From Polyangia bacterium (GTDB taxonomy: Bacteria > Myxococcota_A > Polyangia > Fen-1088), in NCBI GenBank assembly GCA_035578045.1, contig DATJWP010000096.1, forward strand, positions 18,623-82,622: DNA of 64,000 nucleotides. Direction: 5' to 3'. The translations under genes and the position numbers were made by a program. The notes under the pieces are model-generated. The model was given only the letters and a program-made list of their open reading frames with translations. It did not search any database and had not been told where the DNA came from. Of this stretch, positions 1 through 64,000 are shown piece after piece. How positions within the stretch are numbered: position 1 is the stretch's first letter; each line of letters begins with the position of its first letter.

Positions 1-1
1 G

Positions 2-1621
2 GCCTGCGCTCACGCGAAGTTCACCGGGCAGGTCGGGGTCTGTCTGGCCACGTCGGGTCCCGGCGCGATCCACCTCCTGAACGGCCTGTACGACGCGCAG
101 CTCGACCATCAGCCCGTGGTCGCCATCGTCGGCCAGCAGGCGCGCGCCTCTCTGGGCGGCGACTACCAGCAAGAGGTCGACCTGGTCTCGCTGTTCAAGG
201 ATGTCGCGCACGAGTACGTGCACATGGCGACCACGCCGGCGCAGATCCGACAGCTGGTCGATCGCGCGATGCGCATCGCCGCCGCCGAGCGCACGGTCAC
301 CTGCGTGATCGTCCCCAACGACGTGCAAGAGATGGAGGCGGTCGAGTCGCCGCCGCGCAAGCACGGGTCGGTGTTCACCGGCATTGGCTACAGCCCGCCG
401 CGCGTCCTGCCGCGCGACGAGGACCTGAAGCGGGCCGCCGAGGTCCTGAACGCCGGTTCGCGGGTGGCGATGCTGGTGGGGCGGGGGGCACTCGGCGCGG
501 CGGAGGAGGTGGCGCAGACCGCCGACGTGCTGGGGGCGGGGGTGGCCAAGGCGCTGCTGGGCAAGGCAGCGCTGCCGGACGATCTCCCGTGGGTCACCGG
601 ATCGCTGGGCCTGCTGGGCACCAAGCCGAGCTGGGAGCTGATGATGGAGTGCGACACCCTGTTCATGATCGGCTCCGGCTTCCCGTACTCCGAGTTCCTG
701 CCGGAGGAGGGCCAGGCGCGCGGCGTGCAGATCGATCTGGCCGCCCGCCGGACCAGCCTGCGCTACCCGATGGAGGTGAACCTGGTCGGCGACAGCGCGT
801 TGACCCTGCGGGCGCTGCTGCCCCTGCTGCAACGCAAGAGCGATCGCTCGTGGCGCAAGAAGATCGAGGCGAGTGTCGCCGACTGGTGGAAGGTGCTGGA
901 GGCGCGCGCCATGCACCCCGCGAAGCCGCTCAACCCCCAGCGCGTCTTCTGGGAGCTGTCGCAACGCCTGCCCGACAACGCCATCCTGACCAGCGACTCC
1001 GGTTCGTCCGCCAACTGGTTCGCGCGCGACATCAAGATCCGGCCCGGCATGATGGCGTCGCTGTCCGGGACGCTGGCCACCATGGGACCGGGGCTGCCCT
1101 ACACCGTGGCCGCCAAGTTCGCCTATCCGGAGCGGGTGGCGGTGGCGATGGTGGGCGACGGCGCGATGCAGATGAACGGCAACAACGTGCTCATCACGGT
1201 CTCGAAGTACTGGCGCGAGTGGAAGGATCCCCGCCTGGTGGTGCTGGTGCTGAACAACCGCGACCTGAACCAGGTCACCTGGGAGCAGCGCGCGATGAAC
1301 GGCGACCCCAAGCTGAACGCCTCGCAGGAGCTGCCCGACTTTCCCTATGCGGGCTACGCCGAGGCGCTGGGGCTGGTGGGCATCCGCGTCGATCAGCCCG
1401 ACCAGATCGGACCGGCCTGGGACCGGGCGTTCCGCGCCGACCGGCCCGTGGTGGTCGAGGCGATGACCGATCCCGAGGTGCCGCCGCTGCCGCCGCACAT
1501 CACGTTCAAGCAGGCCAAGTCACTCTCGTCCTCGTTGCTCAAGGGGGACAGCGGGTGGCGCGACATGGTCCGCGAGATCTATCGCGAGATGGTGGCGACC
1601 TGGAAGCCGCACAAGGGCTGA
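2..1621 (+). CDS. ThDP-dependent pyruvate oxidase/dehydrogenase (PoxB-like), 5' end outside window
   Basis: The frame is open from the window edge; the track starts it at internal GTG 116. The translation reads GVCLATSGPGAIHLLNGLYDA..VAIVGQ. It carries the ThDP motif GDGAMQMNGNN..LNNRDL. Overall colinearity matches PoxB as I recall it. Confidence 0.85.
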   Translation, partial: ACAHAKFTGQVGVCLATSGPGAIHLLNGLYDAQLDHQPVVAIVGQQARASLGGDYQQEVDLVSLFKDVAHEYVHMATTPAQIRQLVDRAMRIAAAERTVTCVIVPNDVQEMEAVESPPRKHGSVFTGIGYSPPRVLPRDEDLKRAAEVLNAGSRVAMLVGRGALGAAEEVAQTADVLGAGVAKALLGKAALPDDLPWVTGSLGLLGTKPSWELMMECDTLFMIGSGFPYSEFLPEEGQARGVQIDLAARRTSLRYPMEVNLVGDSALTLRALLPLLQRKSDRSWRKKIEASVADWWKVLEARAMHPAKPLNPQRVFWELSQRLPDNAILTSDSGSSANWFARDIKIRPGMMASLSGTLATMGPGLPYTVAAKFAYPERVAVAMVGDGAMQMNGNNVLITVSKYWREWKDPRLVVLVLNNRDLNQVTWEQRAMNGDPKLNASQELPDFPYAGYAEALGLVGIRVDQPDQIGPAWDRAFRADRPVVVEAMTDPEVPPLPPHITFKQAKSLSSSLLKGDSGWRDMVREIYREMVATWKPHKG

Positions 1622-1624
1622 CGC

Positions 1625-4600
1625 ATGTCCACGACCCGCCCGACCGACGTCGTCCCCATCACGCGCGTGAAGCCGCGCCCAGCGCCGCGGGTCGGCGCGC
1701 CCGATCTGGACGCGCTGGCCCAGAAGCTGGCCGCCCAGCTGGACGGCGAGGTGCGGTTCGACGCCGGCAGCCTCGCGCTGTACGCGACCGACGGTTCGAA
1801 CTACCGGCAGCTGCCGATGGGGGTGGTGATCCCGCGGCACAAGACCGACGTGCTGGCCACCATCGACGTGTGTCGCGAGTTCGGCGCGCCGCTGCTGTCG
1901 CGGGGCGGCGGCACCAGCCTGGCGGGGCAGTGCTGCAACTTCGCGGTCGTCATGGACATGTCGAAGTACCTGCACGGCATCCTCGAGCTGGACGCCTCGG
2001 GACGGCGGGCGCGCGTGTTGCCCGGGACGGTGCTGGACGTGCTGCGCGGCGCCGCCAACCGCCACGACCTGACGTTCGGGCCCGACCCGTCGACGCACAA
2101 CCACTGCACGTTGGGCGGAATGATCGGGAACAACTCGTGCGGCGTGCACTCGGTGATGTCCGGGCGCACATCCGAAAATGTGGAGGAGCTGGAGGTCGCG
2201 ACATACGACGGTCTGGTGATGCGGGCGGGGCCGACACCCCCGGAAGCGCTGGACGCGATCGTGCGGCAGGGGGGGCGGCGCGCCGACATCTACGGTCGGA
2301 TGAAGGCGCTGATCGATCGCGTCGGGCCGCTGGTCCGCGCGCGCTACCCGAAGATCCCGCGCCGGGTCTCGGGCTACAACCTGGATGAGCTCCTGCCCGA
2401 GAACGGGTTCAACGTCGCGCGCGCTCTGGTCGGCAGTGAAGGGACATTGGTCACCGTCCTCGAGGCGACGGTGCGCCTGGTCCCCTGGCCGCGCGCCCGC
2501 ACGCTGCTGGTCCTGGGCTATCCGGACATCACCGCGGCGGCCGACCACGTCCCGGCAGTCCTGGAAGAGGGGCCGATCGGCCTGGAGGCGATCGATCAGC
2601 GCCTCATCGACGACATGCGCAAGAAGGGTCTGCACGATCGCTACCTGGCCTACCTGCCCGACGGCCACGGCTTCCTGATGGCCGAGTTCGGGGGCGACAG
2701 CCGGGAAGAAGCGGACGCCAGGGCCCGCGACGCGCTCGCCCGGCTGCAGGGGGCGGCGCCTCGTCCGAACGGCAAGATCTACGACGACCCCGATCAGGAA
2801 CGAAAGCTCTGGGAGGTGCGGAAGTCGGGCCTGGGCGCGACAGCGCGCATCCCGGGGGCGCCGGACAGCTGGGAAGGGTGGGAAGATTCCGCCGTCCCGC
2901 CCCACAGGATGGGCGACTACCTGCGCGAGCTGCGCCCGTTGATGCAAGCGCACGGCTATGGCGGCGCGTTCTACGGACACTTCGGTCAGGGTTGTCTGCA
3001 CACGCGCATCAACTTCGACCTGACCAGCGCTGCGGGGATAGCCAAGTACCGTAACTTCGTCGAGGAGGCCGCCGATCTGGTGATCCGCCTGGGTGGGTCG
3101 CTCTCGGGAGAGCACGGCGACGGGCAGTCGCGCGGGGAGCTGCTGGTGCGCATGTTCGGCCCCGATCTGGTCGCGGCTTTCCGTGAGCTGAAGGCGATCT
3201 GGGACCCGGCGGGGCGGATGAACCCCGGCAAGGTCGTGGATCCGTACAAGATCGACCAGAACCTGCGTCTGGGCGCCGACTACCGGGCTCGCGAGGTCGG
3301 GACGCACTTCAGCTATCCGGACGACGACGGCGACTTCGCGCGCGCCACGCTCCGGTGCGTCGGCGTCGGCGAGTGCCGGCGCGCGGAAGGCGGCACCATG
3401 TGCCCCAGCTTCCGGGCCACGCGCGAGGAGATGCACAGCACGCGCGGGCGGGCGCACCTGCTGTTCGAGATGATGCGCGGCGACCGGCTGGCCGACGGCC
3501 AGCTCGAAGGCTGGCGCGATCCACACGTTCACGAATCGCTGGACCTGTGTCTGGCCTGCAAGGGCTGCAAGAATGACTGCCCCCTCAACGTCGACGTCGC
3601 GACGTACAAGGCCGAGTTCCTGGCGCACCACTACCAGGGGCGGCTGCGCCCGGCTCCCGCCTACGCCATGGGGCTGATCCACGACTGGGCGCGCTTGGCG
3701 GCGCTGGCGCCGGGCGTCGCCAACACGCTGTCGCAAGCGCCGCTGAGCGCGCGGCTGCTCAAGCGAATCGGCGGGCTCGCGCCGGAGCGGCCCATCCCAC
3801 CCTTCGCGGCGCGGACGTTCAAGGCGCTCTGGCGCCAGCGGCCAGCGCCATCGGTTCGGGGTCCCGAGGTGCTGCTCTGGCCCGATACCTTCAACGATCA
3901 CTTCTTTCCGGGGACGCTGCTGGCGGCCGCGGAAGTGCTCGAGAGCCTGGGATATCGCGTGACGGTTCCCAGGGGCGACGTCTGCTGCGGGCGGCCACTC
4001 TATGACTTCGGGATGCTGGACCGTGCCAAGCGCCTGCTTCGCAAGGACCTGCGGGCGCTGGCCAGCGCGATCGAGGCAGGAACGCCGGTGGTCGGCCTCG
4101 AACCATCCTGCGTCTCGGTGTTCCGCGACGAGATGGTGAACCTGCTGCCGCACGACGAGGACGCGCGACGTCTGAAGAAGCAGACCTACTTCTTTGCGGA
4201 GTTCCTGACCGAGAACACTCACCCCGAACGGCTGCCCAGGTTGGCCGGCAAGGCCGCCGTCCACGGCCACTGCCACGAAAAGTCGCTGCTGGGCGGCACC
4301 GACCACGGGCGCCGTCTGCTGGAGGCCCTGGGCCTGGACGTCCAGGTGTTGCAGACCGGATGCTGCGGCCTGGCCGGCTCCTTCGGGTTCGAGCGGGGCG
4401 AGAAGTTTCGCGTCTCGCAGAAGATCGGCGAGCTGGACGTGTTCCCGAAGGTTCGCGACCTGGATGTCGACACGCTGCTGGTGGGCGACGGGTTCAGCTG
4501 CCGCGAGCAGATCGACCAGGGGACCGCGCGCCGCCCCTTGCACGTGGCCGAGGTCGCGCGGCTGGCCCTGAATGGTCACGCGAGCGCGGTGGAACCAGCC

Positions 4601-4819
4601 CGCCTGGACCCCCGCCGTCCGGCGGCCGTCGCGGCGCTGGCGCTGGCGGGGCTGGTTGCCGGGCCGCTGCTGGCGCGCGGCCGTCTTCGCGCCACGCAGC
4701 CGATCGGTCGCCGGCTGTCTGGTGGCTGGACGCGCAGGTTGCTCGGAGCTGCGCTGCTGGCCGGTGCCGGTCTGGCCGCGCTGGCCGCCTCGGTGTCGGG
4801 CGTCAGGAGGGAGCGATGA
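1625..4819 (+). CDS. FAD-binding plus Fe-S/CCG-domain oxidoreductase (YdiJ / GlcD-GlcF fusion type 2-hydroxyacid dehydrogenase)
   Basis: 1064-aa ORF that starts 3 nt after the previous stop. It has an FAD_binding_4-like GGGTSLAGQ motif, the cluster motif CLACKGCKNDCP, and two CCG motifs (DVCCGRPLY, TGCCGLAGSFG). There are two hydrophobic helices at the C-terminus. Confidence 0.85.
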   Translation: MSTTRPTDVVPITRVKPRPAPRVGAPDLDALAQKLAAQLDGEVRFDAGSLALYATDGSNYRQLPMGVVIPRHKTDVLATIDVCREFGAPLLSRGGGTSLAGQCCNFAVVMDMSKYLHGILELDASGRRARVLPGTVLDVLRGAANRHDLTFGPDPSTHNHCTLGGMIGNNSCGVHSVMSGRTSENVEELEVATYDGLVMRAGPTPPEALDAIVRQGGRRADIYGRMKALIDRVGPLVRARYPKIPRRVSGYNLDELLPENGFNVARALVGSEGTLVTVLEATVRLVPWPRARTLLVLGYPDITAAADHVPAVLEEGPIGLEAIDQRLIDDMRKKGLHDRYLAYLPDGHGFLMAEFGGDSREEADARARDALARLQGAAPRPNGKIYDDPDQERKLWEVRKSGLGATARIPGAPDSWEGWEDSAVPPHRMGDYLRELRPLMQAHGYGGAFYGHFGQGCLHTRINFDLTSAAGIAKYRNFVEEAADLVIRLGGSLSGEHGDGQSRGELLVRMFGPDLVAAFRELKAIWDPAGRMNPGKVVDPYKIDQNLRLGADYRAREVGTHFSYPDDDGDFARATLRCVGVGECRRAEGGTMCPSFRATREEMHSTRGRAHLLFEMMRGDRLADGQLEGWRDPHVHESLDLCLACKGCKNDCPLNVDVATYKAEFLAHHYQGRLRPAPAYAMGLIHDWARLAALAPGVANTLSQAPLSARLLKRIGGLAPERPIPPFAARTFKALWRQRPAPSVRGPEVLLWPDTFNDHFFPGTLLAAAEVLESLGYRVTVPRGDVCCGRPLYDFGMLDRAKRLLRKDLRALASAIEAGTPVVGLEPSCVSVFRDEMVNLLPHDEDARRLKKQTYFFAEFLTENTHPERLPRLAGKAAVHGHCHEKSLLGGTDHGRRLLEALGLDVQVLQTGCCGLAGSFGFERGEKFRVSQKIGELDVFPKVRDLDVDTLLVGDGFSCREQIDQGTARRPLHVAEVARLALNGHASAVEPARLDPRRPAAVAALALAGLVAGPLLARGRLRATQPIGRRLSGGWTRRLLGAALLAGAGLAALAASVSGVRRER

Positions 4820-5196
4820 AGAACGGAGGGGGGCTCGGCCGTCAGACCTGGGTGATCGCGGAGGGCTACATCCCGGCGCGGAGCACCGGTCCAGAGCCGC
4901 CGATGACCAGCCATGAGACCGCCTGCTTGCTCAACACGGGTGACCGCGATGCGCACGTGCAGATCACCATCTACTACGCGGGGCGCGATCCGGCTGGACC
5001 CTATCGGGTGGTGGTCCCGGCGCGGCGGACGCTGCACCTGCGCTTCAACGACCTCGACGACCCGGAGCCCATCCCGCGCGACACCGACTACTCGAGCGTG
5101 ATCGAGTCCGACGCGCCCATTGTGGTCCAGCACACGCGTCTCGACTCGCGCCAGTCGGCGGCGGCGTTGCTGTCGACCATCGCGTTCGCTCCGTGA
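4816..5196 (+). CDS. Sensory rhodopsin transducer (ASRT, PF07100-like) family protein
   Basis: The internal ATG of track ORF 4360..5196 overlaps the upstream stop (ATGA). The 126-aa product carries WVIAEGYIP, PEPPMTSHE, DAHVQITIYY, GPYRVVVPARRTLHLRFNDL, PIVVQHTRLDSRQ and LLSTIAF. These match ASRT along its full length as I recall it. Confidence 0.85.
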   Translation: MKNGGGLGRQTWVIAEGYIPARSTGPEPPMTSHETACLLNTGDRDAHVQITIYYAGRDPAGPYRVVVPARRTLHLRFNDLDDPEPIPRDTDYSSVIESDAPIVVQHTRLDSRQSAAALLSTIAFAP

Positions 5197-5209
5197 TTAG
5201 GTTGGTTCC

Positions 5210-5419
5210 ATGAGCAATCGACCTACGCCAGCGCCGCGGGACATGGTCGAAGGTGGGCCGGAGCGACCCTCGAACGGCCAGGATGAGCCCGAGGAACACG
5301 CCCCCAAGCAGGGGAACGCGCCCCTCGAACCCGACCGGGGGCACGCCCTGGACGCGCCCTCCCACCACAGCGACGATCCCTGGTACCAGCCCGAGAGCGG
5401 GTCCCTGGGTCCAGACTGA
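5210..5419 (+). CDS. Small acidic Pro-rich hypothetical protein
   Basis: 69-aa ORF with an ATG start and mostly G/C-ending codons, consistent with host coding bias. No recognisable domain. Confidence 0.35.
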   Translation: MSNRPTPAPRDMVEGGPERPSNGQDEPEEHAPKQGNAPLEPDRGHALDAPSHHSDDPWYQPESGSLGPD

Positions 5420-5498
5420 TCGCGCCCGCAACCCGTGACCCGGTCCGTCCGATGAGCTTTCGTGACGGTCGGGCCAATCACTGCGATGCTGGCGCTGC

Positions 5499-6386
5499 TT
5501 GTCAGCGTCGCGCCGGTTCTCACGGACTCTTGGCCTCTGTCTTTGCCTGGCGCTGCTGGGGTGGTGGGCGACGGCGTGGGCCGCGGGCGCGCTGCGGGTC
5601 GACTTCGTCGACGTGGGGCAGGGCGATGCCGCACTGGTGACGTCGCCCACGGGAAAGACGGTGCTCATCGACGGCGGTCCCGCGCACGGCGCCCCGGCGC
5701 TGACGGAGTTCCTGGCGGCGCGCGTGCATGGCCCGCTCGATCTGATCCTGCTCAGCCACCGGCACGAGGATCACCTGGGGGGGCTGCCGCTGGTGGTCCG
5801 GCGGATCGGCGTCCGCGTCTTCCTCGATGCGCCGGTCGCTCACGCGGGCGCCGACTACGAGGCGCTCATGCGCGAGCTGGACGCGCGCGGCGTGCCGGCC
5901 CGGCTGGCGACGCGAGGGCGGCGCATCGACCTGGGCGGTGGCGCGGTCATCACGCTGCTCGGTCCGCCGGACCCTCCGATCGTCGGGTCGCGCTCGGACG
6001 TCAACGCCAACAGCGTGGTGGCGCGATTGACGTACGGGGACGTGGCGATCCTGTTCACCGGGGACGCCGAGTCGCCCACCGAAAGCTGGCTGCTCGCCTC
6101 CGGGGCCGAGCTGCGCGCCGACGTGCTGAAGGTCGCGCACCACGGGAGCCGCTATGCTTCCGGTGTGAAGCTGCTGCGCGCGGTCCGCCCGCGGATAGCC
6201 GTGATCAGCGCGGGCGCCGGGAACGAATACGGCCATCCGGCCGCCACGACGGTCCAGCGTCTGGCGCGGGCCGGCGCGACCGTCTACCGCACCGACCTGG
6301 ACGGCGACGTGACGGTCGAGACCGACGGCGCGTCGATTCGCGTCCGCACCAGCCGTCCTCACGCCGAGGCGCTGGCCACCCCATGA
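5499..6386 (+). CDS. Secreted MBL-fold hydrolase, ComEC/Rec2 C-terminal-domain type
   Basis: Signal-like N-terminus (LGLCLCLALLGWWATAWAAG). Motifs VDVGQGDAALV, SHRHEDHLGG, FTGDAE, KVAHHGS and NEYGHP are typical of the ComEC beta-lactamase-like domain. Confidence 0.85.
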   Translation: MSASRRFSRTLGLCLCLALLGWWATAWAAGALRVDFVDVGQGDAALVTSPTGKTVLIDGGPAHGAPALTEFLAARVHGPLDLILLSHRHEDHLGGLPLVVRRIGVRVFLDAPVAHAGADYEALMRELDARGVPARLATRGRRIDLGGGAVITLLGPPDPPIVGSRSDVNANSVVARLTYGDVAILFTGDAESPTESWLLASGAELRADVLKVAHHGSRYASGVKLLRAVRPRIAVISAGAGNEYGHPAATTVQRLARAGATVYRTDLDGDVTVETDGASIRVRTSRPHAEALATP

Positions 6387-6604
6387 GCACGACGTTGTTC
6401 GTCGACGCCATCGAGGGGGGGATCGCGCGGCTGCTGGCCGGGACCGAGGCGTTCAGCGTTCCGGTCCGGCTGCTGCCGCCGGGCACCCGAGAAGGAACCT
6501 GGCTGAGCGCGAGCTTCGTGGTTGTGCCACCCCCGCCCGACCGGGGGGAACAGATCCGGCGCCGGCTGGGGCGCAACGACGACGGCGGCGACATCAAGCT
6601 CTGA
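6383..6604 (+). CDS. DUF3006-like small protein
   Basis: The ATG overlaps the stop of the MBL gene (ATGA). The N-terminus FVDAIEGGIARLL..FSVPVRLLPPGTREGTWL resembles DUF3006. As I recall, this family is commonly paired with ComEC-type MBL genes. Confidence 0.6.
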   Translation: MSTTLFVDAIEGGIARLLAGTEAFSVPVRLLPPGTREGTWLSASFVVVPPPPDRGEQIRRRLGRNDDGGDIKL

Positions 6605-6660
6605 CGGATTCCCCCGGACGCTTTACCTTCAACCTCGATGGGTTCTGAGCGAGGTGAACC

Positions 6661-7113
6661 ATGCAGCGACGAGGTTTGTTTTTTGTGGCAGCGCTGGTCT
6701 GGGGTCTGGGCGCGGCGGGATGCACGGCCTCCAGCGAGGTGATTCACGGGTTCGGAACGACGCAGACCTGGACCCTGAGCATCAGCCCGCGGGTGCCCGC
6801 GGCCAGAGGCAAGATCAGCGTGCTCGCCGGCAAGGACGGCAATCAGACGGTCGACCTGGAGGTTCAGCGGCTGGCGGAGCCGGCGCAGGTGTTCGAGGGA
6901 ACCAGCACGTACGTGGTGTGGTTGCTGCCGCCCGACGGCCCGCCCACGAACATCGGCGTGCTGCCCCTCGACATGCACCTCCGGGCCCGGCTTCAGACCA
7001 AGACCCCCTACCGGGAGTTCGACGTGGAGGTGACCGCCGAGCCCACGCCCACCGCGACCCAGCCCAGCGGCGACACCAAGGTGATGGGCGCCTCCGTGCG
7101 CCTGCCGACCTGA
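6661..7113 (+). CDS. Hypothetical lipoprotein
   Basis: 150-aa ORF with lipobox LGAAGC. No recognised domain. Confidence 0.6.
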   Translation: MQRRGLFFVAALVWGLGAAGCTASSEVIHGFGTTQTWTLSISPRVPAARGKISVLAGKDGNQTVDLEVQRLAEPAQVFEGTSTYVVWLLPPDGPPTNIGVLPLDMHLRARLQTKTPYREFDVEVTAEPTPTATQPSGDTKVMGASVRLPT

Positions 7114-7173
7114 CCGGCGCTCTGGTTTCCGCCAGTCAACGCTCAATCAAACGGCGTAACTTGGTGGACACGT

Positions 7174-7452
7174 GTGTCAAACGTCGTTGACGTCATGTCG
7201 CATCAAAGCGACGAGAGGGGCATGGAGAGGTTCGAGAACTGCGTTGGACGGAGGCGGGGAGCGGCGGGCCTGCGCACGGACGGGACGCTCGATCGCGCCG
7301 CCGAGGAGACGGCGGATCCGGCCGTTTCGTCCGCCATCGCGACCTGGATCGCTCCCCGGACGGCGGGCACCGTTTCGCTCGCGGTCGCCCTGCGCGACAG
7401 CCGCGGTGGCCTGGACGCGGTCGTGATCTCGCTGGCCGTCATCGGACCCTGA
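7174..7452 (+). CDS. Hypothetical protein (weak call)
   Basis: 92-aa ORF with a GTG start and moderate GC3. It fills the gap between convergent genes. No motif found. Confidence 0.3.
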   Translation: MSNVVDVMSHQSDERGMERFENCVGRRRGAAGLRTDGTLDRAAEETADPAVSSAIATWIAPRTAGTVSLAVALRDSRGGLDAVVISLAVIGP

Positions 7453-7480
7453 CGGCCTGGCCGGCCTCGGGCGCCGGCAG

Positions 7481-9793
7481 TCAGCTCATCTCGAGCCGGG
7501 CGCCGCTGGGCGGCGCGGTGGCCTCGGCGGCGACGGACAGCAGCGCAGTGAGCCCGTGGCGCTTGTTCACGTACCAGACGCGCGCCTCGCGGTCGTGGCT
7601 GCCGTTGTCGGCGCTGCCCGAGAAGAACACGACCGGCAGGCGCGGGTGGCGCCGGCGGACGGTGGCGGCCAGATCGGGGCCGGTCATCTCGCCGGCCACC
7701 AGGTCCAGCAGCAGCAGGCAGGGTGGGGCCGACGAGGTCGGGCCATCCAGGAACGCGACCGCCTCCTGGACGTCGCGCACGCAGACCACGCGATAGCCCC
7801 CGTTCTCGAGCAGCTCGACCACCTGCGCCCGCACGCTGTCCTCGTTCTCGCAGTAGAGGACGGGGCCCAGGGCGCGGGCGGGGGCGGCCTCGCGGCGGAA
7901 CGGGGCCATGGCGGCCGCCTCCGTGACGGGCAGGTAGACGAAGAACGTCGACCCCGTGCCCGGCGCGGATTCGACCCGCATGTGTCCGCCGGCCTGCTCG
8001 ACGATGCCGTAAGCGGTCGACAGACCCAGCCCGGTGCCGCGGCCCTCGGCCTTGGTCGTGAAGAACGGCTCGAACACGCGGCGGGCGGTGGCGGCGTCCA
8101 TTCCGGTGCCGGTGTCCTGGACGCTCAGCACGGCGTAGCGCCCGGGCCGTCCCACAGCGCCGTCCACCAGGCTCTCGGCGTCCGTCGACACGACCACCGT
8201 GCCGCCGGCCGGCATCGCGTCCCGGGCGTTGGTCACCAGGTTGATGATCACGCGCTCGATCTGCGCCGGGTCGGTCAGCACGCTGGGAATGGCCGGCGCG
8301 CAGCGGATGTCGAGCCCCATCGAGGCCGGGATCAGGCGCCTCAGCAGCGGCCGCAGGTTCTCGAGCAGCGCCGACAGGTCGACGGCCGAGATCTGCAGCG
8401 GCTGCTGCCGGCTGACCGCCTGCAGCTGGCGGGTCAGCACGGAGGCGCGATCCGCGGCCTTGCGGATGTCCAGCAGGTCGGCCGCCGCCGCGCGCCCGCC
8501 GTCCAGCGCCGCCCTTCCCAGCTGCGCGCTGGCCGCCTCGACACAGGACCAGATCACGAAGATCAGGTTGTTGAAGTCGTGGGCGATGCCTCCGGCGAGC
8601 TGGCCGATCGCCTCCATGCGCTGGCTGTCGACGGCCCGGGCCTCCAGCTCGACCTCGCGGGTGATGTCCCTGCCGACCCCCTGGAACGCCAGGCTCTCGC
8701 CGCGCGGCGAGAAGATGCCCCGGATCACCCAGCGGTGGGTGCGCCGCTGCCCCTGCAGCGGGCCGCGGCTGGGGGTGGCGTGCGCGATGATTTCGACGGT
8801 GGGGGACTCCGGGGTCAGCGCCATCGCGGTCGACCACAGGCGGTCGCGCTCGGCCGGATCGACCGGGGTCAGGACCGAGAGGCCCAGGACGTCCTTCACA
8901 TCCCGGTCGTAATACCGGCAGAGGGCCGAGTTCACGTAGGTCAGGCGGCCGTCGCCCGAGAACCGGAACACCATGACCGGCAGGTCCTCGACCATCCGCC
9001 GGTAACGCTCCTCGCTCTCCCACAGCGCCTCGGTGCCGATCCGCAGCTGGTGGCGCGCGGCGACCAGCTCGCGCTCGGCGTCCTCGCTGAGCAGGATCGA
9101 CAGCACGGGGCGCGGGTCCAGCCGCAGACCGTAGCGGCGGACTTCGTACGACAGGTAGGCGGCCACGACGGGCGCCAGCAGCGCCGCGACCAGCGCGCGC
9201 GAGAAGACGATCCCGCCCAGCTCGGCCCGCAGCTTGCCGTACTGGTGCGCCACCGGCACGTAGATCAGGCCGTCGGCCACGAACACCACCGCCAGCGTCA
9301 CGAAGACGGGCAAGAGCAGCGGGGCCCCGCGGAGGCGGCGGCGGAAGGCCTCCCAGACCAGGCCCAGCAGCACCAGGTCCATCAGCGACGCGGCGATCGA
9401 TGCCAGACTGGCCCGCAGGCCGCTGGCCGGGAACATCGCCTCCGGAAAGGCCGGGAACTGCGCGTGCATGATGGTCGCCATCAGCGCGTAGAGCAGCCCA
9501 GACCCCATCACGACCACCAGCGCCGCGCGCCCGGCAAACCGACCGTCCGCGACGTACAGCAGGAAGACCGACAGCAACGTCGCCGAGAAGAAGATGTTGG
9601 AGCCGACGTTCAGCTGCAGGTCCCCGACCGGGACCATCGAGTGGTGGGTCGCGATCCAGGACCCCAGGCGCATGAAGGCCAGGACGGCGTACGAGTAGAC
9701 CAGGGTCGTGCGGCGGCGCAGAGCGTGAACGCCCAGCACAATCGCGAACACGACGACCGCCTCCACCAGGAGGTACACGACCTTGTCGCTCAC
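7481..9793 (-). CDS. Hybrid sensor histidine kinase/response regulator with a multi-TM N-terminal sensor and a PAS domain
   Basis: 770 aa. About 6-7 hydrophobic helices are followed by a PAS-like region. H-box IAHDFNNL; N, G1 and G2 boxes NLVTNARDAM, DTGTGMD and GTGLGLS. The C-terminal receiver has LLLLDL and VVFFSG. Confidence 0.9.
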   Translation of the reverse strand: MSDKVVYLLVEAVVVFAIVLGVHALRRRTTLVYSYAVLAFMRLGSWIATHHSMVPVGDLQLNVGSNIFFSATLLSVFLLYVADGRFAGRAALVVVMGSGLLYALMATIMHAQFPAFPEAMFPASGLRASLASIAASLMDLVLLGLVWEAFRRRLRGAPLLLPVFVTLAVVFVADGLIYVPVAHQYGKLRAELGGIVFSRALVAALLAPVVAAYLSYEVRRYGLRLDPRPVLSILLSEDAERELVAARHQLRIGTEALWESEERYRRMVEDLPVMVFRFSGDGRLTYVNSALCRYYDRDVKDVLGLSVLTPVDPAERDRLWSTAMALTPESPTVEIIAHATPSRGPLQGQRRTHRWVIRGIFSPRGESLAFQGVGRDITREVELEARAVDSQRMEAIGQLAGGIAHDFNNLIFVIWSCVEAASAQLGRAALDGGRAAAADLLDIRKAADRASVLTRQLQAVSRQQPLQISAVDLSALLENLRPLLRRLIPASMGLDIRCAPAIPSVLTDPAQIERVIINLVTNARDAMPAGGTVVVSTDAESLVDGAVGRPGRYAVLSVQDTGTGMDAATARRVFEPFFTTKAEGRGTGLGLSTAYGIVEQAGGHMRVESAPGTGSTFFVYLPVTEAAAMAPFRREAAPARALGPVLYCENEDSVRAQVVELLENGGYRVVCVRDVQEAVAFLDGPTSSAPPCLLLLDLVAGEMTGPDLAATVRRRHPRLPVVFFSGSADNGSHDREARVWYVNKRHGLTALLSVAAEATAPPSGARLEMS

Positions 9794-9921
9794 CGCTTCC
9801 CCTCCCGGAGCGGGAGGTTATCGCAAAACGGGCGCTTGGGGCACCGTGCGGCGTCGCGGTCGCAAGGAAGCGAAGGAAGGCGGCCGCCGGCCGGGGGCCA
9901 TCACGGACACTGGCCGGTGGC

Positions 9922-11634
9922 CTAGGGTGATCCGCCGACCACCCGCAGCTCGGCCACGCTGGTCCAGGCCTGCCCGCTCACCTCGGACAGAGCGACCAGC
10001 CGGATGTAGCGGCCGGTCTTGCGCGTGAACATCACCCGCTGGGCGCTCAGATCCTGGGTGAAGGTGCCGGTCGCGACCGCGTCCCCCCAGTTCGTCTTGT
10101 CGCTGCTGACGTAGAACTGCCAGTCGGCGATCATGCCGTGGTTGCTGCCGTCCTGGCGGGCGACGTACTGGAACCCCTCGACGCCGTACGAGGCGCCCAG
10201 GTCGATCTGGATCTCGTGCGGGTGCGCCGGCGCGCTGCCGGTGTACTGCGTGTGCCAGAAGGTCGAGGTCGAGCCGTCGAAGGCGTTGGTGGCCTTGTCG
10301 TTCTCGTCCTGCGTCTCCTGGCTGTCGGCGTAGACCAGCGACCAGCCGCTCTGCGAGATCAGCGTCTGGTCGTCCGACCACTGCCCGGTGGCCAGGTCCA
10401 GCTGCCACTGCGTGTAGTCGTTCAAGGTCAGCGAGGTGCCCGAGATCTGGATGGGGATCCAGATGTACTTCGAGCTGACCAGATCGGGGTCCTGCCAGCG
10501 GTCGGCCGCGAAGATGTACGTGGTGGCTGCCCCCGGTTGGCTGCCGGTGAACGGGATGACGTAGGCCGACTGCGTGTCGAAGGTGGTGCTGTCGCCCACG
10601 TTCGTCAGGCTGCCCCAGGGGCCGGCCATGCTGGTGGCCGACGCGTACTGCGCCTGGTTCGAGTCCCAGCCGGTCGCCGCCGACGCGATCAGGTAGTAGC
10701 GCCCGTTCTGCTTGAAGACGGCGGGGGCCTCGCGCGACTTGCCCGCGAACACCTTGGCCACCTGGCTCTTGACGGTCAGGTAGTCGTCCGAGAGCTGGTA
10801 GATCATCATGTCCTGGTTGTTGTTGGCGGCCGAGATGAAGTAGGCGGTGCCGTCGTCGTCCTTGAACAGCGTGTCGTCGCGCGACATGTTGCCGTCGGGC
10901 TGGAAGTGGCTCTTTTGAACGTAGTCGCCGTCGACCGTGGGGCCGGTGAAGACGCCGGCCTCCGCGGTCGCGTAGTTCGCCCCATCCCAGTGCAGCCACA
11001 TCACGTACTGCTGGGTCGACTCGTTGTAGACGACCTTGGGGCGTTCGATGATCCGGTCCGAGGCGGCCAGATCGGTCGAGGTCTGCCGGGTGATGATGGC
11101 GTTGCGGAACTCCCAGTTGACCAGGTCCTTGGAGGCGTAGCAGTTGACCGCGTTGAAGTTCCCCGAGTTCTTGGACTTGTCCTCGCCGACCCAGTACCAG
11201 GTGTCGCCGACCTGGATGAACCCGCCGCCGTGCGCCTCGATGCGCTTGCCGCTGGTGTCGTTCCAGAACCCGTTGTTGGCGATGGTGACCCAGTCGCCGG
11301 CGCCGGAGACTCCGCCCGCGGGGGTCGAGCCGCCCGACCCGCCCGGGGCGCCGGCCGCGCCACCGCCTGCGTGACCACCGGTGCCGGCCGGGCGCCCCGC
11401 GGCGCCGCCGGTCCCGCCCGTCGCGCGGATTCCGCCCTGGCCGCCCCCGGGGTTGCCCGCGACGCCCGTTCCCCCGGTGGCCTGGACCCCGCCGGTGCCG
11501 GCGGGTGCGCCGCCGCTGCCGGTCGCGCCGCCGCCCGTTCCGGTTCCGCCCGTCCCGCTCGCGTCCTGCGTCCCTTTGCCGCCGCAGGCGGCCGCCAGGA
11601 CGGCCACCAGGAACGTCAGCCGAAATCGGCGCAT
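9922..11634 (-). CDS. Glycoside hydrolase family 43 lipoprotein with a C-terminal F5/8 type C (CBM32-like) domain
   Basis: Lipobox LAAACG and a Gly-rich linker. The GH43-like core has IEAHGGGFIQVGDTWYWVGEDK and PAVFKQNGRYYLI. The discoidin-like C-terminus has NAFDGSTSTFWHT..IRLVALSE. Confidence 0.85.
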   Translation of the reverse strand: MRRFRLTFLVAVLAAACGGKGTQDASGTGGTGTGGGATGSGGAPAGTGGVQATGGTGVAGNPGGGQGGIRATGGTGGAAGRPAGTGGHAGGGAAGAPGGSGGSTPAGGVSGAGDWVTIANNGFWNDTSGKRIEAHGGGFIQVGDTWYWVGEDKSKNSGNFNAVNCYASKDLVNWEFRNAIITRQTSTDLAASDRIIERPKVVYNESTQQYVMWLHWDGANYATAEAGVFTGPTVDGDYVQKSHFQPDGNMSRDDTLFKDDDGTAYFISAANNNQDMMIYQLSDDYLTVKSQVAKVFAGKSREAPAVFKQNGRYYLIASAATGWDSNQAQYASATSMAGPWGSLTNVGDSTTFDTQSAYVIPFTGSQPGAATTYIFAADRWQDPDLVSSKYIWIPIQISGTSLTLNDYTQWQLDLATGQWSDDQTLISQSGWSLVYADSQETQDENDKATNAFDGSTSTFWHTQYTGSAPAHPHEIQIDLGASYGVEGFQYVARQDGSNHGMIADWQFYVSSDKTNWGDAVATGTFTQDLSAQRVMFTRKTGRYIRLVALSEVSGQAWTSVAELRVVGGSP

Positions 11635-11699
11635 CAGTCGAGGCTCTCGCGCGTGGAGGGCCTGGTCAACCGCCCCGATGCTCTCACATTTGGACGCCC

Positions 11700-13760
11700 A
11701 TGAACGGAACCGACCTGGTCGTCGACCTGGCGCTCATCATGCTGGTGGCGGCGGTCACGACGGTGCTGTTCCAGCGCCTGCGCCAGCCGGTGGTGCTGGG
11801 TTACCTGCTGGCGGGCGTCATCGTGGGCCCGCACTTCCCGGTCCCGCTGTTCGCCAACGAGGACGTCGCCCACCACCTGTCCGAGCTGGGCGTCGAGCTG
11901 CTGATGTTCTCGCTGGGGCTCGAGCTGAGCCTGGGCAAGCTGGTCGAGGTCGCCCCGATCGCCGGCGTCGTCGCGGTCATCGAGTGCAGCCTGCAGCTCT
12001 GGTCCGGCTACGCGCTGGGCCGGGCGCTGGGCGGGTCCTCGGTCGAGAGCCTGTTCGTCGGCGCGATGCTGGCCATCTCGAGCACCACCATCATCGTCAA
12101 GGCCTTCGCCGAACAGAAGATCGGCGGCCGCTTCGCGGACCTGGTGTTCGGCGTGCTGGTGGTCGAGGACCTGGTCGCGATCCTGTTGCTGGCCATCCTG
12201 ACCGCCATCGGTTCGGGGGCGAAGCTGTCGCCGCACGCGCTGGCCACCACCGTGGCCCGGCTGGTCATCTTCCTGCTCGCGACGCTGGCGTTCGGGATGC
12301 TGATCGTGCCGCGCGCGGTGCGGGCGATCCTGCGGCTGCAGCGGGCCGAGACGACCGTGGTGGCGGTCATCGGCCTTTGCTTCGGCTTCTCGCTGCTGGC
12401 GCGCGCGTTCGGCTACTCGGTGGCGCTGGGCGCGTTCCTGGGGGGCGCGCTGGTGGCCGAGTCGGGCGAGGGGCACCAGATCGCCGAGCTCATCGCCCCC
12501 GTGCGCGACATGTTCGCCGCCATCTTCTTCGTGTCGGTCGGCATGTTGATCGATCCCAAGGTCATCGTGGCGCACTGGGGGGTGATCCTGGCGATGATGG
12601 CGGTGGTGGTCGTGGGCAAGGTCGTGGGGGTCTCGGTCGGCGCGTTCCTGACCGGCAACGGCGTGGCCACGTCGGTCCGCGCCGGAATGAGCTTCGCGCA
12701 GATCGGCGAGCTGTCGTTCATCATCGCGGCGCTGGGGCTGTCGCTGGGCGCGGTCCGCCCCTATCTGTACCCGGTGGCGGTGTCTGTCTCGGCGCTGACC
12801 GCGCTGACGACGCCGTGGTTGATCCGGGCGGCCGGCCCGGTTGCGGCGTTCCTGGACCGGCGGCTGCCCCACGCCGTGCAGACCTATGCCTCGCTGTACG
12901 GCGCCTGGATCGACCGCCTGCGCGAGGTGCGGCAGCAGGGGTCCAGCTGGGCGCGGATTCGCCGTCTGGTGTTGCGGCTGCTGGCCGACGTCTGCGGGAT
13001 TGCCGCCGTGACGATCGGGGCCTCGCTGGCGTTCCCGGCGGTCGAGCGCGCGGCCGCGCGTCTGGGCTGGAACCCCAGCTCGCTGGTCGCTCGGGCGGGC
13101 CTGATCGCCGTGGGCGTGCTGCTGGCGGCGCCGTTCGGCGTGGGCGCCGTCCGGGTGGCGCGCGCGCTGGGCCTGCGCCTGGCGCTCGAGGCGCTGCCCG
13201 CGGACCAGACCGTCGATCTGTCGGCGGCACCGCGGCGCGCGCTGGTGGTGACCATCCAGATCGCCATCCTGCTGGCTGCCGGTATTCCACTGCTGGCGGT
13301 GACGCAGCCGTTCGTGCGGTCGGCGGCCGGGCCGGTGCTGCTGGTGCTCTTGCTGGCCGCGCTGATCGTTCCGCTCTGGCGGAGCGCGACCAACCTGGAG
13401 GAGCACGTCCGGGCCGGCGCCCAGGTGGTGGTCGAGGAGCTGGCCGCGCAGGGGCGCCGCGGGCACCAGCCGCCGGCCCGCCCCCCCGCGGTCGAGCGCG
13501 TGCTGGCGGGCATCGGCGGCGCCACGCCGGTCCGACTGGCGGCGGGCTCGCCGGCCATCGGGCGCACGCTGAAGCAGTTGGCCTTGCGGGGGCTCACGTC
13601 GGCGGCGGTGGTGGCGATCGATCGCGGCCAGGCCGGCCTGATCTTTCCGACCGGCGACGAAGCGCTGGCCGAGGGAGACGTGCTGGTGCTGACCGGCAGC
13701 CGCGAGGCCCTCGAGGCTGCCGAAAAGTTGCTGAAAATTGCCCGGGCGCCCGGCGATTGA
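11700..13760 (+). CDS. Cation:proton antiporter (CPA2/Kef-type) with a C-terminal RCK_C/TrkA_C domain
   Basis: In-frame ATG at 11700 within track ORF 11505..13760. The N-terminus VVDLALIMLVAAVTTVLFQRLRQPVVLGYLLAGVIVGP is followed by about 12 TM helices. The C-terminus has GRTLKQL.LR..AVVAIDR..GDVLVLTG. Confidence 0.85.
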   Translation: MNGTDLVVDLALIMLVAAVTTVLFQRLRQPVVLGYLLAGVIVGPHFPVPLFANEDVAHHLSELGVELLMFSLGLELSLGKLVEVAPIAGVVAVIECSLQLWSGYALGRALGGSSVESLFVGAMLAISSTTIIVKAFAEQKIGGRFADLVFGVLVVEDLVAILLLAILTAIGSGAKLSPHALATTVARLVIFLLATLAFGMLIVPRAVRAILRLQRAETTVVAVIGLCFGFSLLARAFGYSVALGAFLGGALVAESGEGHQIAELIAPVRDMFAAIFFVSVGMLIDPKVIVAHWGVILAMMAVVVVGKVVGVSVGAFLTGNGVATSVRAGMSFAQIGELSFIIAALGLSLGAVRPYLYPVAVSVSALTALTTPWLIRAAGPVAAFLDRRLPHAVQTYASLYGAWIDRLREVRQQGSSWARIRRLVLRLLADVCGIAAVTIGASLAFPAVERAAARLGWNPSSLVARAGLIAVGVLLAAPFGVGAVRVARALGLRLALEALPADQTVDLSAAPRRALVVTIQIAILLAAGIPLLAVTQPFVRSAAGPVLLVLLLAALIVPLWRSATNLEEHVRAGAQVVVEELAAQGRRGHQPPARPPAVERVLAGIGGATPVRLAAGSPAIGRTLKQLALRGLTSAAVVAIDRGQAGLIFPTGDEALAEGDVLVLTGSREALEAAEKLLKIARAPGD

Positions 13761-13791
13761 AATTTATCGCCCGGAGCGCGTTGTCACGGGC

Positions 13792-15201
13792 ATGACCACC
13801 ATGAGATCACGCGCGCTTGGCTTCGTTCTGTTGTGGGGAGTCGCAGTCGGCTGCGGGAGCTCGGGATCGAGCGAGGGTACCGGAGGGTCGGGCGGTCACG
13901 CGACCGGCGGCCACCTGGGGACGGGCGGCAGCGTGGGCAGTGGCGGCAGCGTGGGCTCGGGTGGTCACGCCGGCAGCGGCACCGGCGGCTCGGCGACCGG
14001 CGGTCAGGCCGGAAGCAGCGTGGGCTCGGGCGGTCACGCCGGCAGCGGCGCCGGCGGCTCGGCGACCGGCGGCAACGAAGGCGGCACCGGCGGCATGGCC
14101 GGTGGCGGCGGTGGTCACGCGGGCGGCGCGGGCGGTGCGGCTGGCAGCGCGGGCGGCGGCGCTGGTGGTCACGCGGGTACGGGCGGCGCGACCGGCACCG
14201 CCGGTGGCGCGGGTGGCGGCGGTGGTCACGCGGGCGCGGGCGGCGCGGCTGGCAGTGCGGGCGGCGCGGCCGGAAGCTCGGCGGGCGCCGGTGGCGCGGC
14301 CGGCGGCGGCGCGGGTGGTCACGCGGGTGCGGGCGGTGCGGCTGGCAGCGCCGGTGGCGCGGCCGGTGCCAGCGCGGGCGGCGCGGGTGGCGCAGCGGGC
14401 GGTGCTGGTGGCGCGGATGCGGCGCTGATCCGCGGCGGGTATCTGGTGAAGAGCGTGCTCGGCTGCACCGGTTGCCATGGCAACGATCTGTCGGGCAAGG
14501 ACTGCTTCGCGGGCAGCACCAGCGGCCCCGATTGTCTGAGCAGCGCGAACCTGACGCCGGACGCGACCGGTCTGATGGGTGTCAGCGATCAAGCGATCAA
14601 GGACGCGTTCAGGGTGGGCAAGGATCCCGATGGGTCGGGTAACTATCTGTTCTCGAACATGCCCTACTACCAGTTCACGCCCCTGACCGACGCCGACGCC
14701 GATGCGATCGTCGCGTACTTGAAGTCGGTGCCCGCCGTCTCGCACACGGTCGCGGCCGACGTCGGCATGTACGCCGAAGCCAATCGAAAGACTTCTCCCG
14801 ACTGGACGGGTGTGACGCTGTCGAGCGCCGACAACGGACAGTACATGGCGACGCTCACCTGCATCACCTGCCACACCGTCCGCGCCTCCGGCACCCCGAC
14901 GCACATCGATCCGACCAAGGCCTTCCAGGGGGGCTTCACGGTCACGGTCAGCGGACACGCCATTCAGACCTCCAACCTGACGCCCGACGCCACCGGCATC
15001 ATGGGCTGGACGGTCGATGAGATCGCCAACACGATCATCAACGATCTGGACAGGTCGACCCCGACCCCGAAGACGATCTGCGGGATGCGCGCGCTGTCCG
15101 GCATGCATACGTCCGACGCCGACGACATCGCCACCTACCTGCTGGGGTTGACGCCGGTGGTGAACAACATCACCCAGACCTGCAGCGCCGCCGGGTTGTG
15201 A
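13792..15201 (+). CDS. Di-heme cytochrome c lipoprotein with a long Gly/Ala/His-rich linker
   Basis: In-frame ATG at 13792 and lipobox AVGCG. Residues 22-208 are low complexity. There are two CxxCH motifs (CTGCHG, CITCHT). Confidence 0.8.
   Translation: MTTMRSRALGFVLLWGVAVGCGSSGSSEGTGGSGGHATGGHLGTGGSVGSGGSVGSGGHAGSGTGGSATGGQAGSSVGSGGHAGSGAGGSATGGNEGGTGGMAGGGGGHAGGAGGAAGSAGGGAGGHAGTGGATGTAGGAGGGGGHAGAGGAAGSAGGAAGSSAGAGGAAGGGAGGHAGAGGAAGSAGGAAGASAGGAGGAAGGAGGADAALIRGGYLVKSVLGCTGCHGNDLSGKDCFAGSTSGPDCLSSANLTPDATGLMGVSDQAIKDAFRVGKDPDGSGNYLFSNMPYYQFTPLTDADADAIVAYLKSVPAVSHTVAADVGMYAEANRKTSPDWTGVTLSSADNGQYMATLTCITCHTVRASGTPTHIDPTKAFQGGFTVTVSGHAIQTSNLTPDATGIMGWTVDEIANTIINDLDRSTPTPKTICGMRALSGMHTSDADDIATYLLGLTPVVNNITQTCSAAGL
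13951..14072 (+). repeat. Tandem 69-nt (23-codon) duplication inside the cytochrome c linker
   Basis: gtgggctcgggtggtcacgccggcagcggcaccggcggctcggcgaccggcgg at 13951 recurs at 14020. I counted 2 mismatches over about 53 nt. Confidence 0.7.
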
Positions 15202-15237
15202 TTTGCAGTCTCGGGCTTCCTCATCAACGATAGAGGG

Positions 15238-16152
15238 GTGGAAACCCGGGATCACATCACTCGTGGCCTGTTAGAGGGTGGGGCGGCGCGCGTGGTCGCG
15301 GTGACGGCGACGGACGTCGCCCGCGAGGCCGCGCGCCGTCACGACGCGTCCGGCGCGGCAGCGGTCGCGCTGGCCCGCGGTCTGACCGCCGGGCTCATGC
15401 TGGCGACGCTGACCAAGGACGAGGAGCGGGTCACCTTGCAAGTGCTGGGCGACGGCCCGCTCGGCACGCTGACCGTCGACGCCACGGCGGCCGGCACCGC
15501 GCGCGCCTACGTGAAGAACCCGGCGGTGCGGCTGGCCCAGCCGGCGGGCGGCGCCCGCTTCGAGATCGCGCCGGCGGTCGGTCGCTCCGGCCTCATCAGC
15601 GTCGTGCGCGACGTCGGCCTGCGCGACAACTTCCGGGGCCAGACGTCGCTGATGACCGGAGAGATCGACGAGGACGTCGAGCACTACCTGAACGTGAGCG
15701 AGCAGATCGAGAGCGCGCTCGGCTGCGAGGCGCTCCTCGACCCCGCGGGAGACGTGGTCAGCGCGGCCGGGCTGCTGGTGCAGGCGCTGCCCGGCAGCCA
15801 GGCGGCCGGACAGGTCCGGGCCGCGCGCGCGCGACTGCGCGCCGGTGCCCTGGCGGGCGCCATGGCTGGAGCGGACGACGTCGCCAAGCTGGTGGCTGCC
15901 ACGCTGGGGCCCGAGCTGGGGCCGGCCCAGCTGCTGGACCTGCGGCCGGTCACCTTTCGCTGTCCCTGTTCGCGCACGCGCGCGGGCGCGTCGCTGGCGC
16001 TGCTGGGGCAGGCAGAGGTGGCGCAGATGCTGGTCGAGGACGGCCGGGCCGAGGTGACCTGTAACTTCTGCCGCGCGCGCTACGAATTCTCGGCGGAGGA
16101 TCTGGAGCTCATCCGCCGCGAGCTCGACAGGTCGGCCGGCCTGCCCAGCTGA
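15238..16152 (+). CDS. hslO: Hsp33 family redox-regulated chaperone
   Basis: 304 aa with a GTG start. The Hsp33-like core carries the C-terminal zinc centre CPCS...CNFC. Confidence 0.85.
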   Translation: METRDHITRGLLEGGAARVVAVTATDVAREAARRHDASGAAAVALARGLTAGLMLATLTKDEERVTLQVLGDGPLGTLTVDATAAGTARAYVKNPAVRLAQPAGGARFEIAPAVGRSGLISVVRDVGLRDNFRGQTSLMTGEIDEDVEHYLNVSEQIESALGCEALLDPAGDVVSAAGLLVQALPGSQAAGQVRAARARLRAGALAGAMAGADDVAKLVAATLGPELGPAQLLDLRPVTFRCPCSRTRAGASLALLGQAEVAQMLVEDGRAEVTCNFCRARYEFSAEDLELIRRELDRSAGLPS

Positions 16153-16167
16153 CCGCCGGCGCGATCT

Positions 16168-17361
16168 TCACTCGCGCGTCGACACTTCACCCAAGCAACG
16201 GTTGAGGCAGCCGGACGCCTCGGTCTGGCACGAGGTCGCCTTCTTGTCGGACAGGCAGCTGGTCCCCCGCTGGTAGGCCTCGGTGCAGAGCTGGTAGCAG
16301 CTGTAGTTCCCCTCGGGATATCGCGGGCAGCTGCAGGCGCGGTAGTTGGGCTCGGCCTGGATGGCGGACAGGCACTGGGTCCGCGCGCTGCTCGAAGCCT
16401 CCAGGCAGCGGTCGCGGATGTCGTAGCAGCTCTTCTCGCAGGTCGCGACCTCGCCGCCCGCCTTGCTGCTGCCGCCGCTGGCAGGCCGTGCGGGCGCCTC
16501 GGCCGCCGGGGTCTCGGTGGCCTTGGCCGGCGTGAAGTCGGACGGAGCCGCCGAGGCGTGCGTGCTCTCGGCACCCGGCGGCGTCTGGCAGGTGCCCTCG
16601 GCGCCGCACTCCTCCGGGTCGGGGCAGTCGGTGTCCTTGCCGCACGCCTTGTGTCCGGACGAGATCCCGCACCGCCCCGCCACGCAGACCCGCCCGTTGC
16701 GGCACTCGCGATCCGCGGTGCAGCCGCCACCCGAGGCAACGACGGCGTCCTTCCTGGCGGGCGCCGGAAGCGCGGGAAGGCTCTGGCCGCCCGAACACTC
16801 GCTGTAAGCCGCTTCGACCGTGGGGCGGCGGCTGGTCCAGGCCGGGTGGGTGGCCGGCGGAAACGCCGCCATCGCCGACAGCGCGGACTGCAGCGCGGCG
16901 GGCTTCAGATCGGCCTTCCCCAGCGCGCAGCCGGCCCACGCGTCGGCGCGCAGCTCAGCGTCCCAGCCGCTGTTCATCCAGCTCGGATGATTGCCGATCG
17001 TGTCCAGGTGGTGCCCCAGCTGGTGCGCGACGAACCCGATCGTCGCGTTCGGGCCGTACGACGACTTGATCACGGCCAGGAACTTCGGGTTGAACGCGAT
17101 CTCGGTGACGCCGATGCCGGTCGTCGCCGTGAGCGCGTCGGGCGTCGTCGGGTTCACGACCAGCACCACCTTGCCGCAGCCCTTGGGACACAGGACCGCC
17201 TTCACGCGCTTCAGATCCGCTTGCAGGTTGGCGGGCGGCGTCGCGTCGGCGGTCGCGTCGTACGGCTTGGTGGTCGGCCCGAGCGCGCAGAGGAGCTGCG
17301 CCTGGGCGGGCGTCGTCAGCACCACCGCGGTGAGCAGCGAGAGGCAAAGGACGAGCTTCAT
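16168..17361 (-). CDS. Secreted YpfJ-like (neutral zinc metallopeptidase family) protein with an HQxxH variant and a Cys-rich C-terminus
   Basis: Signal peptide MKLVLCLSLLTAVVLTTPAQA. AHQLGHHLD..ELRADAWAGC parallels the AHExGHH..ELQADCxAG signature of PF04228 as I recall it. The C-terminal half has about 25 Cys. Confidence 0.65.
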   Translation of the reverse strand: MKLVLCLSLLTAVVLTTPAQAQLLCALGPTTKPYDATADATPPANLQADLKRVKAVLCPKGCGKVVLVVNPTTPDALTATTGIGVTEIAFNPKFLAVIKSSYGPNATIGFVAHQLGHHLDTIGNHPSWMNSGWDAELRADAWAGCALGKADLKPAALQSALSAMAAFPPATHPAWTSRRPTVEAAYSECSGGQSLPALPAPARKDAVVASGGGCTADRECRNGRVCVAGRCGISSGHKACGKDTDCPDPEECGAEGTCQTPPGAESTHASAAPSDFTPAKATETPAAEAPARPASGGSSKAGGEVATCEKSCYDIRDRCLEASSSARTQCLSAIQAEPNYRACSCPRYPEGNYSCYQLCTEAYQRGTSCLSDKKATSCQTEASGCLNRCLGEVSTRE

Positions 17362-17604
17362 GGCGCGACTCCTGATCGAGAAGTGGTCGAGGGGTTATGT
17401 GCTTCTCCCACGACAAACGCCAGGTAGCCGAGTGTTGGCTGTCACCGCAACCGCCCGTCCGGGCGCGGCGCGTCGCCTCCGGGGCCGCAGAATCATCGAG
17501 ATCCCGACGGCTGCGCATATCTGCGTCGGTGTAGGAGGTAGGCGCAGGCCACAAAAGCTCGCTATCGGAGATCGTGCTTCCGGATACAATGACGACTGCC
17601 CCCC

Positions 17605-18849
17605 GTGCGCACCCTTAGCCTCGTCTCCAGTGGACGATGGGCGCTGGTTCTGGCGCTCGTCCTACCCGCCTGCGCGAACCGCGGTATGGAAGGACCCGAC
17701 TCTGACGGGACGGGCGGGTCGCTCGGCACCGGCGGCAGCGTCGGCACCGGCGGCAGCGTCGCGACCGGCGGCGCTTCGGGCAAAGGTGGCTCGACCGGCG
17801 GCAGCGGGGGTCGAGGCGGCACCGTGGGGACGGGCGGGAGTGTCGGCACCGGCGGCACGACGGGCACGGGCGGCACCACCGGCACGGGCGGCGCCACCGG
17901 AACGGGCGGCACGACTGGCACCGGGGGCACGACCGGGACGGGCGGCACGACCGGCACCGGCGGCGCGGCCGGGAGCGCCGGGACGACCGGCACCGGCGGT
18001 CAGGCCGGAAGCTCCGGGACCGGTGGCGTGGCCGGAGCGGGCGGCGGCACGGGCGGCACGGCAGGCAGCGCGGGCGGCGCGGCCGGCAAGGGGATGGCCG
18101 GCGCGGGTGGCGCCGCGGGTGGTGGCGGCACGGGCGGCGCCGCGGGCTCCGCCGCCGGCAACGGCGGGCACGGCGGAGCCGGAGGCGCCGCGGGCTCCGG
18201 CAGCAACGTCTGCGAAGCGTCCACCACGCTCGACTGCACGACAGCCGGCGCCCTGACGCTGATGCCCGACGGCCTGGTCACGGATTTCTCTCCGGCGCAG
18301 TGGTCGTCGACGACCATGCTCTGGTGCGACGCCGACGGCCTGTCCGGCCAGACCTACAGCTTCGCGGGCACGGGCGCCGCCAGCGTGGTCACCGTCGACA
18401 CGACCGCCAACAACCTCAAGATGGCCCTGACCGTGCCTGCCAACGGGTACGCCGGTGGCGGCATCCTGTTCTACTCGTGCGTGAACGCCTCCAGCTTCAA
18501 CACGCTGTCGTTCAGCGCCGTGGTGCCGTCGGGCGGGGGCTCCCTCACCGGTTGCAACTGGGAGGTGCAGCTGCAGACGCAGGACGAGCGCCCGACCACC
18601 GCGACGATGCCCAGCGGCGGAACCTGCACCGCCAGCAGCTGCTACCAGGCGCCCGCGGTCACCAACCTGCAGGGCCCGACCGCCGCCGGGCACGTGTACA
18701 CCCAGCTTTTCACGGCCTTCACAGGAGGCGGCACCTTGACCGCTCCGCTGGCGACGCAGATCGTGGGCGTGCAGTGGCAGGTCAACGGCGGCAGCAGCGG
18801 CTGCACCGTCGAGCTGCACACCGACGACATCAAGTTCATCACGCAGTAG
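17605..18849 (+). CDS. Secreted lipoprotein with a G/T-rich repeat linker and a C-terminal carbohydrate-binding-like beta-sandwich
   Basis: GTG start and lipobox LPAC. About 170 aa of GTGG-type repeats. The C-terminus ends in TVELHTDDIKFI, as CBM-type domains do. Confidence 0.6.
   Translation: MRTLSLVSSGRWALVLALVLPACANRGMEGPDSDGTGGSLGTGGSVGTGGSVATGGASGKGGSTGGSGGRGGTVGTGGSVGTGGTTGTGGTTGTGGATGTGGTTGTGGTTGTGGTTGTGGAAGSAGTTGTGGQAGSSGTGGVAGAGGGTGGTAGSAGGAAGKGMAGAGGAAGGGGTGGAAGSAAGNGGHGGAGGAAGSGSNVCEASTTLDCTTAGALTLMPDGLVTDFSPAQWSSTTMLWCDADGLSGQTYSFAGTGAASVVTVDTTANNLKMALTVPANGYAGGGILFYSCVNASSFNTLSFSAVVPSGGGSLTGCNWEVQLQTQDERPTTATMPSGGTCTASSCYQAPAVTNLQGPTAAGHVYTQLFTAFTGGGTLTAPLATQIVGVQWQVNGGSSGCTVELHTDDIKFITQ
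17845..17965 (+). repeat. 18-nt (GTGGTT hexapeptide) tandem coding repeat
   Basis: ggcacSggcggcacSacS units are repeated about 6-7 times and translate to GTGGTTGTGGTTGTGGATGTGGTT... Confidence 0.6.
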
Positions 18850-18878
18850 CGCCAGCTCCCACGCACCAGCGTGAGCCT

Positions 18879-18897
18879 CACCGGCCCATAACCGGTG
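18879..18897 (+). terminator. Weak hairpin after gene 17605..18849
   Basis: CACCGG-cccataa-CCGGTG lies 30 nt after the stop. There is no U-tract. Confidence 0.25.
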
Positions 18898-19051
18898 GCC
18901 GGGACGTGGGGTGGGCTCGGAAGGCGTGGACCCACGCGGCTCGTCGCCGGTCACGAACAGCCGGCCGCCTGTGCGCGACCTCGCCCGACTTGAATTGAGC
19001 GGATGTTCCGGGCGCCGGGCGCGCGGGGGATGTGATGAGGGGAGCGAGGCG

Positions 19052-20356
19052 CTAGCGGCGGCGGCGGCGGGCGAAGGTCAGGGTCAGGCCGAGGAGCAGC
19101 AGGACTGCGCCGGTGCTGGTGGTCTCGCCGCGCACGGCGCAGGAGCAACCGTTCGAGCCAGAGTCGTTGCCGGCGCCGCTGTCGCCGCCGGTGGCCACCG
19201 TGCCGCCGCTGCCGGTGGTGATCGTGCCGCCGGTGCCGAGGATGCCACCGGTGCCGGTGCCGCCGGTGCCGGTGCCGCCGGTGCCGAGGATGCCGCCGGT
19301 GCCGAGGATGCCGCCGGTGCCGGTGCCACCGGTGCCGGTGCCGCCGGTCCCGTGGCCGCCGCCGCCGGCCATGCCGGCGCCCGCGTGGCCGCCGGCGCCG
19401 CCGGCCGCGGCGCCGCCCGAGCCGCCGGTCGCCCCGCCGCTCATGCCGCCGCCGCCGGTGGTGGAGGTGGTCGACAGGCCGCAGGCGCCCGTGGGCTTGT
19501 CGAGGCCCAGGAAGCTGATGACCTGGCCGTTGAGGTTGGCGCCGGTCAGGTCGTGCATCTGGCTGCTGGGGCCCAGGTTCGTCTGCAATCTCACGTTGCC
19601 GTTGCTGTCCTTGTACTCGGTTCGCGTCCACCCGCTGGGGGCGCCGCTGCCCGACATCCCGGACCCGAGGCCCGCCAGGTTCTGGATCTCACTCACCACG
19701 ACCGGGAGCCAGTAGTTGAAGTCGTACTGGTCGCCGCCGCCCACCCACTGCTGAGAGCAGGGGTACTGGCCGCTCCACTGGAACACGCCTTTCACCGTGT
19801 TCGCGTAGGAGGTGCCGTCGTTGCTGGACGGCTTCTGGCCGCACAGCTGGCACTGGGTGTCGTTCTTCGGCCAGGCGCCGGCCGGGAAGCCGGGCAACGC
19901 AGAGCCGCCCGCGAAGACGTCCGGGTAGACGGCGAGCAGCGTGTTGGTCATGCACCCGCCCGAGGAATACCCGGCTGCGAACACGCGCGTGGCATCGGCG
20001 TGCTTGTTCGTGATCAGGTACTTGACCATGGTCACGATGGCCAGCTTGTCACCGTCGCGGCTGGCGCTCGAGTCGAAGCAGTTCTTTCCCGCGTTCGGAG
20101 CGATGATGTAAAAGCCGTTGGTGTCAGCGGCCGACTGGAACCAGCTGTGGGCGTTCCCGGAGTTTCCGCTGCAGTAGTGAATCGCGACCAGGATCGCCGG
20201 CGGGTTGGCCAGCGTGGTCGGGGTGTAAAGGTCGCCCTGCAGGGTGGCCCCGAAGGCGTAGTTGGTCTGCCAGGCACCCGCTCGCGCCTCCGACGCCGTC
20301 AGGAGTCCGACGGCAGCCGCGACGAGAGCAACCGCATAGCTTCGGGATCGAGTCAT
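19052..20356 (-). CDS. PHB-depolymerase-family (CE1-like) esterase with a Gly-rich linker and a MYXO-CTERM sorting tag
   Basis: Signal peptide. Esterase motifs LVAIHYCSGNSGNAHSWF and the nucleophile elbow GYSSGG. The C-terminus is GCSCAV..GAVLLLLGLTLTFARRRRR. Confidence 0.8.
   Translation of the reverse strand: MTRSRSYAVALVAAAVGLLTASEARAGAWQTNYAFGATLQGDLYTPTTLANPPAILVAIHYCSGNSGNAHSWFQSAADTNGFYIIAPNAGKNCFDSSASRDGDKLAIVTMVKYLITNKHADATRVFAAGYSSGGCMTNTLLAVYPDVFAGGSALPGFPAGAWPKNDTQCQLCGQKPSSNDGTSYANTVKGVFQWSGQYPCSQQWVGGGDQYDFNYWLPVVVSEIQNLAGLGSGMSGSGAPSGWTRTEYKDSNGNVRLQTNLGPSSQMHDLTGANLNGQVISFLGLDKPTGACGLSTTSTTGGGGMSGGATGGSGGAAAGGAGGHAGAGMAGGGGHGTGGTGTGGTGTGGILGTGGILGTGGTGTGGTGTGGILGTGGTITTGSGGTVATGGDSGAGNDSGSNGCSCAVRGETTSTGAVLLLLGLTLTFARRRRR
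19225..19348 (-). repeat. Tandem coding repeats (GTGGT / GTGGIL units)
   Basis: The plus strand reads repeated gccgccggtgccgaggat and gccRccggtgccggt units. The minus-strand translation is GTGGTGTGGTGTGGILGTGGILGTGGTGTGGTGTGGILGTGG. Confidence 0.55.
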
Positions 20357-20454
20357 GGCTCAAATACCTCCGGGGGGAGACTGAGCCTACTCGCCAGAAC
20401 CGGCGAGATCTTCGCAGGTCTGGATCCTGCGCTGAGCCAAATATGCGAGTTGGC

Positions 20455-21282
20455 TCAATAGAACGAGATGTCGTCGACCCAGAAGTCGAAGATCTCGTTC
20501 ACGTAGAAGTTGAAGTCGACCGAATAGATGGCGCTGGTGTCCAGGGCGGCCTCCTGCAGGCCGAAGTTGCGCTGGCCCAGCCCGGCGAACGGGATGCGGT
20601 ACTGTGTCCAGCGCGTACTGAGCTGCGTCAGGTCGACGCCGAACTCGTCGTAGCAGGCGGTCGAGCCGGTCGAGACCGACGCGTCGCAGACTCCGCCCTC
20701 GGGGCGCGTGTACTTGTCGCTCACGGCAAAGCGCACCTGATTGGCGGAGGTGTCGCCGATGCGCGCCCAGAACGTGATGCCCGTGCGGGTGTGCGCGTCG
20801 TAGGGGAGCAGCCCGGCCGCCCCGCCGTCGACCGCTCCGTAGCGCATCGACGCCGTCGCCTCGGCCCAGCTGGTGAAGCCCTGTCCCGTCACGTGGATCG
20901 CGTACTTGCTGCCGCAGCGCCCGCCGTTCGGGATCAGCTCGGCCTGGGCGTCGCCGTTGGGGACGATGGTGGCGTTGGGCGAGAGCGCGTCACCGCCCGC
21001 CCACCAGCCGCCGTTTCGCCCCCCCTCCATCAGGATCGCCGGATCGGGCGCCTCCATGTCGTCGATCATGGCCGTTGGATCGACCGGGCCGCCGGCGTCA
21101 GGGCAGCTGGCCGCGGTCGAGCTGGACCCGCCGCCACCGCCGCCCGCGCCCGACGCGCCGCCCGACCCGGCTGCCGCCACGGGGCCGCCGGGCGGCGACG
21201 CCGCGTCCGATCCGCAGCCGGCGCCCACTCCCCAGGCCGCGGCCAGCGCGCAGGCGACGAACCAGCTGCTCCTCTGTGTCAT
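20455..21282 (-). CDS. Lipoprotein with a carbohydrate-binding-module-like domain
   Basis: This is the 3' part of composite track ORF 20455..22776. ATG at 21282 is preceded by AGGAGG with a 6-nt spacer. Lipobox GAGCG. The C-terminus is FDFWVDDISFY. Confidence 0.65.
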   Translation of the reverse strand: MTQRSSWFVACALAAAWGVGAGCGSDAASPPGGPVAAAGSGGASGAGGGGGGSSSTAASCPDAGGPVDPTAMIDDMEAPDPAILMEGGRNGGWWAGGDALSPNATIVPNGDAQAELIPNGGRCGSKYAIHVTGQGFTSWAEATASMRYGAVDGGAAGLLPYDAHTRTGITFWARIGDTSANQVRFAVSDKYTRPEGGVCDASVSTGSTACYDEFGVDLTQLSTRWTQYRIPFAGLGQRNFGLQEAALDTSAIYSVDFNFYVNEIFDFWVDDISFY

Positions 21283-21299
21283 CGGCGTCCTCCTCATGC

Positions 21300-22622
21300 T
21301 CACACGAAACCGGCCAGCGGACCGCTGCACCAGCTGGCCTGGCCGAACGTCGTGTCTGGGATGTCCATCGCGTTCAGGATCGACAGCAGCAGGTTGTTGT
21401 GGGCCAGCCCCTGTCCCTCGAAGTCGAGGTATCGCCCGGTCACCAGCGGACCGCCGCCGGTTCCCGCCAGCACGTAGGGGGCGTCCTGCCGGCTGTGGGT
21501 GTTCCCCTTGGCCAGCTCGTTGCACCAGAGCACCAGCGTGTTGTCGAACAGCGTCCCGCCGCCCGCGTCCGGCGTCGCCTTGAGGCGCGCGATCAGCCCC
21601 GCCATCTGCTGCGCGTACCAGCCGTTGATCTGCGTCAGCTTGCTGACCGCGTCGGTGTCGCTGTCGCTCCGGTGCGAGAGGTCGTGGTGGCCGTCGGAGA
21701 TGCCCAGCCAGGTGAACCTGACCTGCGACACCGAGCGCGACCACTGCAGCGACGCGACCCGGGTCAGGTCGCACGCCAGCGCCATGGTGAGCAGGTCCAT
21801 CTGGATCGCGCCCACCGCCGGGAAGGAGTCGTTCGACTGGGCCGAGACCGGCGGGACGGCGGGGTCGGCGCAGGCCGGGTTGTTCTCGACCAGGCTGGTG
21901 GTGAGGCGCGTCTCGATCTCCCGGATCGCCGTCAGGTGCTGGTCCAGCCGCTGCTTGTCGGCGCTGCTGATCTGGCCCCCGATCCGCGTGTACTCGGCGC
22001 CGACCGCGTCCAGGATCGACTTGTGCCGGGCGCGCTCGCGCGCCAGCACGGTGGGGTCGGTGTGCAGATCGGAGAAGATGGTGTCGTAGACCGCCACCGG
22101 ATCGTCGGTCGGCGGCAGCGGCTGGTTGGCGGCGCGGTAGATCATCCGCCCCCAGTCGTCGGCGGCGCCCACCTGGACCCCGAGCTCGAGCGACCGGAAG
22201 GGCGTGGGCGCGGCCAGCGCCTCGGCGATGCGCTGGTCGACCGAAGGCCCGGTGGCCCAGCCGGCGGGTGGCGCGCCGACGCCGGCGAAGGGCCCGGGGT
22301 TCAGCGGCGTGCCGGTCAGCATTCCGCTGATCCCGTTCTGGTGCCCGTCGCCGCCGCCCCCCTGCTGCAGGAGCCCCTGCACGATCACCAGGTCGCCCTG
22401 GTGGGGCGCCAGCGGCGACAGGATGGGCGACAGCGTGAAGTCGAGCTCGGTGCCGGTCGGCGTCCAGGCCGGCAGCGTGCCGTTGGCCGAAAACATCACC
22501 ACGAACCGCCTGGGCGAAGTCCCGGCGCGGGCGCGGCGCGGGCGCATCGCCTCGAGGAAGGGGAGGGCGATGGCGGCGCCCCCCAGACCGCGCAGGACCG
22601 TCCGTCGCGAGAGCCTTTTCAT
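21300..22622 (-). CDS. DUF1552 domain protein with a Tat-type signal
   Basis: MKRLSRRTVLRGLGGAAIALPFLEAM is followed by a DUF1552-like core. The start overlaps the upstream stop (ATGA). Confidence 0.8.
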   Translation of the reverse strand: MKRLSRRTVLRGLGGAAIALPFLEAMRPRRARAGTSPRRFVVMFSANGTLPAWTPTGTELDFTLSPILSPLAPHQGDLVIVQGLLQQGGGGDGHQNGISGMLTGTPLNPGPFAGVGAPPAGWATGPSVDQRIAEALAAPTPFRSLELGVQVGAADDWGRMIYRAANQPLPPTDDPVAVYDTIFSDLHTDPTVLARERARHKSILDAVGAEYTRIGGQISSADKQRLDQHLTAIREIETRLTTSLVENNPACADPAVPPVSAQSNDSFPAVGAIQMDLLTMALACDLTRVASLQWSRSVSQVRFTWLGISDGHHDLSHRSDSDTDAVSKLTQINGWYAQQMAGLIARLKATPDAGGGTLFDNTLVLWCNELAKGNTHSRQDAPYVLAGTGGGPLVTGRYLDFEGQGLAHNNLLLSILNAMDIPDTTFGQASWCSGPLAGFV

Positions 22623-24223
22623 GGTTGCGACTCCGGTGGGAGGTTGCGGAACTCGGCCATGCGGACGGTCTGGCGGACCATCTGCTTGAAGTCGCCCCCC
22701 GGCGCCGACAGGGTCGCGGCCAGCGCCGCGATCGTGCACAGGTCCCCGCCGGTCTGCTCGCTGCGCCCGAAGGCATAGCGGAACCACTGGGTCGCCGCGC
22801 AGCTGGCCACCTGGGCGCTGCCGGCCAGCTTGGTGGCCAGGCTGGGGATGCCGTCCAGGTCGCCGTCGACGTCGGTGTCGGTCAGCGAGCCGGTCGCGTC
22901 GACCGGCTGATCGGCGTCGGTGTCGCGCCAGACGCCGGTGGCGTCCATGTGCTCGAACGCGAACCCGATCGGGTCCATGTACTCGTGGCAGCTGGCGCAG
23001 AACGGATCGGCGGTGTGCTGCGCGAAGCGCTGGCGGGTCGGCAGCCGCGGGTCGACGACCGGCGGCGCCACCACGACCGTCGGCGGCGGCGGGGGCGGCG
23101 GATGACAGAAGAGCTGCGCCCGCACGAACTTGCCGCGCAGGACCGGCGACGTCTGGTCGGCCTTGGCGTGCACGGCCAGGAAAGCCCCCTGGGTCAGCAT
23201 CCCGGCGGCCCGGGTGGGATCCAGCGCGATGCGCTGGTAGCCGGTCCCGGCCGGTGCGGGCAGGCCGTAGTACGAGGCCAGCGACGCGTCGGCGAAGGTC
23301 ACCGGCGCGGTGAGCAGCGAAGCCAGCGTCGGCCCGCTGTTCCAGGCATCGGCCAGGAACATCGACGTCTCGGTGGCCAGCGCCGCCGGCGTGTCGTCGG
23401 TCCAGTTCCGGAGCAGCGAGCGGTTCTTGTCGATCGTGTCGATGCCTTCGACCTCCCACCACTCGCTGGCGAAGTGGACGAACAGATCCGCGGCGCGCCC
23501 GGCGGCCAGCAGGCGGTCGGTCTGGGCCAGCAGGCCGGATTCCGTGGCCAGGTCACCCCGCTCGGCGGCTTGCAGCAGCGTCTCGTCGGGCGGCGCCGCG
23601 GTCAGCATGAACGCCAGGCGGGTCGCGAGCGCGTACCCGTCCAGCGCCGGTTCCGGCCGATACAGGAACTGCGGCGCCTGCAACATCGCCGCGACCACGC
23701 CCTGGACGCCGTCCGCCGGCCCCGGAGCGGCGGTGGCGGCATAGAGCTGCAGCATCGCCTGCTGTTCGTCGCCGGTCAGCGCGCGGCGCCAGGCACGGCG
23801 CCCGAAGGCGCCGGTGAACGCAGCCACGCAGCCCGCGTCGCCCGCCGTCGGATCGCAGCTGCCGAACGCCGCCAGCAGCGGCGCGTTCGCGACCAGCGCC
23901 GCCGCCGCCTGCTCCGCCGCTTCCAGATAGCGTTCGGCGTGCAGGCTCGAAACGCTGTACACGGTGGCGATGTCGTCGAAGTCCATCGTCTCCTCGTCCG
24001 GCGGCAGGTTCTGCGCGATGGAGGGATCGACGCCGGTCAGATCGGCCAGCGCGTGACCGTACTCGAAGCGCGTGATCCGGCGCAGCGGCGCCGGGCCGGG
24101 GTCGGTGGCGCACAGCGGCGAGCTGGTGGTCGTCGTCGTTCCGGCGCCGCCGGAGTGACAGCCCGACAAGGCCGACAGCAGCACACACAGAGGCAGTCTG
24201 CGCAGCATCGGGCGACCTCCCAT
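22619..24223 (-). CDS. DUF1587/DUF1592/DUF1595/DUF1588/DUF1585-type protein (cytochrome-like CxxCH)
   Basis: Lipobox LSGCH. Motifs RRITRFEYGHALADLTG, TSPVLRGKFVRAQLFC..PPPPPP and CASCHEYMDPIGFAFE are typical of this Planctomycete/Myxobacterial family. Confidence 0.8.
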   Translation of the reverse strand: MGGRPMLRRLPLCVLLSALSGCHSGGAGTTTTTSSPLCATDPGPAPLRRITRFEYGHALADLTGVDPSIAQNLPPDEETMDFDDIATVYSVSSLHAERYLEAAEQAAAALVANAPLLAAFGSCDPTAGDAGCVAAFTGAFGRRAWRRALTGDEQQAMLQLYAATAAPGPADGVQGVVAAMLQAPQFLYRPEPALDGYALATRLAFMLTAAPPDETLLQAAERGDLATESGLLAQTDRLLAAGRAADLFVHFASEWWEVEGIDTIDKNRSLLRNWTDDTPAALATETSMFLADAWNSGPTLASLLTAPVTFADASLASYYGLPAPAGTGYQRIALDPTRAAGMLTQGAFLAVHAKADQTSPVLRGKFVRAQLFCHPPPPPPPTVVVAPPVVDPRLPTRQRFAQHTADPFCASCHEYMDPIGFAFEHMDATGVWRDTDADQPVDATGSLTDTDVDGDLDGIPSLATKLAGSAQVASCAATQWFRYAFGRSEQTGGDLCTIAALAATLSAPGGDFKQMVRQTVRMAEFRNLPPESQP

Positions 24224-24292
24224 GATCCAAAAGAGTCGCCTCCGGGCGCGCGCGGCGCACGTATTTTACGACCGCGGGCTTATAGTCGCCGC

Positions 24293-26425
24293 ATGCGACG
24301 GGGATGGGCGGTGGCTCTGGCGGCCGGGGCCGTGCTGGGGGCGTGCGGGGGTGGTGGCGCCGGTCCGGGAAGCGGCGCCGGACGGGGCGGCGGTCAGGCC
24401 GCCATGGGCGGGGCCGGCGCGGGCGGCGGCGGACCTGGCGGTCAAGCTGGAGCGCGCGCCGACGGGGGCGCGCCCGACGGCTCGCTGTCGACGGGCACGT
24501 TTCCCTACCCGGGGCGCTGGTGGGCGTCGCTGAGCGGCGCGCAGGGCGACGGGGGCGCGGCGGTCGACCGCGGTCCGTTCGTCATCCACTGGAGCGCCAC
24601 CGACCCGAGCGACCGGGGTCTTTGGACGCGCTTCGGCGTGTATCCGCTGGCCGCCAGCACCGCGACCGACGGCAGCACGACCTTGCTGATGGACGCGCCC
24701 GGCACCAGCGGGTGCTGGTCGATCTACGCGACCGCCGACGTCCAGTCGCTGCAGGTCCAGCCCTGCAACCAGTCACCCTCGTCAGGAACACCGCCGCTCG
24801 GGTTCTTCGACGATCATCCCCGGCTGCTGGCCGAGATCCCGCTGCCGCCCCTGGGCCCCAGCAGCAACACGCTGCTCACGGTGAACGCCGGGACGACCGG
24901 CCCGGCCAACGGCGGCGGCGACTGGGCTGTCTTCTCGATCGGTGCCGAGACCTGGTACTGGCGCGCCGACCTGGGCCGTGCGTTCGATCTGGGCCGTAAC
25001 GTGGGGACGTCGGCGGTGGGCTCGCCGGATGGGCACTGGCTGCTGTTTCTGGGTCCCGGCAGCACCGGGCAGCAGTTCCCGTCGCTGGATGCCCTGAACA
25101 CGATGACCGGGACGACCACCAAGATCGCCGACTCGTCGGTCAGTCTGCCGGTGTTCTCGCCCGACAGCCGGCGCGCCGCGTTCTACGCCAACGCCCCGTT
25201 TCAGAGCCGAGGCGACCTGGTGACGTACGAGTTCGCCAGCGGCCAGACCACCACCCTGGCCCCGCACGCCTACGCCGATCCCGGAACCGCATCGACCGTC
25301 GCGTTCTTTGCCAGCGGCGATCGGGTGGTCTTCGCCGCCTACGACGCGTCGACGTCGTTCTCATCCGGATCGATCCCCATGTACGCCTACGACTTCACGA
25401 CGGCCGACATGCTGTCGTTCGGCGACTCCATGACGCTGACGCCGTTTCCGGGGCAAGCGTATGTCGCTCTCCAGACCGTGACCGACCAGGCCACGGGCGA
25501 CGGTCAGGTGCTGCTGCTGCACGACGAGCCGGGCCTGGCCCCGAAGGTGCTGGCAGAGGCCGACAGCGGCGCCGGCGTCTGGCCGGACGCGACCGGGACC
25601 CAGGTCGCGTACGTGAGCGGCGGCGTGCTGAGCATCGCCGCCGTCGCCGGCACCCCGCCGCTCACCCTGCCCGGGGACGCGGTCCCGTTCGGCGTCGTGG
25701 CGGGGCCGGTTCGCGCCGAGGAGACCACGCCCGGCCGGCCGGTGGCCGCCTGGTTCGCCAGCACGGGCGGGATCGTTCATCAGGTCCTGGGGAGCGGCCA
25801 GTACGAGCTGCGCAACGACGATCCCACCACGAACCTGACCACCGCCTTCCCGATCCCCGACGGCTGGACGTTCACCTTGGTGTCACCGCTGGGGGACGTC
25901 GTCCTCACCAGCGGCGATTCGGCCGCCGCGGTCGTCTGGCCGAACGCGCCCCTGAACCTGAACGCGCCGCCCGGGGCGCTGAGCCAGCTCTACCAGACGG
26001 TCTACGTGTTCTCGGCCAGCGATCGCTACCTGACCTATCAGATGGACAGCTATCTGATGGTCCACGATTTCGTCAGCTCGACCACCACCCAGCTCTCGTC
26101 GCTGGCGGTGTCGGGGACCAGCGTGACCAGCCCGCAGACCGCGGTCTCGGTGGTCTGGCTCGACAGCAGCACGCCGATGAAAGCCTACGCGCCGGACGGC
26201 ACGTCGTGGACGCTGCCCGGGCCCGGGACGGGGCCGCTGATGAACCCTTCGGGAACCGCGATGGGCTACGAGGGGTCCGCGAACAGCGCCACCTACCTGA
26301 TGCGCATGCAGGCCGGCGCCACCCCGGTGATCGTCGGCAACGGAGCGCCGGTGGCCGTCACCGACACGCAGGTGATCTTCCGGGACGTCGACGGGGTGTG
26401 CGCGGTGGCGCTGCCGGCGCCCTGA
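24293..26425 (+). CDS. Lipoprotein with PD40/TolB-like beta-propeller repeats
   Basis: In-frame ATG at 24293 of track ORF 22625..26425 (the upstream part is a shadow of the minus-strand gene). Lipobox LGACGG. Motifs SPDGHWLLF and FSPDSRRAAFYA. Confidence 0.6.
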   Translation: MRRGWAVALAAGAVLGACGGGGAGPGSGAGRGGGQAAMGGAGAGGGGPGGQAGARADGGAPDGSLSTGTFPYPGRWWASLSGAQGDGGAAVDRGPFVIHWSATDPSDRGLWTRFGVYPLAASTATDGSTTLLMDAPGTSGCWSIYATADVQSLQVQPCNQSPSSGTPPLGFFDDHPRLLAEIPLPPLGPSSNTLLTVNAGTTGPANGGGDWAVFSIGAETWYWRADLGRAFDLGRNVGTSAVGSPDGHWLLFLGPGSTGQQFPSLDALNTMTGTTTKIADSSVSLPVFSPDSRRAAFYANAPFQSRGDLVTYEFASGQTTTLAPHAYADPGTASTVAFFASGDRVVFAAYDASTSFSSGSIPMYAYDFTTADMLSFGDSMTLTPFPGQAYVALQTVTDQATGDGQVLLLHDEPGLAPKVLAEADSGAGVWPDATGTQVAYVSGGVLSIAAVAGTPPLTLPGDAVPFGVVAGPVRAEETTPGRPVAAWFASTGGIVHQVLGSGQYELRNDDPTTNLTTAFPIPDGWTFTLVSPLGDVVLTSGDSAAAVVWPNAPLNLNAPPGALSQLYQTVYVFSASDRYLTYQMDSYLMVHDFVSSTTTQLSSLAVSGTSVTSPQTAVSVVWLDSSTPMKAYAPDGTSWTLPGPGTGPLMNPSGTAMGYEGSANSATYLMRMQAGATPVIVGNGAPVAVTDTQVIFRDVDGVCAVALPAP

Positions 26426-26437
26426 GCGCGCCCGCCG

Positions 26438-26711
26438 TCACCAGTGCAGGTGCCAGCCGGAGGCGCGGGCGCCCCACGCCAGCACGGTGAAGCGGGCGAA
26501 CCGCAGCACCAGCATCAGCGGCAGCAACCGAAGAGGACGCGGCGCGACGCCGGGGACCAGCGCGGCCGTCACCGAGACCGGCGGCGACCAGCCCGATCGT
26601 GAGCGGCGACCGCCGTCGCTGCGCGCCGGCCAGCGCCGTGGCGGCCTCCGGGCTGACGAGCCAGAAGACCGTGCCGATGAACGCGACGGCGGCCAGGCTG
26701 AGGAGCGACAT
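26438..26711 (-). pseudogene. Small YqaA/DedA-like membrane protein, apparently split by a +1 frameshift
   Basis: The N-terminal half MSLLSLAAVAFIGTVFWLVSPEAATALAG..TIGLVAAG lies in one frame. The membrane-like C-terminal half VTAALVPGV..LLPLMLVLRFARFTVLAWG continues in another frame and ends at 26438. Both alternative continuations are Arg/Pro-rich junk. Confidence 0.3.
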
Positions 26712-26724
26712 GTTCGCGGACAAG

Positions 26725-26751
26725 CGTACCTGAACGATCGATGCAGGTACG
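26725..26751 (-). terminator. Hairpin downstream of the bactofilin operon
   Basis: CGTACCTG-aacgatcgatg-CAGGTACG forms an 8-bp stem 57 nt after the bactofilin stop. No clear U-tract. Confidence 0.35.
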
Positions 26752-26807
26752 GTGAACAGCCGCCGACGTTTCGGGGACGACAGCCGCTTCTGAGCTCGAT
26801 CAAAACG

Positions 26808-27284
26808 CTACTGGACGCCGTTCTGATCTTGAGCGGGCGGCTGCTGCTCGGGCTCCGCAGCGGGCTTGCCGCGGCCGTGGCCGTTGCCGCGCGCCGCCGC
26901 GACGGCCTTGGCCTTGTCGGGCGCGTCACCCACCGCCAGCTCGCAGTCGCCGAACACCATCTCGATCCGACCCTCGCTGCGCCGCAGGCTCACCTCCAGC
27001 GACTCGGCGCGGATGATGGTCTTGTCGCGCACGCGGCCCGACAGCTCGACGACCTTGGCGTCGAACTCGCCCGCGATCTCGCCGCGCGAACGGAGCTCGG
27101 TGACCTTGGCCTTGCCGGACAGCACGCCGCTGTCGGCGACCTCGACCGACGGTCCGCTCAGCTCGCCCTCGACGCGCCCTTGCACGACGATGGGACAGGT
27201 CGACGTCAGGGTCCCCTTCAGCTCGGTCCCCTCTTCGATCAGAGTCTTCTTTTCGCTCATCGTCGTCATCCGCCTTTCAGTCAC
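26808..27284 (-). CDS. Bactofilin (DUF583 polymer-forming cytoskeletal protein)
   Basis: The core IEEGTELKGTLTSTCPIVVQGRVEGELSGPSVEVADSGVLSGKAKVTELRSRGEIAGEF has the bactofilin beta-helix periodicity, and the tail is Pro/Gln-rich. Start is either GTG 27284 (GTGA with the upstream stop) or ATG 27269/27260. Confidence 0.85.
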   Translation of the reverse strand: MTERRMTTMSEKKTLIEEGTELKGTLTSTCPIVVQGRVEGELSGPSVEVADSGVLSGKAKVTELRSRGEIAGEFDAKVVELSGRVRDKTIIRAESLEVSLRRSEGRIEMVFGDCELAVGDAPDKAKAVAAARGNGHGRGKPAAEPEQQPPAQDQNGVQ

Positions 27285-28330
27285 TTCACGATCTTCACGC
27301 GCAACCGGCTGCCCCGCTCGAACGCGAAACGGGTCAGCGAGTCGTTTTGCAGCACCGACGCCACCACGGCGCCGCCGCTCGAAACCACCAGCTCGCGGGG
27401 GCCGACGATTCCCGGGCTCTCCCGCTCGAAGAAGTGCCCGTGCACGGTGATCATCCCAGCGCCCGAGATCGTGCAGTCGGCCAGGACGCCGGCCTCGCCG
27501 ATCACCAGCTCGGTCCCGTCGCCCACGTTGATGGCGCAGTTCTCGAACAGGCTGTCGATCTCGACGCGGGCGCCGCCGTCGAAGTCCAGCGTGGCGTTCT
27601 TCAGCACGTCGCCGCGCCCGAAGTATCGACGCGACGCCGGCGCGGTCGCGGCCGCGGCCGGCCGCCGCAGACCGCTGAGCAGGCCCGGGATCTCGCCGTT
27701 GGTGATCCGGCCGGTGCCGTCGCCCGCTTCGCTGGTGTCGAGCCAGGCGACCAGCACGTCCCCCAGCGGGGCGCCGGTGCCGATCAGGCCGGCCACCTTG
27801 GCGCCCGTGAAGTCCGCCTTGGTCAAGATGGCGCCGCGCAGGTTGACCGCCCGCATGTCGGCCTCCATGGCCTTGACCGCGCCCAGCGCCGACTCCTCGA
27901 AGTTGGCGTGGGTGAGCACCGCGTGGCGCAGGTCCGCGCCGGTCAGGTTCGCCGCGCTGACCTGCGCAAACGACAGCAGCGCGCCCGAGAGGTTCGCGCC
28001 GGCCAGGCTGGCTCCGTCCAGGTTCGCGCGCGCCAGGTTGGCGCGCGAGAGGTTCGCCCGATCCAGCTTGGCCCCTTCCAGGTCGGCGTTCTCGAGGTTC
28101 GCCTCCTGCAGGTCGCTGCCGACCAGGTAGGCCTCGCGCAGGCTGGCGTTCTTGAGCGTGGCCTTGCGCAGGACCACCGCCTCGAGGTTGGCGCCTTCCA
28201 GATCGGCGCGCGACAGCGCCGCGCCCGGCATCGACGCGCGCGAGAGATCGATCCCACGCAGGTCCGCGCGGTCGAGCTTCTCGTTCTTGCGCAGCTTCTG
28301 AAGAGCCTGGTCGCGTGTCAGCTCACCCAT
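27281..28330 (-). CDS. Pentapeptide-repeat protein with a C-terminal beta-helix-like domain
   Basis: About 32 contiguous A(D/N)LxX pentads (ADLRG IDLSR ... ADFTG AKVAG) occupy nt 27791..28270. A 170-aa second domain follows. Confidence 0.9.
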   Translation of the reverse strand: MGELTRDQALQKLRKNEKLDRADLRGIDLSRASMPGAALSRADLEGANLEAVVLRKATLKNASLREAYLVGSDLQEANLENADLEGAKLDRANLSRANLARANLDGASLAGANLSGALLSFAQVSAANLTGADLRHAVLTHANFEESALGAVKAMEADMRAVNLRGAILTKADFTGAKVAGLIGTGAPLGDVLVAWLDTSEAGDGTGRITNGEIPGLLSGLRRPAAAATAPASRRYFGRGDVLKNATLDFDGGARVEIDSLFENCAINVGDGTELVIGEAGVLADCTISGAGMITVHGHFFERESPGIVGPRELVVSSGGAVVASVLQNDSLTRFAFERGSRLRVKIVK

Positions 28331-29622
28331 GTCCGTCCTTCCTCTCGCTTCTTGGCCTTGGCAGACTGGGCCGTCCGCCCGATCAGCTCCTCGACCTCGT
28401 CGATCTTCTTGTTGAATGGCAGCTTCTCGAGCCGCTGGACCAGGTCGACCTCGCCCAGCCGCACCAGCTCGATCGTGATCTGCAGCAGCGAGACCTGGCG
28501 CTCTCGCCTCAGGTGCCGCTTCCCGATCCGGCCCTGCTCCGACCAGTTCCGGGAGGCGCCCTCGAACGCGCCGTGCTGGGTGCGCAGGTCGGCCACCAGG
28601 CGGGCCAGCTCGCGCAGCGTGGCCCCCGTGTCGACCGCGGCCAGCCCGGCGGGCGTCGCCTGCCGGAACGCCTGGACCCGCGCCACCAGGGCCGCCGCGA
28701 CCTCGTCGGCGATGCCGCTCACCGCGGCGATCTCCTCGGCGCGCCCCGCGTACAGCGCCGACAGCTTGCCGAACCCGGCCGCCGTCAGCTTCTCGATCGA
28801 GAGCGGATCAAGGCCGGGGACCTGCTCGAGCAGCGCCCGGACGATCAGCGGCTCGCGTCGATCCCGCTCGCCCTGCAGCTCGAACGCGCGGGGCAGGCAG
28901 GCGCGCAGCGGCGCGTAGGCGGCCAGCAGCGCGTCGCGCGCGGCAGCCGAGGGCGTCGCGGGCTGACCGGGCGCCAGGACGTCCGCGAGCGCCGCGTCGA
29001 ACCGATCGAGCGCCTCGACCAGCGCGGTGTGCCCGACCGGCTCGGCCATCTTGCGCAGCGACCGCAGCACCGGGCGGGCCATCTCGAGCCAGCTGGCCTG
29101 GGCCTCGCCCCACTGCAGCTCCATCATCGCGCCCCGGATCTCGGCCACGTAGGGGACGGCCAGGTCCTCGAACGTCGCGCGGAGGGCCGCCTGATCGGAG
29201 GCCGTCGAGGCGCCATGCGCGACCTTGGCGGCCGGCTCGGCGCCCAGCGCCTTTTCGATGGCCAGGTCGACCGAGCCGCTGTCGGGCTCCGTGATCGTGG
29301 TGGGAACGGCCACGGGCGGCGGCAGAACCGGCGGGCGCACCGCGCCGTAGGCCATGGTGGTCGAGAGCTCGGGGCGTTTCCAGGCGCCGTTGGGCGGCGC
29401 CGGAATGGGCGGCGTCGCGGGGGTGGCGGCGGCCGGATGGACCCCGTTCGGCTTGGCCGGGGGCGCGGGTGGGAACGGAGGCGGCGGGGCCGGCGCTTGC
29501 GCCGCTGTCTCACTGGAATCTGCGGTCGGGTGCGAGCTGCGCTCACCTCGCGCCGGCGGCTCGGCGGCGGGCCTGGACGCCTCGCCCGCGGCGGGCTTCT
29601 TGAGTCGCGAGAAGATGCTCAT
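28318..29622 (-). CDS. Proline-rich protein with helix-hairpin-helix-like motifs
   Basis: 434 aa with a Pro-rich N-terminal 100 aa. HhH-like motifs VPGLDPLSIEKLTAAGF and VSGIADEVAAALV. The 3' end overlaps the pentapeptide gene by 13 nt. Confidence 0.6.
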   Translation of the reverse strand: MSIFSRLKKPAAGEASRPAAEPPARGERSSHPTADSSETAAQAPAPPPPFPPAPPAKPNGVHPAAATPATPPIPAPPNGAWKRPELSTTMAYGAVRPPVLPPPVAVPTTITEPDSGSVDLAIEKALGAEPAAKVAHGASTASDQAALRATFEDLAVPYVAEIRGAMMELQWGEAQASWLEMARPVLRSLRKMAEPVGHTALVEALDRFDAALADVLAPGQPATPSAAARDALLAAYAPLRACLPRAFELQGERDRREPLIVRALLEQVPGLDPLSIEKLTAAGFGKLSALYAGRAEEIAAVSGIADEVAAALVARVQAFRQATPAGLAAVDTGATLRELARLVADLRTQHGAFEGASRNWSEQGRIGKRHLRRERQVSLLQITIELVRLGEVDLVQRLEKLPFNKKIDEVEELIGRTAQSAKAKKREEGRTWVS

Positions 29623-29708
29623 CCCAGCCTCCGGCGCGACGTCTGCATCGACGCAAACGGGGCCGATCTTGATGTGCGTTCTGCCCCCGGCCCTCGGGTT
29701 TCTGTGCT

Positions 29709-30509
29709 TTGTTGGAGCGCATGCGCTGCGCCCTGATCGTTTCCGTCCTGGCGGCCGGCGCCATGGGGGCCTGCAGTCAATCGCTGACCAGCAGCACGCC
29801 GGGGACGGGCGGATCCGGGACGGGAGCCGGCGGCGCAGGTGGATCGTCCCTGGAGTCGATGTGCGACAGCCTGGTCACTCAGTATCAGGCCGCGATCGTC
29901 GATGCGCAGACCTGCGGCGTCGGGCGGCCTGGGCAATGTCAGGTGAAGGTCGATTCCGCCCTGTCGTCCTGCGGTTCCTGTCCGACTTACGTGAACGACC
30001 TTTCGAAACCGATGGCGATCGAGCAGGCCTGGTTCGGCGCCGGTTGCAACCAGCTTCCGTCGGCTCCGTGCGTCGTATCAACCTGCATCAGCACGACCAA
30101 CGCCGACATGTGCGGCGTCGCGCCGGGCAGCACCCACGGGACCTGCAGCTATGCCTCGCCGGGGACCGACGGTGGCTGGGGCTGGCCGGACGGTGGTTCC
30201 AGCATCTGCGACACCCTGGACCAGAAGTACCAGGCGGCAATGCCGGCCGCGAAAAGTTGCAACCCCGCCACACCCACGCAGTGCCAGACGGTCGTGCCGT
30301 TGGATCTCTCCTGCTACGGTGGGTGCGGGATCTACGTGAACGACGCGACCGAGCTCTCGGCCATCCAGCAGGCGTGGGATGCGGCCGGCTGCCCCACCGC
30401 GTCGGTGGTGTGCCCGGGAATCGGCTGCCTGCCGGTCATCGGGAGCGCGTGCGCCGCGACGGACGGCGGCGGCGCGGCCTGCTCGACCTCGTACGACGTT
30501 TTCCGGTGA
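29709..30509 (+). CDS. Secreted lipoprotein with two tandem 8-Cys modules
   Basis: Lipobox AMGACS and a Gly-rich linker. Two colinear modules of about 100 aa follow (CDSLVTQYQAA..YVND..IEQAW..AGC and CDTLDQKYQAA..YVND..IQQAW..AGC). Confidence 0.65.
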   Translation: MLERMRCALIVSVLAAGAMGACSQSLTSSTPGTGGSGTGAGGAGGSSLESMCDSLVTQYQAAIVDAQTCGVGRPGQCQVKVDSALSSCGSCPTYVNDLSKPMAIEQAWFGAGCNQLPSAPCVVSTCISTTNADMCGVAPGSTHGTCSYASPGTDGGWGWPDGGSSICDTLDQKYQAAMPAAKSCNPATPTQCQTVVPLDLSCYGGCGIYVNDATELSAIQQAWDAAGCPTASVVCPGIGCLPVIGSACAATDGGGAACSTSYDVFR

Positions 30510-30519
30510 GGCTGCGCGC

Positions 30520-31773
30520 TCAGCGAACGCAACGAACCTGGGCCGTATTGGACATGACGTCGGCCTCGGGATTTCCCATCCCGAAGTAGACGCGCCAGGC
30601 GCTGGCGCTCATTCCGGCCAGCGGCGATGCCGACCAGAAGTAGTCCGCCGTCGCGTCGAGCGCCGTGGTGTCGATGGTGGGGCCCGGGCGGGCGACGCCG
30701 AAGTCCACCAGCGTGAGCAGCTCTTTCTTGGTGGGGAGGCGCCAGCCCGTGCCTCCGAGCGCCGCCACCAGGGAGCCGGCGCAATAGGCCTTGGCGTCCG
30801 CCCACGTCATCGGCGTCGGCGCCGGGAACTCCTGCCAGGTGAGCCTGGTCCCGGCGTCGTAGACGGTCGCGCCGGCGCTGGTGTAGCGGGCGGGTGGGGC
30901 GCCCGCGTCGGCCGTGGCGTTCGGGTCGATCCCCACGCACCGAACGGAGAACGTCGACGACGTGGCGTAGGTGTCGACGAAGCCGCCGCCGAACCCGACG
31001 GCCCACGCGTAGCCGGTCTGGCCCGCGTCGGCCAGGGATGACCAGAAGGAGCTGTTCGCCGGCGTCCCGGGGAAGGCGGTGGCGTTGATGGTGGGCCCGG
31101 GGCTCACGACGGTGTCGTCGATCAGCGACGCCAGCTCGATGGGCGTCGGCAGGCGCCACCGGCGGTTGGCCAGGCTCAACCCGGGGCAATAGGTCTTGGC
31201 GTTGGACCAGGTGTACTGGCTCGAGGGCGGGGTCTGCTGCCAGACCAGGCCGGTGACGTCGTCGGTCACGGTGCCGTCGACGCTGACCGAGTAAGCCATC
31301 GGGTTCGGCGCGCCGGCCGCGACGTCCGCGGTGTCGTTCGGCATCGGCCAGCCGGCCCAGCGCGGGTCGATGCTGCCACCGAGCGACAGGCCGCCCGCTC
31401 CGCCGGTGCCGCTTCCGTTGCCGGCGGCGCCCACGACGCCCCCGCTGCCGCCACCCGTCCCGGTGATCGCGCCTGCTCCGGCGCCACCGCCGGTGCCCAC
31501 GCGGCCGCCGGTGGCGGCGCCGCCCGAGCCGGAGGCGTTGCCGTTCCCGCTGACCTGGCCGTCGCCGCCGGCCGCCTGGCCGTCGCTGCCGGCAGAGCCG
31601 ACCGTGTTGCCGCCGGCGTTGCCCGCGCCGGTGCCGGCGCTGTTGCCACCATGCCCTCCGGGCGCGCCTCCGCCGGGGTGGGATGCCGGCAAGCTGCTCG
31701 AGCTGCAGCCGACCAGCAATGAGAGGAGCGTTGCGCGTCGGAGCCTCTGTCCAGTGCCCATCAGGTCCCCCAT
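30520..31773 (-). CDS. DUF1566 (Lcl C-terminal-like) domain lipoprotein, two copies
   Basis: Start ATG at 31773 or 31761. Lipobox LLVGCS and a Gly-rich linker. Motifs WRLPTPIELASLID and WRLPTKKELLTLVD. Confidence 0.75.
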   Translation of the reverse strand: MGDLMGTGQRLRRATLLSLLVGCSSSSLPASHPGGGAPGGHGGNSAGTGAGNAGGNTVGSAGSDGQAAGGDGQVSGNGNASGSGGAATGGRVGTGGGAGAGAITGTGGGSGGVVGAAGNGSGTGGAGGLSLGGSIDPRWAGWPMPNDTADVAAGAPNPMAYSVSVDGTVTDDVTGLVWQQTPPSSQYTWSNAKTYCPGLSLANRRWRLPTPIELASLIDDTVVSPGPTINATAFPGTPANSSFWSSLADAGQTGYAWAVGFGGGFVDTYATSSTFSVRCVGIDPNATADAGAPPARYTSAGATVYDAGTRLTWQEFPAPTPMTWADAKAYCAGSLVAALGGTGWRLPTKKELLTLVDFGVARPGPTIDTTALDATADYFWSASPLAGMSASAWRVYFGMGNPEADVMSNTAQVRCVR

Positions 31774-32097
31774 CTCGGTACAACGGGGGGGAACTATTTC
31801 ATACTTCCAATCTCTCACTGGAACGCGAACCAGCCGCGCAGCGTGCCGGCATGGGGCTGGTCGCAATTCGGTCCCCCGAGGCCGGCCCGGGCTGGCGGTG
31901 AGAAAACTGTCAGTGGGCTGGTCGCCGCAGGCCGCGAGCCCGACGACCGAAAATGCGAAAACCGGCGCCCGCACCAAAGATCGAAGATTCATGAAGGTCT
32001 TCGGTGAGCTGCCCCTGTGCAAGTGGCGCACGGCCAGGGGCGTTCCCGTCACGTCGCGGCTTGAATCGGGAACGCCGAGATCCTAGGCTCCCGCCTG

Positions 32098-34059
32098 GTG
32101 CGCGAGAGGACCACCAGCGCGACCGCCCTGATTCTCACCGGGCTCCTGGTGAGCGGCGGCCAGACCTCGAAAGCGGCGCCGGCGCCACCGGCGCCCGTGA
32201 GCGGCGGCGACGTCCTGGTCATCGACGGCGGGCACGCGACCGGCCAGACCACGCTGGAGAACGCGCAGCGCGACGGCCTGACCGTCGTCGATCTCTCGGA
32301 CGACTGGCTGCCGTACATCTTCTCCGAGGAGCCGGGGAAGCCGCAGCCGATGCGCCCCTATCTGATCGATCTGGCCAACGGGCGGTTCCGCGCGAGCAGC
32401 GCCTATGCGCGGGCCCGCGAGGACCGCTTCTTCGAGGCGTTCGGGATCTTCCCCAGCCTGAACCTGGTGCGGAAGCGGCTGGCCGACAAGAAGCGCCACG
32501 CCTGCCACGAGCGGGTGAAGGACTCGGTGCTCGAGGAGCTGTCGGCCAAGAACGTGATCCCGGCCGAGGAGGCCGAGAAGGTCCCCAACCCCGACACCGC
32601 GGCGGTCGCGGCCGGCACGGCGCCGGCCATGATTCCGACCGGCAAGACCGTCTCGCCGCGCCCGCTGACCCCGACCGAGAAGCGGGCCGTGATCGCGATG
32701 CAGGCCCACCTGCGCTGCGAGGACGTGCTGTCGGGCAAGGCGACCGCCGGCCGGATGGATCGGCGAACGGTCGAGGGGCTCAAGGTCTACCAGCGGCTGC
32801 AGATGCTCGCCGACAGCGGCAACATCGATCCAGAGACGCGCGCGGCGCTGCTGGGCGACACGCACGAGCAGGACTTCCGGGCCTTGCTGCGGGCGCTGCG
32901 GGCCCGGGTCGTCGACGCGACGGGTTTGATCGAGGACGGCTCGGCGGCCGGGGTCCTGGGTCAGGTTCAGGGGCGCCTGCTCGACACCGCGGAGTTCCAG
33001 CCGCTGCCCGCGCAAGCGGCCGGCGAAAAGCCCCCGGCCGGGACGCCCGCGCCGGCGGCGGCGGCGAAGATCGTCCCGGCGCCCGATCTGATCGCGGCGG
33101 CGACCCAGGCGGCCACGCAGGCGCTCGGCTGGACGTCGCCGGACGCCGTCCTCGCCAGCACGCTGGTCGCGGCGCCGCCCGCCGGCAAGAAACCGGCCCG
33201 CGGCGCGGCCCGCAAGGGGCTGGCCCCCTTGCCGGCGGCGGTCGCGATCCGGCTCCCGCCGCCGCCCCCTTACCACAGCGCCAACATGGAGCTGCGCGCC
33301 GAGATCGATCGCGGTCAGGTCAACCTGGAGCGGCCCAAGCTCGACAAGGAAGGGCACAAGAAGTGGAAGCCCCCGGTCGCCGACCGCCCGACCATCACGC
33401 TGTACGCGCGCGCGGGTGACCACGAGGTGGCCCTGTGCCGCTGGCCGACCACGATCGGCGGCTGGAAGACGTTCGAGAAGTCGGACGGCACCATGGCGCT
33501 CAAATACAAGGAGTCCGTGACGGGCGACGCCGTCTGGCCGGAGGTCCTGGCCACGCCGACCTGGCACCCGGCGCCGGGGATGCCGACGCGCCGGCTGCTC
33601 ATCAAGGTGGGCGACTCGTTCGTTCCGAAGACCGAGATCATCGGCCCCGGCTACCACGCCGCCTACGGGCTGGTGGCGATCGTCCACCACCAGATCATGG
33701 GCGTCGACGACAAGGGCCAGCAGCAGCTCGAGGACCTGCGGATCCGCACGCACGGCACGCCCGGCTACCGATCGGTCAAGCGCGGCGAGAGCAACGGCTG
33801 CCACCGCCTGCACAACTTCGAGGCCTTGCGGCTGGCGAGCTTCCTGGTCAAGCACCACGCGAACGTGCGCGACGGCCTGGTGCCCGAGGACTACGTGCGG
33901 CACCTGCAGTACAAGGGGCAGGACATCGCGTTGCAGAGCGACAGCAAGGGTTACCGCTTCCGATTGACGCCGCCCGTGCCGGTCAAGGTTCTGGACGGCG
34001 ACATCCACGGCGACGCCAAGGCCGTCAAGCGAATGGTGCCGCTGGCCACGGTCCCGTAG
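32098..34059 (+). CDS. L,D-transpeptidase (YkuD) family protein with a peptidoglycan-binding-like domain
   Basis: Signal-like N-terminus. PG_binding-like region AMQAHLRCEDVLSGKATAGRMDRRTVEGLKVYQ. Catalytic motif THGTPGYRSVKRGESNGCHRL. Confidence 0.8.
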   Translation: MRERTTSATALILTGLLVSGGQTSKAAPAPPAPVSGGDVLVIDGGHATGQTTLENAQRDGLTVVDLSDDWLPYIFSEEPGKPQPMRPYLIDLANGRFRASSAYARAREDRFFEAFGIFPSLNLVRKRLADKKRHACHERVKDSVLEELSAKNVIPAEEAEKVPNPDTAAVAAGTAPAMIPTGKTVSPRPLTPTEKRAVIAMQAHLRCEDVLSGKATAGRMDRRTVEGLKVYQRLQMLADSGNIDPETRAALLGDTHEQDFRALLRALRARVVDATGLIEDGSAAGVLGQVQGRLLDTAEFQPLPAQAAGEKPPAGTPAPAAAAKIVPAPDLIAAATQAATQALGWTSPDAVLASTLVAAPPAGKKPARGAARKGLAPLPAAVAIRLPPPPPYHSANMELRAEIDRGQVNLERPKLDKEGHKKWKPPVADRPTITLYARAGDHEVALCRWPTTIGGWKTFEKSDGTMALKYKESVTGDAVWPEVLATPTWHPAPGMPTRRLLIKVGDSFVPKTEIIGPGYHAAYGLVAIVHHQIMGVDDKGQQQLEDLRIRTHGTPGYRSVKRGESNGCHRLHNFEALRLASFLVKHHANVRDGLVPEDYVRHLQYKGQDIALQSDSKGYRFRLTPPVPVKVLDGDIHGDAKAVKRMVPLATVP

Positions 34060-34070
34060 GCGGCGCGCCC

Positions 34071-34895
34071 GTGATCGACATCGGCGCCAACCTGACGTCG
34101 AAGGCGTTCGCGCGCGATCTGCCGGCCGTGATGGATCGCGCCGCGGCGGCCGGACTGGAGGCTGTGATCGTGACCGGGACCAGCCTGGGCGCCAGCCGTG
34201 CGGCGGCCGAGCTGGCTGCGCACGGCGGGCCAGTCCCCCTGTTCGCCACCGCGGGCGTCCACCCGCACCATGCCGTCGAGGCGACCGGCGACTGGCTGGC
34301 GGAGCTGCGGGCGCTGGCCCGGCGCCCGCGCGTGGCGGCCCTGGGCGAATGCGGCCTCGACTTCAACCGGGACTACTCGCCGCGCGCCGACCAGGTCCGC
34401 TGCTTCCGGGCCCAGCTGGAGCTGGCCGCCGAGCTGCGCCTGCCGCTGTTCCTGCACGAGCGCGACGCCCACGACACCTTCGCTGGCATCCTGCGCGAGC
34501 ACCGCGCGTCCCTGGCCGGCGCGGTCATCCATTGCTTCACCGGGACGCGCGCGCAGCTGGACGTCTACCTGTCGCTGGACCTGCACGTCGGCGTCACCGG
34601 CTGGATCTGCGACGAACGCCGAGGCGGGGACCTGGTCGCCGCCGCGCCGGCGATCCCGGCCGAGCGCCTGATGATCGAGACCGACGCCCCCTATCTGCTG
34701 CCGCGCAACATGCCCGGGCCGCCGCGGGACCGGCGCAACGAGCCGGCCTTCCTGCCGCACGTGCTGAGCGCCGTGGCCGCCGCGCGCCGCGAGGCGCCGG
34801 CCACCACCGCGGCCGCCACCACCGCCACCGCGCGGGCCTTCTTCCGACTGGGGTTGGGGCTGGGGGCGCACAAATTCCACGATTCTCTGCCCTAA
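34071..34895 (+). CDS. tatD: TatD family metal-dependent hydrolase
   Basis: GTG at 34071 within track ORF 33435..34895. Motifs IDIGANLTS, GVHPHH, ALGECGLDFNR, LPLFLHERDA, IHCFTG and IETDAPYL. Confidence 0.85.
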   Translation: MIDIGANLTSKAFARDLPAVMDRAAAAGLEAVIVTGTSLGASRAAAELAAHGGPVPLFATAGVHPHHAVEATGDWLAELRALARRPRVAALGECGLDFNRDYSPRADQVRCFRAQLELAAELRLPLFLHERDAHDTFAGILREHRASLAGAVIHCFTGTRAQLDVYLSLDLHVGVTGWICDERRGGDLVAAAPAIPAERLMIETDAPYLLPRNMPGPPRDRRNEPAFLPHVLSAVAAARREAPATTAAATTATARAFFRLGLGLGAHKFHDSLP

Positions 34896-34902
34896 TGGAG
34901 AC

Positions 34903-36633
34903 ATGAAAAGGTCTGCGCTGTCGGCGGCTCTGGTCACGCTGCTCGGGCTCGGTGCCTCCGGCACCGCCCGGGCGACCGACTACTACGTGGCCACGGACGG
35001 GAGCGATTCGAACCCCGGCACGATGGACATGCCGTTCGCCACCCTGCAGAAGGGGGCCAGCGTGGCGGCCGCGGGCGACACCGTCTACATCCGGGGCGGG
35101 ACCTACAAGATCACGACGCCCGCCAACAGCGGCGCGGGGATCAACTTCACGAAGAGCGGGACCTCGGACACGAACCGGATCAAGTACTGGGCCTACCCGG
35201 GAGAGACCCCGGTCTTCGACTTCACGAACCTGGTCATCTCGACGACCGGCTACACCATGGGGTTCGTGGTGAACGCCAGCTACCTGCACTTCAAGGGGCT
35301 GGAGATCTGCTGCGTGCCGATGAACATGTTCTCGAACAACGGCATCTCGGTGGATGGCAGCTCCGGCCACGACATCTTCGAGCAGCTCAACATGCACCAC
35401 AACAGCGGCAACGGGATCTTCGTGGGCAACAAGAGCGGCGGCGGACACCAGATCGTCAACTGCGACGCGCACGACAACTACGACGCGACGTCCAACCAAG
35501 GCCAGGGGCAGAACGCCGACGGCTTCGGCGTCCACTACCAGACCACGGGCGACACGACGATCATCCGCGGCTGCCGATCCTGGTGGAACTCCGACGACGG
35601 CTACGACCTGATCAACCAGGAGGTCCCCGTCACCGTCGAGAACTCCTGGGCGTTCGGCAACGGCTACGCCATGTACGGCACCTTCAACCCGGCCGACGGG
35701 AACGGCAACGGGTTCAAGATGGGGTCCAGCCAGACCGGCATCCGCCACCTGGTGCAGAACAACGTCGCCTGGAAGAACAAGGCCAGCGGCTTCTACGCCA
35801 ACCATTCGACGGGCGGGAACACCTGGTACAACAACACGTCGTTCATGAACGGGACCCAGTACAACATGCTGGCCAGTCCGGCCGGCGATCCGAACACGAC
35901 CATCACGTTGACCGGATCGCTGGTTCACATCATGCGCAACAACATCGGCTACCCGAACAAGAACACCAACATGACGGGCGTCGACACCATGTTCAACACC
36001 TGGGACCTGAGCATCACGCCGGCCGGCAGCGACTTCGCCAGCATCGCCGATCCCAGCGTCTCGATGACCGGCATGGCCATCGAGGGGATGGGCGCGCTCG
36101 GCCCGCGCCAGGCCGACGGCAGCCTCCCCGACGTCGACTTCCTGACGCTGTCGGCAGCCAGTCGAATGATCGACAAGGGGACTGACGTGGGCCTTCCGTA
36201 CGTGGGAGCGGCGCCGGATCTGGGCGCCTACGAGTACGGCGCGACGCCGGCCAGCGGCACGGGCGGGACCGGCACGGGGGGAACCGGGACCGGCGGGACC
36301 GGGACCGGCGGAACCGGCACGGGAGGCAAGGCCACTGGCGGCGGCGGGATCGCCGGCTCTGCGGGGCGGGCCGGCACCGGCGGCGCCGGCGTGGCCGCCG
36401 GCGGTCGCTCGGGGACCGGCGGCACGGCTCCCGTCGACGCCGGCACGGCGTTGGGGACCGGCGGCACGACCACCGGGACGGGCGGCTCGGGGACCGGCGG
36501 CGCCACGGGCACGGACGAATCCGGCTCGGCAGGCTGCGCGTGCGCCGTCGAGGCGCGACCGCCGGCCGGCGCGCTCGCGCTCGCGGTGGCCCTCCTGGGC
36601 GCCTTCGTGGTTCGGCGCCGCCGCTCGCGTTGA
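34903..36633 (+). CDS. Secreted right-handed beta-helix polysaccharide-lyase-like protein (pectate lyase superfamily) with a MYXO-CTERM tag
   Basis: Signal peptide. DYYVATDGSDSNPGT..PFATLQKG..GDTVYIRGGTYK is followed by beta-helix repeats. A GTGGT linker precedes the C-terminus GCACAV..LAVALLGAFVVRRRRSR. Confidence 0.75.
   Translation: MKRSALSAALVTLLGLGASGTARATDYYVATDGSDSNPGTMDMPFATLQKGASVAAAGDTVYIRGGTYKITTPANSGAGINFTKSGTSDTNRIKYWAYPGETPVFDFTNLVISTTGYTMGFVVNASYLHFKGLEICCVPMNMFSNNGISVDGSSGHDIFEQLNMHHNSGNGIFVGNKSGGGHQIVNCDAHDNYDATSNQGQGQNADGFGVHYQTTGDTTIIRGCRSWWNSDDGYDLINQEVPVTVENSWAFGNGYAMYGTFNPADGNGNGFKMGSSQTGIRHLVQNNVAWKNKASGFYANHSTGGNTWYNNTSFMNGTQYNMLASPAGDPNTTITLTGSLVHIMRNNIGYPNKNTNMTGVDTMFNTWDLSITPAGSDFASIADPSVSMTGMAIEGMGALGPRQADGSLPDVDFLTLSAASRMIDKGTDVGLPYVGAAPDLGAYEYGATPASGTGGTGTGGTGTGGTGTGGTGTGGKATGGGGIAGSAGRAGTGGAGVAAGGRSGTGGTAPVDAGTALGTGGTTTGTGGSGTGGATGTDESGSAGCACAVEARPPAGALALAVALLGAFVVRRRRSR
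36256..36330 (+). repeat. 15-nt (GTGGT pentapeptide) tandem coding repeat, 5 units
   Basis: The units are ggcacgggcgggacc, ggcacggggggaacc, gggaccggcgggacc, gggaccggcggaacc and ggcacgggaggcaag. Confidence 0.65.
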
Positions 36634-36637
36634 GGCG

Positions 36638-37006
36638 CTACTCGATCTCGAGCAGCTCGACCTCGAACAGCAGCGTGGCGTGCGGCGGAATGACGCCGCC
36701 CGCGCCGCGCGCGCCGTAGCCGAGATCGGGCGGGATGAGGAGCGTGCGCTTGCCGCCCTTCTTCATCGTCGCCACGCCCTGGTCCCATCCCTTGATCACG
36801 CGCCCCTGTCCCAGCGGGAACGTGAACGGGCGGCCGCGATCGACGGAGCTGTCGAACTTGGCGCCCTTCGCGCCGTCGACCCAGAGCCAGCCGGTGTAGT
36901 GCATCACGCAGGTCTGGCCCTGGGCAGGAGTCGCACCCGTACCGGGTGCGGTGTCTTCGTACTGGAGCCCGCTCGACGTCATGGTCATCGCCATGCGCCA
37001 CAGCAT
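36638..37006 (-). CDS. FKBP-type peptidyl-prolyl cis-trans isomerase
   Basis: Motifs [31 protein letters not shown]...MK.GGKR.L.IPP.LGYG and [13 protein letters not shown]. Confidence 0.9.
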
Positions 37007-37072
37007 GTCACGGGAAGCCGGTGTAGAGCAGGGGCCATTGCTCTGGACGGCGTCCTGTGCGAATCGATCCGG

Positions 37073-38209
37073 ATGCGACGAAGCCTGGCCGCGTGGTCCG
37101 CGCTGGCGATGGCGCTTTCGGCCTGTTCGTCCTCGAGCGGCGGGTCCGGGTCCGGCGGGTCCGGAGCCGGCGGAACCGGGGGCCAGGCGGGCGGACCCGG
37201 CCAGGCCGGTACGGACGGTCAGGCAGGTAGGGCCGGACAGGCCGAGGCGACGGGCGGCGCCGTCGCCTCGACCGGTGGCATCGGCGCGGCCGGCTCCGGT
37301 GGACGCGGCGATGGGGCCGGCGGAAGCGGCGGTGGCGCCGGGGCAGCGGCCGGCGGCGCCGGCGGACGCTCCGCGGGCGGTTCACCTGGTGCCGGCGGCA
37401 GCGGTTCGCAGGTCTGCGGCATGGGCGCCGAGAACGACAACGTTGCTTTGACCTGCCCGAACGGACAGGTCATCGCCGGCGTCGTGTTCGCCAGCTTCGG
37501 AACGCCGGCCGGAGCCTGCGGGGCGTTCACGGCGGGCGCCTGCGACGCGACCGACTCCGTCCCGCTGGTCAATGCCCTCTGCGTCGGGCGCTCCGCCTGC
37601 ACCATCCCGGCCAGGAACGACGTGTTCGGCGACCCGTGCGACAAGACAACGAAGAGCTTCGCCGTCGAGGTCAGCTGCGGAGCGGTGGCCAGCGCAAACA
37701 GCGGCTGTCCGTTCTCGGGCCACGTCACCTATACGCTGACCAGGTCGGCGAACCCCACCGCCGACGAGCAGACCGCCTACGACGAGATCACGGTCGCGAT
37801 GGACGCCGCCGTCGCCATGTACAACTGCTACGCGAACATCACCAAGGCCGACACCGTCACCTACAACACCGGCGTCCAGACCGCCGACGGCAACGTCAAC
37901 GGCTCGATCCGCTTCGGCCCCGACTCGACGTACAGGACGATGCCGACCTCCATGCACGAGATCGGCCATACCGTCGGGATCGGCAGCGCGCCGTTCGACG
38001 CGCTGGTGAGCAACGGCATCTTCACGGGCACGAACGCCACCAATCAGCTCCGCGCGATCACGGGCAACGCGACCGACCAGGTCAACGCCGACCAGATGCA
38101 CTTCTGGCCCTACGGCCTCAATTACGACAGCGAGTACCACGACATCAACGACGGCATCGACCACTGCAAGATGGTCACGGCAATCCGCAAGGACATGGGG
38201 ATGAACTGA
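37073..38209 (+). CDS. Secreted lipoprotein with a SUEL-type (galactose-binding) lectin domain plus an HExxH domain
   Basis: ATG at 37073 within track ORF 36680..38209. Lipobox LSACS. Lectin motif [24 protein letters not shown]...[22 protein letters not shown]. The C-terminal domain carries [11 protein letters not shown]. Confidence 0.7.
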
Positions 38210-38211
38210 CC

Positions 38212-40794
38212 GTGGCCGACCTACATCCCACCCTGCGCGAGCTGGCGGCCGGCCTCACGCTGGCCACCGGCCAGAAGCACAAGGTCGTCGTCCCCAAGCT
38301 GGACGTCGACACGATCGAGATGGAAGACATCCACTTCCACCACAACAGCGACGTGGTGCTGCCCTGGGGGTATGGCGAGGAGACCGGGCTCGACGACGAC
38401 CAGGACCGGCTGTCCGGCATCTCGGTGATCGCCGCGGCCCTCCGTTATGCCAAGGACAACCCGTCGAAGAAGCTGCTGCTGGCGGGCCACACCGATTCGT
38501 CGGGCGAGTCCGACTACAACCGAAAGCTGTCGGAGGCCCGCGCCAAGACCACCAAGGCGCTGCTGACGGACGACAAGTCGGGCTGGGGCAGCCTGTGCGT
38601 CGAACACCAGACGGTCGAGGACCTGCAGCAGACGCTGCTCTGGGTCGCGGCGACCCACGGCTGGCCGTGCAACCCGGGCCCGATCGACGACACGATGGGC
38701 CCGAAGACCCAGGCGGCCCGCCGGGCGTTTCGCAAGCGCTACAACGACGAGTTCTCCGCTTCACTGCCGCTCGACGCCGAGGAGACGTCAGCCCAGGACT
38801 GGGAAGCTTTCTTCGACCTCTTCGATCTCGGCCTGCAGGACGAGCTGGGCGACGACCTGAGCGCGTGCCGGTCGGCGCTGTCTTTCTACAGCCCGGACAT
38901 CCTGGCCTGCGGCGAGGACTTCGCCGAGGGGGACAACAGCCCGGCGGGGATGCGGTCGGTGGCGGACCGCCGGGTCGACATGCTCTTCCTCGATCCCTCG
39001 AAGCCGTATCCGGATTTCTTTTCCGAGAAGCCGCCCGGCAATTCCATCTATGGCCCCGTGCCGCTGGTCAAGCGACGCTACCTCCCGGTGGCTCCGCCGG
39101 TTCAGCTCGCGCTCAAACTGACGGCCATCGAGGGGCTGTACCCGCCCGGCTTCAAGCAGGACGGCGACGTGGCGCCCAAGGCCTCCGGCTACAATGAAGG
39201 TTATCTCAGCGAAGACGATCTGGGCCGGGTCTTCGTCAACCACAAGCCGCGCACCGACCCCACCCAGGCCTGGGACGACGTCGTCACCAAGGACACGCAA
39301 TACATCGAGCTGGAGGCTTCCGTCGAGCTGGTCCAGGGCCCGAAGATCCCGCCCGAGGCGCGCGTCCAGTGGGAATGGTTCGATCCCAACGACAAGGACC
39401 ACCCGGACACGAACGCGCACGGCGCGCTGGTTCCCGACCAGGTCGACGTGGACGGCCGGGCGCGCAGCATGCTGAACCGCGGGACGTGCGACTTCCCCAA
39501 GCCCGGCAGCAAGGACATGGCCCGCTTCGGTCAGGCGGGCGATTTCGGTTTTGCCGACGCGGCCACCGTGAAGCTCGCCGACACGCAGATCACGGACGGC
39601 ACCAGCCGGGTGCGGCTGCACGTCAGCAACGTCGCCGGCGACAACTTCGTCGTCGTGGCGCGCCTCAAGAACTCGCCGCGCGTCGCTCCTTCGGGGCAGG
39701 TGCGCACCGGGGTGATGACGGTGTGGAAGCGGATCGACGTCGAGTACGTGAAGATGGCCGGCGCCTTCTCGCTGCCGGTCGATCAGGTGCCGCCGTTCTT
39801 CGAGCCGGCGCGCGTCCAGATGGACTTCGCCCCCGAGCGCCCGGTGCCGTCCCAGCACTTTCTCACCAAGCTCGACAAGGATAAGGAGTCGGCCTGCGCG
39901 ATGTACGCCACGGCTTCGAATGGCGAATTCAAGTTAGAAGGGAAGCCCGGATGGTTCTTCCTGGCGGCGGCCGAGCGGTGTTCCAGCGAGAACGCTAGCT
40001 CACCCAGCGATGGTGGCCCGAAGACGGTTTACCGGGGCAAGGCCCGGGTGGCCCAGGCGAGCGGAGGCGGAGAGAACTGGGAGAAGCTGGTCGTCGATCA
40101 GGTCATCACCGACAAGGTCGCGATCGTTACCGTGCACGACGTCGAGGGCGGTCCAAGGGGCTTCCAACCGATTTGGAAGAAACAGGTCACCGGCAACCAG
40201 ACGCACCTGCACCTGTGGGGCATCGACTACCAGTCGGACTTCGAGGTACCGCGTGGCCAGAAGACGGGTTTGCTCGGCGCTCCCGGGAAGGGCGGCGCCT
40301 ACGACAAGACGGACAACTACTACCTCCAGCACCGGTTCCGGTACCCTTCCAGCGCTTGGGAGCCGGGCGGGATGGGGTTCGCCGACGAGGTGTTCATCAA
40401 AGCGGCGCCGCCGGGAACAACGGAGACCACCGGCCTCAGCCCCAGCGCGCGCTTCGCGGGGCAGGAGTACTTCGCGGGCCGGTTGTTGATCTTCACGCGC
40501 GCCTTCGAGGCGACGTCACTAGACGCCGACGACGTGGTCAGCACGATCGTCCACGAGTTCACCCACGCCTTCGGCTATCCGCACAAGTGCGGCTATTACG
40601 GCTGGCCGCAACCGCCCGAGTTCAGCTGCTCGATGAATTACTTCCTCACCTGGATCTACAAGGTCGGGACGCGCGAGCTGCAACGGTTCTTCTTCGGCAC
40701 GTCCGGGGGGCACCTCTGTTCGAAGCACCTGTCAGGCGTCCGCGAGGTGAACCTGGAAGACAACCCAGCTATCTGGAAGTGGAGCGGCTCGTGA
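38212..40794 (+). CDS. OmpA-like plus peptidoglycan-binding-like plus large metzincin-motif protein, no signal peptide seen
   Basis: GTG start 2 nt after the previous stop. OmpA_C-like region IHFHHNSDVVLP..LLLAGHTDSSGESDYNRKLSEARA. PG_binding-like region LQQTLLWVAATHGWPCNPGPIDDTMGPKTQAARRAF. Near the C-terminus, HEFTHAFGYPH (HExxHxxGxxH) is followed by CSMNY (Met-turn-like). Confidence 0.7.
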   Translation: MADLHPTLRELAAGLTLATGQKHKVVVPKLDVDTIEMEDIHFHHNSDVVLPWGYGEETGLDDDQDRLSGISVIAAALRYAKDNPSKKLLLAGHTDSSGESDYNRKLSEARAKTTKALLTDDKSGWGSLCVEHQTVEDLQQTLLWVAATHGWPCNPGPIDDTMGPKTQAARRAFRKRYNDEFSASLPLDAEETSAQDWEAFFDLFDLGLQDELGDDLSACRSALSFYSPDILACGEDFAEGDNSPAGMRSVADRRVDMLFLDPSKPYPDFFSEKPPGNSIYGPVPLVKRRYLPVAPPVQLALKLTAIEGLYPPGFKQDGDVAPKASGYNEGYLSEDDLGRVFVNHKPRTDPTQAWDDVVTKDTQYIELEASVELVQGPKIPPEARVQWEWFDPNDKDHPDTNAHGALVPDQVDVDGRARSMLNRGTCDFPKPGSKDMARFGQAGDFGFADAATVKLADTQITDGTSRVRLHVSNVAGDNFVVVARLKNSPRVAPSGQVRTGVMTVWKRIDVEYVKMAGAFSLPVDQVPPFFEPARVQMDFAPERPVPSQHFLTKLDKDKESACAMYATASNGEFKLEGKPGWFFLAAAERCSSENASSPSDGGPKTVYRGKARVAQASGGGENWEKLVVDQVITDKVAIVTVHDVEGGPRGFQPIWKKQVTGNQTHLHLWGIDYQSDFEVPRGQKTGLLGAPGKGGAYDKTDNYYLQHRFRYPSSAWEPGGMGFADEVFIKAAPPGTTETTGLSPSARFAGQEYFAGRLLIFTRAFEATSLDADDVVSTIVHEFTHAFGYPHKCGYYGWPQPPEFSCSMNYFLTWIYKVGTRELQRFFFGTSGGHLCSKHLSGVREVNLEDNPAIWKWSGS

Positions 40795-41627
40795 GCCAGG
40801 AGCAAGGCCAGGAAAAAGGTGAGGATCAGACCGAGTTGAGCTTGCGGCTGCGGGCACCGGCCACGGCGACGGCGGGGCTGCTGCCGCTGTTCGTCGAGGT
40901 GACTCTGGCGAACGACAACGAGGCGACCGACTACTACGCCCTAACGAACTGCGATCCCTGGTCACCGCCGTTCCCGGTGGAGTTCACGTTGAGCGGGGAG
41001 GGTGGAGAAGTCACCTTACCGGCGAGATCCACCGCCACCGCCGGCGCGACGCCGACCGGATTCGATCTCCTGCCCCACCAGGCCCGAACTTTCGTGTTGG
41101 ACCTGTCGGAGCTCGAGACGGACGTGCCGCCCGGCGCCTGGCGGCTCTCGGCCCGCTGGGTCATGCGCCACGAGCAGCCGCGATCGTCGCCGGTCTCGAT
41201 CACTTTCGAGGCGGGCGACCCCGCCGACGCGCCGCTGATCCGGCGGTTGCGTGGCCTCGGTGGCGGGACCTCTCCGTCCTGGGCGAACCTGATCCAGGAG
41301 CGGGCCGCGCTTGACGACGAGGCCTTGCGGCGGCTGTCGGCGTCCAGCCGCCGGACGCTGCTGCCCTACCTGATCCTTCACGAGGCCGTGCATGGTCCCC
41401 AGCCCCTGTCGCAGCTCCCGCTCGAGTTCCTATCGGCGCACTTCCAGGGTCCCTGGGCCAGCGAGGCCAGCGTGCTGACGTACGAGCTCTTCTCCGCTCG
41501 GGCGGTGCCCGATCTCGCTGCAAGGCGGGCGGCCATCCTCGCGCGCTGGCCGGGTGTCGAATTCCGGCTGGACCAGGTCGATCGGGGCGCGGGCCTGCTC
41601 ACGCTCTGGCGCGAGGAATACCGATGA
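40791..41627 (+). CDS. Hypothetical protein, translationally coupled partner
   Basis: The GTG overlaps the upstream stop (GTGA). 278 aa, no signal peptide and no recognised motif. Confidence 0.55.
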   Translation: MSQEQGQEKGEDQTELSLRLRAPATATAGLLPLFVEVTLANDNEATDYYALTNCDPWSPPFPVEFTLSGEGGEVTLPARSTATAGATPTGFDLLPHQARTFVLDLSELETDVPPGAWRLSARWVMRHEQPRSSPVSITFEAGDPADAPLIRRLRGLGGGTSPSWANLIQERAALDDEALRRLSASSRRTLLPYLILHEAVHGPQPLSQLPLEFLSAHFQGPWASEASVLTYELFSARAVPDLAARRAAILARWPGVEFRLDQVDRGAGLLTLWREEYR

Positions 41628-41995
41628 GGTCTATCGCCGTCCTATTGCTGGGCGCCCTGAGCGCCTGCCAGTACGCCGTTCCCGAGGCGCAGGGTGCGGC
41701 GCCGCAGCGCCGAGACGACGCTGGGCTCACCGATGCGGCGGCCAAAGAGCGCCAGCCGGACCGGCGGTCATCTAAGGATTCCCTGGTCGGCCTCACCCGC
41801 AAGCAGCTCCTGGCACGTCGCGGGGCGCCGACCAGGAAGGAAGGCGGCCGATGGATCTACACGTCCGACCAGTCGGGTTGCCGCGACAGGATCGTCAACG
41901 AGGTCGTCACTTTTGAGGGCGATCGGGTCGCGCGCGTGACGCTGCAATTTCGCCATACCACCGAGGATTGCGGCATCATGCCGGGGCTCCGCTGA
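41624..41995 (+). CDS. Small lipoprotein (BamE/SmpA-OmlA-like fold suspected)
   Basis: The ATG overlaps the upstream stop (ATGA). Lipobox LSACQ. The segment GLTRKQLLARRGAPTRKEGGRWIY resembles SmpA_OmlA. Confidence 0.6.
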   Translation: MRSIAVLLLGALSACQYAVPEAQGAAPQRRDDAGLTDAAAKERQPDRRSSKDSLVGLTRKQLLARRGAPTRKEGGRWIYTSDQSGCRDRIVNEVVTFEGDRVARVTLQFRHTTEDCGIMPGLR

Positions 41996-41997
41996 GC

Positions 41998-42885
41998 ATG
42001 CCCGCCGTCGACCAGTCGGTGCGGTTGCTGGCGGCTTCCGGGCCGGTCACGGCGGTGCTCGGGTCGCCTGGCCGCGCGGGCGACACCAATGCGATCCGGA
42101 CCAACGAGGCGCGGGCGATCTTGCTGGAGCTGCGGCGCGACGAGGCCTGGCCGGCGCTGGTCGCGCTGCATGAGCTGGCGATGGGCTTCGAGGTTCATCT
42201 TCCGTCTCGGGTCGCGTCGGAAGAGCTGGCGGAGGGGATCGAGGAGGCGCTCGAGGCCGGCCGGCTCTGGTTCTACCGAGGCTGGGGCGGGCTGGCGGGC
42301 GGAGCGGCGGACGGGGCCGGCGCTTTCGCCAATGGGCCCGCCGCAGAGCTGGCGCGCGACCTGGTGGGCGGGCAGGGCGACGTGTTTCTCGACGGGCGCC
42401 AGTATCGCCTGGTGCCCGCCGGCATCGTGAGCGCGGGGTTCGTGGGGGACGACTACCGCCCGGTCGCGCCGGCCGAGGCGCGTGGCCTGATCGAGCGGAT
42501 GGCGGCGCGCTTCACCCGCCGGCCCGACTTCCGTGGACGCTGGGAGCAGGCCGCGGGGCTGCTGACGGACGGTAGCGACGAGAACGGGCTGATGCTCCTG
42601 CGCTACACCCCGCCCAGCGGGGGCGTCGCGCCCGCCGACGAAGCGCCCGCGACGACCCCTTCGCAGCTCAAGCCCGCGATCGCGCCCGAGTACTGGATCG
42701 AGATCGAGCTGGTCTACGACGACGACACACCCTTCGACGGGAGCAGCCAGCTCCAGCTGCCGGGCGGGCGCACCATCGACGCCACGCCCGACGAAAGCGG
42801 GGTGGTCCGGGTCGACGGGCTGACGGCGGACGGCGACTGCAAGCTGACGTTCCCGGACATCGCGGCGGCGCTCGGTCCGTCCTGA
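41998..42885 (+). CDS. Hypothetical protein, last gene of the five-gene operon
   Basis: ATG 2 nt after the previous stop. 295 aa. The C-terminal 70 aa are beta-rich (YWIEIELVYDDDTPFDG..VVRVDGLTADGDCKLTF). Confidence 0.55.
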   Translation: MPAVDQSVRLLAASGPVTAVLGSPGRAGDTNAIRTNEARAILLELRRDEAWPALVALHELAMGFEVHLPSRVASEELAEGIEEALEAGRLWFYRGWGGLAGGAADGAGAFANGPAAELARDLVGGQGDVFLDGRQYRLVPAGIVSAGFVGDDYRPVAPAEARGLIERMAARFTRRPDFRGRWEQAAGLLTDGSDENGLMLLRYTPPSGGVAPADEAPATTPSQLKPAIAPEYWIEIELVYDDDTPFDGSSQLQLPGGRTIDATPDESGVVRVDGLTADGDCKLTFPDIAAALGPS

Positions 42886-42955
42886 ACCGTTCCGCAGGGT
42901 TTTCGCAGTCGTCACCTGGGCGGGGCACCGGACCGGGCAAACATCCCCGTTTCCC

Positions 42956-44116
42956 GTGCGACGTCTGCTCTCGGTCCTTGTCGTCACGTTGCTGGCGTCC
43001 CGGGCGGGCGCCGAGCCCGACCGTCAGGCGCGGGCGGCGCTCGGCCGCGCGATCTTCTTCGATCGCGCCCTGTCGGAGCCGGCCGGGACCAGCTGCGCCA
43101 GCTGCCACGATCCGGCGCGGGCATTTTCGGGCGACAACGGATCGGGCGCGGGCGTGCCGGCGGGGAGCCGGCGCGGCCAGCTGGCCCGGCGCAGCACACC
43201 TTCGCTGCTGTACCTGAAGTTCGTCCCGCCCTTCCGGTTCGTGGGCGAGCCGGAAAAGCACGCGCTGGACCAGGAGCCGTACGGCGGCTTCTTCTGGGAC
43301 GGGCGCGCCAACACGATCGCCGAGCTGACGCAGCAGCCGCTGCTGAACCCGCGCGAGATGAACAACCGCGACCTGGCGCAGATCGCGCGCAAGCTGCGGC
43401 GCGCGCGATATGCGCCCGCGTTCCTGAGGGAGTTTCCCGAGGCGTCCCGCGACGACGGCCAGGCGGTGGCGGCGCTGGGCATCGCCGTCGAGGAGTTCCT
43501 GACCTCGCCCCAGATGGCGCCGTTCTCGTCGAAGTACGACGACTTCGCGGCTGGTAAGGCCACGCTGTCGGTGGCCGAGGCGCGCGGGCTGGCGCTGTTC
43601 CGCGATCGCAAGCGCGGCAACTGCGTCCGCTGCCACACGCTCTCCAGCCACCCGCCCTCCGTCGAGCGGTCGCTGTTCACCGACTTCGGGTACGAGGTGG
43701 TGGGCGCTCCCCGCAACCGCCACTTGCCCCGGGGCTTCCGCCAGCCCGACGACCGCGGCCTGTGCGAGCGCACCGACACCAACGTCCCGTCCAACGAGAC
43801 GCAGTGGTGCGCCAGCTTCCGGACCCCGTCCTTGCGGAACGTCGCCCTGCGCCCCAGCTTCATGCACAACGGCGCCTTCACCAGCCTGCGCGACGTGATC
43901 GTCTTTTACGCCACGCGGGCCACCGACCCGCGACGCTGGTACCGCCAGGCGCTGTATGACGATACGCCCGTGCCATACCGCGGCCTGATCGACACGGTCA
44001 GCGTCCCTTACAACCGCAAGCCGGGAGACCCGCCGGCCTTCACGGACGCCGAGATCGACGACCTGGTGGCGTTCCTGCAGACCCTGACCGACCGGCGACT
44101 GCCCGAACGTCCGTGA
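42956..44116 (+). CDS. Di-heme cytochrome c peroxidase (CCP/MauG family)
   Basis: Signal peptide. Heme motifs CASCHD and CVRCHT. Conserved FFWDGRA and SLRNVA..FMHNG. Confidence 0.85.
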   Translation: MRRLLSVLVVTLLASRAGAEPDRQARAALGRAIFFDRALSEPAGTSCASCHDPARAFSGDNGSGAGVPAGSRRGQLARRSTPSLLYLKFVPPFRFVGEPEKHALDQEPYGGFFWDGRANTIAELTQQPLLNPREMNNRDLAQIARKLRRARYAPAFLREFPEASRDDGQAVAALGIAVEEFLTSPQMAPFSSKYDDFAAGKATLSVAEARGLALFRDRKRGNCVRCHTLSSHPPSVERSLFTDFGYEVVGAPRNRHLPRGFRQPDDRGLCERTDTNVPSNETQWCASFRTPSLRNVALRPSFMHNGAFTSLRDVIVFYATRATDPRRWYRQALYDDTPVPYRGLIDTVSVPYNRKPGDPPAFTDAEIDDLVAFLQTLTDRRLPERP

Positions 44117-44117
44117 C

Positions 44118-44152
44118 GGTCCTGCAGCAGCAGGACCCGTCCCCGAGGGACG
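44118..44152 (+). terminator. Two consecutive GC-rich hairpins after the peroxidase gene
   Basis: GGTCCTGC-agca-GCAGGACC (8 bp) starts 2 nt after the stop. It is followed immediately by CGTCCC-cgag-GGGACG. No U-tract. Confidence 0.4.
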
Positions 44153-44295
44153 ACATGCGCCGGTCATCTTGCGCGCGTTCGGCGCGGTCTTCGTTCTGCT
44201 CGATCTCAACCTTCGTCTTTTGGGCCTGATCCTGGGCGCCTTCACCCTTCGGGGCTGTTGACCCTCCTCGGCCAGATCGGCGCGAAGCGACGCTC

Positions 44296-44673
44296 TCAGA
44301 GGGTCGCGGGCTCCAACCGTATCGTCAACCCCCACAACACCGCGGCCGCCAGGGCGTAGCCGGCAAACAGCGTTCCCAGGGTCGCACCGTGCAACAAGAA
44401 TTCTTCCCAGGTTTTCGGACGAGGATGCCATCCGATTCGATCCATCCAGGATGGGAGCCGACACAGGGCATACAGGCCGGGGGCCACGCCGAGGAGTCCC
44501 CCGAACGTCGCCGTGATCCGGGTGCTCGCGGCGACGCGGATCCGGCCGTTGCACGCGGAGCACTGAAAGAATTTCGTTATTCCCCCGTTGAAGAATTGAT
44601 TCCCGGGAACGCGGGTCAGTTCGCCGCAAAGCGGGCAACTATTTCGAGCGATCCCCGCTGTGTCGTGGGACAT
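44296..44673 (-). CDS. Small zinc-ribbon membrane protein, lower-GC gene
   Basis: 125 aa with CPLCG...CSACNG followed by two hydrophobic helices. It is visibly richer in A/T-ending codons than its neighbours. Confidence 0.5.
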   Translation of the reverse strand: MSHDTAGIARNSCPLCGELTRVPGNQFFNGGITKFFQCSACNGRIRVAASTRITATFGGLLGVAPGLYALCRLPSWMDRIGWHPRPKTWEEFLLHGATLGTLFAGYALAAAVLWGLTIRLEPATL

Positions 44674-44733
44674 CGTGGACCACCTCAGGTTAGACCAAAC
44701 ACCCCGTGCCGATGTTAACCCAAAGCACCTGAG

Positions 44734-45420
44734 TCAGCGGCTGACCATTCGTGCATCGGCCAGATCGGCGCGAATGGTGCGCGCCAGGTCATGGGGCGAG
44801 AGGTCTCGTGCGCCCGGCGTGCAGGCGATGCGCTGCGTGGGCTGGCCCACCCACGACGCGAGGTCCGAGTGAGCCTCGAGCGCCGCGACCACGGCGTCGA
44901 CCTCTTTCCCGAGCGAGGGATAGCGCTCTCGGCAGTGGTCGCTTCCGACCCGCATGCGATCACGGCTGGCGCAGACGACGCGGGAGACGGTTCTTGAATC
45001 GCAGAGCTCGTCCTGATTGTGCGGTTCCTCGAGGTTGGGACAGAGCGTCTCGAGCGCGTCGCGAAGGCCCGAGACCTGGCCGGTGCGGAGGCGCCTGACG
45101 AGCACGCCGCCCGTCTCGATGCAGCGGTGGCCTTCGTAGACCAGGGTGCCGTCGTCGAACACGGCGAGCTCCCAGGCGGGCTCGTCGCGCTCGCCAGCTT
45201 CCGGGACGCGGGCCACGTAGACGAGCGGCGTCTGGCCCACCAGTTCCTGGAGCGCCGGGGTCGCGGGGCCGTCCGCGCGCTCGTTCATGCGGTCGGCGGC
45301 AGGACCCTGCCAGCTTTCGGGCCGCGGGATGGTCATGGCGGGAGAGCTGGTGGCGGCTGTCGTCGAGCACCCTGCCAAGAAGAGGCAGAGCGAGCCATAG
45401 ATGAGGGGAGCGCTTGCCAT
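44734..45420 (-). CDS. Hypothetical lipoprotein
   Basis: ATG at 45420 (MASAPLIYGSLCLFLAGCS). It lies immediately downstream of dinB. Confidence 0.55.
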   Translation of the reverse strand: MASAPLIYGSLCLFLAGCSTTAATSSPAMTIPRPESWQGPAADRMNERADGPATPALQELVGQTPLVYVARVPEAGERDEPAWELAVFDDGTLVYEGHRCIETGGVLVRRLRTGQVSGLRDALETLCPNLEEPHNQDELCDSRTVSRVVCASRDRMRVGSDHCRERYPSLGKEVDAVVAALEAHSDLASWVGQPTQRIACTPGARDLSPHDLARTIRADLADARMVSR

Positions 45421-45454
45421 GCGCCTCGGGACTTGCAGCGCTCGGGCCAACGAC

Positions 45455-46783
45455 TCACGAGCCGGGATCCCGGGCGTCCGGGCCTGAGCCCCGCCCGCCT
45501 GGCACTCGCGAGGGTGCCCCGATCGCCAACTTGGCAGCCGCGCTCCCGCCGCCGAGCTGGGTCGCCAGCGTCACGGTCGAGAAGCCGTACCTGTCCCGAA
45601 TCTGGTCCACGACGGCGGCGGCTTTCTCGTGCTGATCGAAGAGGGACAGCTGTTCGAACGCTCCCAGGTTCGAGAGCTGAACGCCCAGCAGCCGCACCGG
45701 CAGCGGGCGGGTGCGCGCGGCCGCCAGCATCTCCTTGAGGACGGGGTAGAGCTCGAGCTCGGAGCTGGTGGGCGCCAGCGTGCGCGATCGAGTCAGCGTG
45801 TGAAAGTCGGCGTAGCGCAGCTTCAGCGTCACGGTGCGCGCCTTGATGTGGCGCTTGCGGGCGCGCCAGCAGACGCGCTCGCACAGCCCGCAGAGGACCG
45901 ACTGGACCACCGCCGGGTCGGACACGTCCTCGCGGAACGTCCGCTCGTTCGAGATGCTGCCGACGGTCTCCCCCTCCGGATCGTGCTCCGAGAACGCCGG
46001 GCGCTCGCGCCCGAGGTCGCCGGAGCCCCGTCCCTGGACGCCGCGCTGGATGCCGGGCGCCCAGGCGCCGAAGATCTGGCGCAGCTCGGCGAGCGGCGCC
46101 TCCGCCACCGCCCCCAGCGTCTCCAGCCCGGCGGCGTGCAGCTTCCCCTCGGCGACCGGACCGATGCCCGGGAACGATCGGACCGGCAGCGGCGCCAGCA
46201 CGGCCCGCTCGACCCCGGCCGGCACCAGCATCACGCCACGGGGTTTGGCCAGCGCGGACGCCACCTTGGCCATCACCTTGCTGGTGGCGATGCCGGCGCT
46301 GGCGGGAAGGCCCAGCTCGCGATCGATCGCGGCCGCCAGCTCGAGCACCGCGCGCTCGATCGCGACGTCCTCGTTCTGGTCGCCTGGTCGCCCGTAGAGC
46401 CGCTCGCAGCCCGTGAAGTCCAGGAACATCTCGTCGATGGATGCCACCAGCACGGTGGGCGAAAACCGTCGCGCGATCTCGCGCACCCGCTCTGCGTGCT
46501 CGCCGTAGGTCTCGCCGCGGGTCGGAAGGTAGATCGCGTCGGGGGCCAGCTTGCCTGCCTCGACCAGCGACATGCCGGACTTCACGCCCAGCCGCCGAAC
46601 CTCATAGCTGGCCGCCGTCACCACGCCGCGCGTGCCCGGCTGGCCGCCGACGACCACCGGTTTCCCCTCGAGCGTGGGATCCAGGAGCCGCTCGACCGAA
46701 ACGAAGAACGTGTCCAGGTCCAGACAGCAGATCCGGGGGGCCGCCAGCGGTCCCGACCGTGCCGCTTCCGTGGCCGTCGACAT
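45455..46783 (-). CDS. dinB: DNA polymerase IV (Y-family)
   Basis: In-frame ATG at 46783 of track ORF 45455..47713. Motifs [26 protein letters not shown] and SIDEMFLD. The little-finger region is present. Confidence 0.9.
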
Positions 46784-46855
46784 CGCATGAATGTAACACG
46801 AACGACTGAACCCATGTTCAGCCATGGGCCGTGGCGATCTGGTAGGCTGGCCGGC

Positions 46856-47815
46856 ATGACTCTGCTCGAATCGCTGAAGCGCTACACCACGATCGTGGCC
46901 GACACCGGGGACATCGAGGCCATCCGCAAGCACCGTCCCCAGGACGCGACCACGAATCCCTCGCTCTTGCTCAAGGCCGCGCAGCAGCCCGATTACCGCG
47001 AGCTGGTCCAGCGCGCGCTCAAGGCCTCGCAGGCGGTGGCCGGCGACAAGGCCGCGCGCACGGCGGCGTTCATGGACGGCCTGTTCGTCGAGTTCGGGTG
47101 CGAGATCCTGAAGATCGTCCCCGGCCGCGTCTCGACCGAGGTCGACGCCACCTATTCCTTCGACACCGAGGGGACCATCGCCAAGGCTCGCCACTTCATC
47201 GACCTCTACAAGCAGGCCGGCGTGCCGCGCGAGCGCGTGCTGATCAAGGTCGGCACCACCTGGGAGGGCATCCGCGCCGCCGAGCGGCTGGAGGCGGAGG
47301 GCATTCACTGCAACATGACGCTGCTGTTCTCGTTCGCGCAGGCGGTGGCCTGCGCCGAAGCGGGCGTCACGCTGATCTCGCCCTTCGTCGGCCGCATCTA
47401 CGACTGGTACCTCAAGGACCGCGGCGTGAAGGACATCGCCCCCGAGGAGGATCCGGGCGTCGCCTCGGTCGACCGCATCTACAACTACTACAAGAAGTAC
47501 GACTACAAGACGCAGGTCATGGGCGCCAGCTTCCGCAAGGCGGCCCAGGTCGAGCGGCTGTGCGGGTGCGACCTGCTCACCATCAGCCCGGAGATCCTGG
47601 CCGAGCTGGGCGCCAAGACCGGCGAGCTGCCGCGCCGGCTGTCGCCCGAGGCGGCCAAGAAGACCGACGCGCCCAAGCTGCACCTGGACGAGAAGGCCTA
47701 TCGCTGGCTGCACAACGAGGACCCGATGGCCGTCGAGAAGCTGTCGGACGGGATCCGCAAGTTCAACGCCGACGCGCGCAAGCTCGAGGCCTACGCCGAC
47801 ACGTTGTTGCGGTAG
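46856..47815 (+). CDS. tal: Transaldolase
   Basis: ATG at 46856. Motifs [45 protein letters not shown] and ISPFVGRI. Confidence 0.9.
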
Positions 47816-47868
47816 AGCCCGACCGGGATCCGCCCGCGATTCGAGAGCTAGGCTCCCGGGAACGAGCC

Positions 47869-48270
47869 ATGAGTCCCAAGAAGCGCCGGGCGGCCGGATC
47901 GGGAATCGACGCCATCGTGCGAGATCTGCGCGCCTTCGGGCTGGCCTACCCGGGCGCGCACCTCAAGAGCCCCTGGCCGGGCCACGCCGACCTGGCGGTG
48001 AATGACAAGACCTTCGCCTACCTCAGCGTCGAGGGCGAGCCGCTGGGGATCTCGTGCAAGCTGCCGCGGTCCGCCGATCTGGCGCTGGCGCTGCCGTTCA
48101 CCAAGCCGACCCCCTACGGGCTGGGGAAGTCGGGCTGGGTCTCGGCGCAGTTCACGAACGCGCGAGAGGTTCCGGTCGCGATGTTGAAGGAGTGGATCGA
48201 CGAGAGCTACCGCGCGCAGGCGCCCAAGCGCCTGGTCGCGCGGCTGAATCAGGGATCCGCGGTGAAGTGA
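47869..48270 (+). CDS. MmcQ/YjbR family DNA-binding protein
   Basis: ATG at 47869. 133 aa with AYPGAHLKSPWPGHADLAVNDKTFAYL and the C-terminal EWIDESYR. Confidence 0.7.
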   Translation: MSPKKRRAAGSGIDAIVRDLRAFGLAYPGAHLKSPWPGHADLAVNDKTFAYLSVEGEPLGISCKLPRSADLALALPFTKPTPYGLGKSGWVSAQFTNAREVPVAMLKEWIDESYRAQAPKRLVARLNQGSAVK

Positions 48271-49181
48271 ACGTTGTTCATCGGGAGCACGCCGACGACG
48301 CTTCCGGAGCCGCTGCTGCCGCTGACGGCGATGTCGAACCTGGTCACGAGGCCGTCAGTCCGAACCGCGCACGCCGACATGGTGCACGCGCAAGGCGTGT
48401 CCAGGAGACAGAGCGAGAGCTTGCCGCAGTCGACCGTCGTGGTTTTCTGCGTGGTCGGGTTCACCAGCGCGCAGGTCATGTCCGGGGTGCCTCCCGGGCC
48501 CTGCGAGCTCCAGTTGGGGAGGCAGGTGGTGTATCCCGGCGCGGGCTGCTGAAGCGCGCACCAGCCCGTCCAGAGCTCATAGGTTGTGAATCCGAAGCGC
48601 AGCCGCCCGGAGACCAGGCTGGCGTCGCGCATCGTGTAGGTGAACCCCTCTGAGATGTACCGGCTGGCGGCCAGACCGAGGTCGGTGACGTGGCCGGGGC
48701 TGAACAGGTCCGCCGGGTAGGTGACATCCGGGTCGGTCGCAGGAGGCGGCGGGGTGCCCTGACCCAGGATCACGGTGCCCGTCAGCTGACCGCTCGCATC
48801 GGCCGTGAAGGTGATGTGGATGGCGTCGGAGCCCGACGGAAAGGAGAAGTTCTCGATGTAACCCGTCCAGGACTGGGTGACCGGGCCGCCGGTGCCCGCC
48901 TGTCCGCTTCCGGCGACGCCGGTGACCGTGCTGCCGGCGGCGCCGCCCATCCCGCCCGCTCCGCCCGCTCCGGCAGTTCCGGCGCTGCCCCCCGTGCCCG
49001 GGGCGCCGCCGCTCATCCCGCCGGTGCTCGTGCCGCCGCCGCCGCTGCCCCCGGTCCCGGCTGCGGAAACGCCACCGCTCCCGCCGGTCCCGTCGAGGGC
49101 TCCCACGATATGCTGGTTGTCGCAACCGGCCAGCACGACCGCCGCGGCGACGGTGAAGGTGCAGATGCTCGCTCTCGTCAT
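48249..49181 (-). CDS. Hypothetical lipoprotein with a Gly-rich linker
   Basis: ATG at 49181 and lipobox LAGCD. The 3' end overlaps the convergent gene by 22 nt. Confidence 0.55.
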   Translation of the reverse strand: MTRASICTFTVAAAVVLAGCDNQHIVGALDGTGGSGGVSAAGTGGSGGGGTSTGGMSGGAPGTGGSAGTAGAGGAGGMGGAAGSTVTGVAGSGQAGTGGPVTQSWTGYIENFSFPSGSDAIHITFTADASGQLTGTVILGQGTPPPPATDPDVTYPADLFSPGHVTDLGLAASRYISEGFTYTMRDASLVSGRLRFGFTTYELWTGWCALQQPAPGYTTCLPNWSSQGPGGTPDMTCALVNPTTQKTTTVDCGKLSLCLLDTPCACTMSACAVRTDGLVTRFDIAVSGSSGSGSVVGVLPMNNVHFTADP

Positions 49182-49213
49182 GTTCCCCCAGTGGCGCGAG
49201 ACCGCGGGACCTT

Positions 49214-50161
49214 TCACTGCCCGACCGCGGCGCGCGCGCCGCCCGCGAACCGCCCCTCGGGGAACAGGGCCAGGTACTCCCGCAGATCGCTTCGCGCGCC
49301 CGCGGCGTCGCTGGAGGCCGCCCGGCAAGCGGCGCGGCCCCAGAACGCGCGCTCCGTGATCGAGTCGAGCGGTCGATCGGCCGCCAGCAGCCGATCCAGG
49401 TCGGCGACGGCCGCCGCACACCTGCCGGCCGCCGACCGCAGCTCGGCCCGGGCGATCAGCAGATCGCGCCCGCCGCCGCTCGGCGCGAGAGCCGCGCCAT
49501 CCAGCAGCGCCAGCGCCTCGACGTTGCGGTGCAACTTGAGCAGCGCTTCGATGCGCGCGCGCGTCGCCTCGGGCGCCAGCGGCCCGGTCGCGAAGCGCGC
49601 GTCGTGCGCGTCCAGCAGCGCCAGCGCGCCGGGCGCGTCGGCGTCACGCCGGAGCTTCTGTAACGCTCTCGCCAGCAGCTCGGACTCCTGCGCCAGCGGC
49701 GACGCCACCGGCCTGGGCGGTGCCGCCACCCGCTCCGGTCGCGGGGCGATCGGTGGGGGCGGCCGCGGGGTCGTCTCGGGCTCCGGCGGCCGCGGCTCGA
49801 GCTCTGGCGGCGGCGTGAGGCGGGGACCGCGCGCCGCCACCCGCGCATGCGGAGCAGGCGACGGAGCGGGCGCACGAACCTCCGGCGCAGGCTTTCGCGG
49901 CCTGAACAGATGGAAGTAACGCTGCCCGGCGGCGGTCAGCGCCCCGCCCGACAGGAGCAGCACGGCCGCGATCGCCACCCGCACCGCCCAGTGACGCTGG
50001 GGCGCGCGCCGCGCCCGGCGCAACCGCCGCCGGATCGCCGCGAGCCGGTCGGCGCTGGGGGCGTCGGTGGCCGCCGCCTGGCGCAGCAACGCCCCGGCGC
50101 GCGACTCCGGGCTGCCGTCGTCGGTGCGTCGTACCCAGCGGTCCGCGCTTCCGCGTTTCAT
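49214..50161 (-). CDS. Putative anti-sigma factor (single TM, Pro-rich spacer, TPR-like C-terminus)
   Basis: The ATG overlaps the sigma-factor stop (ATGA). There is one TM helix (VRVAIAAVLLLSGGALTAAG). The position immediately downstream of the ECF sigma gene supports the call. Confidence 0.55.
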   Translation of the reverse strand: MKRGSADRWVRRTDDGSPESRAGALLRQAAATDAPSADRLAAIRRRLRRARRAPQRHWAVRVAIAAVLLLSGGALTAAGQRYFHLFRPRKPAPEVRAPAPSPAPHARVAARGPRLTPPPELEPRPPEPETTPRPPPPIAPRPERVAAPPRPVASPLAQESELLARALQKLRRDADAPGALALLDAHDARFATGPLAPEATRARIEALLKLHRNVEALALLDGAALAPSGGGRDLLIARAELRSAAGRCAAAVADLDRLLAADRPLDSITERAFWGRAACRAASSDAAGARSDLREYLALFPEGRFAGGARAAVGQ

Positions 50162-50769
50162 CGATGCTCTCCGGTTTCGCGGTCCATCTCTTCCAGGAAG
50201 CGCCGGCGCGCCCGGTGCAGGTGGACCCAGACGGTCGCCAGCTTGCGTCCGGTCATCGCCGCGATCTCCTCGCCCGAGGTCCCCTCGAGCTCGAACAGGA
50301 TCAGCACTTCGCGATATCTGTCGGGCATGCGATCGAGGATCCGGTAGACGGTCTGGGAGGCGCGCCGCCGCTCCAGCTCCTCGATGGGCGTCAGCGGCGC
50401 CGGCGAGACCGATCGTTCGACGTCGGCCCGGCGGGTACGCGTCAGCCAGCCGCGGATCCGATCCTTTCGCCGCCGCCCCCGGACCACGCGCTCGGCGATT
50501 CGATACAACCACGTCGTCAGCTTGGCGTCGCCCCGGAACTCGGGCAGCTGCCGATCGACGACCAGGAAGACCTCGTGGACCAGGTCGTCGACGTCGGCGC
50601 GCGGGCCGCCCAGGCGGCCGACCCAGCGAGCCACGGTCGGGGCGTGAACCCGATAGATCTCGTCCAGATCGAGGGGCACGGGTGGTTGGCCCGGGCCGAC
50701 CACGTTCCTGTTGGCGAGCACTTGCATCGAACGGCCCGTCAGTGTCGTGAGCCCCACGGAACCTTTCAC
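50158..50769 (-). CDS. ECF-type RNA polymerase sigma-70 family factor
   Basis: Region 2 is DDLVHEVFLVV..F.G.AKLTTWLYRIA. Region 4 is YREVLILFELEG.SGEEIA..TG....TV...LHRAR. Confidence 0.85.
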   Translation of the reverse strand: MKGSVGLTTLTGRSMQVLANRNVVGPGQPPVPLDLDEIYRVHAPTVARWVGRLGGPRADVDDLVHEVFLVVDRQLPEFRGDAKLTTWLYRIAERVVRGRRRKDRIRGWLTRTRRADVERSVSPAPLTPIEELERRRASQTVYRILDRMPDRYREVLILFELEGTSGEEIAAMTGRKLATVWVHLHRARRRFLEEMDRETGEHR

Positions 50770-51683
50770 GGCATTCGACCCAGGCTCAACCCGAGGGCCA
50801 GCTGGAGCTCGAAGCGGGGGATCTGCCCCTGATCGGCCAGACCGGTGATCTCCAGGCGATCGCGGCCCGGCCAGACCAGCACGTCCAGGCCGACCCAGGG
50901 GGTGGCGTTACCCCACGGCCTTCCTGCCTGGACGCCCAGGCTGGCCCCGAGCTGCGAGCTGGAGCTGGCCGCGGTGGTCGACAAGCCGACCCCTTCGACG
51001 CTCAGCAGCGCAGCCACGCCCTGGGCGCGCGCCGCCAGGATGGTGCGCCCGACGTCGAATCGCGCCTCGGGCCCGGCGCCGAAGGCGACGCGGCTCCAGC
51101 GCGCGGCGTCGGCGTAGGCGCCCACCGGCGCAGAGCGGGCTGTCACGCCCGAAACGGTGAGGCCGAGACCCATGTGCCAGCCGCCGGGCGCGATCCATCC
51201 CCCGATGCGGGCGCCGGGCGCCGCCTGTCCGCCGGTCACGGACCCGATCAGCGCCAGCCCCAGGTCCCAGCTGAGGGGCGGCGCCGGCGGTGCGGCCGCC
51301 TGCGTCACCTGGACCACGGCTGTCGGTTGTTCGCTGCGGCTCGCAGGAGGGGGCAGGGTGACCTGGGCGGTGATGCGGGGATCCAGGTCCGCCTCCCAGG
51401 CGGCGATGACGATGGCCACGGCGTGAGCCAGATCGGCGCAGCTCTCGGCGGCGGGGAGATCGCGCTCGGCGAGCTGCTGGTCACGCGGATCCAGCAGCCG
51501 GACGTGCAGGCCCCCGCCGTCACGGGACAGGCGGACGTGGTGCTGGTCCGCGGTCCGGTCGCCCGCCGCGGCCGGCGCCATCTCGACCAGAAGGCGGCTG
51601 ACGTCGGGCGGGGCAGGGCAGGTGACGTCGCCGGCGACGTCGACCGCGACCAACGCGAGCCCCAGCGCCAGCCCGAGGGACAT
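50766..51683 (-). CDS. Hypothetical envelope protein (beta-rich C-terminal half), first gene of the ECF operon
   Basis: 305 aa. Its stop overlaps the sigma GTG start (GTGA). The C-terminal half has alternating Gly/hydrophobic strands. Confidence 0.5.
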   Translation of the reverse strand: MSLGLALGLALVAVDVAGDVTCPAPPDVSRLLVEMAPAAAGDRTADQHHVRLSRDGGGLHVRLLDPRDQQLAERDLPAAESCADLAHAVAIVIAAWEADLDPRITAQVTLPPPASRSEQPTAVVQVTQAAAPPAPPLSWDLGLALIGSVTGGQAAPGARIGGWIAPGGWHMGLGLTVSGVTARSAPVGAYADAARWSRVAFGAGPEARFDVGRTILAARAQGVAALLSVEGVGLSTTAASSSSQLGASLGVQAGRPWGNATPWVGLDVLVWPGRDRLEITGLADQGQIPRFELQLALGLSLGRMP

Positions 51684-51791
51684 TGCGCGATTCTATGTCG
51701 CCGCCGGACCGCGCACGTGGGCGAGAAACCTGTCCGTTGTGGCGCCGGCCCACCTGTCGACCTGTGGGTCGAAGTCGAGCCGCCCGAGCTG

Positions 51792-51884
51792 TTGACAGGA
51801 GCGCCATCGCTGACGTAAATGAATATGAATTTCAGTTTCAATTAAGTCAGGAGCGGCCAGCGGCCACGCGCCCCGAGCCCGGCC
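51792..51884 (+). promoter_or_regulatory. Promoter-operator-leader module, copy 1
   Basis: TTGACA at 51792 with a 17-18-nt spacer to gTAAAT. An AT-rich island at 51816..51846 carries TGAA/TTCA inverted repeats. Conserved blocks CGGCCAGCGGCC (51854..51865) and GCGCCCCGAGCCCGG (51868..51882) follow. Confidence 0.45.
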
Positions 51885-51912
51885 AGCAGCAGGCGAGACG
51901 CCGGAGGCTCGG

Positions 51913-52119
51913 TTGGACACGAACGACGAACATCATCGACTGCACGATCTGCGGTGCCGTTGCGGCAGCCTGGTGGCGCGGCTGCTGGACGGCAAGCTGG
52001 AGTTGAAGTGCCGCCGCTGCCAGCGGATCGGCGTCATCGATCTCGCTGCTGCTCGCGCCGCCGGCGGGCCGATCGAGATCGCCTGGCAAGCCGAGTCGCC
52101 CCGAGCGACACGGCGGTGA
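51913..52119 (+). CDS. Com-like zinc-ribbon small protein
   Basis: TTG start with GGAGG 5 nt upstream. 68 aa with LRCRCGSLVARLLDGKLELKCRRCQRIGVI, the C-x-C...C-x-x-C spacing of the Mu Com family as I recall it. Its stop overlaps the receptor GTG (GTGA). Confidence 0.55.
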   Translation: MDTNDEHHRLHDLRCRCGSLVARLLDGKLELKCRRCQRIGVIDLAAARAAGGPIEIAWQAESPRATRR

Positions 52120-54623
52120 CCGCGCTGCTGCTCCGGTCCTGCGGGCTTGGCCTGGCCCTCTGGCTCCTTTCGACCCCTCGCGCCTGGGGCGCCTCGTCCG
52201 CCGACGGCGGTGAGAGCGATGGTTCGCCGTCGGACGCCGGCGCGCTGGAGCCCGACGCGGTCACGCCGCCCCGCCTGGTCGAAGAGGCCCAGCCGGTCTA
52301 TCCCGAGGATGCCGGCGCCGCCGGCATCGAGGGGACCGTGGTCTTGGCGATCACGATCGACGACGCCGGCGTGGTGACCGACGCCGCGGTCGAGCAAGCG
52401 CTGGGGCACGGGCTCGACGAGGCGGCGCTGGATGCAGCACGGCGCTCGCGGTTCACGCCGGCGTTGCGGGGCGGACGCCCGATCGCTGCGCGGATCCGCT
52501 TCGCCTGCCACTTCGCGGCGCCGCGCCCGCCCCGGCCCGCACCGGCACTGCCGGCGCCGATCGCCGCGCCGCCGCCGGCGCCGCCCGAGGCGATCAGCGA
52601 CGTGACCATCCGGGGCGCCTCGGCCGCGCGGCGGTTGCGCGAGTCAGCGGAAGCGGTGACCGTGGTGGAGACCAAGCAGGCGCAAAGCGAGAGCGCCGAC
52701 CTCGGCGAGGTGCTGGCCCGCGTTCCGGGGCTGGCCGTGCAGCGCAGCGGCGGCCTCGGCTCGTATGCGCGGATCTCCCTCAACGGTCTGACCGACGACC
52801 AGATCCGGTATTACATGGACGGGATCCCGCTCGACGCAGCCGGGTTCGGGCTGGGGTTGCAGAACACGCCGCTCGCCTTCGTCGATCGCGTCGAGATCTA
52901 CCGCGGGGTGGTGCCGGCGCGCTTCGGCGCCGACGCCCTGGGCGGCGCCATCAACGTCGTCACGCTGGACGATCCCCGCGGCACGCACGGCGGCGGGTCG
53001 CTGCAGCTCGGCTCGTTCGGCACCACCCGGGCCACCCTGGCGGCGCGCAGGGCGCGGCCGGACAGCGGGCTCTACACCGCCCTCAGCCTGTTCGCCGATC
53101 ACGCGGACAACGACTACCCGGTCGACGTTCAGGTGCCCGATGCGCTGGGGCGCCTCACCGTCGAGCGTGTCCACCTGTCCCACGCCGCCTACTCGGGCTA
53201 CGGCGGGATGGCCGACATCGGCCTGGTCAATCGCGCCTGGGCCCGGCGATTGCTCCTGCGACTGTTCGCCAACCGTCAGGACGACGACATTCCGACCAAC
53301 CTGGTCATGACGGTCCCCTATGGCGAGGCGCGGTACGGAGAGGTGGCTCGGGGCGCCAACCTGCGGTACGAGGCGCCGCACCTGGCGGGATCGCCGGTGG
53401 GCGCGACCGCCATCGTCGCCTACAGCCGCAACTCGACCAGCTTTCAGGATCTGTCGCCGTGGGTCTACGACTGGTTTGGGCAGCAGGTTCGCGCGCGTAC
53501 CCGTCCGGGCGAGATCGGTCCGCCGACGGACCAGACGATCTGGGACGACAAGGTGCTGGCCCGCCTGTGGTTCACCTGGGCGCCGCGCCAGGGACAGGAG
53601 GCTCGGCTGGCGCTGGCGCCGACCTTCGACCGCCGGACGGGAGAGAATCGGGAAGCCACCGCCGGTCACGATCCACTGGCGGGCCTGCGCCGCTACCTGA
53701 CCGTCGTCGCGGGCGGCGAGTACGAGGTCGATCCGTTCCAGCGCCGGCTGCAGGCGATCACCTTCGTGAAGGGTTACCTGTACCGAACCTGGGCCGACCA
53801 GCCGCTGGCCGGCGGCGGCACCCAGCGCTTGCAGCAGGACAGTCTGACCGGCGGCGCCGGCGAGGAGGTCCGCTATCGCTTCAGGCCCGCGCTCTGGGCC
53901 AAGGCTTCGTACGAACGAACCACGCGCTTCCCGTCGCCCGACGAGGTGTTCGGAGACGGCGTCTGGACGATCGCCAACCTCGAGCTGCGGCCGGAGCGAA
54001 GCCACAACGCCAACCTGAGCCTGACCGTCGACGACTGGCCGACCCATGCCGGCGCCGTGCGTGGGGAGCTGAACGTCTTCTTCCGGCAGGCGTCGGACCT
54101 GATCGTGCCGGTCCCCAGCACCGAGACGACGGTCTACGACAACGTCAACACCGCCCTCAGCCAGGGGCTGGAGGCCAGCGCGGGATGGACGGCGCCGCGC
54201 GGGTGGCTGGCGATCGACGGCAACGCGACCTGGCAGAGCCTGCGCAACCGATCGTCGACCGGCCAGTTCGGGGCGTTCGACGGGGACCGGATCCCGAACC
54301 GGCCCTGGCTGTTCGCGAACGCGTCCCTGCGCGCGCGGCGGACGGCGTTGTCGGCGCCAGGCGACGAGCTGTCGCTCGGCTGCTACCTGCGCTACGTGCA
54401 CGCGTACTACCGCGGCTGGGAGAGCCTGGGCCTGCCGCAATACAAGCAGGTCATCCCCTCGCAAACCACGCTCGACGTCGTCCTGACCTACGCCACGGGC
54501 GGCAAGCTGCGACAGATCTGGACGCTGGAGGCCGACAACCTGGCGGACGCCAAGGTCTACGACTTCTATGGCGTGCAGCGCCCCGGGCGCGCGTTCTACG
54601 CCAAGGTCGTGGTGGAGTACTAG
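52116..54623 (+). CDS. TonB-dependent receptor with an N-terminal TonB C-terminal-like domain
   Basis: Signal peptide. TonB_C-like region PPRLVEEAQPVYPEDAGAAGIEGTVVLAITIDDAGVV..LDEAALDAARRSRFTPA..G.P. Plug region VTVVE..DLGEVLARVPGLAVQRSGG and IEIYRG. The barrel ends in an aromatic residue (VVVEY). Confidence 0.85.
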   Translation: MTALLLRSCGLGLALWLLSTPRAWGASSADGGESDGSPSDAGALEPDAVTPPRLVEEAQPVYPEDAGAAGIEGTVVLAITIDDAGVVTDAAVEQALGHGLDEAALDAARRSRFTPALRGGRPIAARIRFACHFAAPRPPRPAPALPAPIAAPPPAPPEAISDVTIRGASAARRLRESAEAVTVVETKQAQSESADLGEVLARVPGLAVQRSGGLGSYARISLNGLTDDQIRYYMDGIPLDAAGFGLGLQNTPLAFVDRVEIYRGVVPARFGADALGGAINVVTLDDPRGTHGGGSLQLGSFGTTRATLAARRARPDSGLYTALSLFADHADNDYPVDVQVPDALGRLTVERVHLSHAAYSGYGGMADIGLVNRAWARRLLLRLFANRQDDDIPTNLVMTVPYGEARYGEVARGANLRYEAPHLAGSPVGATAIVAYSRNSTSFQDLSPWVYDWFGQQVRARTRPGEIGPPTDQTIWDDKVLARLWFTWAPRQGQEARLALAPTFDRRTGENREATAGHDPLAGLRRYLTVVAGGEYEVDPFQRRLQAITFVKGYLYRTWADQPLAGGGTQRLQQDSLTGGAGEEVRYRFRPALWAKASYERTTRFPSPDEVFGDGVWTIANLELRPERSHNANLSLTVDDWPTHAGAVRGELNVFFRQASDLIVPVPSTETTVYDNVNTALSQGLEASAGWTAPRGWLAIDGNATWQSLRNRSSTGQFGAFDGDRIPNRPWLFANASLRARRTALSAPGDELSLGCYLRYVHAYYRGWESLGLPQYKQVIPSQTTLDVVLTYATGGKLRQIWTLEADNLADAKVYDFYGVQRPGRAFYAKVVVEY

Positions 54624-54628
54624 GCGGC

Positions 54629-56404
54629 GTGAAGCTGTCACGCCTGTCCTTCACCCGCCTCTGGGCGGCCCACGCCTGGCTCGGCGTGACGTGCGGCCTG
54701 GTGCTGCACGTGATGTTCTTCGCGGGCGGGTTCGCCCTGTTCCACGACGAGCTCAGCGCCTGGCAGGAACCCGAGCTGTCGCGGGCCCCCCCCGAGCAGT
54801 CGGTCGGGCGGCTGGTGGCGCGGGCGCTCGAGGCGAGCGCGGCCCCGCCGGTCGCGCTGGAGGTGACGATGCCGGGTCCGAACCGGCCCTTCGTGGAGCT
54901 GGCCTGGACCGAGACGTCGGGCGCGCGTGGTGAAGCCCGCCTCGAGGCCGCCTCTGGGCGTGCCGCGCCCGAGACCTCGCACCTGGCGCGCGTGCTCTTC
55001 TGGCTGCACTTCCTCTACCACCCGCGCGTTCCGTGGGGGATGAACGTGGCCGGGTTGTTCGGCGCCGCCCTGCTGCTGGCGCTGGTCACCGGGCTGCTGA
55101 TTCATCTCAAGGATCTCGTGCGCCAGCTCTATCAGCTGCGGGCTGATCGTTCGCCGCGCGTCCTCTGGTCGGATCTGCACAAGGTCCTGGGCGTGATGGG
55201 GCTGCCGTTTCAGATCGCCTACGCGCTGACGGGAGCGGTCATCGGCCTGGCGCCGGTGATGCTCTCGCTGGCGACCGGTCCGATCTTCCATGGCGACCGC
55301 GCGGCGGCTGCCCGGGCGCTGTGGGGCGAGAGCGCGGCGCCGGTCCCGGCGGGGCGCCGCGCGCCGGCGCTGCCGCTCGACGACCTGCTGTCACGCGCGC
55401 GCGCCGTCGTGCCGGGCTTCGAACCCGACTTCGCGCGGCTGGACAACCTCGGCGATGCGGCGGCTCGGGCCGCGTTCTGGGGGCGGCGGCCGGGCCGGCT
55501 GTTCGCCCGGGGGGACGTCGTGCTGCGCGCCACCGACGGCGCCCTGATCGCCGACGGCGCCAGCACGCCGCCCACGCCGGGTGCGGCGGTGACCCGCTGG
55601 GCGACAGGGCTTCACTACGTCTGGTTCGGCGGCGTGGCGGCGCGGATCCTGTGCGCGCTGCTGGCTGCGGCGGCTTGCCTGACCATCCTGAGCGGCAACT
55701 GGATCTGGCTGGCGCGCCGCGAGTCGACCGCGGCACGCGCTGGAAACCGGCTGTTGCTCCGCCTGACGATCGGGATCGGCGGCGGGCTGTTGCTGGGAAC
55801 CGCCGGGCTATTCTGGGCCAACCGACTGGCTCCGCCGGCGGCGCGCCTGGACGCCGAGACCTGGGCCTTCTTCGGAACCTGGGCGGCGACGGCCACGCTG
55901 TTCGCCGCCCGAGCAGAGTCGCGGGGCGGCTGGGTCGGGCTTCTGCGGCTGGCGGGAGCCGCCTTCACCGCCGTGCCGCTGCTGACGGCCGCCCGGTTCG
56001 CCGCGACCGCGTCGTGGGCCGGTGTCGCAGCTGCTCTGGGCGGCGTCGACACCGCCCTGGCGGGGCTGGGCCTGCTGCTGCTGCTGGCTTCGGAGATGGT
56101 CCAGCGCGCGGCGGCCCGTGCGACGGCGCGCGGCTCTGGTCCCCTGGATCGACCGGCGAGGCGGCCGGTGGCGGCCCGCGTGCTTCCGGCGCTGCTTCTG
56201 GCGGCCGTGCTCGCGGCCGTTCGCGTGGGGCAGTTCCCGACGGAGGTCGGCGAAGCGGTCCTGTTCGCGCTCGCCGCTTTCACGACCGCCGTCTCGATCT
56301 TCGTCCCGCTGGCCGCGCTACGCCCGCGCTGGGCCTGGCACGCCGCCCTGGCGGCGCCGGTGGTCGCGCTGGCGCTGCTGGCGGTCGAGGCGCGCGCGCG
56401 ATGA
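54629..56404 (+). CDS. PepSY-associated TM helix protein (PiuB-like iron-regulated membrane protein)
   Basis: GTG at 54629. The N-terminus LWAAHAWLGVTCGLVLHVMFFAGGFALFHDEL is followed by multiple TM helices. Confidence 0.8.
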   Translation: MKLSRLSFTRLWAAHAWLGVTCGLVLHVMFFAGGFALFHDELSAWQEPELSRAPPEQSVGRLVARALEASAAPPVALEVTMPGPNRPFVELAWTETSGARGEARLEAASGRAAPETSHLARVLFWLHFLYHPRVPWGMNVAGLFGAALLLALVTGLLIHLKDLVRQLYQLRADRSPRVLWSDLHKVLGVMGLPFQIAYALTGAVIGLAPVMLSLATGPIFHGDRAAAARALWGESAAPVPAGRRAPALPLDDLLSRARAVVPGFEPDFARLDNLGDAAARAAFWGRRPGRLFARGDVVLRATDGALIADGASTPPTPGAAVTRWATGLHYVWFGGVAARILCALLAAAACLTILSGNWIWLARRESTAARAGNRLLLRLTIGIGGGLLLGTAGLFWANRLAPPAARLDAETWAFFGTWAATATLFAARAESRGGWVGLLRLAGAAFTAVPLLTAARFAATASWAGVAAALGGVDTALAGLGLLLLLASEMVQRAAARATARGSGPLDRPARRPVAARVLPALLLAAVLAAVRVGQFPTEVGEAVLFALAAFTTAVSIFVPLAALRPRWAWHAALAAPVVALALLAVEARAR

Positions 56405-56676
56405 CGACCGCGGGGCCGACCCGCGCGGTGGCGGCGGTGCGGGTCCTCGGCGCCGCGCTGGGCGGGCTCGCGGTGGCCGGTGCGGCTTCGCTCTGCCTGG
56501 CGCGGCTGCCGTTGCCGGCGCCGGGGCTCGGCTTCGCGCTGGGCGTGGCGCTGTTCGTTCCCCTCTGGGTGGCGCTGGCCTGCCTGGGCCTTGTCGCCCG
56601 TCGCGCCCGCCATGTGTGGCTCGCCTGCGCTGGAGCCGCCACGATCTTCGCCTGGCTCGCCTGGCTGTTCGGCTGA
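56401..56676 (+). CDS. Small membrane protein (DUF3325-like)
   Basis: The ATG overlaps the PepSY stop (ATGA). 91 aa with three hydrophobic helices. This is the usual partner position. Confidence 0.55.
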   Translation: MTTAGPTRAVAAVRVLGAALGGLAVAGAASLCLARLPLPAPGLGFALGVALFVPLWVALACLGLVARRARHVWLACAGAATIFAWLAWLFG

Positions 56677-56688
56677 TCGAGATTCTGG

Positions 56689-56785
56689 TTGACAGCCGGG
56701 CCGGCGGTCGTTACAAATGATTTTGAAAGTCGTTTTCATTTAGAGATTTCAGCGGCCAGCGGCCCCCAGCGCCCCGAGCCCGGTC
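56689..56785 (+). promoter_or_regulatory. Promoter-operator-leader module, copy 2
   Basis: TTGACA at 56689 with a 17-nt spacer to TACAAA. The AT-rich palindrome AAATGA(56715)-N15-TCATTT(56741) follows. The same conserved blocks CGGCCAGCGGCC (56753..56764) and GCGCCCCGAGCCCGG (56769..56783) are present. Confidence 0.5.
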
Positions 56786-56831
56786 GGTTCGACAGGACCG
56801 ATCAGCTCGTCACGCATGGGAGCGGCCGCGC

Positions 56832-57548
56832 ATGAACCTGATCACCGCGCTGAAGTCACTGTTCGTCGGATCCGGCGCCACCTGGATCCTGTGGTTGCTG
56901 CTGGGGCTGGCGGGCGTGGCGCTGGCGATCGCCGTCGAGCGCGCGCTCTACCTGCGCGGCCGGGACGCCGACCTGGGCGGCCTGGCGCGCGCCCTCGAGG
57001 CGCGCCTGGAGGCGCGCGACGTCGCGGGGGCTCGCAGGGTGCTGGCCGGATCGCGTTCCTTGGCGGCCTCGGTCGCCGCCGCCGGCCTGCGGGTCGCGCA
57101 CCTTGGTCCGGCCGCCGCCGAGAGAGCGATGCAGGGAGCGTCGGCCGTCGAGCGCGCGCGGCTGGAAGCTCGCCTGGCCTTTCTCGGCACGCTGGGCAAC
57201 AACGCCCCGTTCGTCGGTCTGTTCGGCACCGTCGTGGGGGTCGTTCAGGCCTTCGACCGGCTGGGCGTGACCGGCGCCGGCGGCGCCGCCGGCCAGGCCG
57301 CGTCGCAGGCGGTCATGGCGGGCATCTCGGAGGCCCTGATCGCGACGGCCGTCGGGATCGGCGTCGCGCTGCCGGCGGTCGCCGCTCACAACTACTTCCA
57401 GCGTCGGATCAGCCGGCTGCTGGACGGGACGGAAGCGGTCAACAGCGTCGTCCTGGCTTACCTGCTGGCCGAGGAGCCGCCGCCGGACGGGTTGGTGGTG
57501 GCGGACGTCGCGTCGGAACCGGCCGCCGCGCGGCTGCGGGGGGCCTGA
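56832..57548 (+). CDS. exbB: MotA/TolQ/ExbB proton-channel protein
   Basis: 238 aa with three TM helices. Conserved LGTLGNNAPFVGLFGTVVGV and ALIATAVGI. Confidence 0.85.
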   Translation: MNLITALKSLFVGSGATWILWLLLGLAGVALAIAVERALYLRGRDADLGGLARALEARLEARDVAGARRVLAGSRSLAASVAAAGLRVAHLGPAAAERAMQGASAVERARLEARLAFLGTLGNNAPFVGLFGTVVGVVQAFDRLGVTGAGGAAGQAASQAVMAGISEALIATAVGIGVALPAVAAHNYFQRRISRLLDGTEAVNSVVLAYLLAEEPPPDGLVVADVASEPAAARLRGA

Positions 57549-57549
57549 G

Positions 57550-57984
57550 GTGGCCGGTGCGGCGAGCACCCCGGGGCGCGGGCGCGCGGGGGCGATCATC
57601 GAGGGCATCAACGTCACGCCCCTGGTCGACATCATGCTGGTGCTGCTGGTGATCTTCATCGTGACCGCCAAGGTTCTGGTCACACCGGCCGTGCCGCTGG
57701 ACCTGCCCAAGGTGGCGCGGGCGGACGAGATCCAGGTGGTCTTTGCAGTGACGATCCCGGTCCAGGGGGAGACGCGCGTCGACGGTCAGCCCGTCGCCGA
57801 CGAAGCGGCGCTGGCGGCGCTGGCGGCGGCCGCGGTGGCCCGCGATCGCGATCTGCGCGCGGTCATCCAGGCCGACGGCGCCGTGCCGCACCGGCGGGTG
57901 GTGCGCGCGCTGGATGCGCTCCGGCGGGCCGGCGTCGAGAAGGTGGCGGTCGCCACCCAGCTGGAAGACCAGGGGGCGCGTTGA
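57550..57984 (+). CDS. exbD: ExbD/TolR biopolymer transport protein
   Basis: INVTPLVDIMLVLLVIFIV and a periplasmic domain with a VIQADGAVPHRRVVRALDALRRAG-type segment. Confidence 0.85.
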   Translation: MAGAASTPGRGRAGAIIEGINVTPLVDIMLVLLVIFIVTAKVLVTPAVPLDLPKVARADEIQVVFAVTIPVQGETRVDGQPVADEAALAALAAAAVARDRDLRAVIQADGAVPHRRVVRALDALRRAGVEKVAVATQLEDQGAR

Positions 57985-58775
57985 TGCGACACGCCCGCGC
58001 TCGCTACCTGGCGTTCGCCACCGGCGAGCGGCCGCACCGGCTGGCAGCGAGCCTGTTCGGACCCGCCGGAGGCTCGTCGCGATCGCGTCTGCTGGCTGGT
58101 GCCAGCGTCGCCGCGGCCGCCTACACGGCGCTGGGAGCATGGATTGCCACGCGCCCCGGGCGGCCGGCGCACGCGTCGCCGCACCCGCCCGAGGTCGCCG
58201 TCGAGCTGCTGGTGACGCGGCCGCTTCCCATCCCGCCTCCTTCACCCGCGAGCCCGCGAGCTGTTCGGCGGGTGTCGGTGGCGCACGCGTCGCCACCTCC
58301 GGCGCGGGCGGCCCAGCCAGCGCAGGCGGCGCCCGTCGTGGCGCGAGCGGCCGCGCCCGAGGCGCCCCTGGACCTGACCGACTTCTCGATCGCAACCGGC
58401 GGTGCGACGCGCTCGGCCGGCGGCGCGACGTCCAGCTCTGGCCCGGCGGGGGCCGCCGATTCCGCGCCGGGCGCGGGCGAGCCGATGCCGGACCTTTCGC
58501 GGCCGGTCTCGATTCGCGACACCGAGTGGCGGGACTGCGCCTGGCCCGCTCAGGCCGACGCCCTGGGCGTCGACGAGCAGGTCGTCGCCATGCGCGCGAT
58601 CGCCTCCGCCGAGGGCCAGTTCGAGTCGGGTGAGGTGGTGGGCGACCCGGGTTACGGGTTCGGCGCCGCGTTGCTCTCGTGCGCGCGGCGCCATGGGTTC
58701 GCGCCGGCGCTCGACCGGCAGGGGCGCCCCGTGCGGGCCCGCTCCGGGCTCATTCGCTTCACTTTCACCAGATGA
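57984..58775 (+). CDS. tonB: TonB family energy transducer
   Basis: The ATG overlaps the exbD stop (TGATG). One TM helix, a Pro/Ala-rich spacer, and a divergent TonB_C-like end (..FAPALDRQGRPVRARSGLIRFTF). Confidence 0.7.
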   Translation: MRHARARYLAFATGERPHRLAASLFGPAGGSSRSRLLAGASVAAAAYTALGAWIATRPGRPAHASPHPPEVAVELLVTRPLPIPPPSPASPRAVRRVSVAHASPPPARAAQPAQAAPVVARAAAPEAPLDLTDFSIATGGATRSAGGATSSSGPAGAADSAPGAGEPMPDLSRPVSIRDTEWRDCAWPAQADALGVDEQVVAMRAIASAEGQFESGEVVGDPGYGFGAALLSCARRHGFAPALDRQGRPVRARSGLIRFTFTR

Positions 58776-58795
58776 GGACGGAAAGGACCGGTTCG

Positions 58796-60028
58796 ATGAA
58801 AGTCAGCAAGCAGGTCGGAATCATGTGGACGCTGCTGGTGGTCGCGCCTTTGGCCGGCTGCGGCGGCGCCGGCGCAGAGCAAAAAGACAGCGCGGCCCAG
58901 GGGCCGGTGTACGTCGTCTCGACCGGGGTCAGCTCGGGCGACGATTTCTTCGGCTACCTGACCACCGTGGGGTCGCTCGATCCCGGGACCACCTTCTCCC
59001 TGGACGGCGCGATCGAGGTCGACCCTTCGTGGATCTTCTCGTCGCCGGGCAAGCCGTACGTCTATGCGGCGTCGCTGCTCCAGCCGACGATCGATCGCTA
59101 CCTGATCACGGACTCCGGCGCGCTGGCCAGGGACGCGACCGTCAGCTTCGCGAACCTGGGCGTGCAGAGCGCCTACCTGGCGGCGTCCGCCCCGATCTAC
59201 TCGGATGACAAGTCCTACTTCGTCGACGACGCCCAGGACCAGATGGTGATCTGGAATCCGGCGGCGATGACGATCATCGGCACGATCCCCTTCGGCGACC
59301 AGCCCGAGGGGGCGCTGCCGCCCCAGCCCGAGGGCACCGTCGTGGTGCACGACGGACTGATCATGACCGCTATCGATTGGTCGGATTCGTCCAGCGATCC
59401 GAGCCTGTACGGATCGAAGGTACGACTTCTGGGGATCGATCCCGCGACTGACACCATCGTGCAGTCGACCACCGACGCGCGCATCACGTATGCGTCTCCG
59501 CTGGCGCAGGCTTCGGACGGAACGGTGTACTACAGCCCGCCGTCGTTCGTGGCCGCCGAGATCCAGGTCGCTCCTGGACACGGCAGCCCCTCGCAGGCGC
59601 TCTCGGTCGGGCCCACCAGCGCGGCGTTCGATCCGACGTTCGACCTGGATCTCTCCGCGCTGGTGGGTGGACGCCCGGCGGGCGACTTCATCCTGCTCGA
59701 CGATCAGACGGCCATCGTCCGGGCGTGGCACGCCGACCTGGCCGATCCGGTGACCGAGGCCAACTGGAAAGACGTGCTCTGGACGGAGGCCGGGTTCTTG
59801 TGGTGGCGCTGGCACGTCGGCGATGCCCAGGCCATCCAGATCCCCAACCAGAGCCCGGGCGCCCTGGGCGCCAGCGTCACGCGCATCGACGGGAAGCTCT
59901 ACGTCGTCCGCACCAGCGCCGACTCGACCACCAGCACGCTGGACGAGATCGACGCGCAAGGCGAGTTCACCGCCACGCTGTCGGGTCCAGGGCAGCTCAT
60001 CGGCGCCGGCGCCGTGCGGGTTCGGTGA
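58796..60028 (+). CDS. Lipoprotein, paralog A (beta-propeller-like, unknown family)
   Basis: ATG at 58796 and lipobox LAGCGG. It shares VIWNPAAMTIIGTI, LLGIDPATDTIV and FDPTFD segments with 60805..62019. Confidence 0.6.
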   Translation: MKVSKQVGIMWTLLVVAPLAGCGGAGAEQKDSAAQGPVYVVSTGVSSGDDFFGYLTTVGSLDPGTTFSLDGAIEVDPSWIFSSPGKPYVYAASLLQPTIDRYLITDSGALARDATVSFANLGVQSAYLAASAPIYSDDKSYFVDDAQDQMVIWNPAAMTIIGTIPFGDQPEGALPPQPEGTVVVHDGLIMTAIDWSDSSSDPSLYGSKVRLLGIDPATDTIVQSTTDARITYASPLAQASDGTVYYSPPSFVAAEIQVAPGHGSPSQALSVGPTSAAFDPTFDLDLSALVGGRPAGDFILLDDQTAIVRAWHADLADPVTEANWKDVLWTEAGFLWWRWHVGDAQAIQIPNQSPGALGASVTRIDGKLYVVRTSADSTTSTLDEIDAQGEFTATLSGPGQLIGAGAVRVR

Positions 60029-60032
60029 CGAC

Positions 60033-60818
60033 GTGCTGCAAGCCGCGCTGGTCACCTTCCGCGAAGGGATCGAGTCCTTTCTCATCGTCGCTGTGGTCAC
60101 CGCATACCTGAGGAAAACGGGGCGCGCCGCCCTGATCCAGGGGGTGCGCGTCGGGGTCGCGCTCTCCGCCGTCACCTGCGTGGTGGGGGCGTGGCTCTGG
60201 TTGCAGGTGCCGAACCAGCCGTTCTATGAGGGGTTGGGCGCGCTGGTCGCCGCGCTCCTGGTCGGAGGCCTGCTCTGGCAGACGATGCGGGCCGGGCGGC
60301 GCCTGGCGGGAGAGATCGAGCGGCGCATCGAGGCGGCCGCGGGTCGGGCGGGGTCATCGGCGCGGGCCGCAGCCGGCGTGGCGGCGGTCACCGCGCTGCT
60401 GGTGACCCGCGAGGGGTTGGAGGCGGTCTTCTACCTGGGCGTGCAGGCGCTGGCGGCGCGGAGCTCGGCCGGCGGCTGGCGCGCGCACGCGGTCGTGGCG
60501 GGCGCCGCCGCCGGGCTCGCGGCGGCGGCGGCGGTCGCGCTCGGCTGGGTCCGGATCGCCCGCCGGCTGAACCTGGCCGTGGTCCTGCGCGTGACGGCGC
60601 TGTTTCTGGCGCTCTTCCTGGTCCAGCTGGTCGTCTACGGCGTCCATGAGCTGGCGGAGAGCGGTGTCATCAGCGGCAGCCAGGCCTTTCACGACGCCAC
60701 CGAGGTCTTTGGCCCGGACGGTCGAATTGGCCACCTCATCTCGTACTCGCTGCTGGGGGCGCCGCTCGTCTACCTGGTCTTGGCAATCAAACAGAGGAGA
60801 ATCCATGCTTCGTCGTGA
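60033..60818 (+). CDS. FTR1/EfeU-family high-affinity iron permease
   Basis: GTG at 60033. Two RExxE motifs (REGIES, REGLEA) sit in TM helices. About 7 TM segments. Confidence 0.8.
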   Translation: MLQAALVTFREGIESFLIVAVVTAYLRKTGRAALIQGVRVGVALSAVTCVVGAWLWLQVPNQPFYEGLGALVAALLVGGLLWQTMRAGRRLAGEIERRIEAAAGRAGSSARAAAGVAAVTALLVTREGLEAVFYLGVQALAARSSAGGWRAHAVVAGAAAGLAAAAAVALGWVRIARRLNLAVVLRVTALFLALFLVQLVVYGVHELAESGVISGSQAFHDATEVFGPDGRIGHLISYSLLGAPLVYLVLAIKQRRIHASS

Positions 60819-62019
60819 GTTGTTGGGTGTGGCGCTGGCCGGCGTCTGTTCGTTCGGCTGCGGCGGTGGCACGTCCGGCGGGCCCGGACCCGCGGCCGAC
60901 AAGTACGTGCTGGGGTCGGTCGTCATCGACGCCGACGGAAACCGGACCACCTACGTTCAGACGATCGCGTCGCTGGACGACGGTCCTTTCGACAACACCA
61001 GGGCGATCGAGCTGCCGGGCAACGGCGTGGTCATGGCGGGGAAGAGCGCGTTCTACGTCGGCCTCACCGAGGAGCCGACCTGGGTCCGCTACGCGCCCGA
61101 CGCCGGCGGCGCCATCGTCGAGGCCGGGCGCATGAGCCTGCTTTCGACCGGGGCCGGCGCCATCGACTACGGAAACGCCATCGTCGACGAGGAGACGGCC
61201 GTGTCCGTCTTCAGCAACCCGCCGCTGGCCGTGGTCTGGAACCCGACCACCATGACGATCACCGGCGAGATCGATCTGGCAAGCCTCGCCCGGGACGGCT
61301 ACGACCTCGAGGTCTGGACCACCGTCGCGCACAACGGGCTGGTCTACGTGCCGGGGCGCTGGTCCGACTGGACCGGCGACCGCATCTACCCGGCGGTGTC
61401 GCTGACGATCCTCGATCCCAAGGCCATGACCGTCCTGGGCACCGCGCTCGACGACCGGTGCGCCAGCGGCGGCCGGCCGGTCTTCGACGCCGCCGGCTAC
61501 GCCTATGTCCTGGGCGACGGCCGCACGTATTCGATCCAGATGTTCGCGAACGCCGCCGGGACGACGGCGCCCCAGAACTGCCTGCTCCGCATCGCGCCCG
61601 GCCAGACCACCTTCGACCCCGGGTACGACTACCCGATTCCGTCTTTGACCGGCGGTCTCGAGACGGTCGGCGAGCTCGACACGGCCGACGCGGACAGCGG
61701 GCTCGGGTACTCGCCCATGTTCTACCCGGAGCAGCTTCCGGCCGGCGTCGAGCCCATCGACTTCGGCTTCTGGAACTATCCGGCGTTCAAGATGTGGCGC
61801 CTCCACCTGACCGATCCCCCCACCGCCGAGGTGGTCGACGGCGCCCCGTTCTCGACGATCGGCTTCACCGGCAGCGCGCTGGGCGGGTATCTTTACGAGG
61901 GCGAGAGCGCCGACGGCGCGACGACCGACGTCTACCAGTATGATCCGACCTCCAATACGGCCCGGAAGCGGTTCACGATGGACGGCTACTTCTACGGGCT
62001 CTTCCCGCTGGAGCCGTAG
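60805..62019 (+). CDS. Lipoprotein, paralog B
   Basis: ATG at 60805 preceded by GAGGAGA. Lipobox SFGCGG. Segments VVWNPTTMTITGEI, LTILDPKAMTVL and FDPGYD are colinear with paralog A. Confidence 0.6.
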   Translation: MLRRELLGVALAGVCSFGCGGGTSGGPGPAADKYVLGSVVIDADGNRTTYVQTIASLDDGPFDNTRAIELPGNGVVMAGKSAFYVGLTEEPTWVRYAPDAGGAIVEAGRMSLLSTGAGAIDYGNAIVDEETAVSVFSNPPLAVVWNPTTMTITGEIDLASLARDGYDLEVWTTVAHNGLVYVPGRWSDWTGDRIYPAVSLTILDPKAMTVLGTALDDRCASGGRPVFDAAGYAYVLGDGRTYSIQMFANAAGTTAPQNCLLRIAPGQTTFDPGYDYPIPSLTGGLETVGELDTADADSGLGYSPMFYPEQLPAGVEPIDFGFWNYPAFKMWRLHLTDPPTAEVVDGAPFSTIGFTGSALGGYLYEGESADGATTDVYQYDPTSNTARKRFTMDGYFYGLFPLEP

Positions 62020-63256
62020 GCCCGGCGGTCCGATCGCCCTCCTCGCGGTCGCGGCCGTCATCGCCGCCCTCCTGGGGAGCCCGTCCGGTCTGCGCGCCCA
62101 GACGCCCGACGCGGGCGTCGAGGATCTCGCCCAGCTCCAGGAGAAATACCGGGCAGAGCCGGACGCGCAGCAACGAGCCCTGATCGTCGCGCGCATGAGC
62201 TGGTTGCCCGGGGCCGACGTGGTGCTTCGCCAGATCCTGGCGACCGATCCGTCCGACGAAGTGGCCATGGCGGCCGGGAACGCCTGGCGGCGCGGGCTGC
62301 TGGGGGGCGTGGTGGGCGCCCTCCAGGCGCGGCTCGACGCCACGACCGACCCGGCCCGACGGGCCCGCCTGGCCCGCGAGGTCGAGCGCTACCAGGTCTT
62401 CGCGGCCGGACAGAACCTGCCGCGCTTCCTGCGCGAGGCGCCGCCCGTCTTCGAGGTGAAGACCGACAGCAAGCGCCGGGTGCGCGTGCTGGCGTTCGGG
62501 GACTTCGGCGACCACAGCCCCCGCCAAGACCGGATCGCCGAGGCGATGCGGCGTTACCACCAGGACGAGCGCTTCGATCTGGCCATCACGCTGGGCGACA
62601 ACTTTTACCCGGCCGGAATCGCGACGCCGACCGACGACCGCTGGCGGCACGAGTTCGAGCGCCTCTACAGCCCGATGCGCATCCCGTTCTTCGCGTCGCT
62701 GGGCAACCACGACTGGGTGCTGGCGGACAGTCCCGCGGCAGAGGTCCTGCACTCGGGCGGTCCGGACGGCTGGCGGATGCCGGCCGCGCGCTATTCGTTC
62801 GTCGCGGGGCCAGTCCAGTTCTTCGCGCTGGACACCGACCTGGTGACGCGCGCCGAGCTCGACTGGCTGGACGCCGAGCTCGGTCGGAGCAAGGCGCGCT
62901 GGAAGGTGGTGTTCGGTCATCACCCCATCTACTCCGAGGGGCTCTATCACGACGAGACCGCGCTCCAGCAGAGCCTGCTGCCCATCCTGCGGGGCCGCGC
63001 GAACCTCTACATCTGCGGGCACGAGCACGATCTCGAGCACCTCACCCCCGACGGTGGGGTCAACTTCGTGGTGGCGGGTGGCGGCGGCGCGCCCACCTAT
63101 CCGATCAAGCCCGGGCCGCGCGCTCTGTTCGTCAGCAACGCCAACGGCTTCGCCGTGATCGACGCGGATCAGAAGGCGCTGACCGTCAGCCTGATCGGCG
63201 CCGAGCTGAAGGTGCTACACCGGTTCACCATCACCGGGGGCTCGGACCGGCCGTGA
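61940..63256 (+). CDS. Metallophosphoesterase (purple acid phosphatase / ACP5-like) with an N-terminal helical extension
   Basis: Motifs GDFGD, GDNFY and GNHDW, then GHHP..., GHEHD. The only in-frame ATG, GTG or TTG start is 61940, giving an 80-nt overlap with the upstream gene. It also gives an SRR-containing, Tat-like signal, so the start is uncertain. Confidence 0.7.
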   Translation: MIRPPIRPGSGSRWTATSTGSSRWSRRPGGPIALLAVAAVIAALLGSPSGLRAQTPDAGVEDLAQLQEKYRAEPDAQQRALIVARMSWLPGADVVLRQILATDPSDEVAMAAGNAWRRGLLGGVVGALQARLDATTDPARRARLAREVERYQVFAAGQNLPRFLREAPPVFEVKTDSKRRVRVLAFGDFGDHSPRQDRIAEAMRRYHQDERFDLAITLGDNFYPAGIATPTDDRWRHEFERLYSPMRIPFFASLGNHDWVLADSPAAEVLHSGGPDGWRMPAARYSFVAGPVQFFALDTDLVTRAELDWLDAELGRSKARWKVVFGHHPIYSEGLYHDETALQQSLLPILRGRANLYICGHEHDLEHLTPDGGVNFVVAGGGGAPTYPIKPGPRALFVSNANGFAVIDADQKALTVSLIGAELKVLHRFTITGGSDRP

Positions 63257-63697
63257 AGCCCTTGCCACCAGCTGGCTGAGCAGGGCGGTCAGCCGGGCCT
63301 GATCGCCTCGAGAGATGACGCCCACCAGGGCTGCCACCTCGGTCGCGACCTGATCCTCGACGATTCGTGACAGCCTGCGTCCCTGGGCCGTGACGCGAAT
63401 GCGCGCCGCGCGTCGATCCTCGCGCGAGGGGATCCGCTCCACCAGCCCGCGCCGTTCGGCCCGATCGATCAGCCCGCTCAGGCTGGACTTCTCGAGCTCC
63501 AGGTAGCGCGCCAGCTCCAGCATGCCCGGCTCTCGATCGCGAAGGATCCCCAGCAGCCGCACCTGGATCAGCGACAGATCGTGCCCGCCGGCGATCCGCG
63601 CCAGCAGCCCGTGCAGATGGAACGACAGCTGAAACAGGCCGTCGACCAGGGTGAGCTCGGGCGTCTTGGCGGGCATGCGCGGGGAGCGGCTGGACAT
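63215..63697 (-). CDS. MarR family transcriptional regulator
   Basis: 160 aa. Winged-helix region LSLIQVRLLGILRD..GMLELARYLELEKSSLSGLIDRAERRGLVER..DRRA. Confidence 0.85.
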   Translation of the reverse strand: MSSRSPRMPAKTPELTLVDGLFQLSFHLHGLLARIAGGHDLSLIQVRLLGILRDREPGMLELARYLELEKSSLSGLIDRAERRGLVERIPSREDRRAARIRVTAQGRRLSRIVEDQVATEVAALVGVISRGDQARLTALLSQLVARASRPVRAPGDGEPV

Positions 63698-63736
63698 TGT
63701 TCGCGAGACGAACTAGATTGTTCGTGTCACGAACAA
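63697..63736. promoter_or_regulatory. Two inverted-repeat operator candidates in the marR / oxidoreductase divergent region
   Basis: TTGTTCG-cgaga-CGAAC at 63697..63713 and the perfect repeat TTGTTCG-tgtca-CGAACAA at 63718..63736. Both share the GTTCG/CGAAC half-sites. Confidence 0.5.
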
Positions 63737-63748
63737 GGAGAGGTTCGC

Positions 63749-64000
63749 ATGAAAGCTGCCGTGGTGCGAGCGTTCGATCAGGCCCCTCATTACGAGGCGT
63801 TCTCGCCGCCGGCGGACGCGGAGGGGACTCTTGTCGACGTCCTGGCCGCGGCGCTCTCGCCCCGCGTCCGTTCGGCGGCTTCGGGCCGCCACTACACCAG
63901 CCGCGGGATCCTGCCGCTGGTGCCGGGCCTGGACGGGGTGGGGCGGCTGGCTGACGGGCGGCGGGTCTACTTCGTGGCCGCCGACGACCGGCTGGGAACG
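63749..64000 (+). CDS. Zinc-type alcohol dehydrogenase / quinone oxidoreductase (MDR) family, 3' end outside window
   Basis: ATG at 63749 preceded by AAGGAGAGG. MKAAVV..F..P. is typical of an MDR N-terminus. The frame is open to the window end. Confidence 0.7.
   Translation, partial: MKAAVVRAFDQAPHYEAFSPPADAEGTLVDVLAAALSPRVRSAASGRHYTSRGILPLVPGLDGVGRLADGRRVYFVAADDRLGT

Follow-up and report, generated by a model that had tools for sequence, protein, structure and literature searches.

Introduction

Bacterial iron uptake is usually described as being governed by Fur, joined in some species by small RNAs or ECF sigma factors. For the Com protein of phage Mu, SELEX points to GAG(N)2CC as target, extended to NGAGNNCC(N)2-3GAGNNCCNN in a bipartite form, with CC(N)2-3GAG as core (PMC6483171). 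Classically, Com acts on a site in the 3′-terminal part of com or just after it and thereby controls mom or a methyltransferase gene, an arrangement shown by phage relatives but not by the locus described here. Tandem short repeats are also read by TRAP, which recognizes (G/U)AG repeats, and by HutP, which recognizes UAG-N4 repeats, both being oligomeric RNA-binding attenuation proteins; no homologue of either is known here. Lastly, homologous promoter segments reportedly occur before unrelated genes within one genome, as putative mobile promoters (Matus-Garcia et al., Nucleic Acids Res 2012).

How does the present locus compare? Within the 64-kb stretch of Polyangia DNA that we analysed (the window), two iron-uptake operons are each preceded by one copy of a promoter-operator-leader module. 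On balance, and without certainty, we read it as a phage-type translational switch that has apparently been recruited into iron uptake, both the binding and the direction of regulation being inferred.

Two promoters with a shared layout

In both copies, TTGACA and an AT-rich palindrome are followed by two blocks of identical sequence, AGCGGCCAGCGGCC and GCGCCCCGAGCCCGG, with a gap of 2 nt between them in copy 1 vs 4 nt in copy 2 (Table 1). The initial annotation of the locus, made from sequence alone, had described this layout (TTGACA, a 17/18-nt spacer, the palindrome and blocks with 2- and 4-nt gaps), and it held. Two of its details did not fully do so: block 1, given as a 12-mer, was too short, as AG precedes the 12-mer in both copies and extends it to 14 nt; and the TCAG placed between AT island and blocks is present, but relatives do not retain it and it falls outside the conserved element. 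The two copies are conserved very unevenly along the module, with identities of 8/8 in the −35 region, 7/21 in the spacer, 15/21 in the Fur core, 29/29 in the GC blocks and 9/30 in the 30 nt 3′ of the blocks.

Table 1. Positions of promoter, leader and gene features along the window.
Feature	Position	Strand	Basis or remark
Divergent gene, ECF sigma factor	50158-50727	-	L007 gene calls
Divergent gene, 305-aa protein	50766-51683	-	L007 gene calls
Copy 1, −35 hexamer TTGACA	51792-51797	+	sequence
Copy 1, candidate −10 GTAAAT/TAAATG (weak; GC-rich spacer of 17/18 nt)	51815-51822	+	inferred
Copy 1, Fur-type operator, 27-bp imperfect palindrome, core TGAATATGAATTTCAGTTTCA at 51820-51840	51817-51843	+	pattern match
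Copy 1, GC block AGCGGCC AGCGGCC ac GCGCCCC GAGCCCG G, proposed Com-response element in mRNA leader	51852-51882	+	motif, Com-target likeness; sub-blocks AGCGGCCAGCGGCC 51852-51865 and GCGCCCCGAGCCCGG 51868-51882, gap AC
SD GGAGG (51903-51907), GGCTCGG (51906-51912), TTG start of com-like gene	51903-51915	+	possible 3′ arm of translation-inhibition stem with block 2; pairing no better than chance
com-like gene, 68-aa Cys4 zinc ribbon (RCxCGSLxAR...KCRRC)	51913-52119	+	conserved in L003, L006, L011, L015
TonB-dependent receptor, N-terminal TonB_C domain and Plug	52116-54623	+	gene call in identical contig L007
PepSY_TM protein	54629-56404	+	L007 gene calls shifted by +46831
91-aa protein, end of operon 1	56401-56676	+	L007 gene calls shifted by +46831
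Copy 2, −35 hexamer TTGACA	56689-56694	+	sequence
Copy 2, candidate −10 TACAAA/ACAAAT (weak)	56712-56718	+	inferred
Copy 2, Fur-type operator AAATGA-N15-TCATTT, core TGATTTTGAAAGTCGTTTTCA at 56718-56738	56715-56741	+	pattern match
Copy 2, GC block AGCGGCC AGCGGCC ccca GCGCCCC GAGCCCG G, proposed Com-response element	56751-56783	+	motif; sub-blocks 56751-56764 and 56769-56783, gap CCCA
Rest of copy 2 leader, SD GGGAG (56818-56822), exbB ATG (56832)	56784-56834	+	sequence, predicted fold
Operon 2	56832-62019	+	gene calls
exbB	56832-57548	+	operon 2
exbD	57550-57984	+	operon 2
tonB-like gene	57984-58775	+	operon 2
XusB-like	58796-60028	+	operon 2
FTR1 permease	60033-60818	+	operon 2
XusB	60805-62019	+	operon 2

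The arrangement of TTGACA(GG), GC-rich spacer and TAAA(A/T)G is the same in three relatives (L006, L010 and L015). A strict sigma-70 scanner called the promoter of neither copy, because neither −10 has both A2 and T6, and the −10 assignment is therefore weak; the transcription start sites are inferred, without experimental data. In operon 1, the GTG start of the receptor gene overlaps the stop of the com-like gene (GTGA). No GC block was found before the divergent ECF sigma and 305-aa genes (50158-51683).

A probable Fur-type operator

The AT-rich island is likely a Fur-family operator, a reading of the initial annotation that is supported by phasing, window statistics and conservation of the box in relatives. 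Its phasing is that of the classical Fur box, TGA-N3-TGA-N3-TCA-N3-TCA. The pattern TGAnnnTGAnnnTCAnnnTCA is met with no mismatch in copy 1 and one in copy 2, and its only matches in the 64-kb window are these two, vs 0.05 expected; AT islands of this kind are confined to the two module sites and one unrelated island at 31792. The same pattern matches eight further promoter regions of TonB systems (in L010, L011, L012, L013 and L014), and in related Polyangia contigs the box is kept ahead of the orthologues of the receptor gene, exbB and the tonB-like gene. The L010 receptor gene is preceded by GATTTTGAGAGTCATTTTCAT, which is nearly the box of copy 2, classical Fur boxes lie ahead of the orthologous receptors in L004 and L005, and fur genes sit within the cluster in several relatives. 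In the window, the box begins directly after the candidate −10, 17–18 nt from the perfect TTGACA; this −10 is weak and no start site has been mapped. Binding of Fur is itself inferred, in the absence of binding or iron-response data.

Four tandem units behind the operator

Each GC block consists of four tandem G-[A/C]-G-N-C-C (G-M-G-N-C-C) units, block 1 (14 nt) being a tandem AGCGGCC-AGCGGCC. In the 64 kb, exact block 2 and the combination block 1-gap-block 2 each occur in two places only. The motif recurs eight more times in five related genomes (L008, L010, L012, L015 and, four times, L011), amounting to ten distinct instances with the two of the window. These were the only strong matches in a PWM scan of ~195 kb: nine scored 34–40 bits, the L015 variant 20.7 bits, and nothing else fell between 18 and 34 bits. 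All ten instances are intergenic, eight point to a gene 27–160 nt downstream, and seven sit 9–12 nt behind a Fur-type box, whereas L012 has a box-to-block distance of 29 bp and L010 one of about 70 bp. Where the downstream gene is clear, it has the same orientation and is a TonB-dependent receptor, exbB, tonB-like or com-like gene; in L010, one block points at an ECF sigma remnant. L011 has a GC content of only 60%, yet carries the motif four times.

Across the 40 units, the first G is kept in 38, position 2 is A or C in 40/40, and the second G (G3) as well as both final C residues (C5 and C6) are invariant (40/40 each). The A/C degeneracy at position 2 fits recognition by a protein, not base pairing. 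The GC blocks are a conserved element present in at least five further genomes and are not randomly distributed. This supports the suggestion of the initial annotation that they may be an RNA element common to both operons or the site of a second regulator, since they recur non-randomly in TonB-system contexts of relatives; an occurrence at random regardless of gene context, which would have refuted that suggestion, was looked for in the window and the related contigs and was not observed. The GC element is short and sharply defined.

Searches with the exact block pattern returned no match in the genome collection and two in metagenomes, which were judged to be chance because both lie within coding sequence without an AT island; a literature search for the block sequence gave vector or primer matches only. 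Several other readings were discarded. A leader peptide encoded by the blocks was rejected because the 2-nt difference in gap length breaks the reading frame, 8-codon ORFs within both Fur boxes lack an SD and were judged coincidental, and a G-quadruplex or i-motif would leave the invariant G1 and G3 unexplained.

A Com-like protein and its phage counterparts

The com-like gene follows the blocks of copy 1 and of the L011a instance at a distance of 30–31 nt and is found in the same cluster in L015-L023 and the P0003 contig. Remote homology to Com is evident at the level of the family: a 60-member profile aligned to genuine Mu Com (read from AF083977) over the whole finger (hhalign 84%, E 7.7e-6), and five of five family members matched PHROG 6417, annotated as 'translational regulator' (E 0.003-0.02). 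A viral relative (L029), whose gene precedes a DNA methylase gene, narrowly missed the cut-off of Pfam Zn_ribbon_Com, with an E of 2.9e-4. Most of the 1,923 relatives found are unannotated or named after FluMu Com, JGI naming many 'phage FluMu protein Com'. Sequence searches of the com-like proteins against Pfam, NCBIfam and PDB gave nothing meaningful, the window protein having no direct Pfam or PDB match, and tblastn against GenBank phages returned one insignificant match. The AF2 model of the window protein was poor (pLDDT 64) and Foldseek against PDB uninformative. The homology of the window protein to Com is remote, resting on profiles and not on a Pfam match of its own. The com-like ORF as likely partner of the blocks did not figure in the initial annotation, and the literature searched contained no paper linking Com-like proteins to iron uptake.

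Gene and element do not always coincide. In L006 and L015, no block precedes the com-like gene, although the L015 receptor operon carries one, and blocks are present in L008, L010 and L012 with no com-like gene seen in the 10–20 kb available. Blocks occur in 3/3 loci with a com-like gene vs 3/6 loci without, numbers too small for significance.

The blocks themselves resemble elements associated with Com in phages. CC(N)2-3GAG is contained in seven of the ten blocks vs 6.5% of random 31-nt windows, and both window copies harbour CC-CC-GAG in addition to the four G-M-G-N-C-C units. The fit to the SELEX motif is imperfect: unit spacing is one nucleotide shorter (GMG-N1-CC vs GAG-N2-CC), many units read GCG, not GAG, the L012 and L011d instances are entirely devoid of GAG, and one L011d unit reads UAG. 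Among 14 phage loci with relatives of the protein, G[AC]GGCC-N1-5-G[AC]G[CGT]CC matched at −9 to +105 nt of com in ten (background, 28 matches in 305 kb) and looser units were found in 13; there, GAGGCC-N3-4-GAGCCC... units stand directly after com and before the methyltransferase gene. Phage and window elements share the order of units, GGCC-type and then CCC-type, and AGCGCCCCGAGC, taken from copy 2, matches the phage element of L029 without a difference. Rare AGG and CGT codons at the units in the phage com loci hint at selection on the RNA. A 3+3-unit version of the motif lies ahead of a phage head-protein gene; the retrieved portions of the three viral contigs with this version contained no com-like gene.

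Folding of the leaders

Could the blocks sequester the ribosome-binding site? The initial annotation had proposed that CCGAGCC (51873-51879) pairs with GGCTCGG (51906-51912) across it. The positions are correct; the pairing is not supported, being no better than chance by duplex energies and shuffles. In 7/7 copies, duplex energies between block and initiation region did not exceed those of random windows, and the copy 1 leader folds no better than shuffles (z = 0.15). For the copy 2 leader, the predicted fold (−51.8 kcal/mol, z = −2.69 vs shuffles) pairs GCGGCCCCCA, from the block 1/gap region, with UGGGAGCGGCCGC and hides the SD. No conserved hairpin presenting the motif was found, and a translation-inhibition stem is without statistical support. 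A GAGCC complement that copy 1, copy 2 and L010 have ~25 nt downstream was dropped, being absent from the L011 and L012 copies; a GGCC-N3-GGCC mini-hairpin in block 1 is broken in L011a and, because it is otherwise invariant, gives no covariation. The blocks match no Rfam family: in the window, the Rfam 15 covariance models gave no match at gathering score and, at E ≤ 10, none that overlaps the modules; L011 7400-16750 was likewise free of matches.

Proposed model

We favour, with moderate confidence, the view that the GC blocks are an mRNA-leader binding platform for the Com-like protein, set in probably Fur-controlled promoters; this is an inference, and there are no binding data. The model comprises two layers. 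At the transcriptional level, a sigma-70-type promoter with a perfect −35 and a weak −10 would be overlapped from about −7 to +20 by the Fur-family operator, and both operons are therefore expected to be off when iron is plentiful. At the post-transcriptional level, four tandem units would lie within the first 25–60 nt of each transcript. The 68-aa Com-like protein, first product of operon 1, would bind these G-M-G-N-C-C units; if it works as phage Mu Com does on mom mRNA, the bound protein would rearrange the leader so that the ribosome-binding site becomes accessible. The protein may in this way boost its own synthesis and that of the translationally coupled receptor, together with ExbB/ExbD/TonB and the downstream uptake genes, so that the receptor operon would be coupled to the energiser operon. 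Action of the blocks as RNA, binding by the Com-like protein and activation as the sign of regulation are all inferred, without experimental data, and the constant distance of 9–12 bp from the Fur box would equally fit a DNA-level partner of Fur.

The model suggests a third layer of iron control: an RNA-binding zinc finger of the Mu Com type and its response element, placed within a chromosomal Fur regulon before several operons. If true, a cellular regulon would for the first time be attributed to the small 'Com-like' proteins, which are widespread, the G-M-G-N-C-C units would define the recognition code of the family, and the co-ordination of a receptor operon with an ExbB-ExbD-TonB energiser operon would be explained. 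A bolder reading, which we regard as improbable, is that the Com-like Cys4 protein is more than a passive activator produced once Fur has left the operator, being a metal-sensing RNA switch; equally doubtful is the mechanism this would entail, in which Zn or Fe occupancy of the four-cysteine site decides whether the G-M-G-N-C-C units are bound. Were it correct, a domesticated phage regulator would serve Polyangia TonB-system leaders as a direct post-transcriptional sensor of iron or zinc, a bacterial counterpart, in logic, to eukaryotic IRP/IRE.

Alternative explanations

The Com-platform reading has to be weighed against others. The blocks could be a DNA operator 3′ of the promoter for a second transcription factor beside Fur, acting as co-repressor, anti-repressor or roadblock. 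The near-constant spacing from the Fur box (9–12 bp in 7/10), kept even though the placement of the −35 differs between window and L011, speaks for this, as do the lack of a conserved RNA secondary structure and the A/C degeneracy, which suits protein recognition of either nucleic acid. However, with a 7-bp period neighbouring units would not face the same side of B-DNA, the gap inside the block is 2 to 4 bp and thus not constant, the box distance extends to 29 bp (L012) and about 70 bp (L010), blocks start at ~+3 in L011 vs ~+25 to +45 elsewhere, no candidate DNA-binding regulator consistently co-occurs, and the very similar phage units reside in com/mom-type mRNA leaders, where the known target is RNA. 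We consider a DNA operator unlikely. The same holds for blocks that act as RNA without the Com-like protein, be it as an anti-SD or structural element, as target of an iron-responsive small RNA or as mRNA stability determinant. Their location in the 5′ leader in fixed orientation, the SD-hiding fold of the copy 2 leader (z = −2.69) and the complement noted at the outset in copy 1 are compatible with it. Against it stand the unremarkable duplexes in 7/7 copies and fold of the copy 1 leader (z = 0.15), A/C variation that one complementary RNA could not read, and the lack of any Rfam match even at E = 10 and of any block complement in the window.

Two further explanations appear highly improbable. 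Similarity between the copies might merely reflect a promoter segment that was recently duplicated or gene-converted (a 'mobile promoter'), the blocks having no function of their own; two copies in one genome before non-homologous genes and the four L011 copies with the same promoter architecture speak for this. Yet the blocks are identical at 29/29 positions while spacer (7/21) and downstream sequence (9/30) are about random, and the motif is kept in at least five other genomes with unalignable flanks, one of them at 60% GC, so that cross-genome conservation already largely refutes this idea. Alternatively, the blocks could be a −35/−10 promoter for the neighbouring ECF sigma factor or a sigma-54 promoter. 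Upstream of copy 1 there is indeed a divergent ECF sigma gene, 16–18 nt separate the first unit from the fourth, and the L010 block mentioned above points at an ECF sigma remnant. But on inspection the aligned copies contain no match to GGAAC-N16-17-CGT or GG-N10-GC, the spacing differs by 2 nt between copies, conservation covers all four units and not just two, the ECF operon itself lacks a block, L011 and L012 have blocks with no ECF gene in the locus, and a good sigma-70 −35 is already there. A PvdS-type promoter reading was likewise discarded for want of a consensus match.

Comparison with known systems

Fur-repressed promoters of TonB-dependent uptake are resembled in the AT-rich inverted repeat, which is phased as TGA-N3-TGA-N3-TCA-N3-TCA and would overlap the inferred −10/+1 region, in the genes downstream (receptor, exbBD-tonB, FTR1, PepSY_TM and XusB) and in the retention of the box in orthologous promoters. 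In contrast to the classical case, the window boxes are degenerate relative to GATAATGATAATCATTATC, the Fur-family member that binds them is unknown, and a second conserved element, absent from classical Fur promoters, follows 9–12 bp past the box. TRAP and HutP targets share with the blocks tandem short units in a 5′ leader, a G-x-G triplet that does not vary and a short spacer of constant length; each element described here, however, has only four units, in which CC is also invariant, and no terminator/antiterminator alternative. As with mobile promoters, a cassette of ~95 nt comprising promoter, operator and leader occurs two to four times per genome before non-homologous genes, but conservation is here concentrated in functional sub-elements and extends across genera, which argues for maintained regulatory sites and not recent copies.

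The closest parallel is Com/mom of phage Mu, including the com-methyltransferase modules of Mu-like prophages. Both systems feature a small Com-type Cys4 zinc-ribbon protein and a GC-rich leader element of repeated GAG...CC units, with CC(N)2-3GAG in both window copies, a few tens of nucleotides 5′ of SD and start codon. They differ in the details of the protein, whose first zinc knuckle is CxC here vs CxxC, and of the element, whose four units recur every 7 nt here and read GCG in addition to GAG, the phage units being 9–10 nt apart; an inhibitory hairpin, moreover, is not demonstrable in the window. The context is chromosomal and non-phage, within a Fur-type iron-uptake cluster. Finally, the placement differs: in phage, the element is embedded in the 3′-terminal part of com and precedes one target only, whereas in the window it stands 5′ of both the com-like gene and a second operon (exbB), and would thus form a small regulon with autoregulation.

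Anatomy of the two modules

Every element that the initial annotation had described for the two promoter-operator-leader modules was found in the sequence, so that its layout held (see table) and the anatomy of both copies can be taken as shown. Identity between copy 1, ahead of the operon headed by a com-like gene (operon 1), and copy 2, ahead of the exbB operon (operon 2), is very uneven: it is complete in the −35 region (8/8) and in the GC blocks (29/29), and falls to 15/21 in the Fur core, 7/21 in the spacer and 9/30 in the segment downstream of the blocks. The window has 71% G+C, and AT islands of this kind are confined to the two module sites and one unrelated island (31792-31815, AACTATTTCATACTTCCAATCTCT), which bears no resemblance to Fur-type boxes. 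The combination of block 1, gap and block 2 occurs only twice in the window.

Independent gene calls came from an ENA metagenome contig with 100% identity across both modules; the closest public relatives are metagenome-assembled genomes of Polyangia (Myxococcota). The GTG start of the operon 1 receptor overlaps the com-like stop codon (GTGA, 52116-52119), suggesting that regulator and receptor could be translationally coupled. The unusual receptor architecture, with TonB_C ahead of Plug, is also present in four related loci (L010, L012, L014 and L015).

Coordinates of the module elements, GC block instances, six-unit phage versions and operon genes. Promoter, palindrome and block elements of copies 1 and 2 were read in the sequence; L-numbers denote fetched related or viral contigs.
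Feature	Location	Strand	Remarks
Copy 1 −35	51792-51797	+	TTGACA
Copy 1 spacer and candidate −10			GC-rich, 17-18 nt, then GTAAAT/TAAATG
Copy 1 AT palindrome	51817-51843	+	27 bp
Copy 1 block 1	51852-51865		AGCGGCCAGCGGCC; then gap AC
Copy 1 block 2	51868-51882		GCGCCCCGAGCCCGG
Copy 1 SD	51903-51907		GGAGG; TTG start of com-like gene at 51913
Copy 2 −35	56689-56694	+	TTGACA
Copy 2 candidate −10	56712-56718		TACAAA(T)
Copy 2 palindrome	56715-56741		AAATGA-N15-TCATTT
Copy 2 blocks 1 and 2	56751-56764 and 56769-56783		Same sequences as copy 1; gap CCCA between
Copy 2 SD	56818-56822		GGGAG; exbB ATG at 56832
GC block L010	19554-19583	+	Rearranged region adjoining truncated ECF sigma gene
GC block L008	2971-3001	+	Intergenic, after exbBD-tonB
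GC block L011a	7484	+	Ahead of com-like gene and PepSY_TM
GC block L011b	16517	-	Ahead of TonB_C gene
GC block L011c	13804	-	Ahead of 439-aa gene
GC block L011d	16622	+	Ahead of 253-aa gene
GC block L012	4625	+	Ahead of TonB_C-Plug receptor
GC block L015	670	+	Ahead of receptor operon; degenerate copy
Six-unit version, L025	2459-2486		Three near-identical viral contigs
Six-unit version, L026	2021-2048
Six-unit version, L027	2199-2226
Operon 1, com-like gene	51913-52119		68 aa
Operon 1, TonB-dependent receptor	52116-54623		N-terminal TonB_C domain, Plug
Operon 1, remaining genes			PepSY_TM protein, then 91-aa protein
Operon 2			exbB, exbD, tonB-like gene, XusB-like, FTR1, XusB
Divergent from copy 1			305-aa gene and ECF sigma factor gene

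The AT island as a probable Fur-type operator

Both islands show the classical Fur-box phasing TGA-N3-TGA-N3-TCA-N3-TCA, a pattern whose only matches in the window are the two module sites (0.05 expected). In L010, L011, L012, L013 and L014, the orthologues of the receptor, exbB and tonB-like genes have this pattern, or a box almost identical to it, upstream (for example GATTTTGAGAGTCATTTTCAT in L010 versus GATTTTGAAAGTCGTTTTCAT in copy 2), textbook Fur boxes lie at the promoters of more distant receptor orthologues (L005, GAGAGTCACTATCATTATC; L004, ACTAATTATCAATATCTAT), and several of the related clusters contain fur genes. The initial reading of the island as a Fur-family operator thus held on phasing, rarity in the window and boxes in relatives, and conservation of the box is shown; that it is a Fur-type operator is likely, with binding inferred in the absence of binding data. 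In itself, this Fur layer is ordinary. A cobW (COG0523-type) gene adjoins the L011 cluster (4922-6157) and two fur-family genes lie side by side in L014 (6159-7247), so the boxes might in some lineages respond to a Fur paralogue, e.g. Zur.

The promoter assignment made in the same annotation is supported by recurrence of the layout TTGACA, GC-rich spacer, TAAA(A/T)G and AT box in L006, L010 and L015. Its −10 part is weak: a strict promoter scanner called neither copy, the −10 hexamers being poor. In L011, the box occupies the −35/−10 spacer (TTGACA-17-TAATCA or TATTCA) and the block starts 9-10 nt past the −10; transcription starts being inferred, the block would begin at about +3 of the L011 transcript versus about +25 in the window. 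An ORF of 8 codons, in register between the copies, also lies in each Fur box of the window (51819-51845, ATG...TAA, MNMNFSFN; 56717-56743, ATG...TAG, MILKVVFI); these lack an SD and probably arise only as a consequence of the AAATGA...TCATTTA palindrome.

The GC blocks across relatives

The exact block pattern was absent from the genome collection searched; two metagenome matches lay in coding sequence and were judged to be chance. A relaxed motif search was run on loci fetched via protein homologues. In a position weight matrix, nine strong instances scored 34-40 bits, with no other score of 18-34 bits in ~195 kb. The motif comprises four tandem units, [N-G-M-G-N-C-C] x2, N2-4, [G-M-G-N-C-C-N] x2; across 40 units tallied, the first G is kept in 38, and A or C at position 2, G3, C5 and C6 each in all 40. 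All instances are intergenic, 8/10 are directed at a gene 27-160 nt off, and in 7/10 the block starts 9-12 nt past a Fur-type box. L011 has kept four copies despite only 60% G+C; the motif was not found in the related clusters L004, L005 and L014. The blocks are therefore a conserved element and not a private duplication. The earlier suggestion of a shared RNA element or second regulator site held as far as conservation goes, and action as RNA is inferred.

Two instances are atypical. In L010 (19390-19995), the block is opposite in orientation to the receptor gene, follows a second Fur box at ~70 nt and points into an ECF sigma gene without its region-2 N-terminus; by its appearance, this locus was probably rearranged at or near the block. 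In L008 (2930-3002), the block lies in intergenic DNA of lower G+C behind exbB-exbD-tonB, close to a tRNA gene on the opposite strand, with an additional half element, GAGTCCAGCGCCGA, ahead of it. Neither a Fur box nor a gene downstream is clear at that locus, and the block could be what is left of a decayed module, or else a small transcript in its own right.

A Com-like protein and its putative target

The small ORF that follows copy 1 shows the conserved pattern RCxCGSLxAR...ELKCRRCxR, with four invariant cysteines, and iron clusters of this type also contain it in L003, L006, L011, L015-L023 and the further contig P0003. A profile search returned 1,923 relatives, many carrying the JGI name 'phage FluMu protein Com'. 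A 60-member profile matched Mu Com (read from AF083977) with 84% probability and E 7.7e-6 over the entire zinc finger, and all five close members weakly matched PHROG 6417, 'translational regulator'. The protein is thus remotely homologous to Com. In the window and in L011, the com-like start codon lies 30-31 nt past the end of the block. In L015 (10209-10424) and L006 (572-784), the gene has a separate promoter that carries an AT box, GAAAGTGCAAATGC; behind the com-like gene lies a conserved 70-71-aa gene of no known function that is missing in the window and L011.

For Com itself, SELEX gave GAG(N)2CC as the core and NGAGNNCC(N)2-3GAGNNCCNN as the bipartite form; the functional core is CC(N)2-3GAG and the native Mu site GAAUGCCUGCGAGCAUCCCACGGAG (PMC6483171), the last of which we confirmed in the Mu sequence. 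The GC blocks share these components: CC-CC-GAG occurs in each window copy, and CC(N)2-3GAG is present in 7/10 block instances versus 6.5% of random 31-nt windows. They differ in period (7 nt, versus 9-10 nt in the phage elements), many units read GCG instead of GAG, and no hairpin presenting the motif could be demonstrated.

Phage com loci offered an independent comparison. Searching viral contigs with the com-like family profile gave 14 loci, in 13 of which tandem units begin ~0-100 nt from the end of the zinc-finger match, typically as GAGGCC-N3-4-GAGCCC-N6-GA(G/A)CGCC-N2-GAGCGTCC followed by SD and start codon. The stricter G[AC]GGCC-N1-5-G[AC]G[CGT]CC matched within that short interval in 10/14 loci (background, 28 hits in 305 kb). 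The downstream genes checked encode N6/N4 DNA methylases and the L029 protein hits Pfam Zn_ribbon_Com just below the cut-off (E 2.9e-4), identifying these as classical com-methyltransferase modules. Hexamers and their order (GGCC-type, then CCC-type) are those of the window blocks, and the L029 element contains an exact match to AGCGCCCCGAGC of copy 2; the likeness is shown. Phage units occur both within the com 3′ coding region, where they draw on AGG and CGT, two rare codons, and in non-coding DNA past the stop (L030, L033, L037/L039). In L028-L041, C-terminal tails of the Com relatives encode (L/M)RPxEPxPERxER through these codons, which create the GAGGCC/GAGCGTCC units; this has the appearance of dual coding with RNA-level selection. 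A heptad-pattern scan of viral contigs also found a 3+3-unit version, AGCGGCC x3 - TT - GAGCCCN x3, which follows a TACAAT and has a phage head-protein gene (phrog_240) 31 nt downstream, a spacing like that ahead of the com-like start codons in the window and L011; no com-like gene was seen in the fetched parts of L025, L026 and L027.

Alternative readings of the blocks

Could the blocks act without such a protein? CCGAGCC-type pairing of block and ribosome-binding site, as initially proposed, has its complementary sequences, but a regulatory role is unsupported: in none of the seven copies that could be tested did the duplex energy of block and initiation region exceed that of randomly drawn segments. 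Compared with shuffled sequences, the leader of copy 1 shows no gain in folding (z = 0.15); that of copy 2 folds well (z = −2.69), its SD paired with the block 1/gap region. Rfam yielded no family, even at E = 10. No single complementary RNA could read the strict choice of A or C at position 2 of the units, which argues against an sRNA target or stem and for protein recognition. Separately, ECF, sigma-54 and leader-peptide readings failed on consensus, variable spacing and reading frame.

A protein might instead bind the blocks as DNA, as a partner of Fur. The fixed distance between block and Fur box suits this reading equally well; we nevertheless consider it unlikely. As for a Com-like ligand, no block precedes the com-like gene itself in L006 or L015, three contigs carry blocks without a visible com-like gene, and the co-occurrence statistics are thin.

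A model and its relation to known systems

Taking the Com-type reading, which we consider the likeliest, we propose that with plentiful iron, Fur would occupy the box overlapping −10/+1 and silence both operons. When iron is scarce, transcription would start in or just past the box, each leader thus beginning with the four units. The Com-like protein, first translated from operon 1, would bind these and, by analogy with Mu Com on mom mRNA, open the initiation region, raising translation of itself, the coupled receptor, exbB-exbD-tonB and downstream uptake genes. Protein binding and the sign of its effect are inferred, as are the steps before them. In the literature searched, we found no description of the leader element and no report of a Com-type regulator whose response element is shared by several operons in a chromosomal iron-uptake regulon. 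The kind of control involved would thus be a known one, that of Com on mom, and what appears to be new is its use across the operons of a chromosomal iron-uptake regulon.

Follow-up and report, generated by a model that had tools for sequence, protein, structure and literature searches.

The locus raises the question of whether a 68-codon open reading frame (the micro-ORF), the end of which overlaps the start of a TonB-dependent receptor gene, encodes a regulator of the kind of the phage Mu protein Com and, if so, on which RNA such a protein would act. We analysed the window, which is the whole stretch of 64,000 nucleotides from a Polyangia bacterium, together with loci that carry homologues of the micro-ORF. 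The features of the window are listed in Table 1.

A conserved small gene ahead of mxcH

The micro-ORF, its TTG start codon and the GGAGG located five nucleotides upstream were all found where the initial annotation had placed them. The product of the receptor gene scored 979.7 bits (E 9.8e-295) against the NF038079 equivalog model, the cutoff of which is 925, and Pfam identified a TonB_C domain at the N terminus of this product as well as a Plug domain. The overlap reported for the two genes is present in the sequence, the TGA of the micro-ORF (52117-52119) and the GTG of mxcH (52116-52118) sharing a GTGA, and this GTG is the sole in-frame start that yields a receptor signal peptide (MTALLLRSCGLGLALWLLSTPRAWG). 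No GGAG, GAGG or AGGA occurs in the 15 nt that precede it, which leaves mxcH without a good Shine-Dalgarno sequence of its own. The micro-ORF, mxcH and the PepSY_TM gene are spaced at -4 and +5 nt. The neighbours of the micro-ORF are mxcH, the PepSY_TM gene, exbBD, the gene of an ECF sigma factor and other, unremarkable chromosomal genes; no phage-like genes were seen near it, nor a Mu-like prophage with mom or a DNA-modification gene downstream.

Table 1. Coordinates of the genes and of the observed or predicted signals in the window.
Feature	Position	Strand	Details
Putative sigma-70-type promoter	51792..51821	+	TTGACA (51792-97), 18-nt spacer, TAAATG (51816-21); read by eye
Two predicted Fur boxes offset by 6 bp, over the -10 hexamer	51819..51840	+	ATGAATATGAATTTCAG and TGAATTTCAGTTTCA
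RNA hairpin motif, copy 1, micro-ORF 5' leader	51855..51880	+	GGCCAGCGGCCACGCGCCCCGAGCCC; 38.9 bits (partly by construction)
Predicted start-hiding helix	51873..51915	+	3' part of the motif and its flank paired with the stretch from the last letters of the Shine-Dalgarno sequence through the spacer to the TTG
Shine-Dalgarno sequence of the micro-ORF	51903..51907	+	GGAGG; spacer of 5 nt to the TTG
Micro-ORF, gene of a 68-aa predicted Com-superfamily zinc-ribbon protein	51913..52119	+	68 codons and stop; TTG start
mxcH-type TonB-dependent myxochelin receptor gene	52116..54623	+	GTG start; NCBIfam NF038079
PepSY_TM membrane protein gene	54629..56404	+	GTG start; Pfam PF03929, E 3.8e-46
Second promoter-like site and two predicted Fur boxes	56689..56738	+	TTGACA-17-TACAAA 56689-56717; boxes 56712-26 and 56724-38; promoter read by eye
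RNA hairpin motif, copy 2, exbB leader	56754..56781	+	GGCCAGCGGCCCCCAGCGCCCCGAGCCC; 42 bits (partly by construction)
exbB	56832-57548	+	Pfam MotA_ExbB, E 8.3e-30
exbD	57550-57984	+	Pfam ExbD, E 3.7e-24

The peptide encoded by the micro-ORF includes LRCRCGSLVARLLDGKLELKCRRCQRIGVI, and its core follows the consensus RCxCGSLxARxxxGxLELKCRRCQR. The G+C content of this core at codon positions 1, 2 and 3 (0.70, 0.40 and 0.84) is the coding pattern of the genome of the window. In a word-indexed search, the micro-ORF protein matched relatives with identities of 59% and 53%. Pairwise comparison of four DNA copies (the micro-ORF and three relatives) gave dN/dS values of 0.12-0.37 for the 34-codon core and of 0.40-0.54 for the full length, while the differences in the core fell mostly at the third codon position (49, 18 and 89 at positions 1, 2 and 3). 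The lack of protein-level conservation in syntenic loci, which the initial annotation had named as grounds for abandoning its proposal, is contradicted by homologues at 53-59% identity and by the dN/dS of the core. An exhaustive profile search collected at least 838 representative family proteins at E <= 1e-3, mostly 55-120 aa long, with the core RCxCGSL(L/V)ARxVxGx(L/V)E(L/I)KCRRC(K/Q)R. The micro-ORF is a real gene that is conserved at the protein level.

The AlphaFold2 model made with the family alignment is a three-stranded ribbon (pLDDT 76.5), and the conserved surface of the protein is strongly basic (R14, R23, K32, R34, R35, R38). A Foldseek search of PDB and BFVD with this model returned nothing at E <= 0.001, because the fold is too small, and a sequence search of PDB returned spurious matches to repeat proteins only.

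Two homologous loci, L001 and L006, have a syntenic copy of the small gene ahead of an MxcH-type receptor. The closest syntenic locus (L001, a Polyangia MAG with a receptor 67% identical) carries a 63-aa homologue directly upstream of the receptor gene; the two genes do not overlap but are separated by a 13-nt gap in which the receptor gene has its own GAGG, and the contig ends before the region upstream of the small gene. The GTGA overlap recurs in L006, with an ORF that encodes a signal peptide and the start of a TonB_C-type domain, and the family members P0004 and P0005 overlap a downstream gene by 4 nt. Two more distant MxcH-like loci (L002 and L003) lack the micro-ORF, which is therefore not a universal companion of MxcH-type receptors.

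A metagenome scan with the protein alignment yielded 80 loci, selected by the protein alone, with 84 copies of the ORF. The ORF is most commonly followed, in 28 loci, by the gene of a porin-like protein of about 450 aa that is secreted and matches BBP2 weakly; after five ORF copies (four loci), the next gene encodes ExbB. Flavodoxin, an FMN-binding protein, small ORFs or a receptor were found beside other copies, and other close relatives adjoin tonB-exbBD-PepSY_TM or HemS/ChuX genes. The small ORFs of about 70 aa that follow some family members (L004 and loci of the type of L007-L009) have no detectable relation to each other. Relatives that carry a name belong to Polyangia/Myxococcota and Nitrospirota, and the G+C content of the loci ranges over 43-77%.

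Kinship with Com

The cysteines of the micro-ORF protein are arranged as C15-x-C17...C33-xx-C36, with 15 residues between the knuckles, and those of Mu Com as C6-xx-C9...C26-xx-C29, with 16 residues between the knuckles. The claim that the protein has the spacing of Mu Com was therefore close but not exact, since the first knuckle is CxC instead of CxxC, a feature that is nearly invariant across the family. Alignment of the family to Com takes two one-residue gaps, including a one-residue deletion in this first knuckle.

The search with the PF10122 model (Zn_ribbon_Com) that the initial annotation had proposed gave no match to the micro-ORF even at E <= 1, and no other Pfam family matched at this threshold. 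The model also failed to match P0002, P0003 and the L001 copy, matched 5 of 38 relatives weakly (best E 0.047), and the NCBIfam scan gave no model for the protein. The top match of all four close members that were compared was phrog_6417, a "translational regulator" (E 0.003-0.16). Comparison of profiles was more sensitive: the family profile matched Mu Com alone with a probability of 88%, and the profile-profile comparison of the family alignment (A2) with an alignment of 17 Com proteins (A6, an enterobacterial Com profile made of Mu Com and 16 database relatives precomputed as PF10122) reached a probability of 96.7% (E 4.6e-10, 35 columns). Some members are also labelled "phage FluMu protein Com" or "Com family ... 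regulator" in IMG and UniRef. Judged by this profile-profile match, which bears out the proposal of a Com-like zinc ribbon, the micro-ORF protein is homologous to Com; as neither PF10122 nor NCBIfam matched it, it is best classified as a divergent member of the Com superfamily outside the curated family.

Com itself is an RNA-binding protein by experiment. SELEX and footprinting showed that a true Com zinc finger recognises 5'-CC(N)2-3GAG-3' beside a stem of 3-4 bp, and the native Mu site, GAAUGCCUGCGAGCAUCCCACGGAG, adjoins the translation-inhibition structure (PMC6483171). Literature searches that combined Com or COG4416 with Fur or iron gave no result, no paper in the library searched deals with the micro-ORF family or with the RNA motif presented below, and both are apparently undescribed.

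The RNA hairpin and its surroundings

The initial annotation had placed the RNA target at the junction of the micro-ORF and mxcH, where the inverted repeats that it described are present as strings (GTCGC at 52095-99 with GCGAC at 52105-09, and CGG at 52114-16 with CCG at 52120-22). The junction RNA folded no better than shuffled sequences, with z = +0.20 for a 120-nt stretch and z = -1.28 for a 50-nt stretch (21 of 200 shuffles folded equally well), and the homologous junction of L006 was less structured than its shuffles (z = +1.84). Hairpins such as these are a chance expectation because the window is 71% G+C. With the 13-nt gap and the GAGG of L001, these values led us to reject the junction hairpins, which are not conserved, as the target of the Com-like protein. 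The simplest account of the GTGA overlap is normal translational coupling, through which the control exerted at the leader would reach mxcH. The broader suggestion that a Com-type activator controls an outer-membrane transporter fared better, the strong circumstantial support for it coming from a hairpin in the leader and not from the junction.

Reading of the spacers of the family loci revealed a conserved RNA hairpin, GGCCAGMGGY-loop(3-9)-RCCCMGAGCCC, in almost every one of them. A covariance model (R1) was built from 49 instances, including both copies of the window, and its 78 matches at E <= 0.01, of which about 49 are the training instances and about 30 are independent, fell in 65 of the 80 loci, for the choice of which only the protein had been used. 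All 78 matches lie on the strand of the ORF. The co-occurrence was assessed in the direction from protein to motif; the motif went undetected in 15 of the 80 loci and in L004, a close relative of the window locus. In 48 loci it starts 11-62 nt after the stop codon of the ORF (median 27.5), in seven it overlaps the end of the ORF, and in seven others and the window it lies upstream of the ORF. It was also found kilobases away from the ORF, at 56754 in the window and in L025 and L058.

The inner stem of the motif covaries (GGU/ACC, GGC/GCC, GAU/AUC and GAC/GUC), with UA in 43 and CG in 18 instances at pair 16/26 and GC in 50, AU in 8 and GU in 4 at pair 15/27, and a covariation score as high as the observed one was not attained in any of 500 shuffles. 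The outer helix, GGC/GCC, is invariant and consequently has no support from covariation. The existence of the RNA motif, its strand specificity and the covariation of its inner stem are thus shown. Rfam 15 gave nothing at E <= 1 over positions 51400-52400 of the window or over eight motif-bearing loci. A scan of the window for the exact pattern gave two matches, where 0.00 were expected. Because both copies belong to the training set, their bit scores are high partly by construction; the next match in the window scored 17.9 bits, and the covariance model found no copy at the junction of the micro-ORF and mxcH. The near-invariant RCC-CM-GAG of the motif, one column of which is about 90% conserved, fits the 5'-CC(N)2-3GAG-3' site of Com (PMC6483171), a likeness that is suggestive, the element being short and of little information. 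We also observed a hint of co-variation between the GGCCCG variant of the motif and proteins with ARxT or ARRV, which is confounded by relatedness.

A motif-first scan of viral contigs found three near-identical contigs (L087-L089) in which the motif precedes a gene of 141 aa, and one further match that is likely due to chance. These three contigs carry the motif without any Com-like ORF, and the small ORF upstream of their motif is unrelated to the micro-ORF family or to Com.

Analysis of the downstream sequences showed that the 3' arm of the motif, GAGCCC, can pair with them in 42 of 55 instances, compared with 31% of shuffles. Clear intrinsic terminators with a U run were found in 17 of the 55, the cleanest case being L046, where the ORF is followed by 28 nt, the motif, a terminator, a ribosome-binding site and the next gene; in several high-G+C loci, the partner strand holds the ribosome-binding site or the start codon of the next gene. 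The 3' arm is therefore common to the hairpin and to terminators or start-hiding helices. Since the two helices compete for the same bases, stabilising or covering the motif should turn the downstream gene on.

In the window, CCGAGCC (51873-79) of the first copy is complementary to GGCUCGG (51906-12), and the two are paired in the minimum-energy folds. The fold of the micro-ORF leader is no more stable than its shuffles (z about 0), and the start-hiding step at the micro-ORF is thus proposed from the architecture of the family as a whole. The exbB leader (56748-56840) folded at z = -3.72, the 5' half of its motif (GCGGCC) pairing with GGCCGC beside the AUG of exbB.

Both pairs of Fur boxes stand just upstream of the two motif copies. 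The boxes of the micro-ORF promoter have two and three mismatches to the delta-proteobacterial Fur box TGAAAATNATTTTCA, and the whole window contains four sites with at most three mismatches, against 0.02 expected. The first is almost identical to the site ATGAAtATGAaTTTCAa of psp of G. metallireducens given in passages of PMC545781. Among the family loci, a Fur-box-like site was found within 300 nt upstream of 39 of the 84 ORF copies, and the density of such sites upstream of family members was 2.0 per kb compared with 0.059 per kb elsewhere, a 34-fold difference. The consensus sites at the promoter would place the operon in the Fur regulon, and Fur is predicted to bind them. A strict scan for the sigma-70 consensus called neither promoter, so that both were read by eye.

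Mechanism, alternatives and known systems

We lean, with slightly better than even confidence, towards the reading in which the micro-ORF protein would be an RNA-binding activator of the Com type, controlled by Fur and acting on outer-membrane iron-uptake genes. We infer that the protein is the binder of the motif, that the effect of binding is activation and not repression, and that mxcH needs the coupling. The micro-ORF would encode a small cytoplasmic zinc-ribbon protein from a chromosomal branch of the Com superfamily that has many members. Fur, bound at the tandem boxes, would repress the operon of the micro-ORF, mxcH and the PepSY_TM gene, and iron starvation would switch it on; the transcript may start roughly 25 nt before the motif, as estimated from the promoter read by eye. 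The Com-like protein would then bind the hairpin GGCCAGMGGY-loop-RCCCMGAGCCC. When it is not bound, the 3' arm GAGCCC would pair downstream to form a terminator or a helix that would mask the ribosome-binding site, whereas binding would hold or cover this arm, block the terminator or the hiding helix and allow the iron-uptake gene to be expressed. The logic would be that of the mom system, in which Mu Com opens the translation-inhibition structure.

In the window, the hairpin located in the leader of the micro-ORF (51855-51880) would serve autoregulation, the protein keeping its own start open. Translation of mxcH would follow by termination and reinitiation at the GTGA, on which it would depend because it has no Shine-Dalgarno sequence of its own, and the same protein may act in trans on the hairpin of the exbB leader (56754-56781). 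As the activator has to be present before its own leader is opened, this scheme requires basal leakage, and the protein may consequently act as a repressor instead. In many loci, the motif is coupled to intrinsic terminators, so that control would cover transcription as well as translation.

The protein might instead be a Fur-regulated small Zn- or Fe-binding protein with another role (metal handling or a protein partner), the hairpin being an independent cis-regulator such as a small riboswitch, the target of an sRNA or the site of another factor, and the GTGA ordinary operon packing. We regard this as rather unlikely. Co-occurrence is no proof of interaction, four-cysteine knuckles can bind iron, as they do in rubredoxins, and the motif occurs kilobases from the ORF, in viral contigs that have no Com-like gene and, conversely, not detectably beside the protein in 15 of 80 loci. 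However, a hairpin of 26 nt is small for a ligand-binding aptamer, the median distance of 27.5 nt between the ORF stop and the motif in 48 loci ties the two together, and the strongly basic conserved surface of the protein and its homology to a known RNA-binding zinc finger, whose recognition element resembles the core of the motif, argue for an interaction with RNA. A DNA-binding transcription factor with the motif as its operator would be basic and small, as this protein is, and UniRef and NCBI name relatives "Com family DNA-binding transcriptional regulator"; this explanation is improbable, since the motif is not palindromic, lies on the coding strand in 78 of 78 matches, follows the ORF and overlaps terminator stems, varies in ways that keep its base-pairing, and Com was shown experimentally to bind RNA (PMC6483171).

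Remodelling of the junction hairpins (52095-52122) by the Com-like protein, with an effect on translation of the receptor, was the mechanism of the initial annotation. It agrees with the overlap and the short inverted repeats, with the 50-nt fold, in which the GTG lies inside a stem, and with the position of Mu Com's action beside the 3' end of its own gene, but we consider it very improbable in view of the comparison with shuffles, of the different junction sequence of L001, where the overlap is missing, and of the failure of the covariance model to find a motif copy there. There is hardly any likelihood left for a chance open frame, or for a leader peptide whose translation controls the downstream genes, both of which are largely refuted by conservation. 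The micro-ORF is short, starts with TTG and lies in DNA of 71% G+C, rich in spurious ORFs, and in many loci a distance of about 20-30 nt separates the ORF stop from a following element linked to a terminator, an arrangement like that of attenuators. Against this stand the purifying selection on the Cys4 fold, the size of the family with its invariant residues, the confident model and the position of the motif, which lies upstream of the ORF in the window and in seven other loci and therefore cannot be explained by leader-peptide attenuation. The features of a leader-peptide attenuator were accordingly absent, the product being constrained and having a Cys4 fold.

If the protein is an activator that binds the hairpin, a new protein-RNA regulatory layer would exist inside Fur-controlled operons, and there would be a reason for the tiny conserved ORF that heads iron-uptake operons. 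Control of bacterial iron uptake is usually ascribed to Fur, small RNAs and ECF sigma factors or cell-surface signalling. The case is evenly balanced, in our view, for a post-transcriptional layer of the Fur regulon that would exist in many bacteria and span several phyla. In it, a Com-type protein produced under iron starvation would bind an RNA hairpin of its own, located in leaders or between the cistrons of outer-membrane iron-uptake genes, and would thereby turn terminators off or unmask ribosome-binding sites. The Cys4 metal site might be a second input, for iron, zinc or redox state. To our knowledge, the Com fold has so far been known essentially from one phage system, and it would thereby gain a large cellular role. 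The motif is also a candidate cis-regulatory RNA new to Rfam, with two kinds of output, a terminator and a hidden ribosome-binding site.

Comparison with known systems showed that this architecture matches that of BglG/SacY-RAT, HutP, PyrR and TRAP, in which an RNA element bound by a protein overlaps one arm of a terminator and binding picks between two structures; some antiterminator or leader families likewise act through either terminators or hidden ribosome-binding sites. The folds of these proteins are unrelated to that of the micro-ORF protein and they sense sugars, amino acids or nucleotides, whereas the micro-ORF protein is a single zinc ribbon, the known input of which is Fur-dependent transcription.

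The "psp" genes of Geobacter and Desulfuromonas are hypothetical porins preceded by Fur boxes (Rodionov et al. 2004, PMC545781). The porin-like genes of about 450 aa that follow family members, with their delta-type Fur boxes, resemble them, and their identity with psp is presumptive; in contrast to our loci, a small upstream ORF and an RNA element are not mentioned in the relevant passages of that paper.

The ChuP/HemP/HmuP group is unrelated but comes closest in function, ChuP being a post-transcriptional positive regulator of two receptor genes according to the abstract of PMC9131926, in which a conserved RNA motif comparable to ours does not appear. HemP-type proteins have no Cys4 ribbon and no sequence relationship with the micro-ORF protein (no Pfam match, HemP included, at E <= 1), but like it they are encoded by the first gene of an operon that Fur represses, with the gene of a TonB-dependent receptor coming next.

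The Mu Com/mom system (PF10122) has in common with the micro-ORF family a Cys4 zinc-ribbon protein that measures about 60-70 aa and has a basic knuckle of the form ELKCxRCKR, a gene that lies immediately upstream of the regulated gene and overlaps or abuts it, and a presumed target in the form of a short RNA hairpin with CC-N2-GAG by an inhibitory structure that hides the start (PMC6483171). The micro-ORF family differs from Mu Com in its CxC first knuckle, which leaves it below the PF10122 threshold, and in its RNA element, which is different and longer and is found at several operons per genome. Mu Com is borne by a phage and acts on a DNA-modification gene, whereas the micro-ORF family is chromosomal, stands under Fur boxes and has TonB-dependent receptors, porin-like proteins and ExbBD as its presumed targets.

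Receptor gene, divergent sigma factor gene and second Fur-box unit

The MxcH-type receptor, whose gene overlaps the zinc-ribbon micro-ORF, carries a TonB C-terminal domain at residues 59-133 of the protein, N-terminal to its Plug domain, and its homologues in the closely related loci L001 and L006 have the same N-terminal start. On the other side of the micro-ORF, and divergent from it, lie two overlapping genes, one for an ECF sigma factor and one for a 305-aa protein. The 305-aa protein had no Pfam match and may be the anti-sigma partner of the ECF sigma factor.

The layout of the micro-ORF leader is repeated in the window in a second unit that ends in exbB and exbD, and the exbB leader showed unusual fold stability (z = -3.72). 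A Metallophos (calcineurin-like phosphoesterase) gene is found downstream of this exbBD unit, and another directly follows a family member in locus L048; such genes may be a recurrent component of the same regulon.

Coordinates of the features in the window and in other loci
Feature	Sequence	Positions	Strand	Arrangement
ECF sigma factor gene	window	50158-50769	-	divergent from micro-ORF
Gene for 305-aa protein	window	50766-51683	-	4-nt overlap with ECF sigma factor gene
MxcH-type receptor gene	window	52116-54623		
Second unit	window	56689-57984		TTGACA, 17 nt, TACAAA; two Fur boxes; RNA motif; exbB; exbD
Metallophos gene	window	61940-63256		
Metallophos gene	L048	3653-4717		
Two serial RNA motif copies	L011	813-963		between ORF and porin gene
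Two serial RNA motif copies	L018	320-472		between ORF and porin gene
RNA motif	L006	198-234	-	leader of divergent lipoprotein-like gene
Tandem units or adjacent paralogues	L068	4221-4613		
RNA motif	L087	2459-2484		
RNA motif	L088	2021-2046		
RNA motif	L089	2201-2226		

Placement of the RNA motif

In L011 and L018, a terminator follows the first motif copy, and a hairpin stands between the second copy and the ribosome-binding site, immediately before the latter. The motif of L006 is absent from the micro-ORF leader, and the Fur-box region is common to the micro-ORF and the lipoprotein-like gene. In a group of high-G+C loci (L040, L041, L062, L067, L071, L075, L078 and, for its downstream ORF, L055), no stop codon of the ORF precedes the motif. 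The reading frame consequently runs through the motif, giving ...EARGxEPRAQ..., and the extended ORF is overlapped by the start of the porin gene.

In the three near-identical IMG/VR viral contigs (L087-L089), the arms of the motif are partly duplicated, and 31 nt separate it from a downstream gene for a 141-aa protein (MSKTNALENSLLLLLFNG...). Two large flanking ORFs encode 637 and 347 aa, and the stretch retrieved showed no Com-like ORF.

Variation in the zinc-ribbon family and its possible co-variation with the motif

Some family proteins include two tandem zinc-ribbon units, and some loci contain two or three adjacent paralogues with one copy of the RNA motif each (such cases are P0012, P0015, P0018, P0023, P0024, P0032, P0040, L068, L007 and L023). 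In P0004, the closest representative (66 aa, from a 471-nt contig), CPWG replaces CxCG so that the second cysteine is missing; either an error in sequencing or degeneration of this copy could account for the change.

Comparison of the motif alignment with the neighbouring proteins showed that variants with GGCCCG rather than GGCCAG tend to occur alongside proteins in which ARxT or ARRV follows the first knuckle. The tendency, although confounded by relatedness, may be a sign that protein and RNA have co-evolved.
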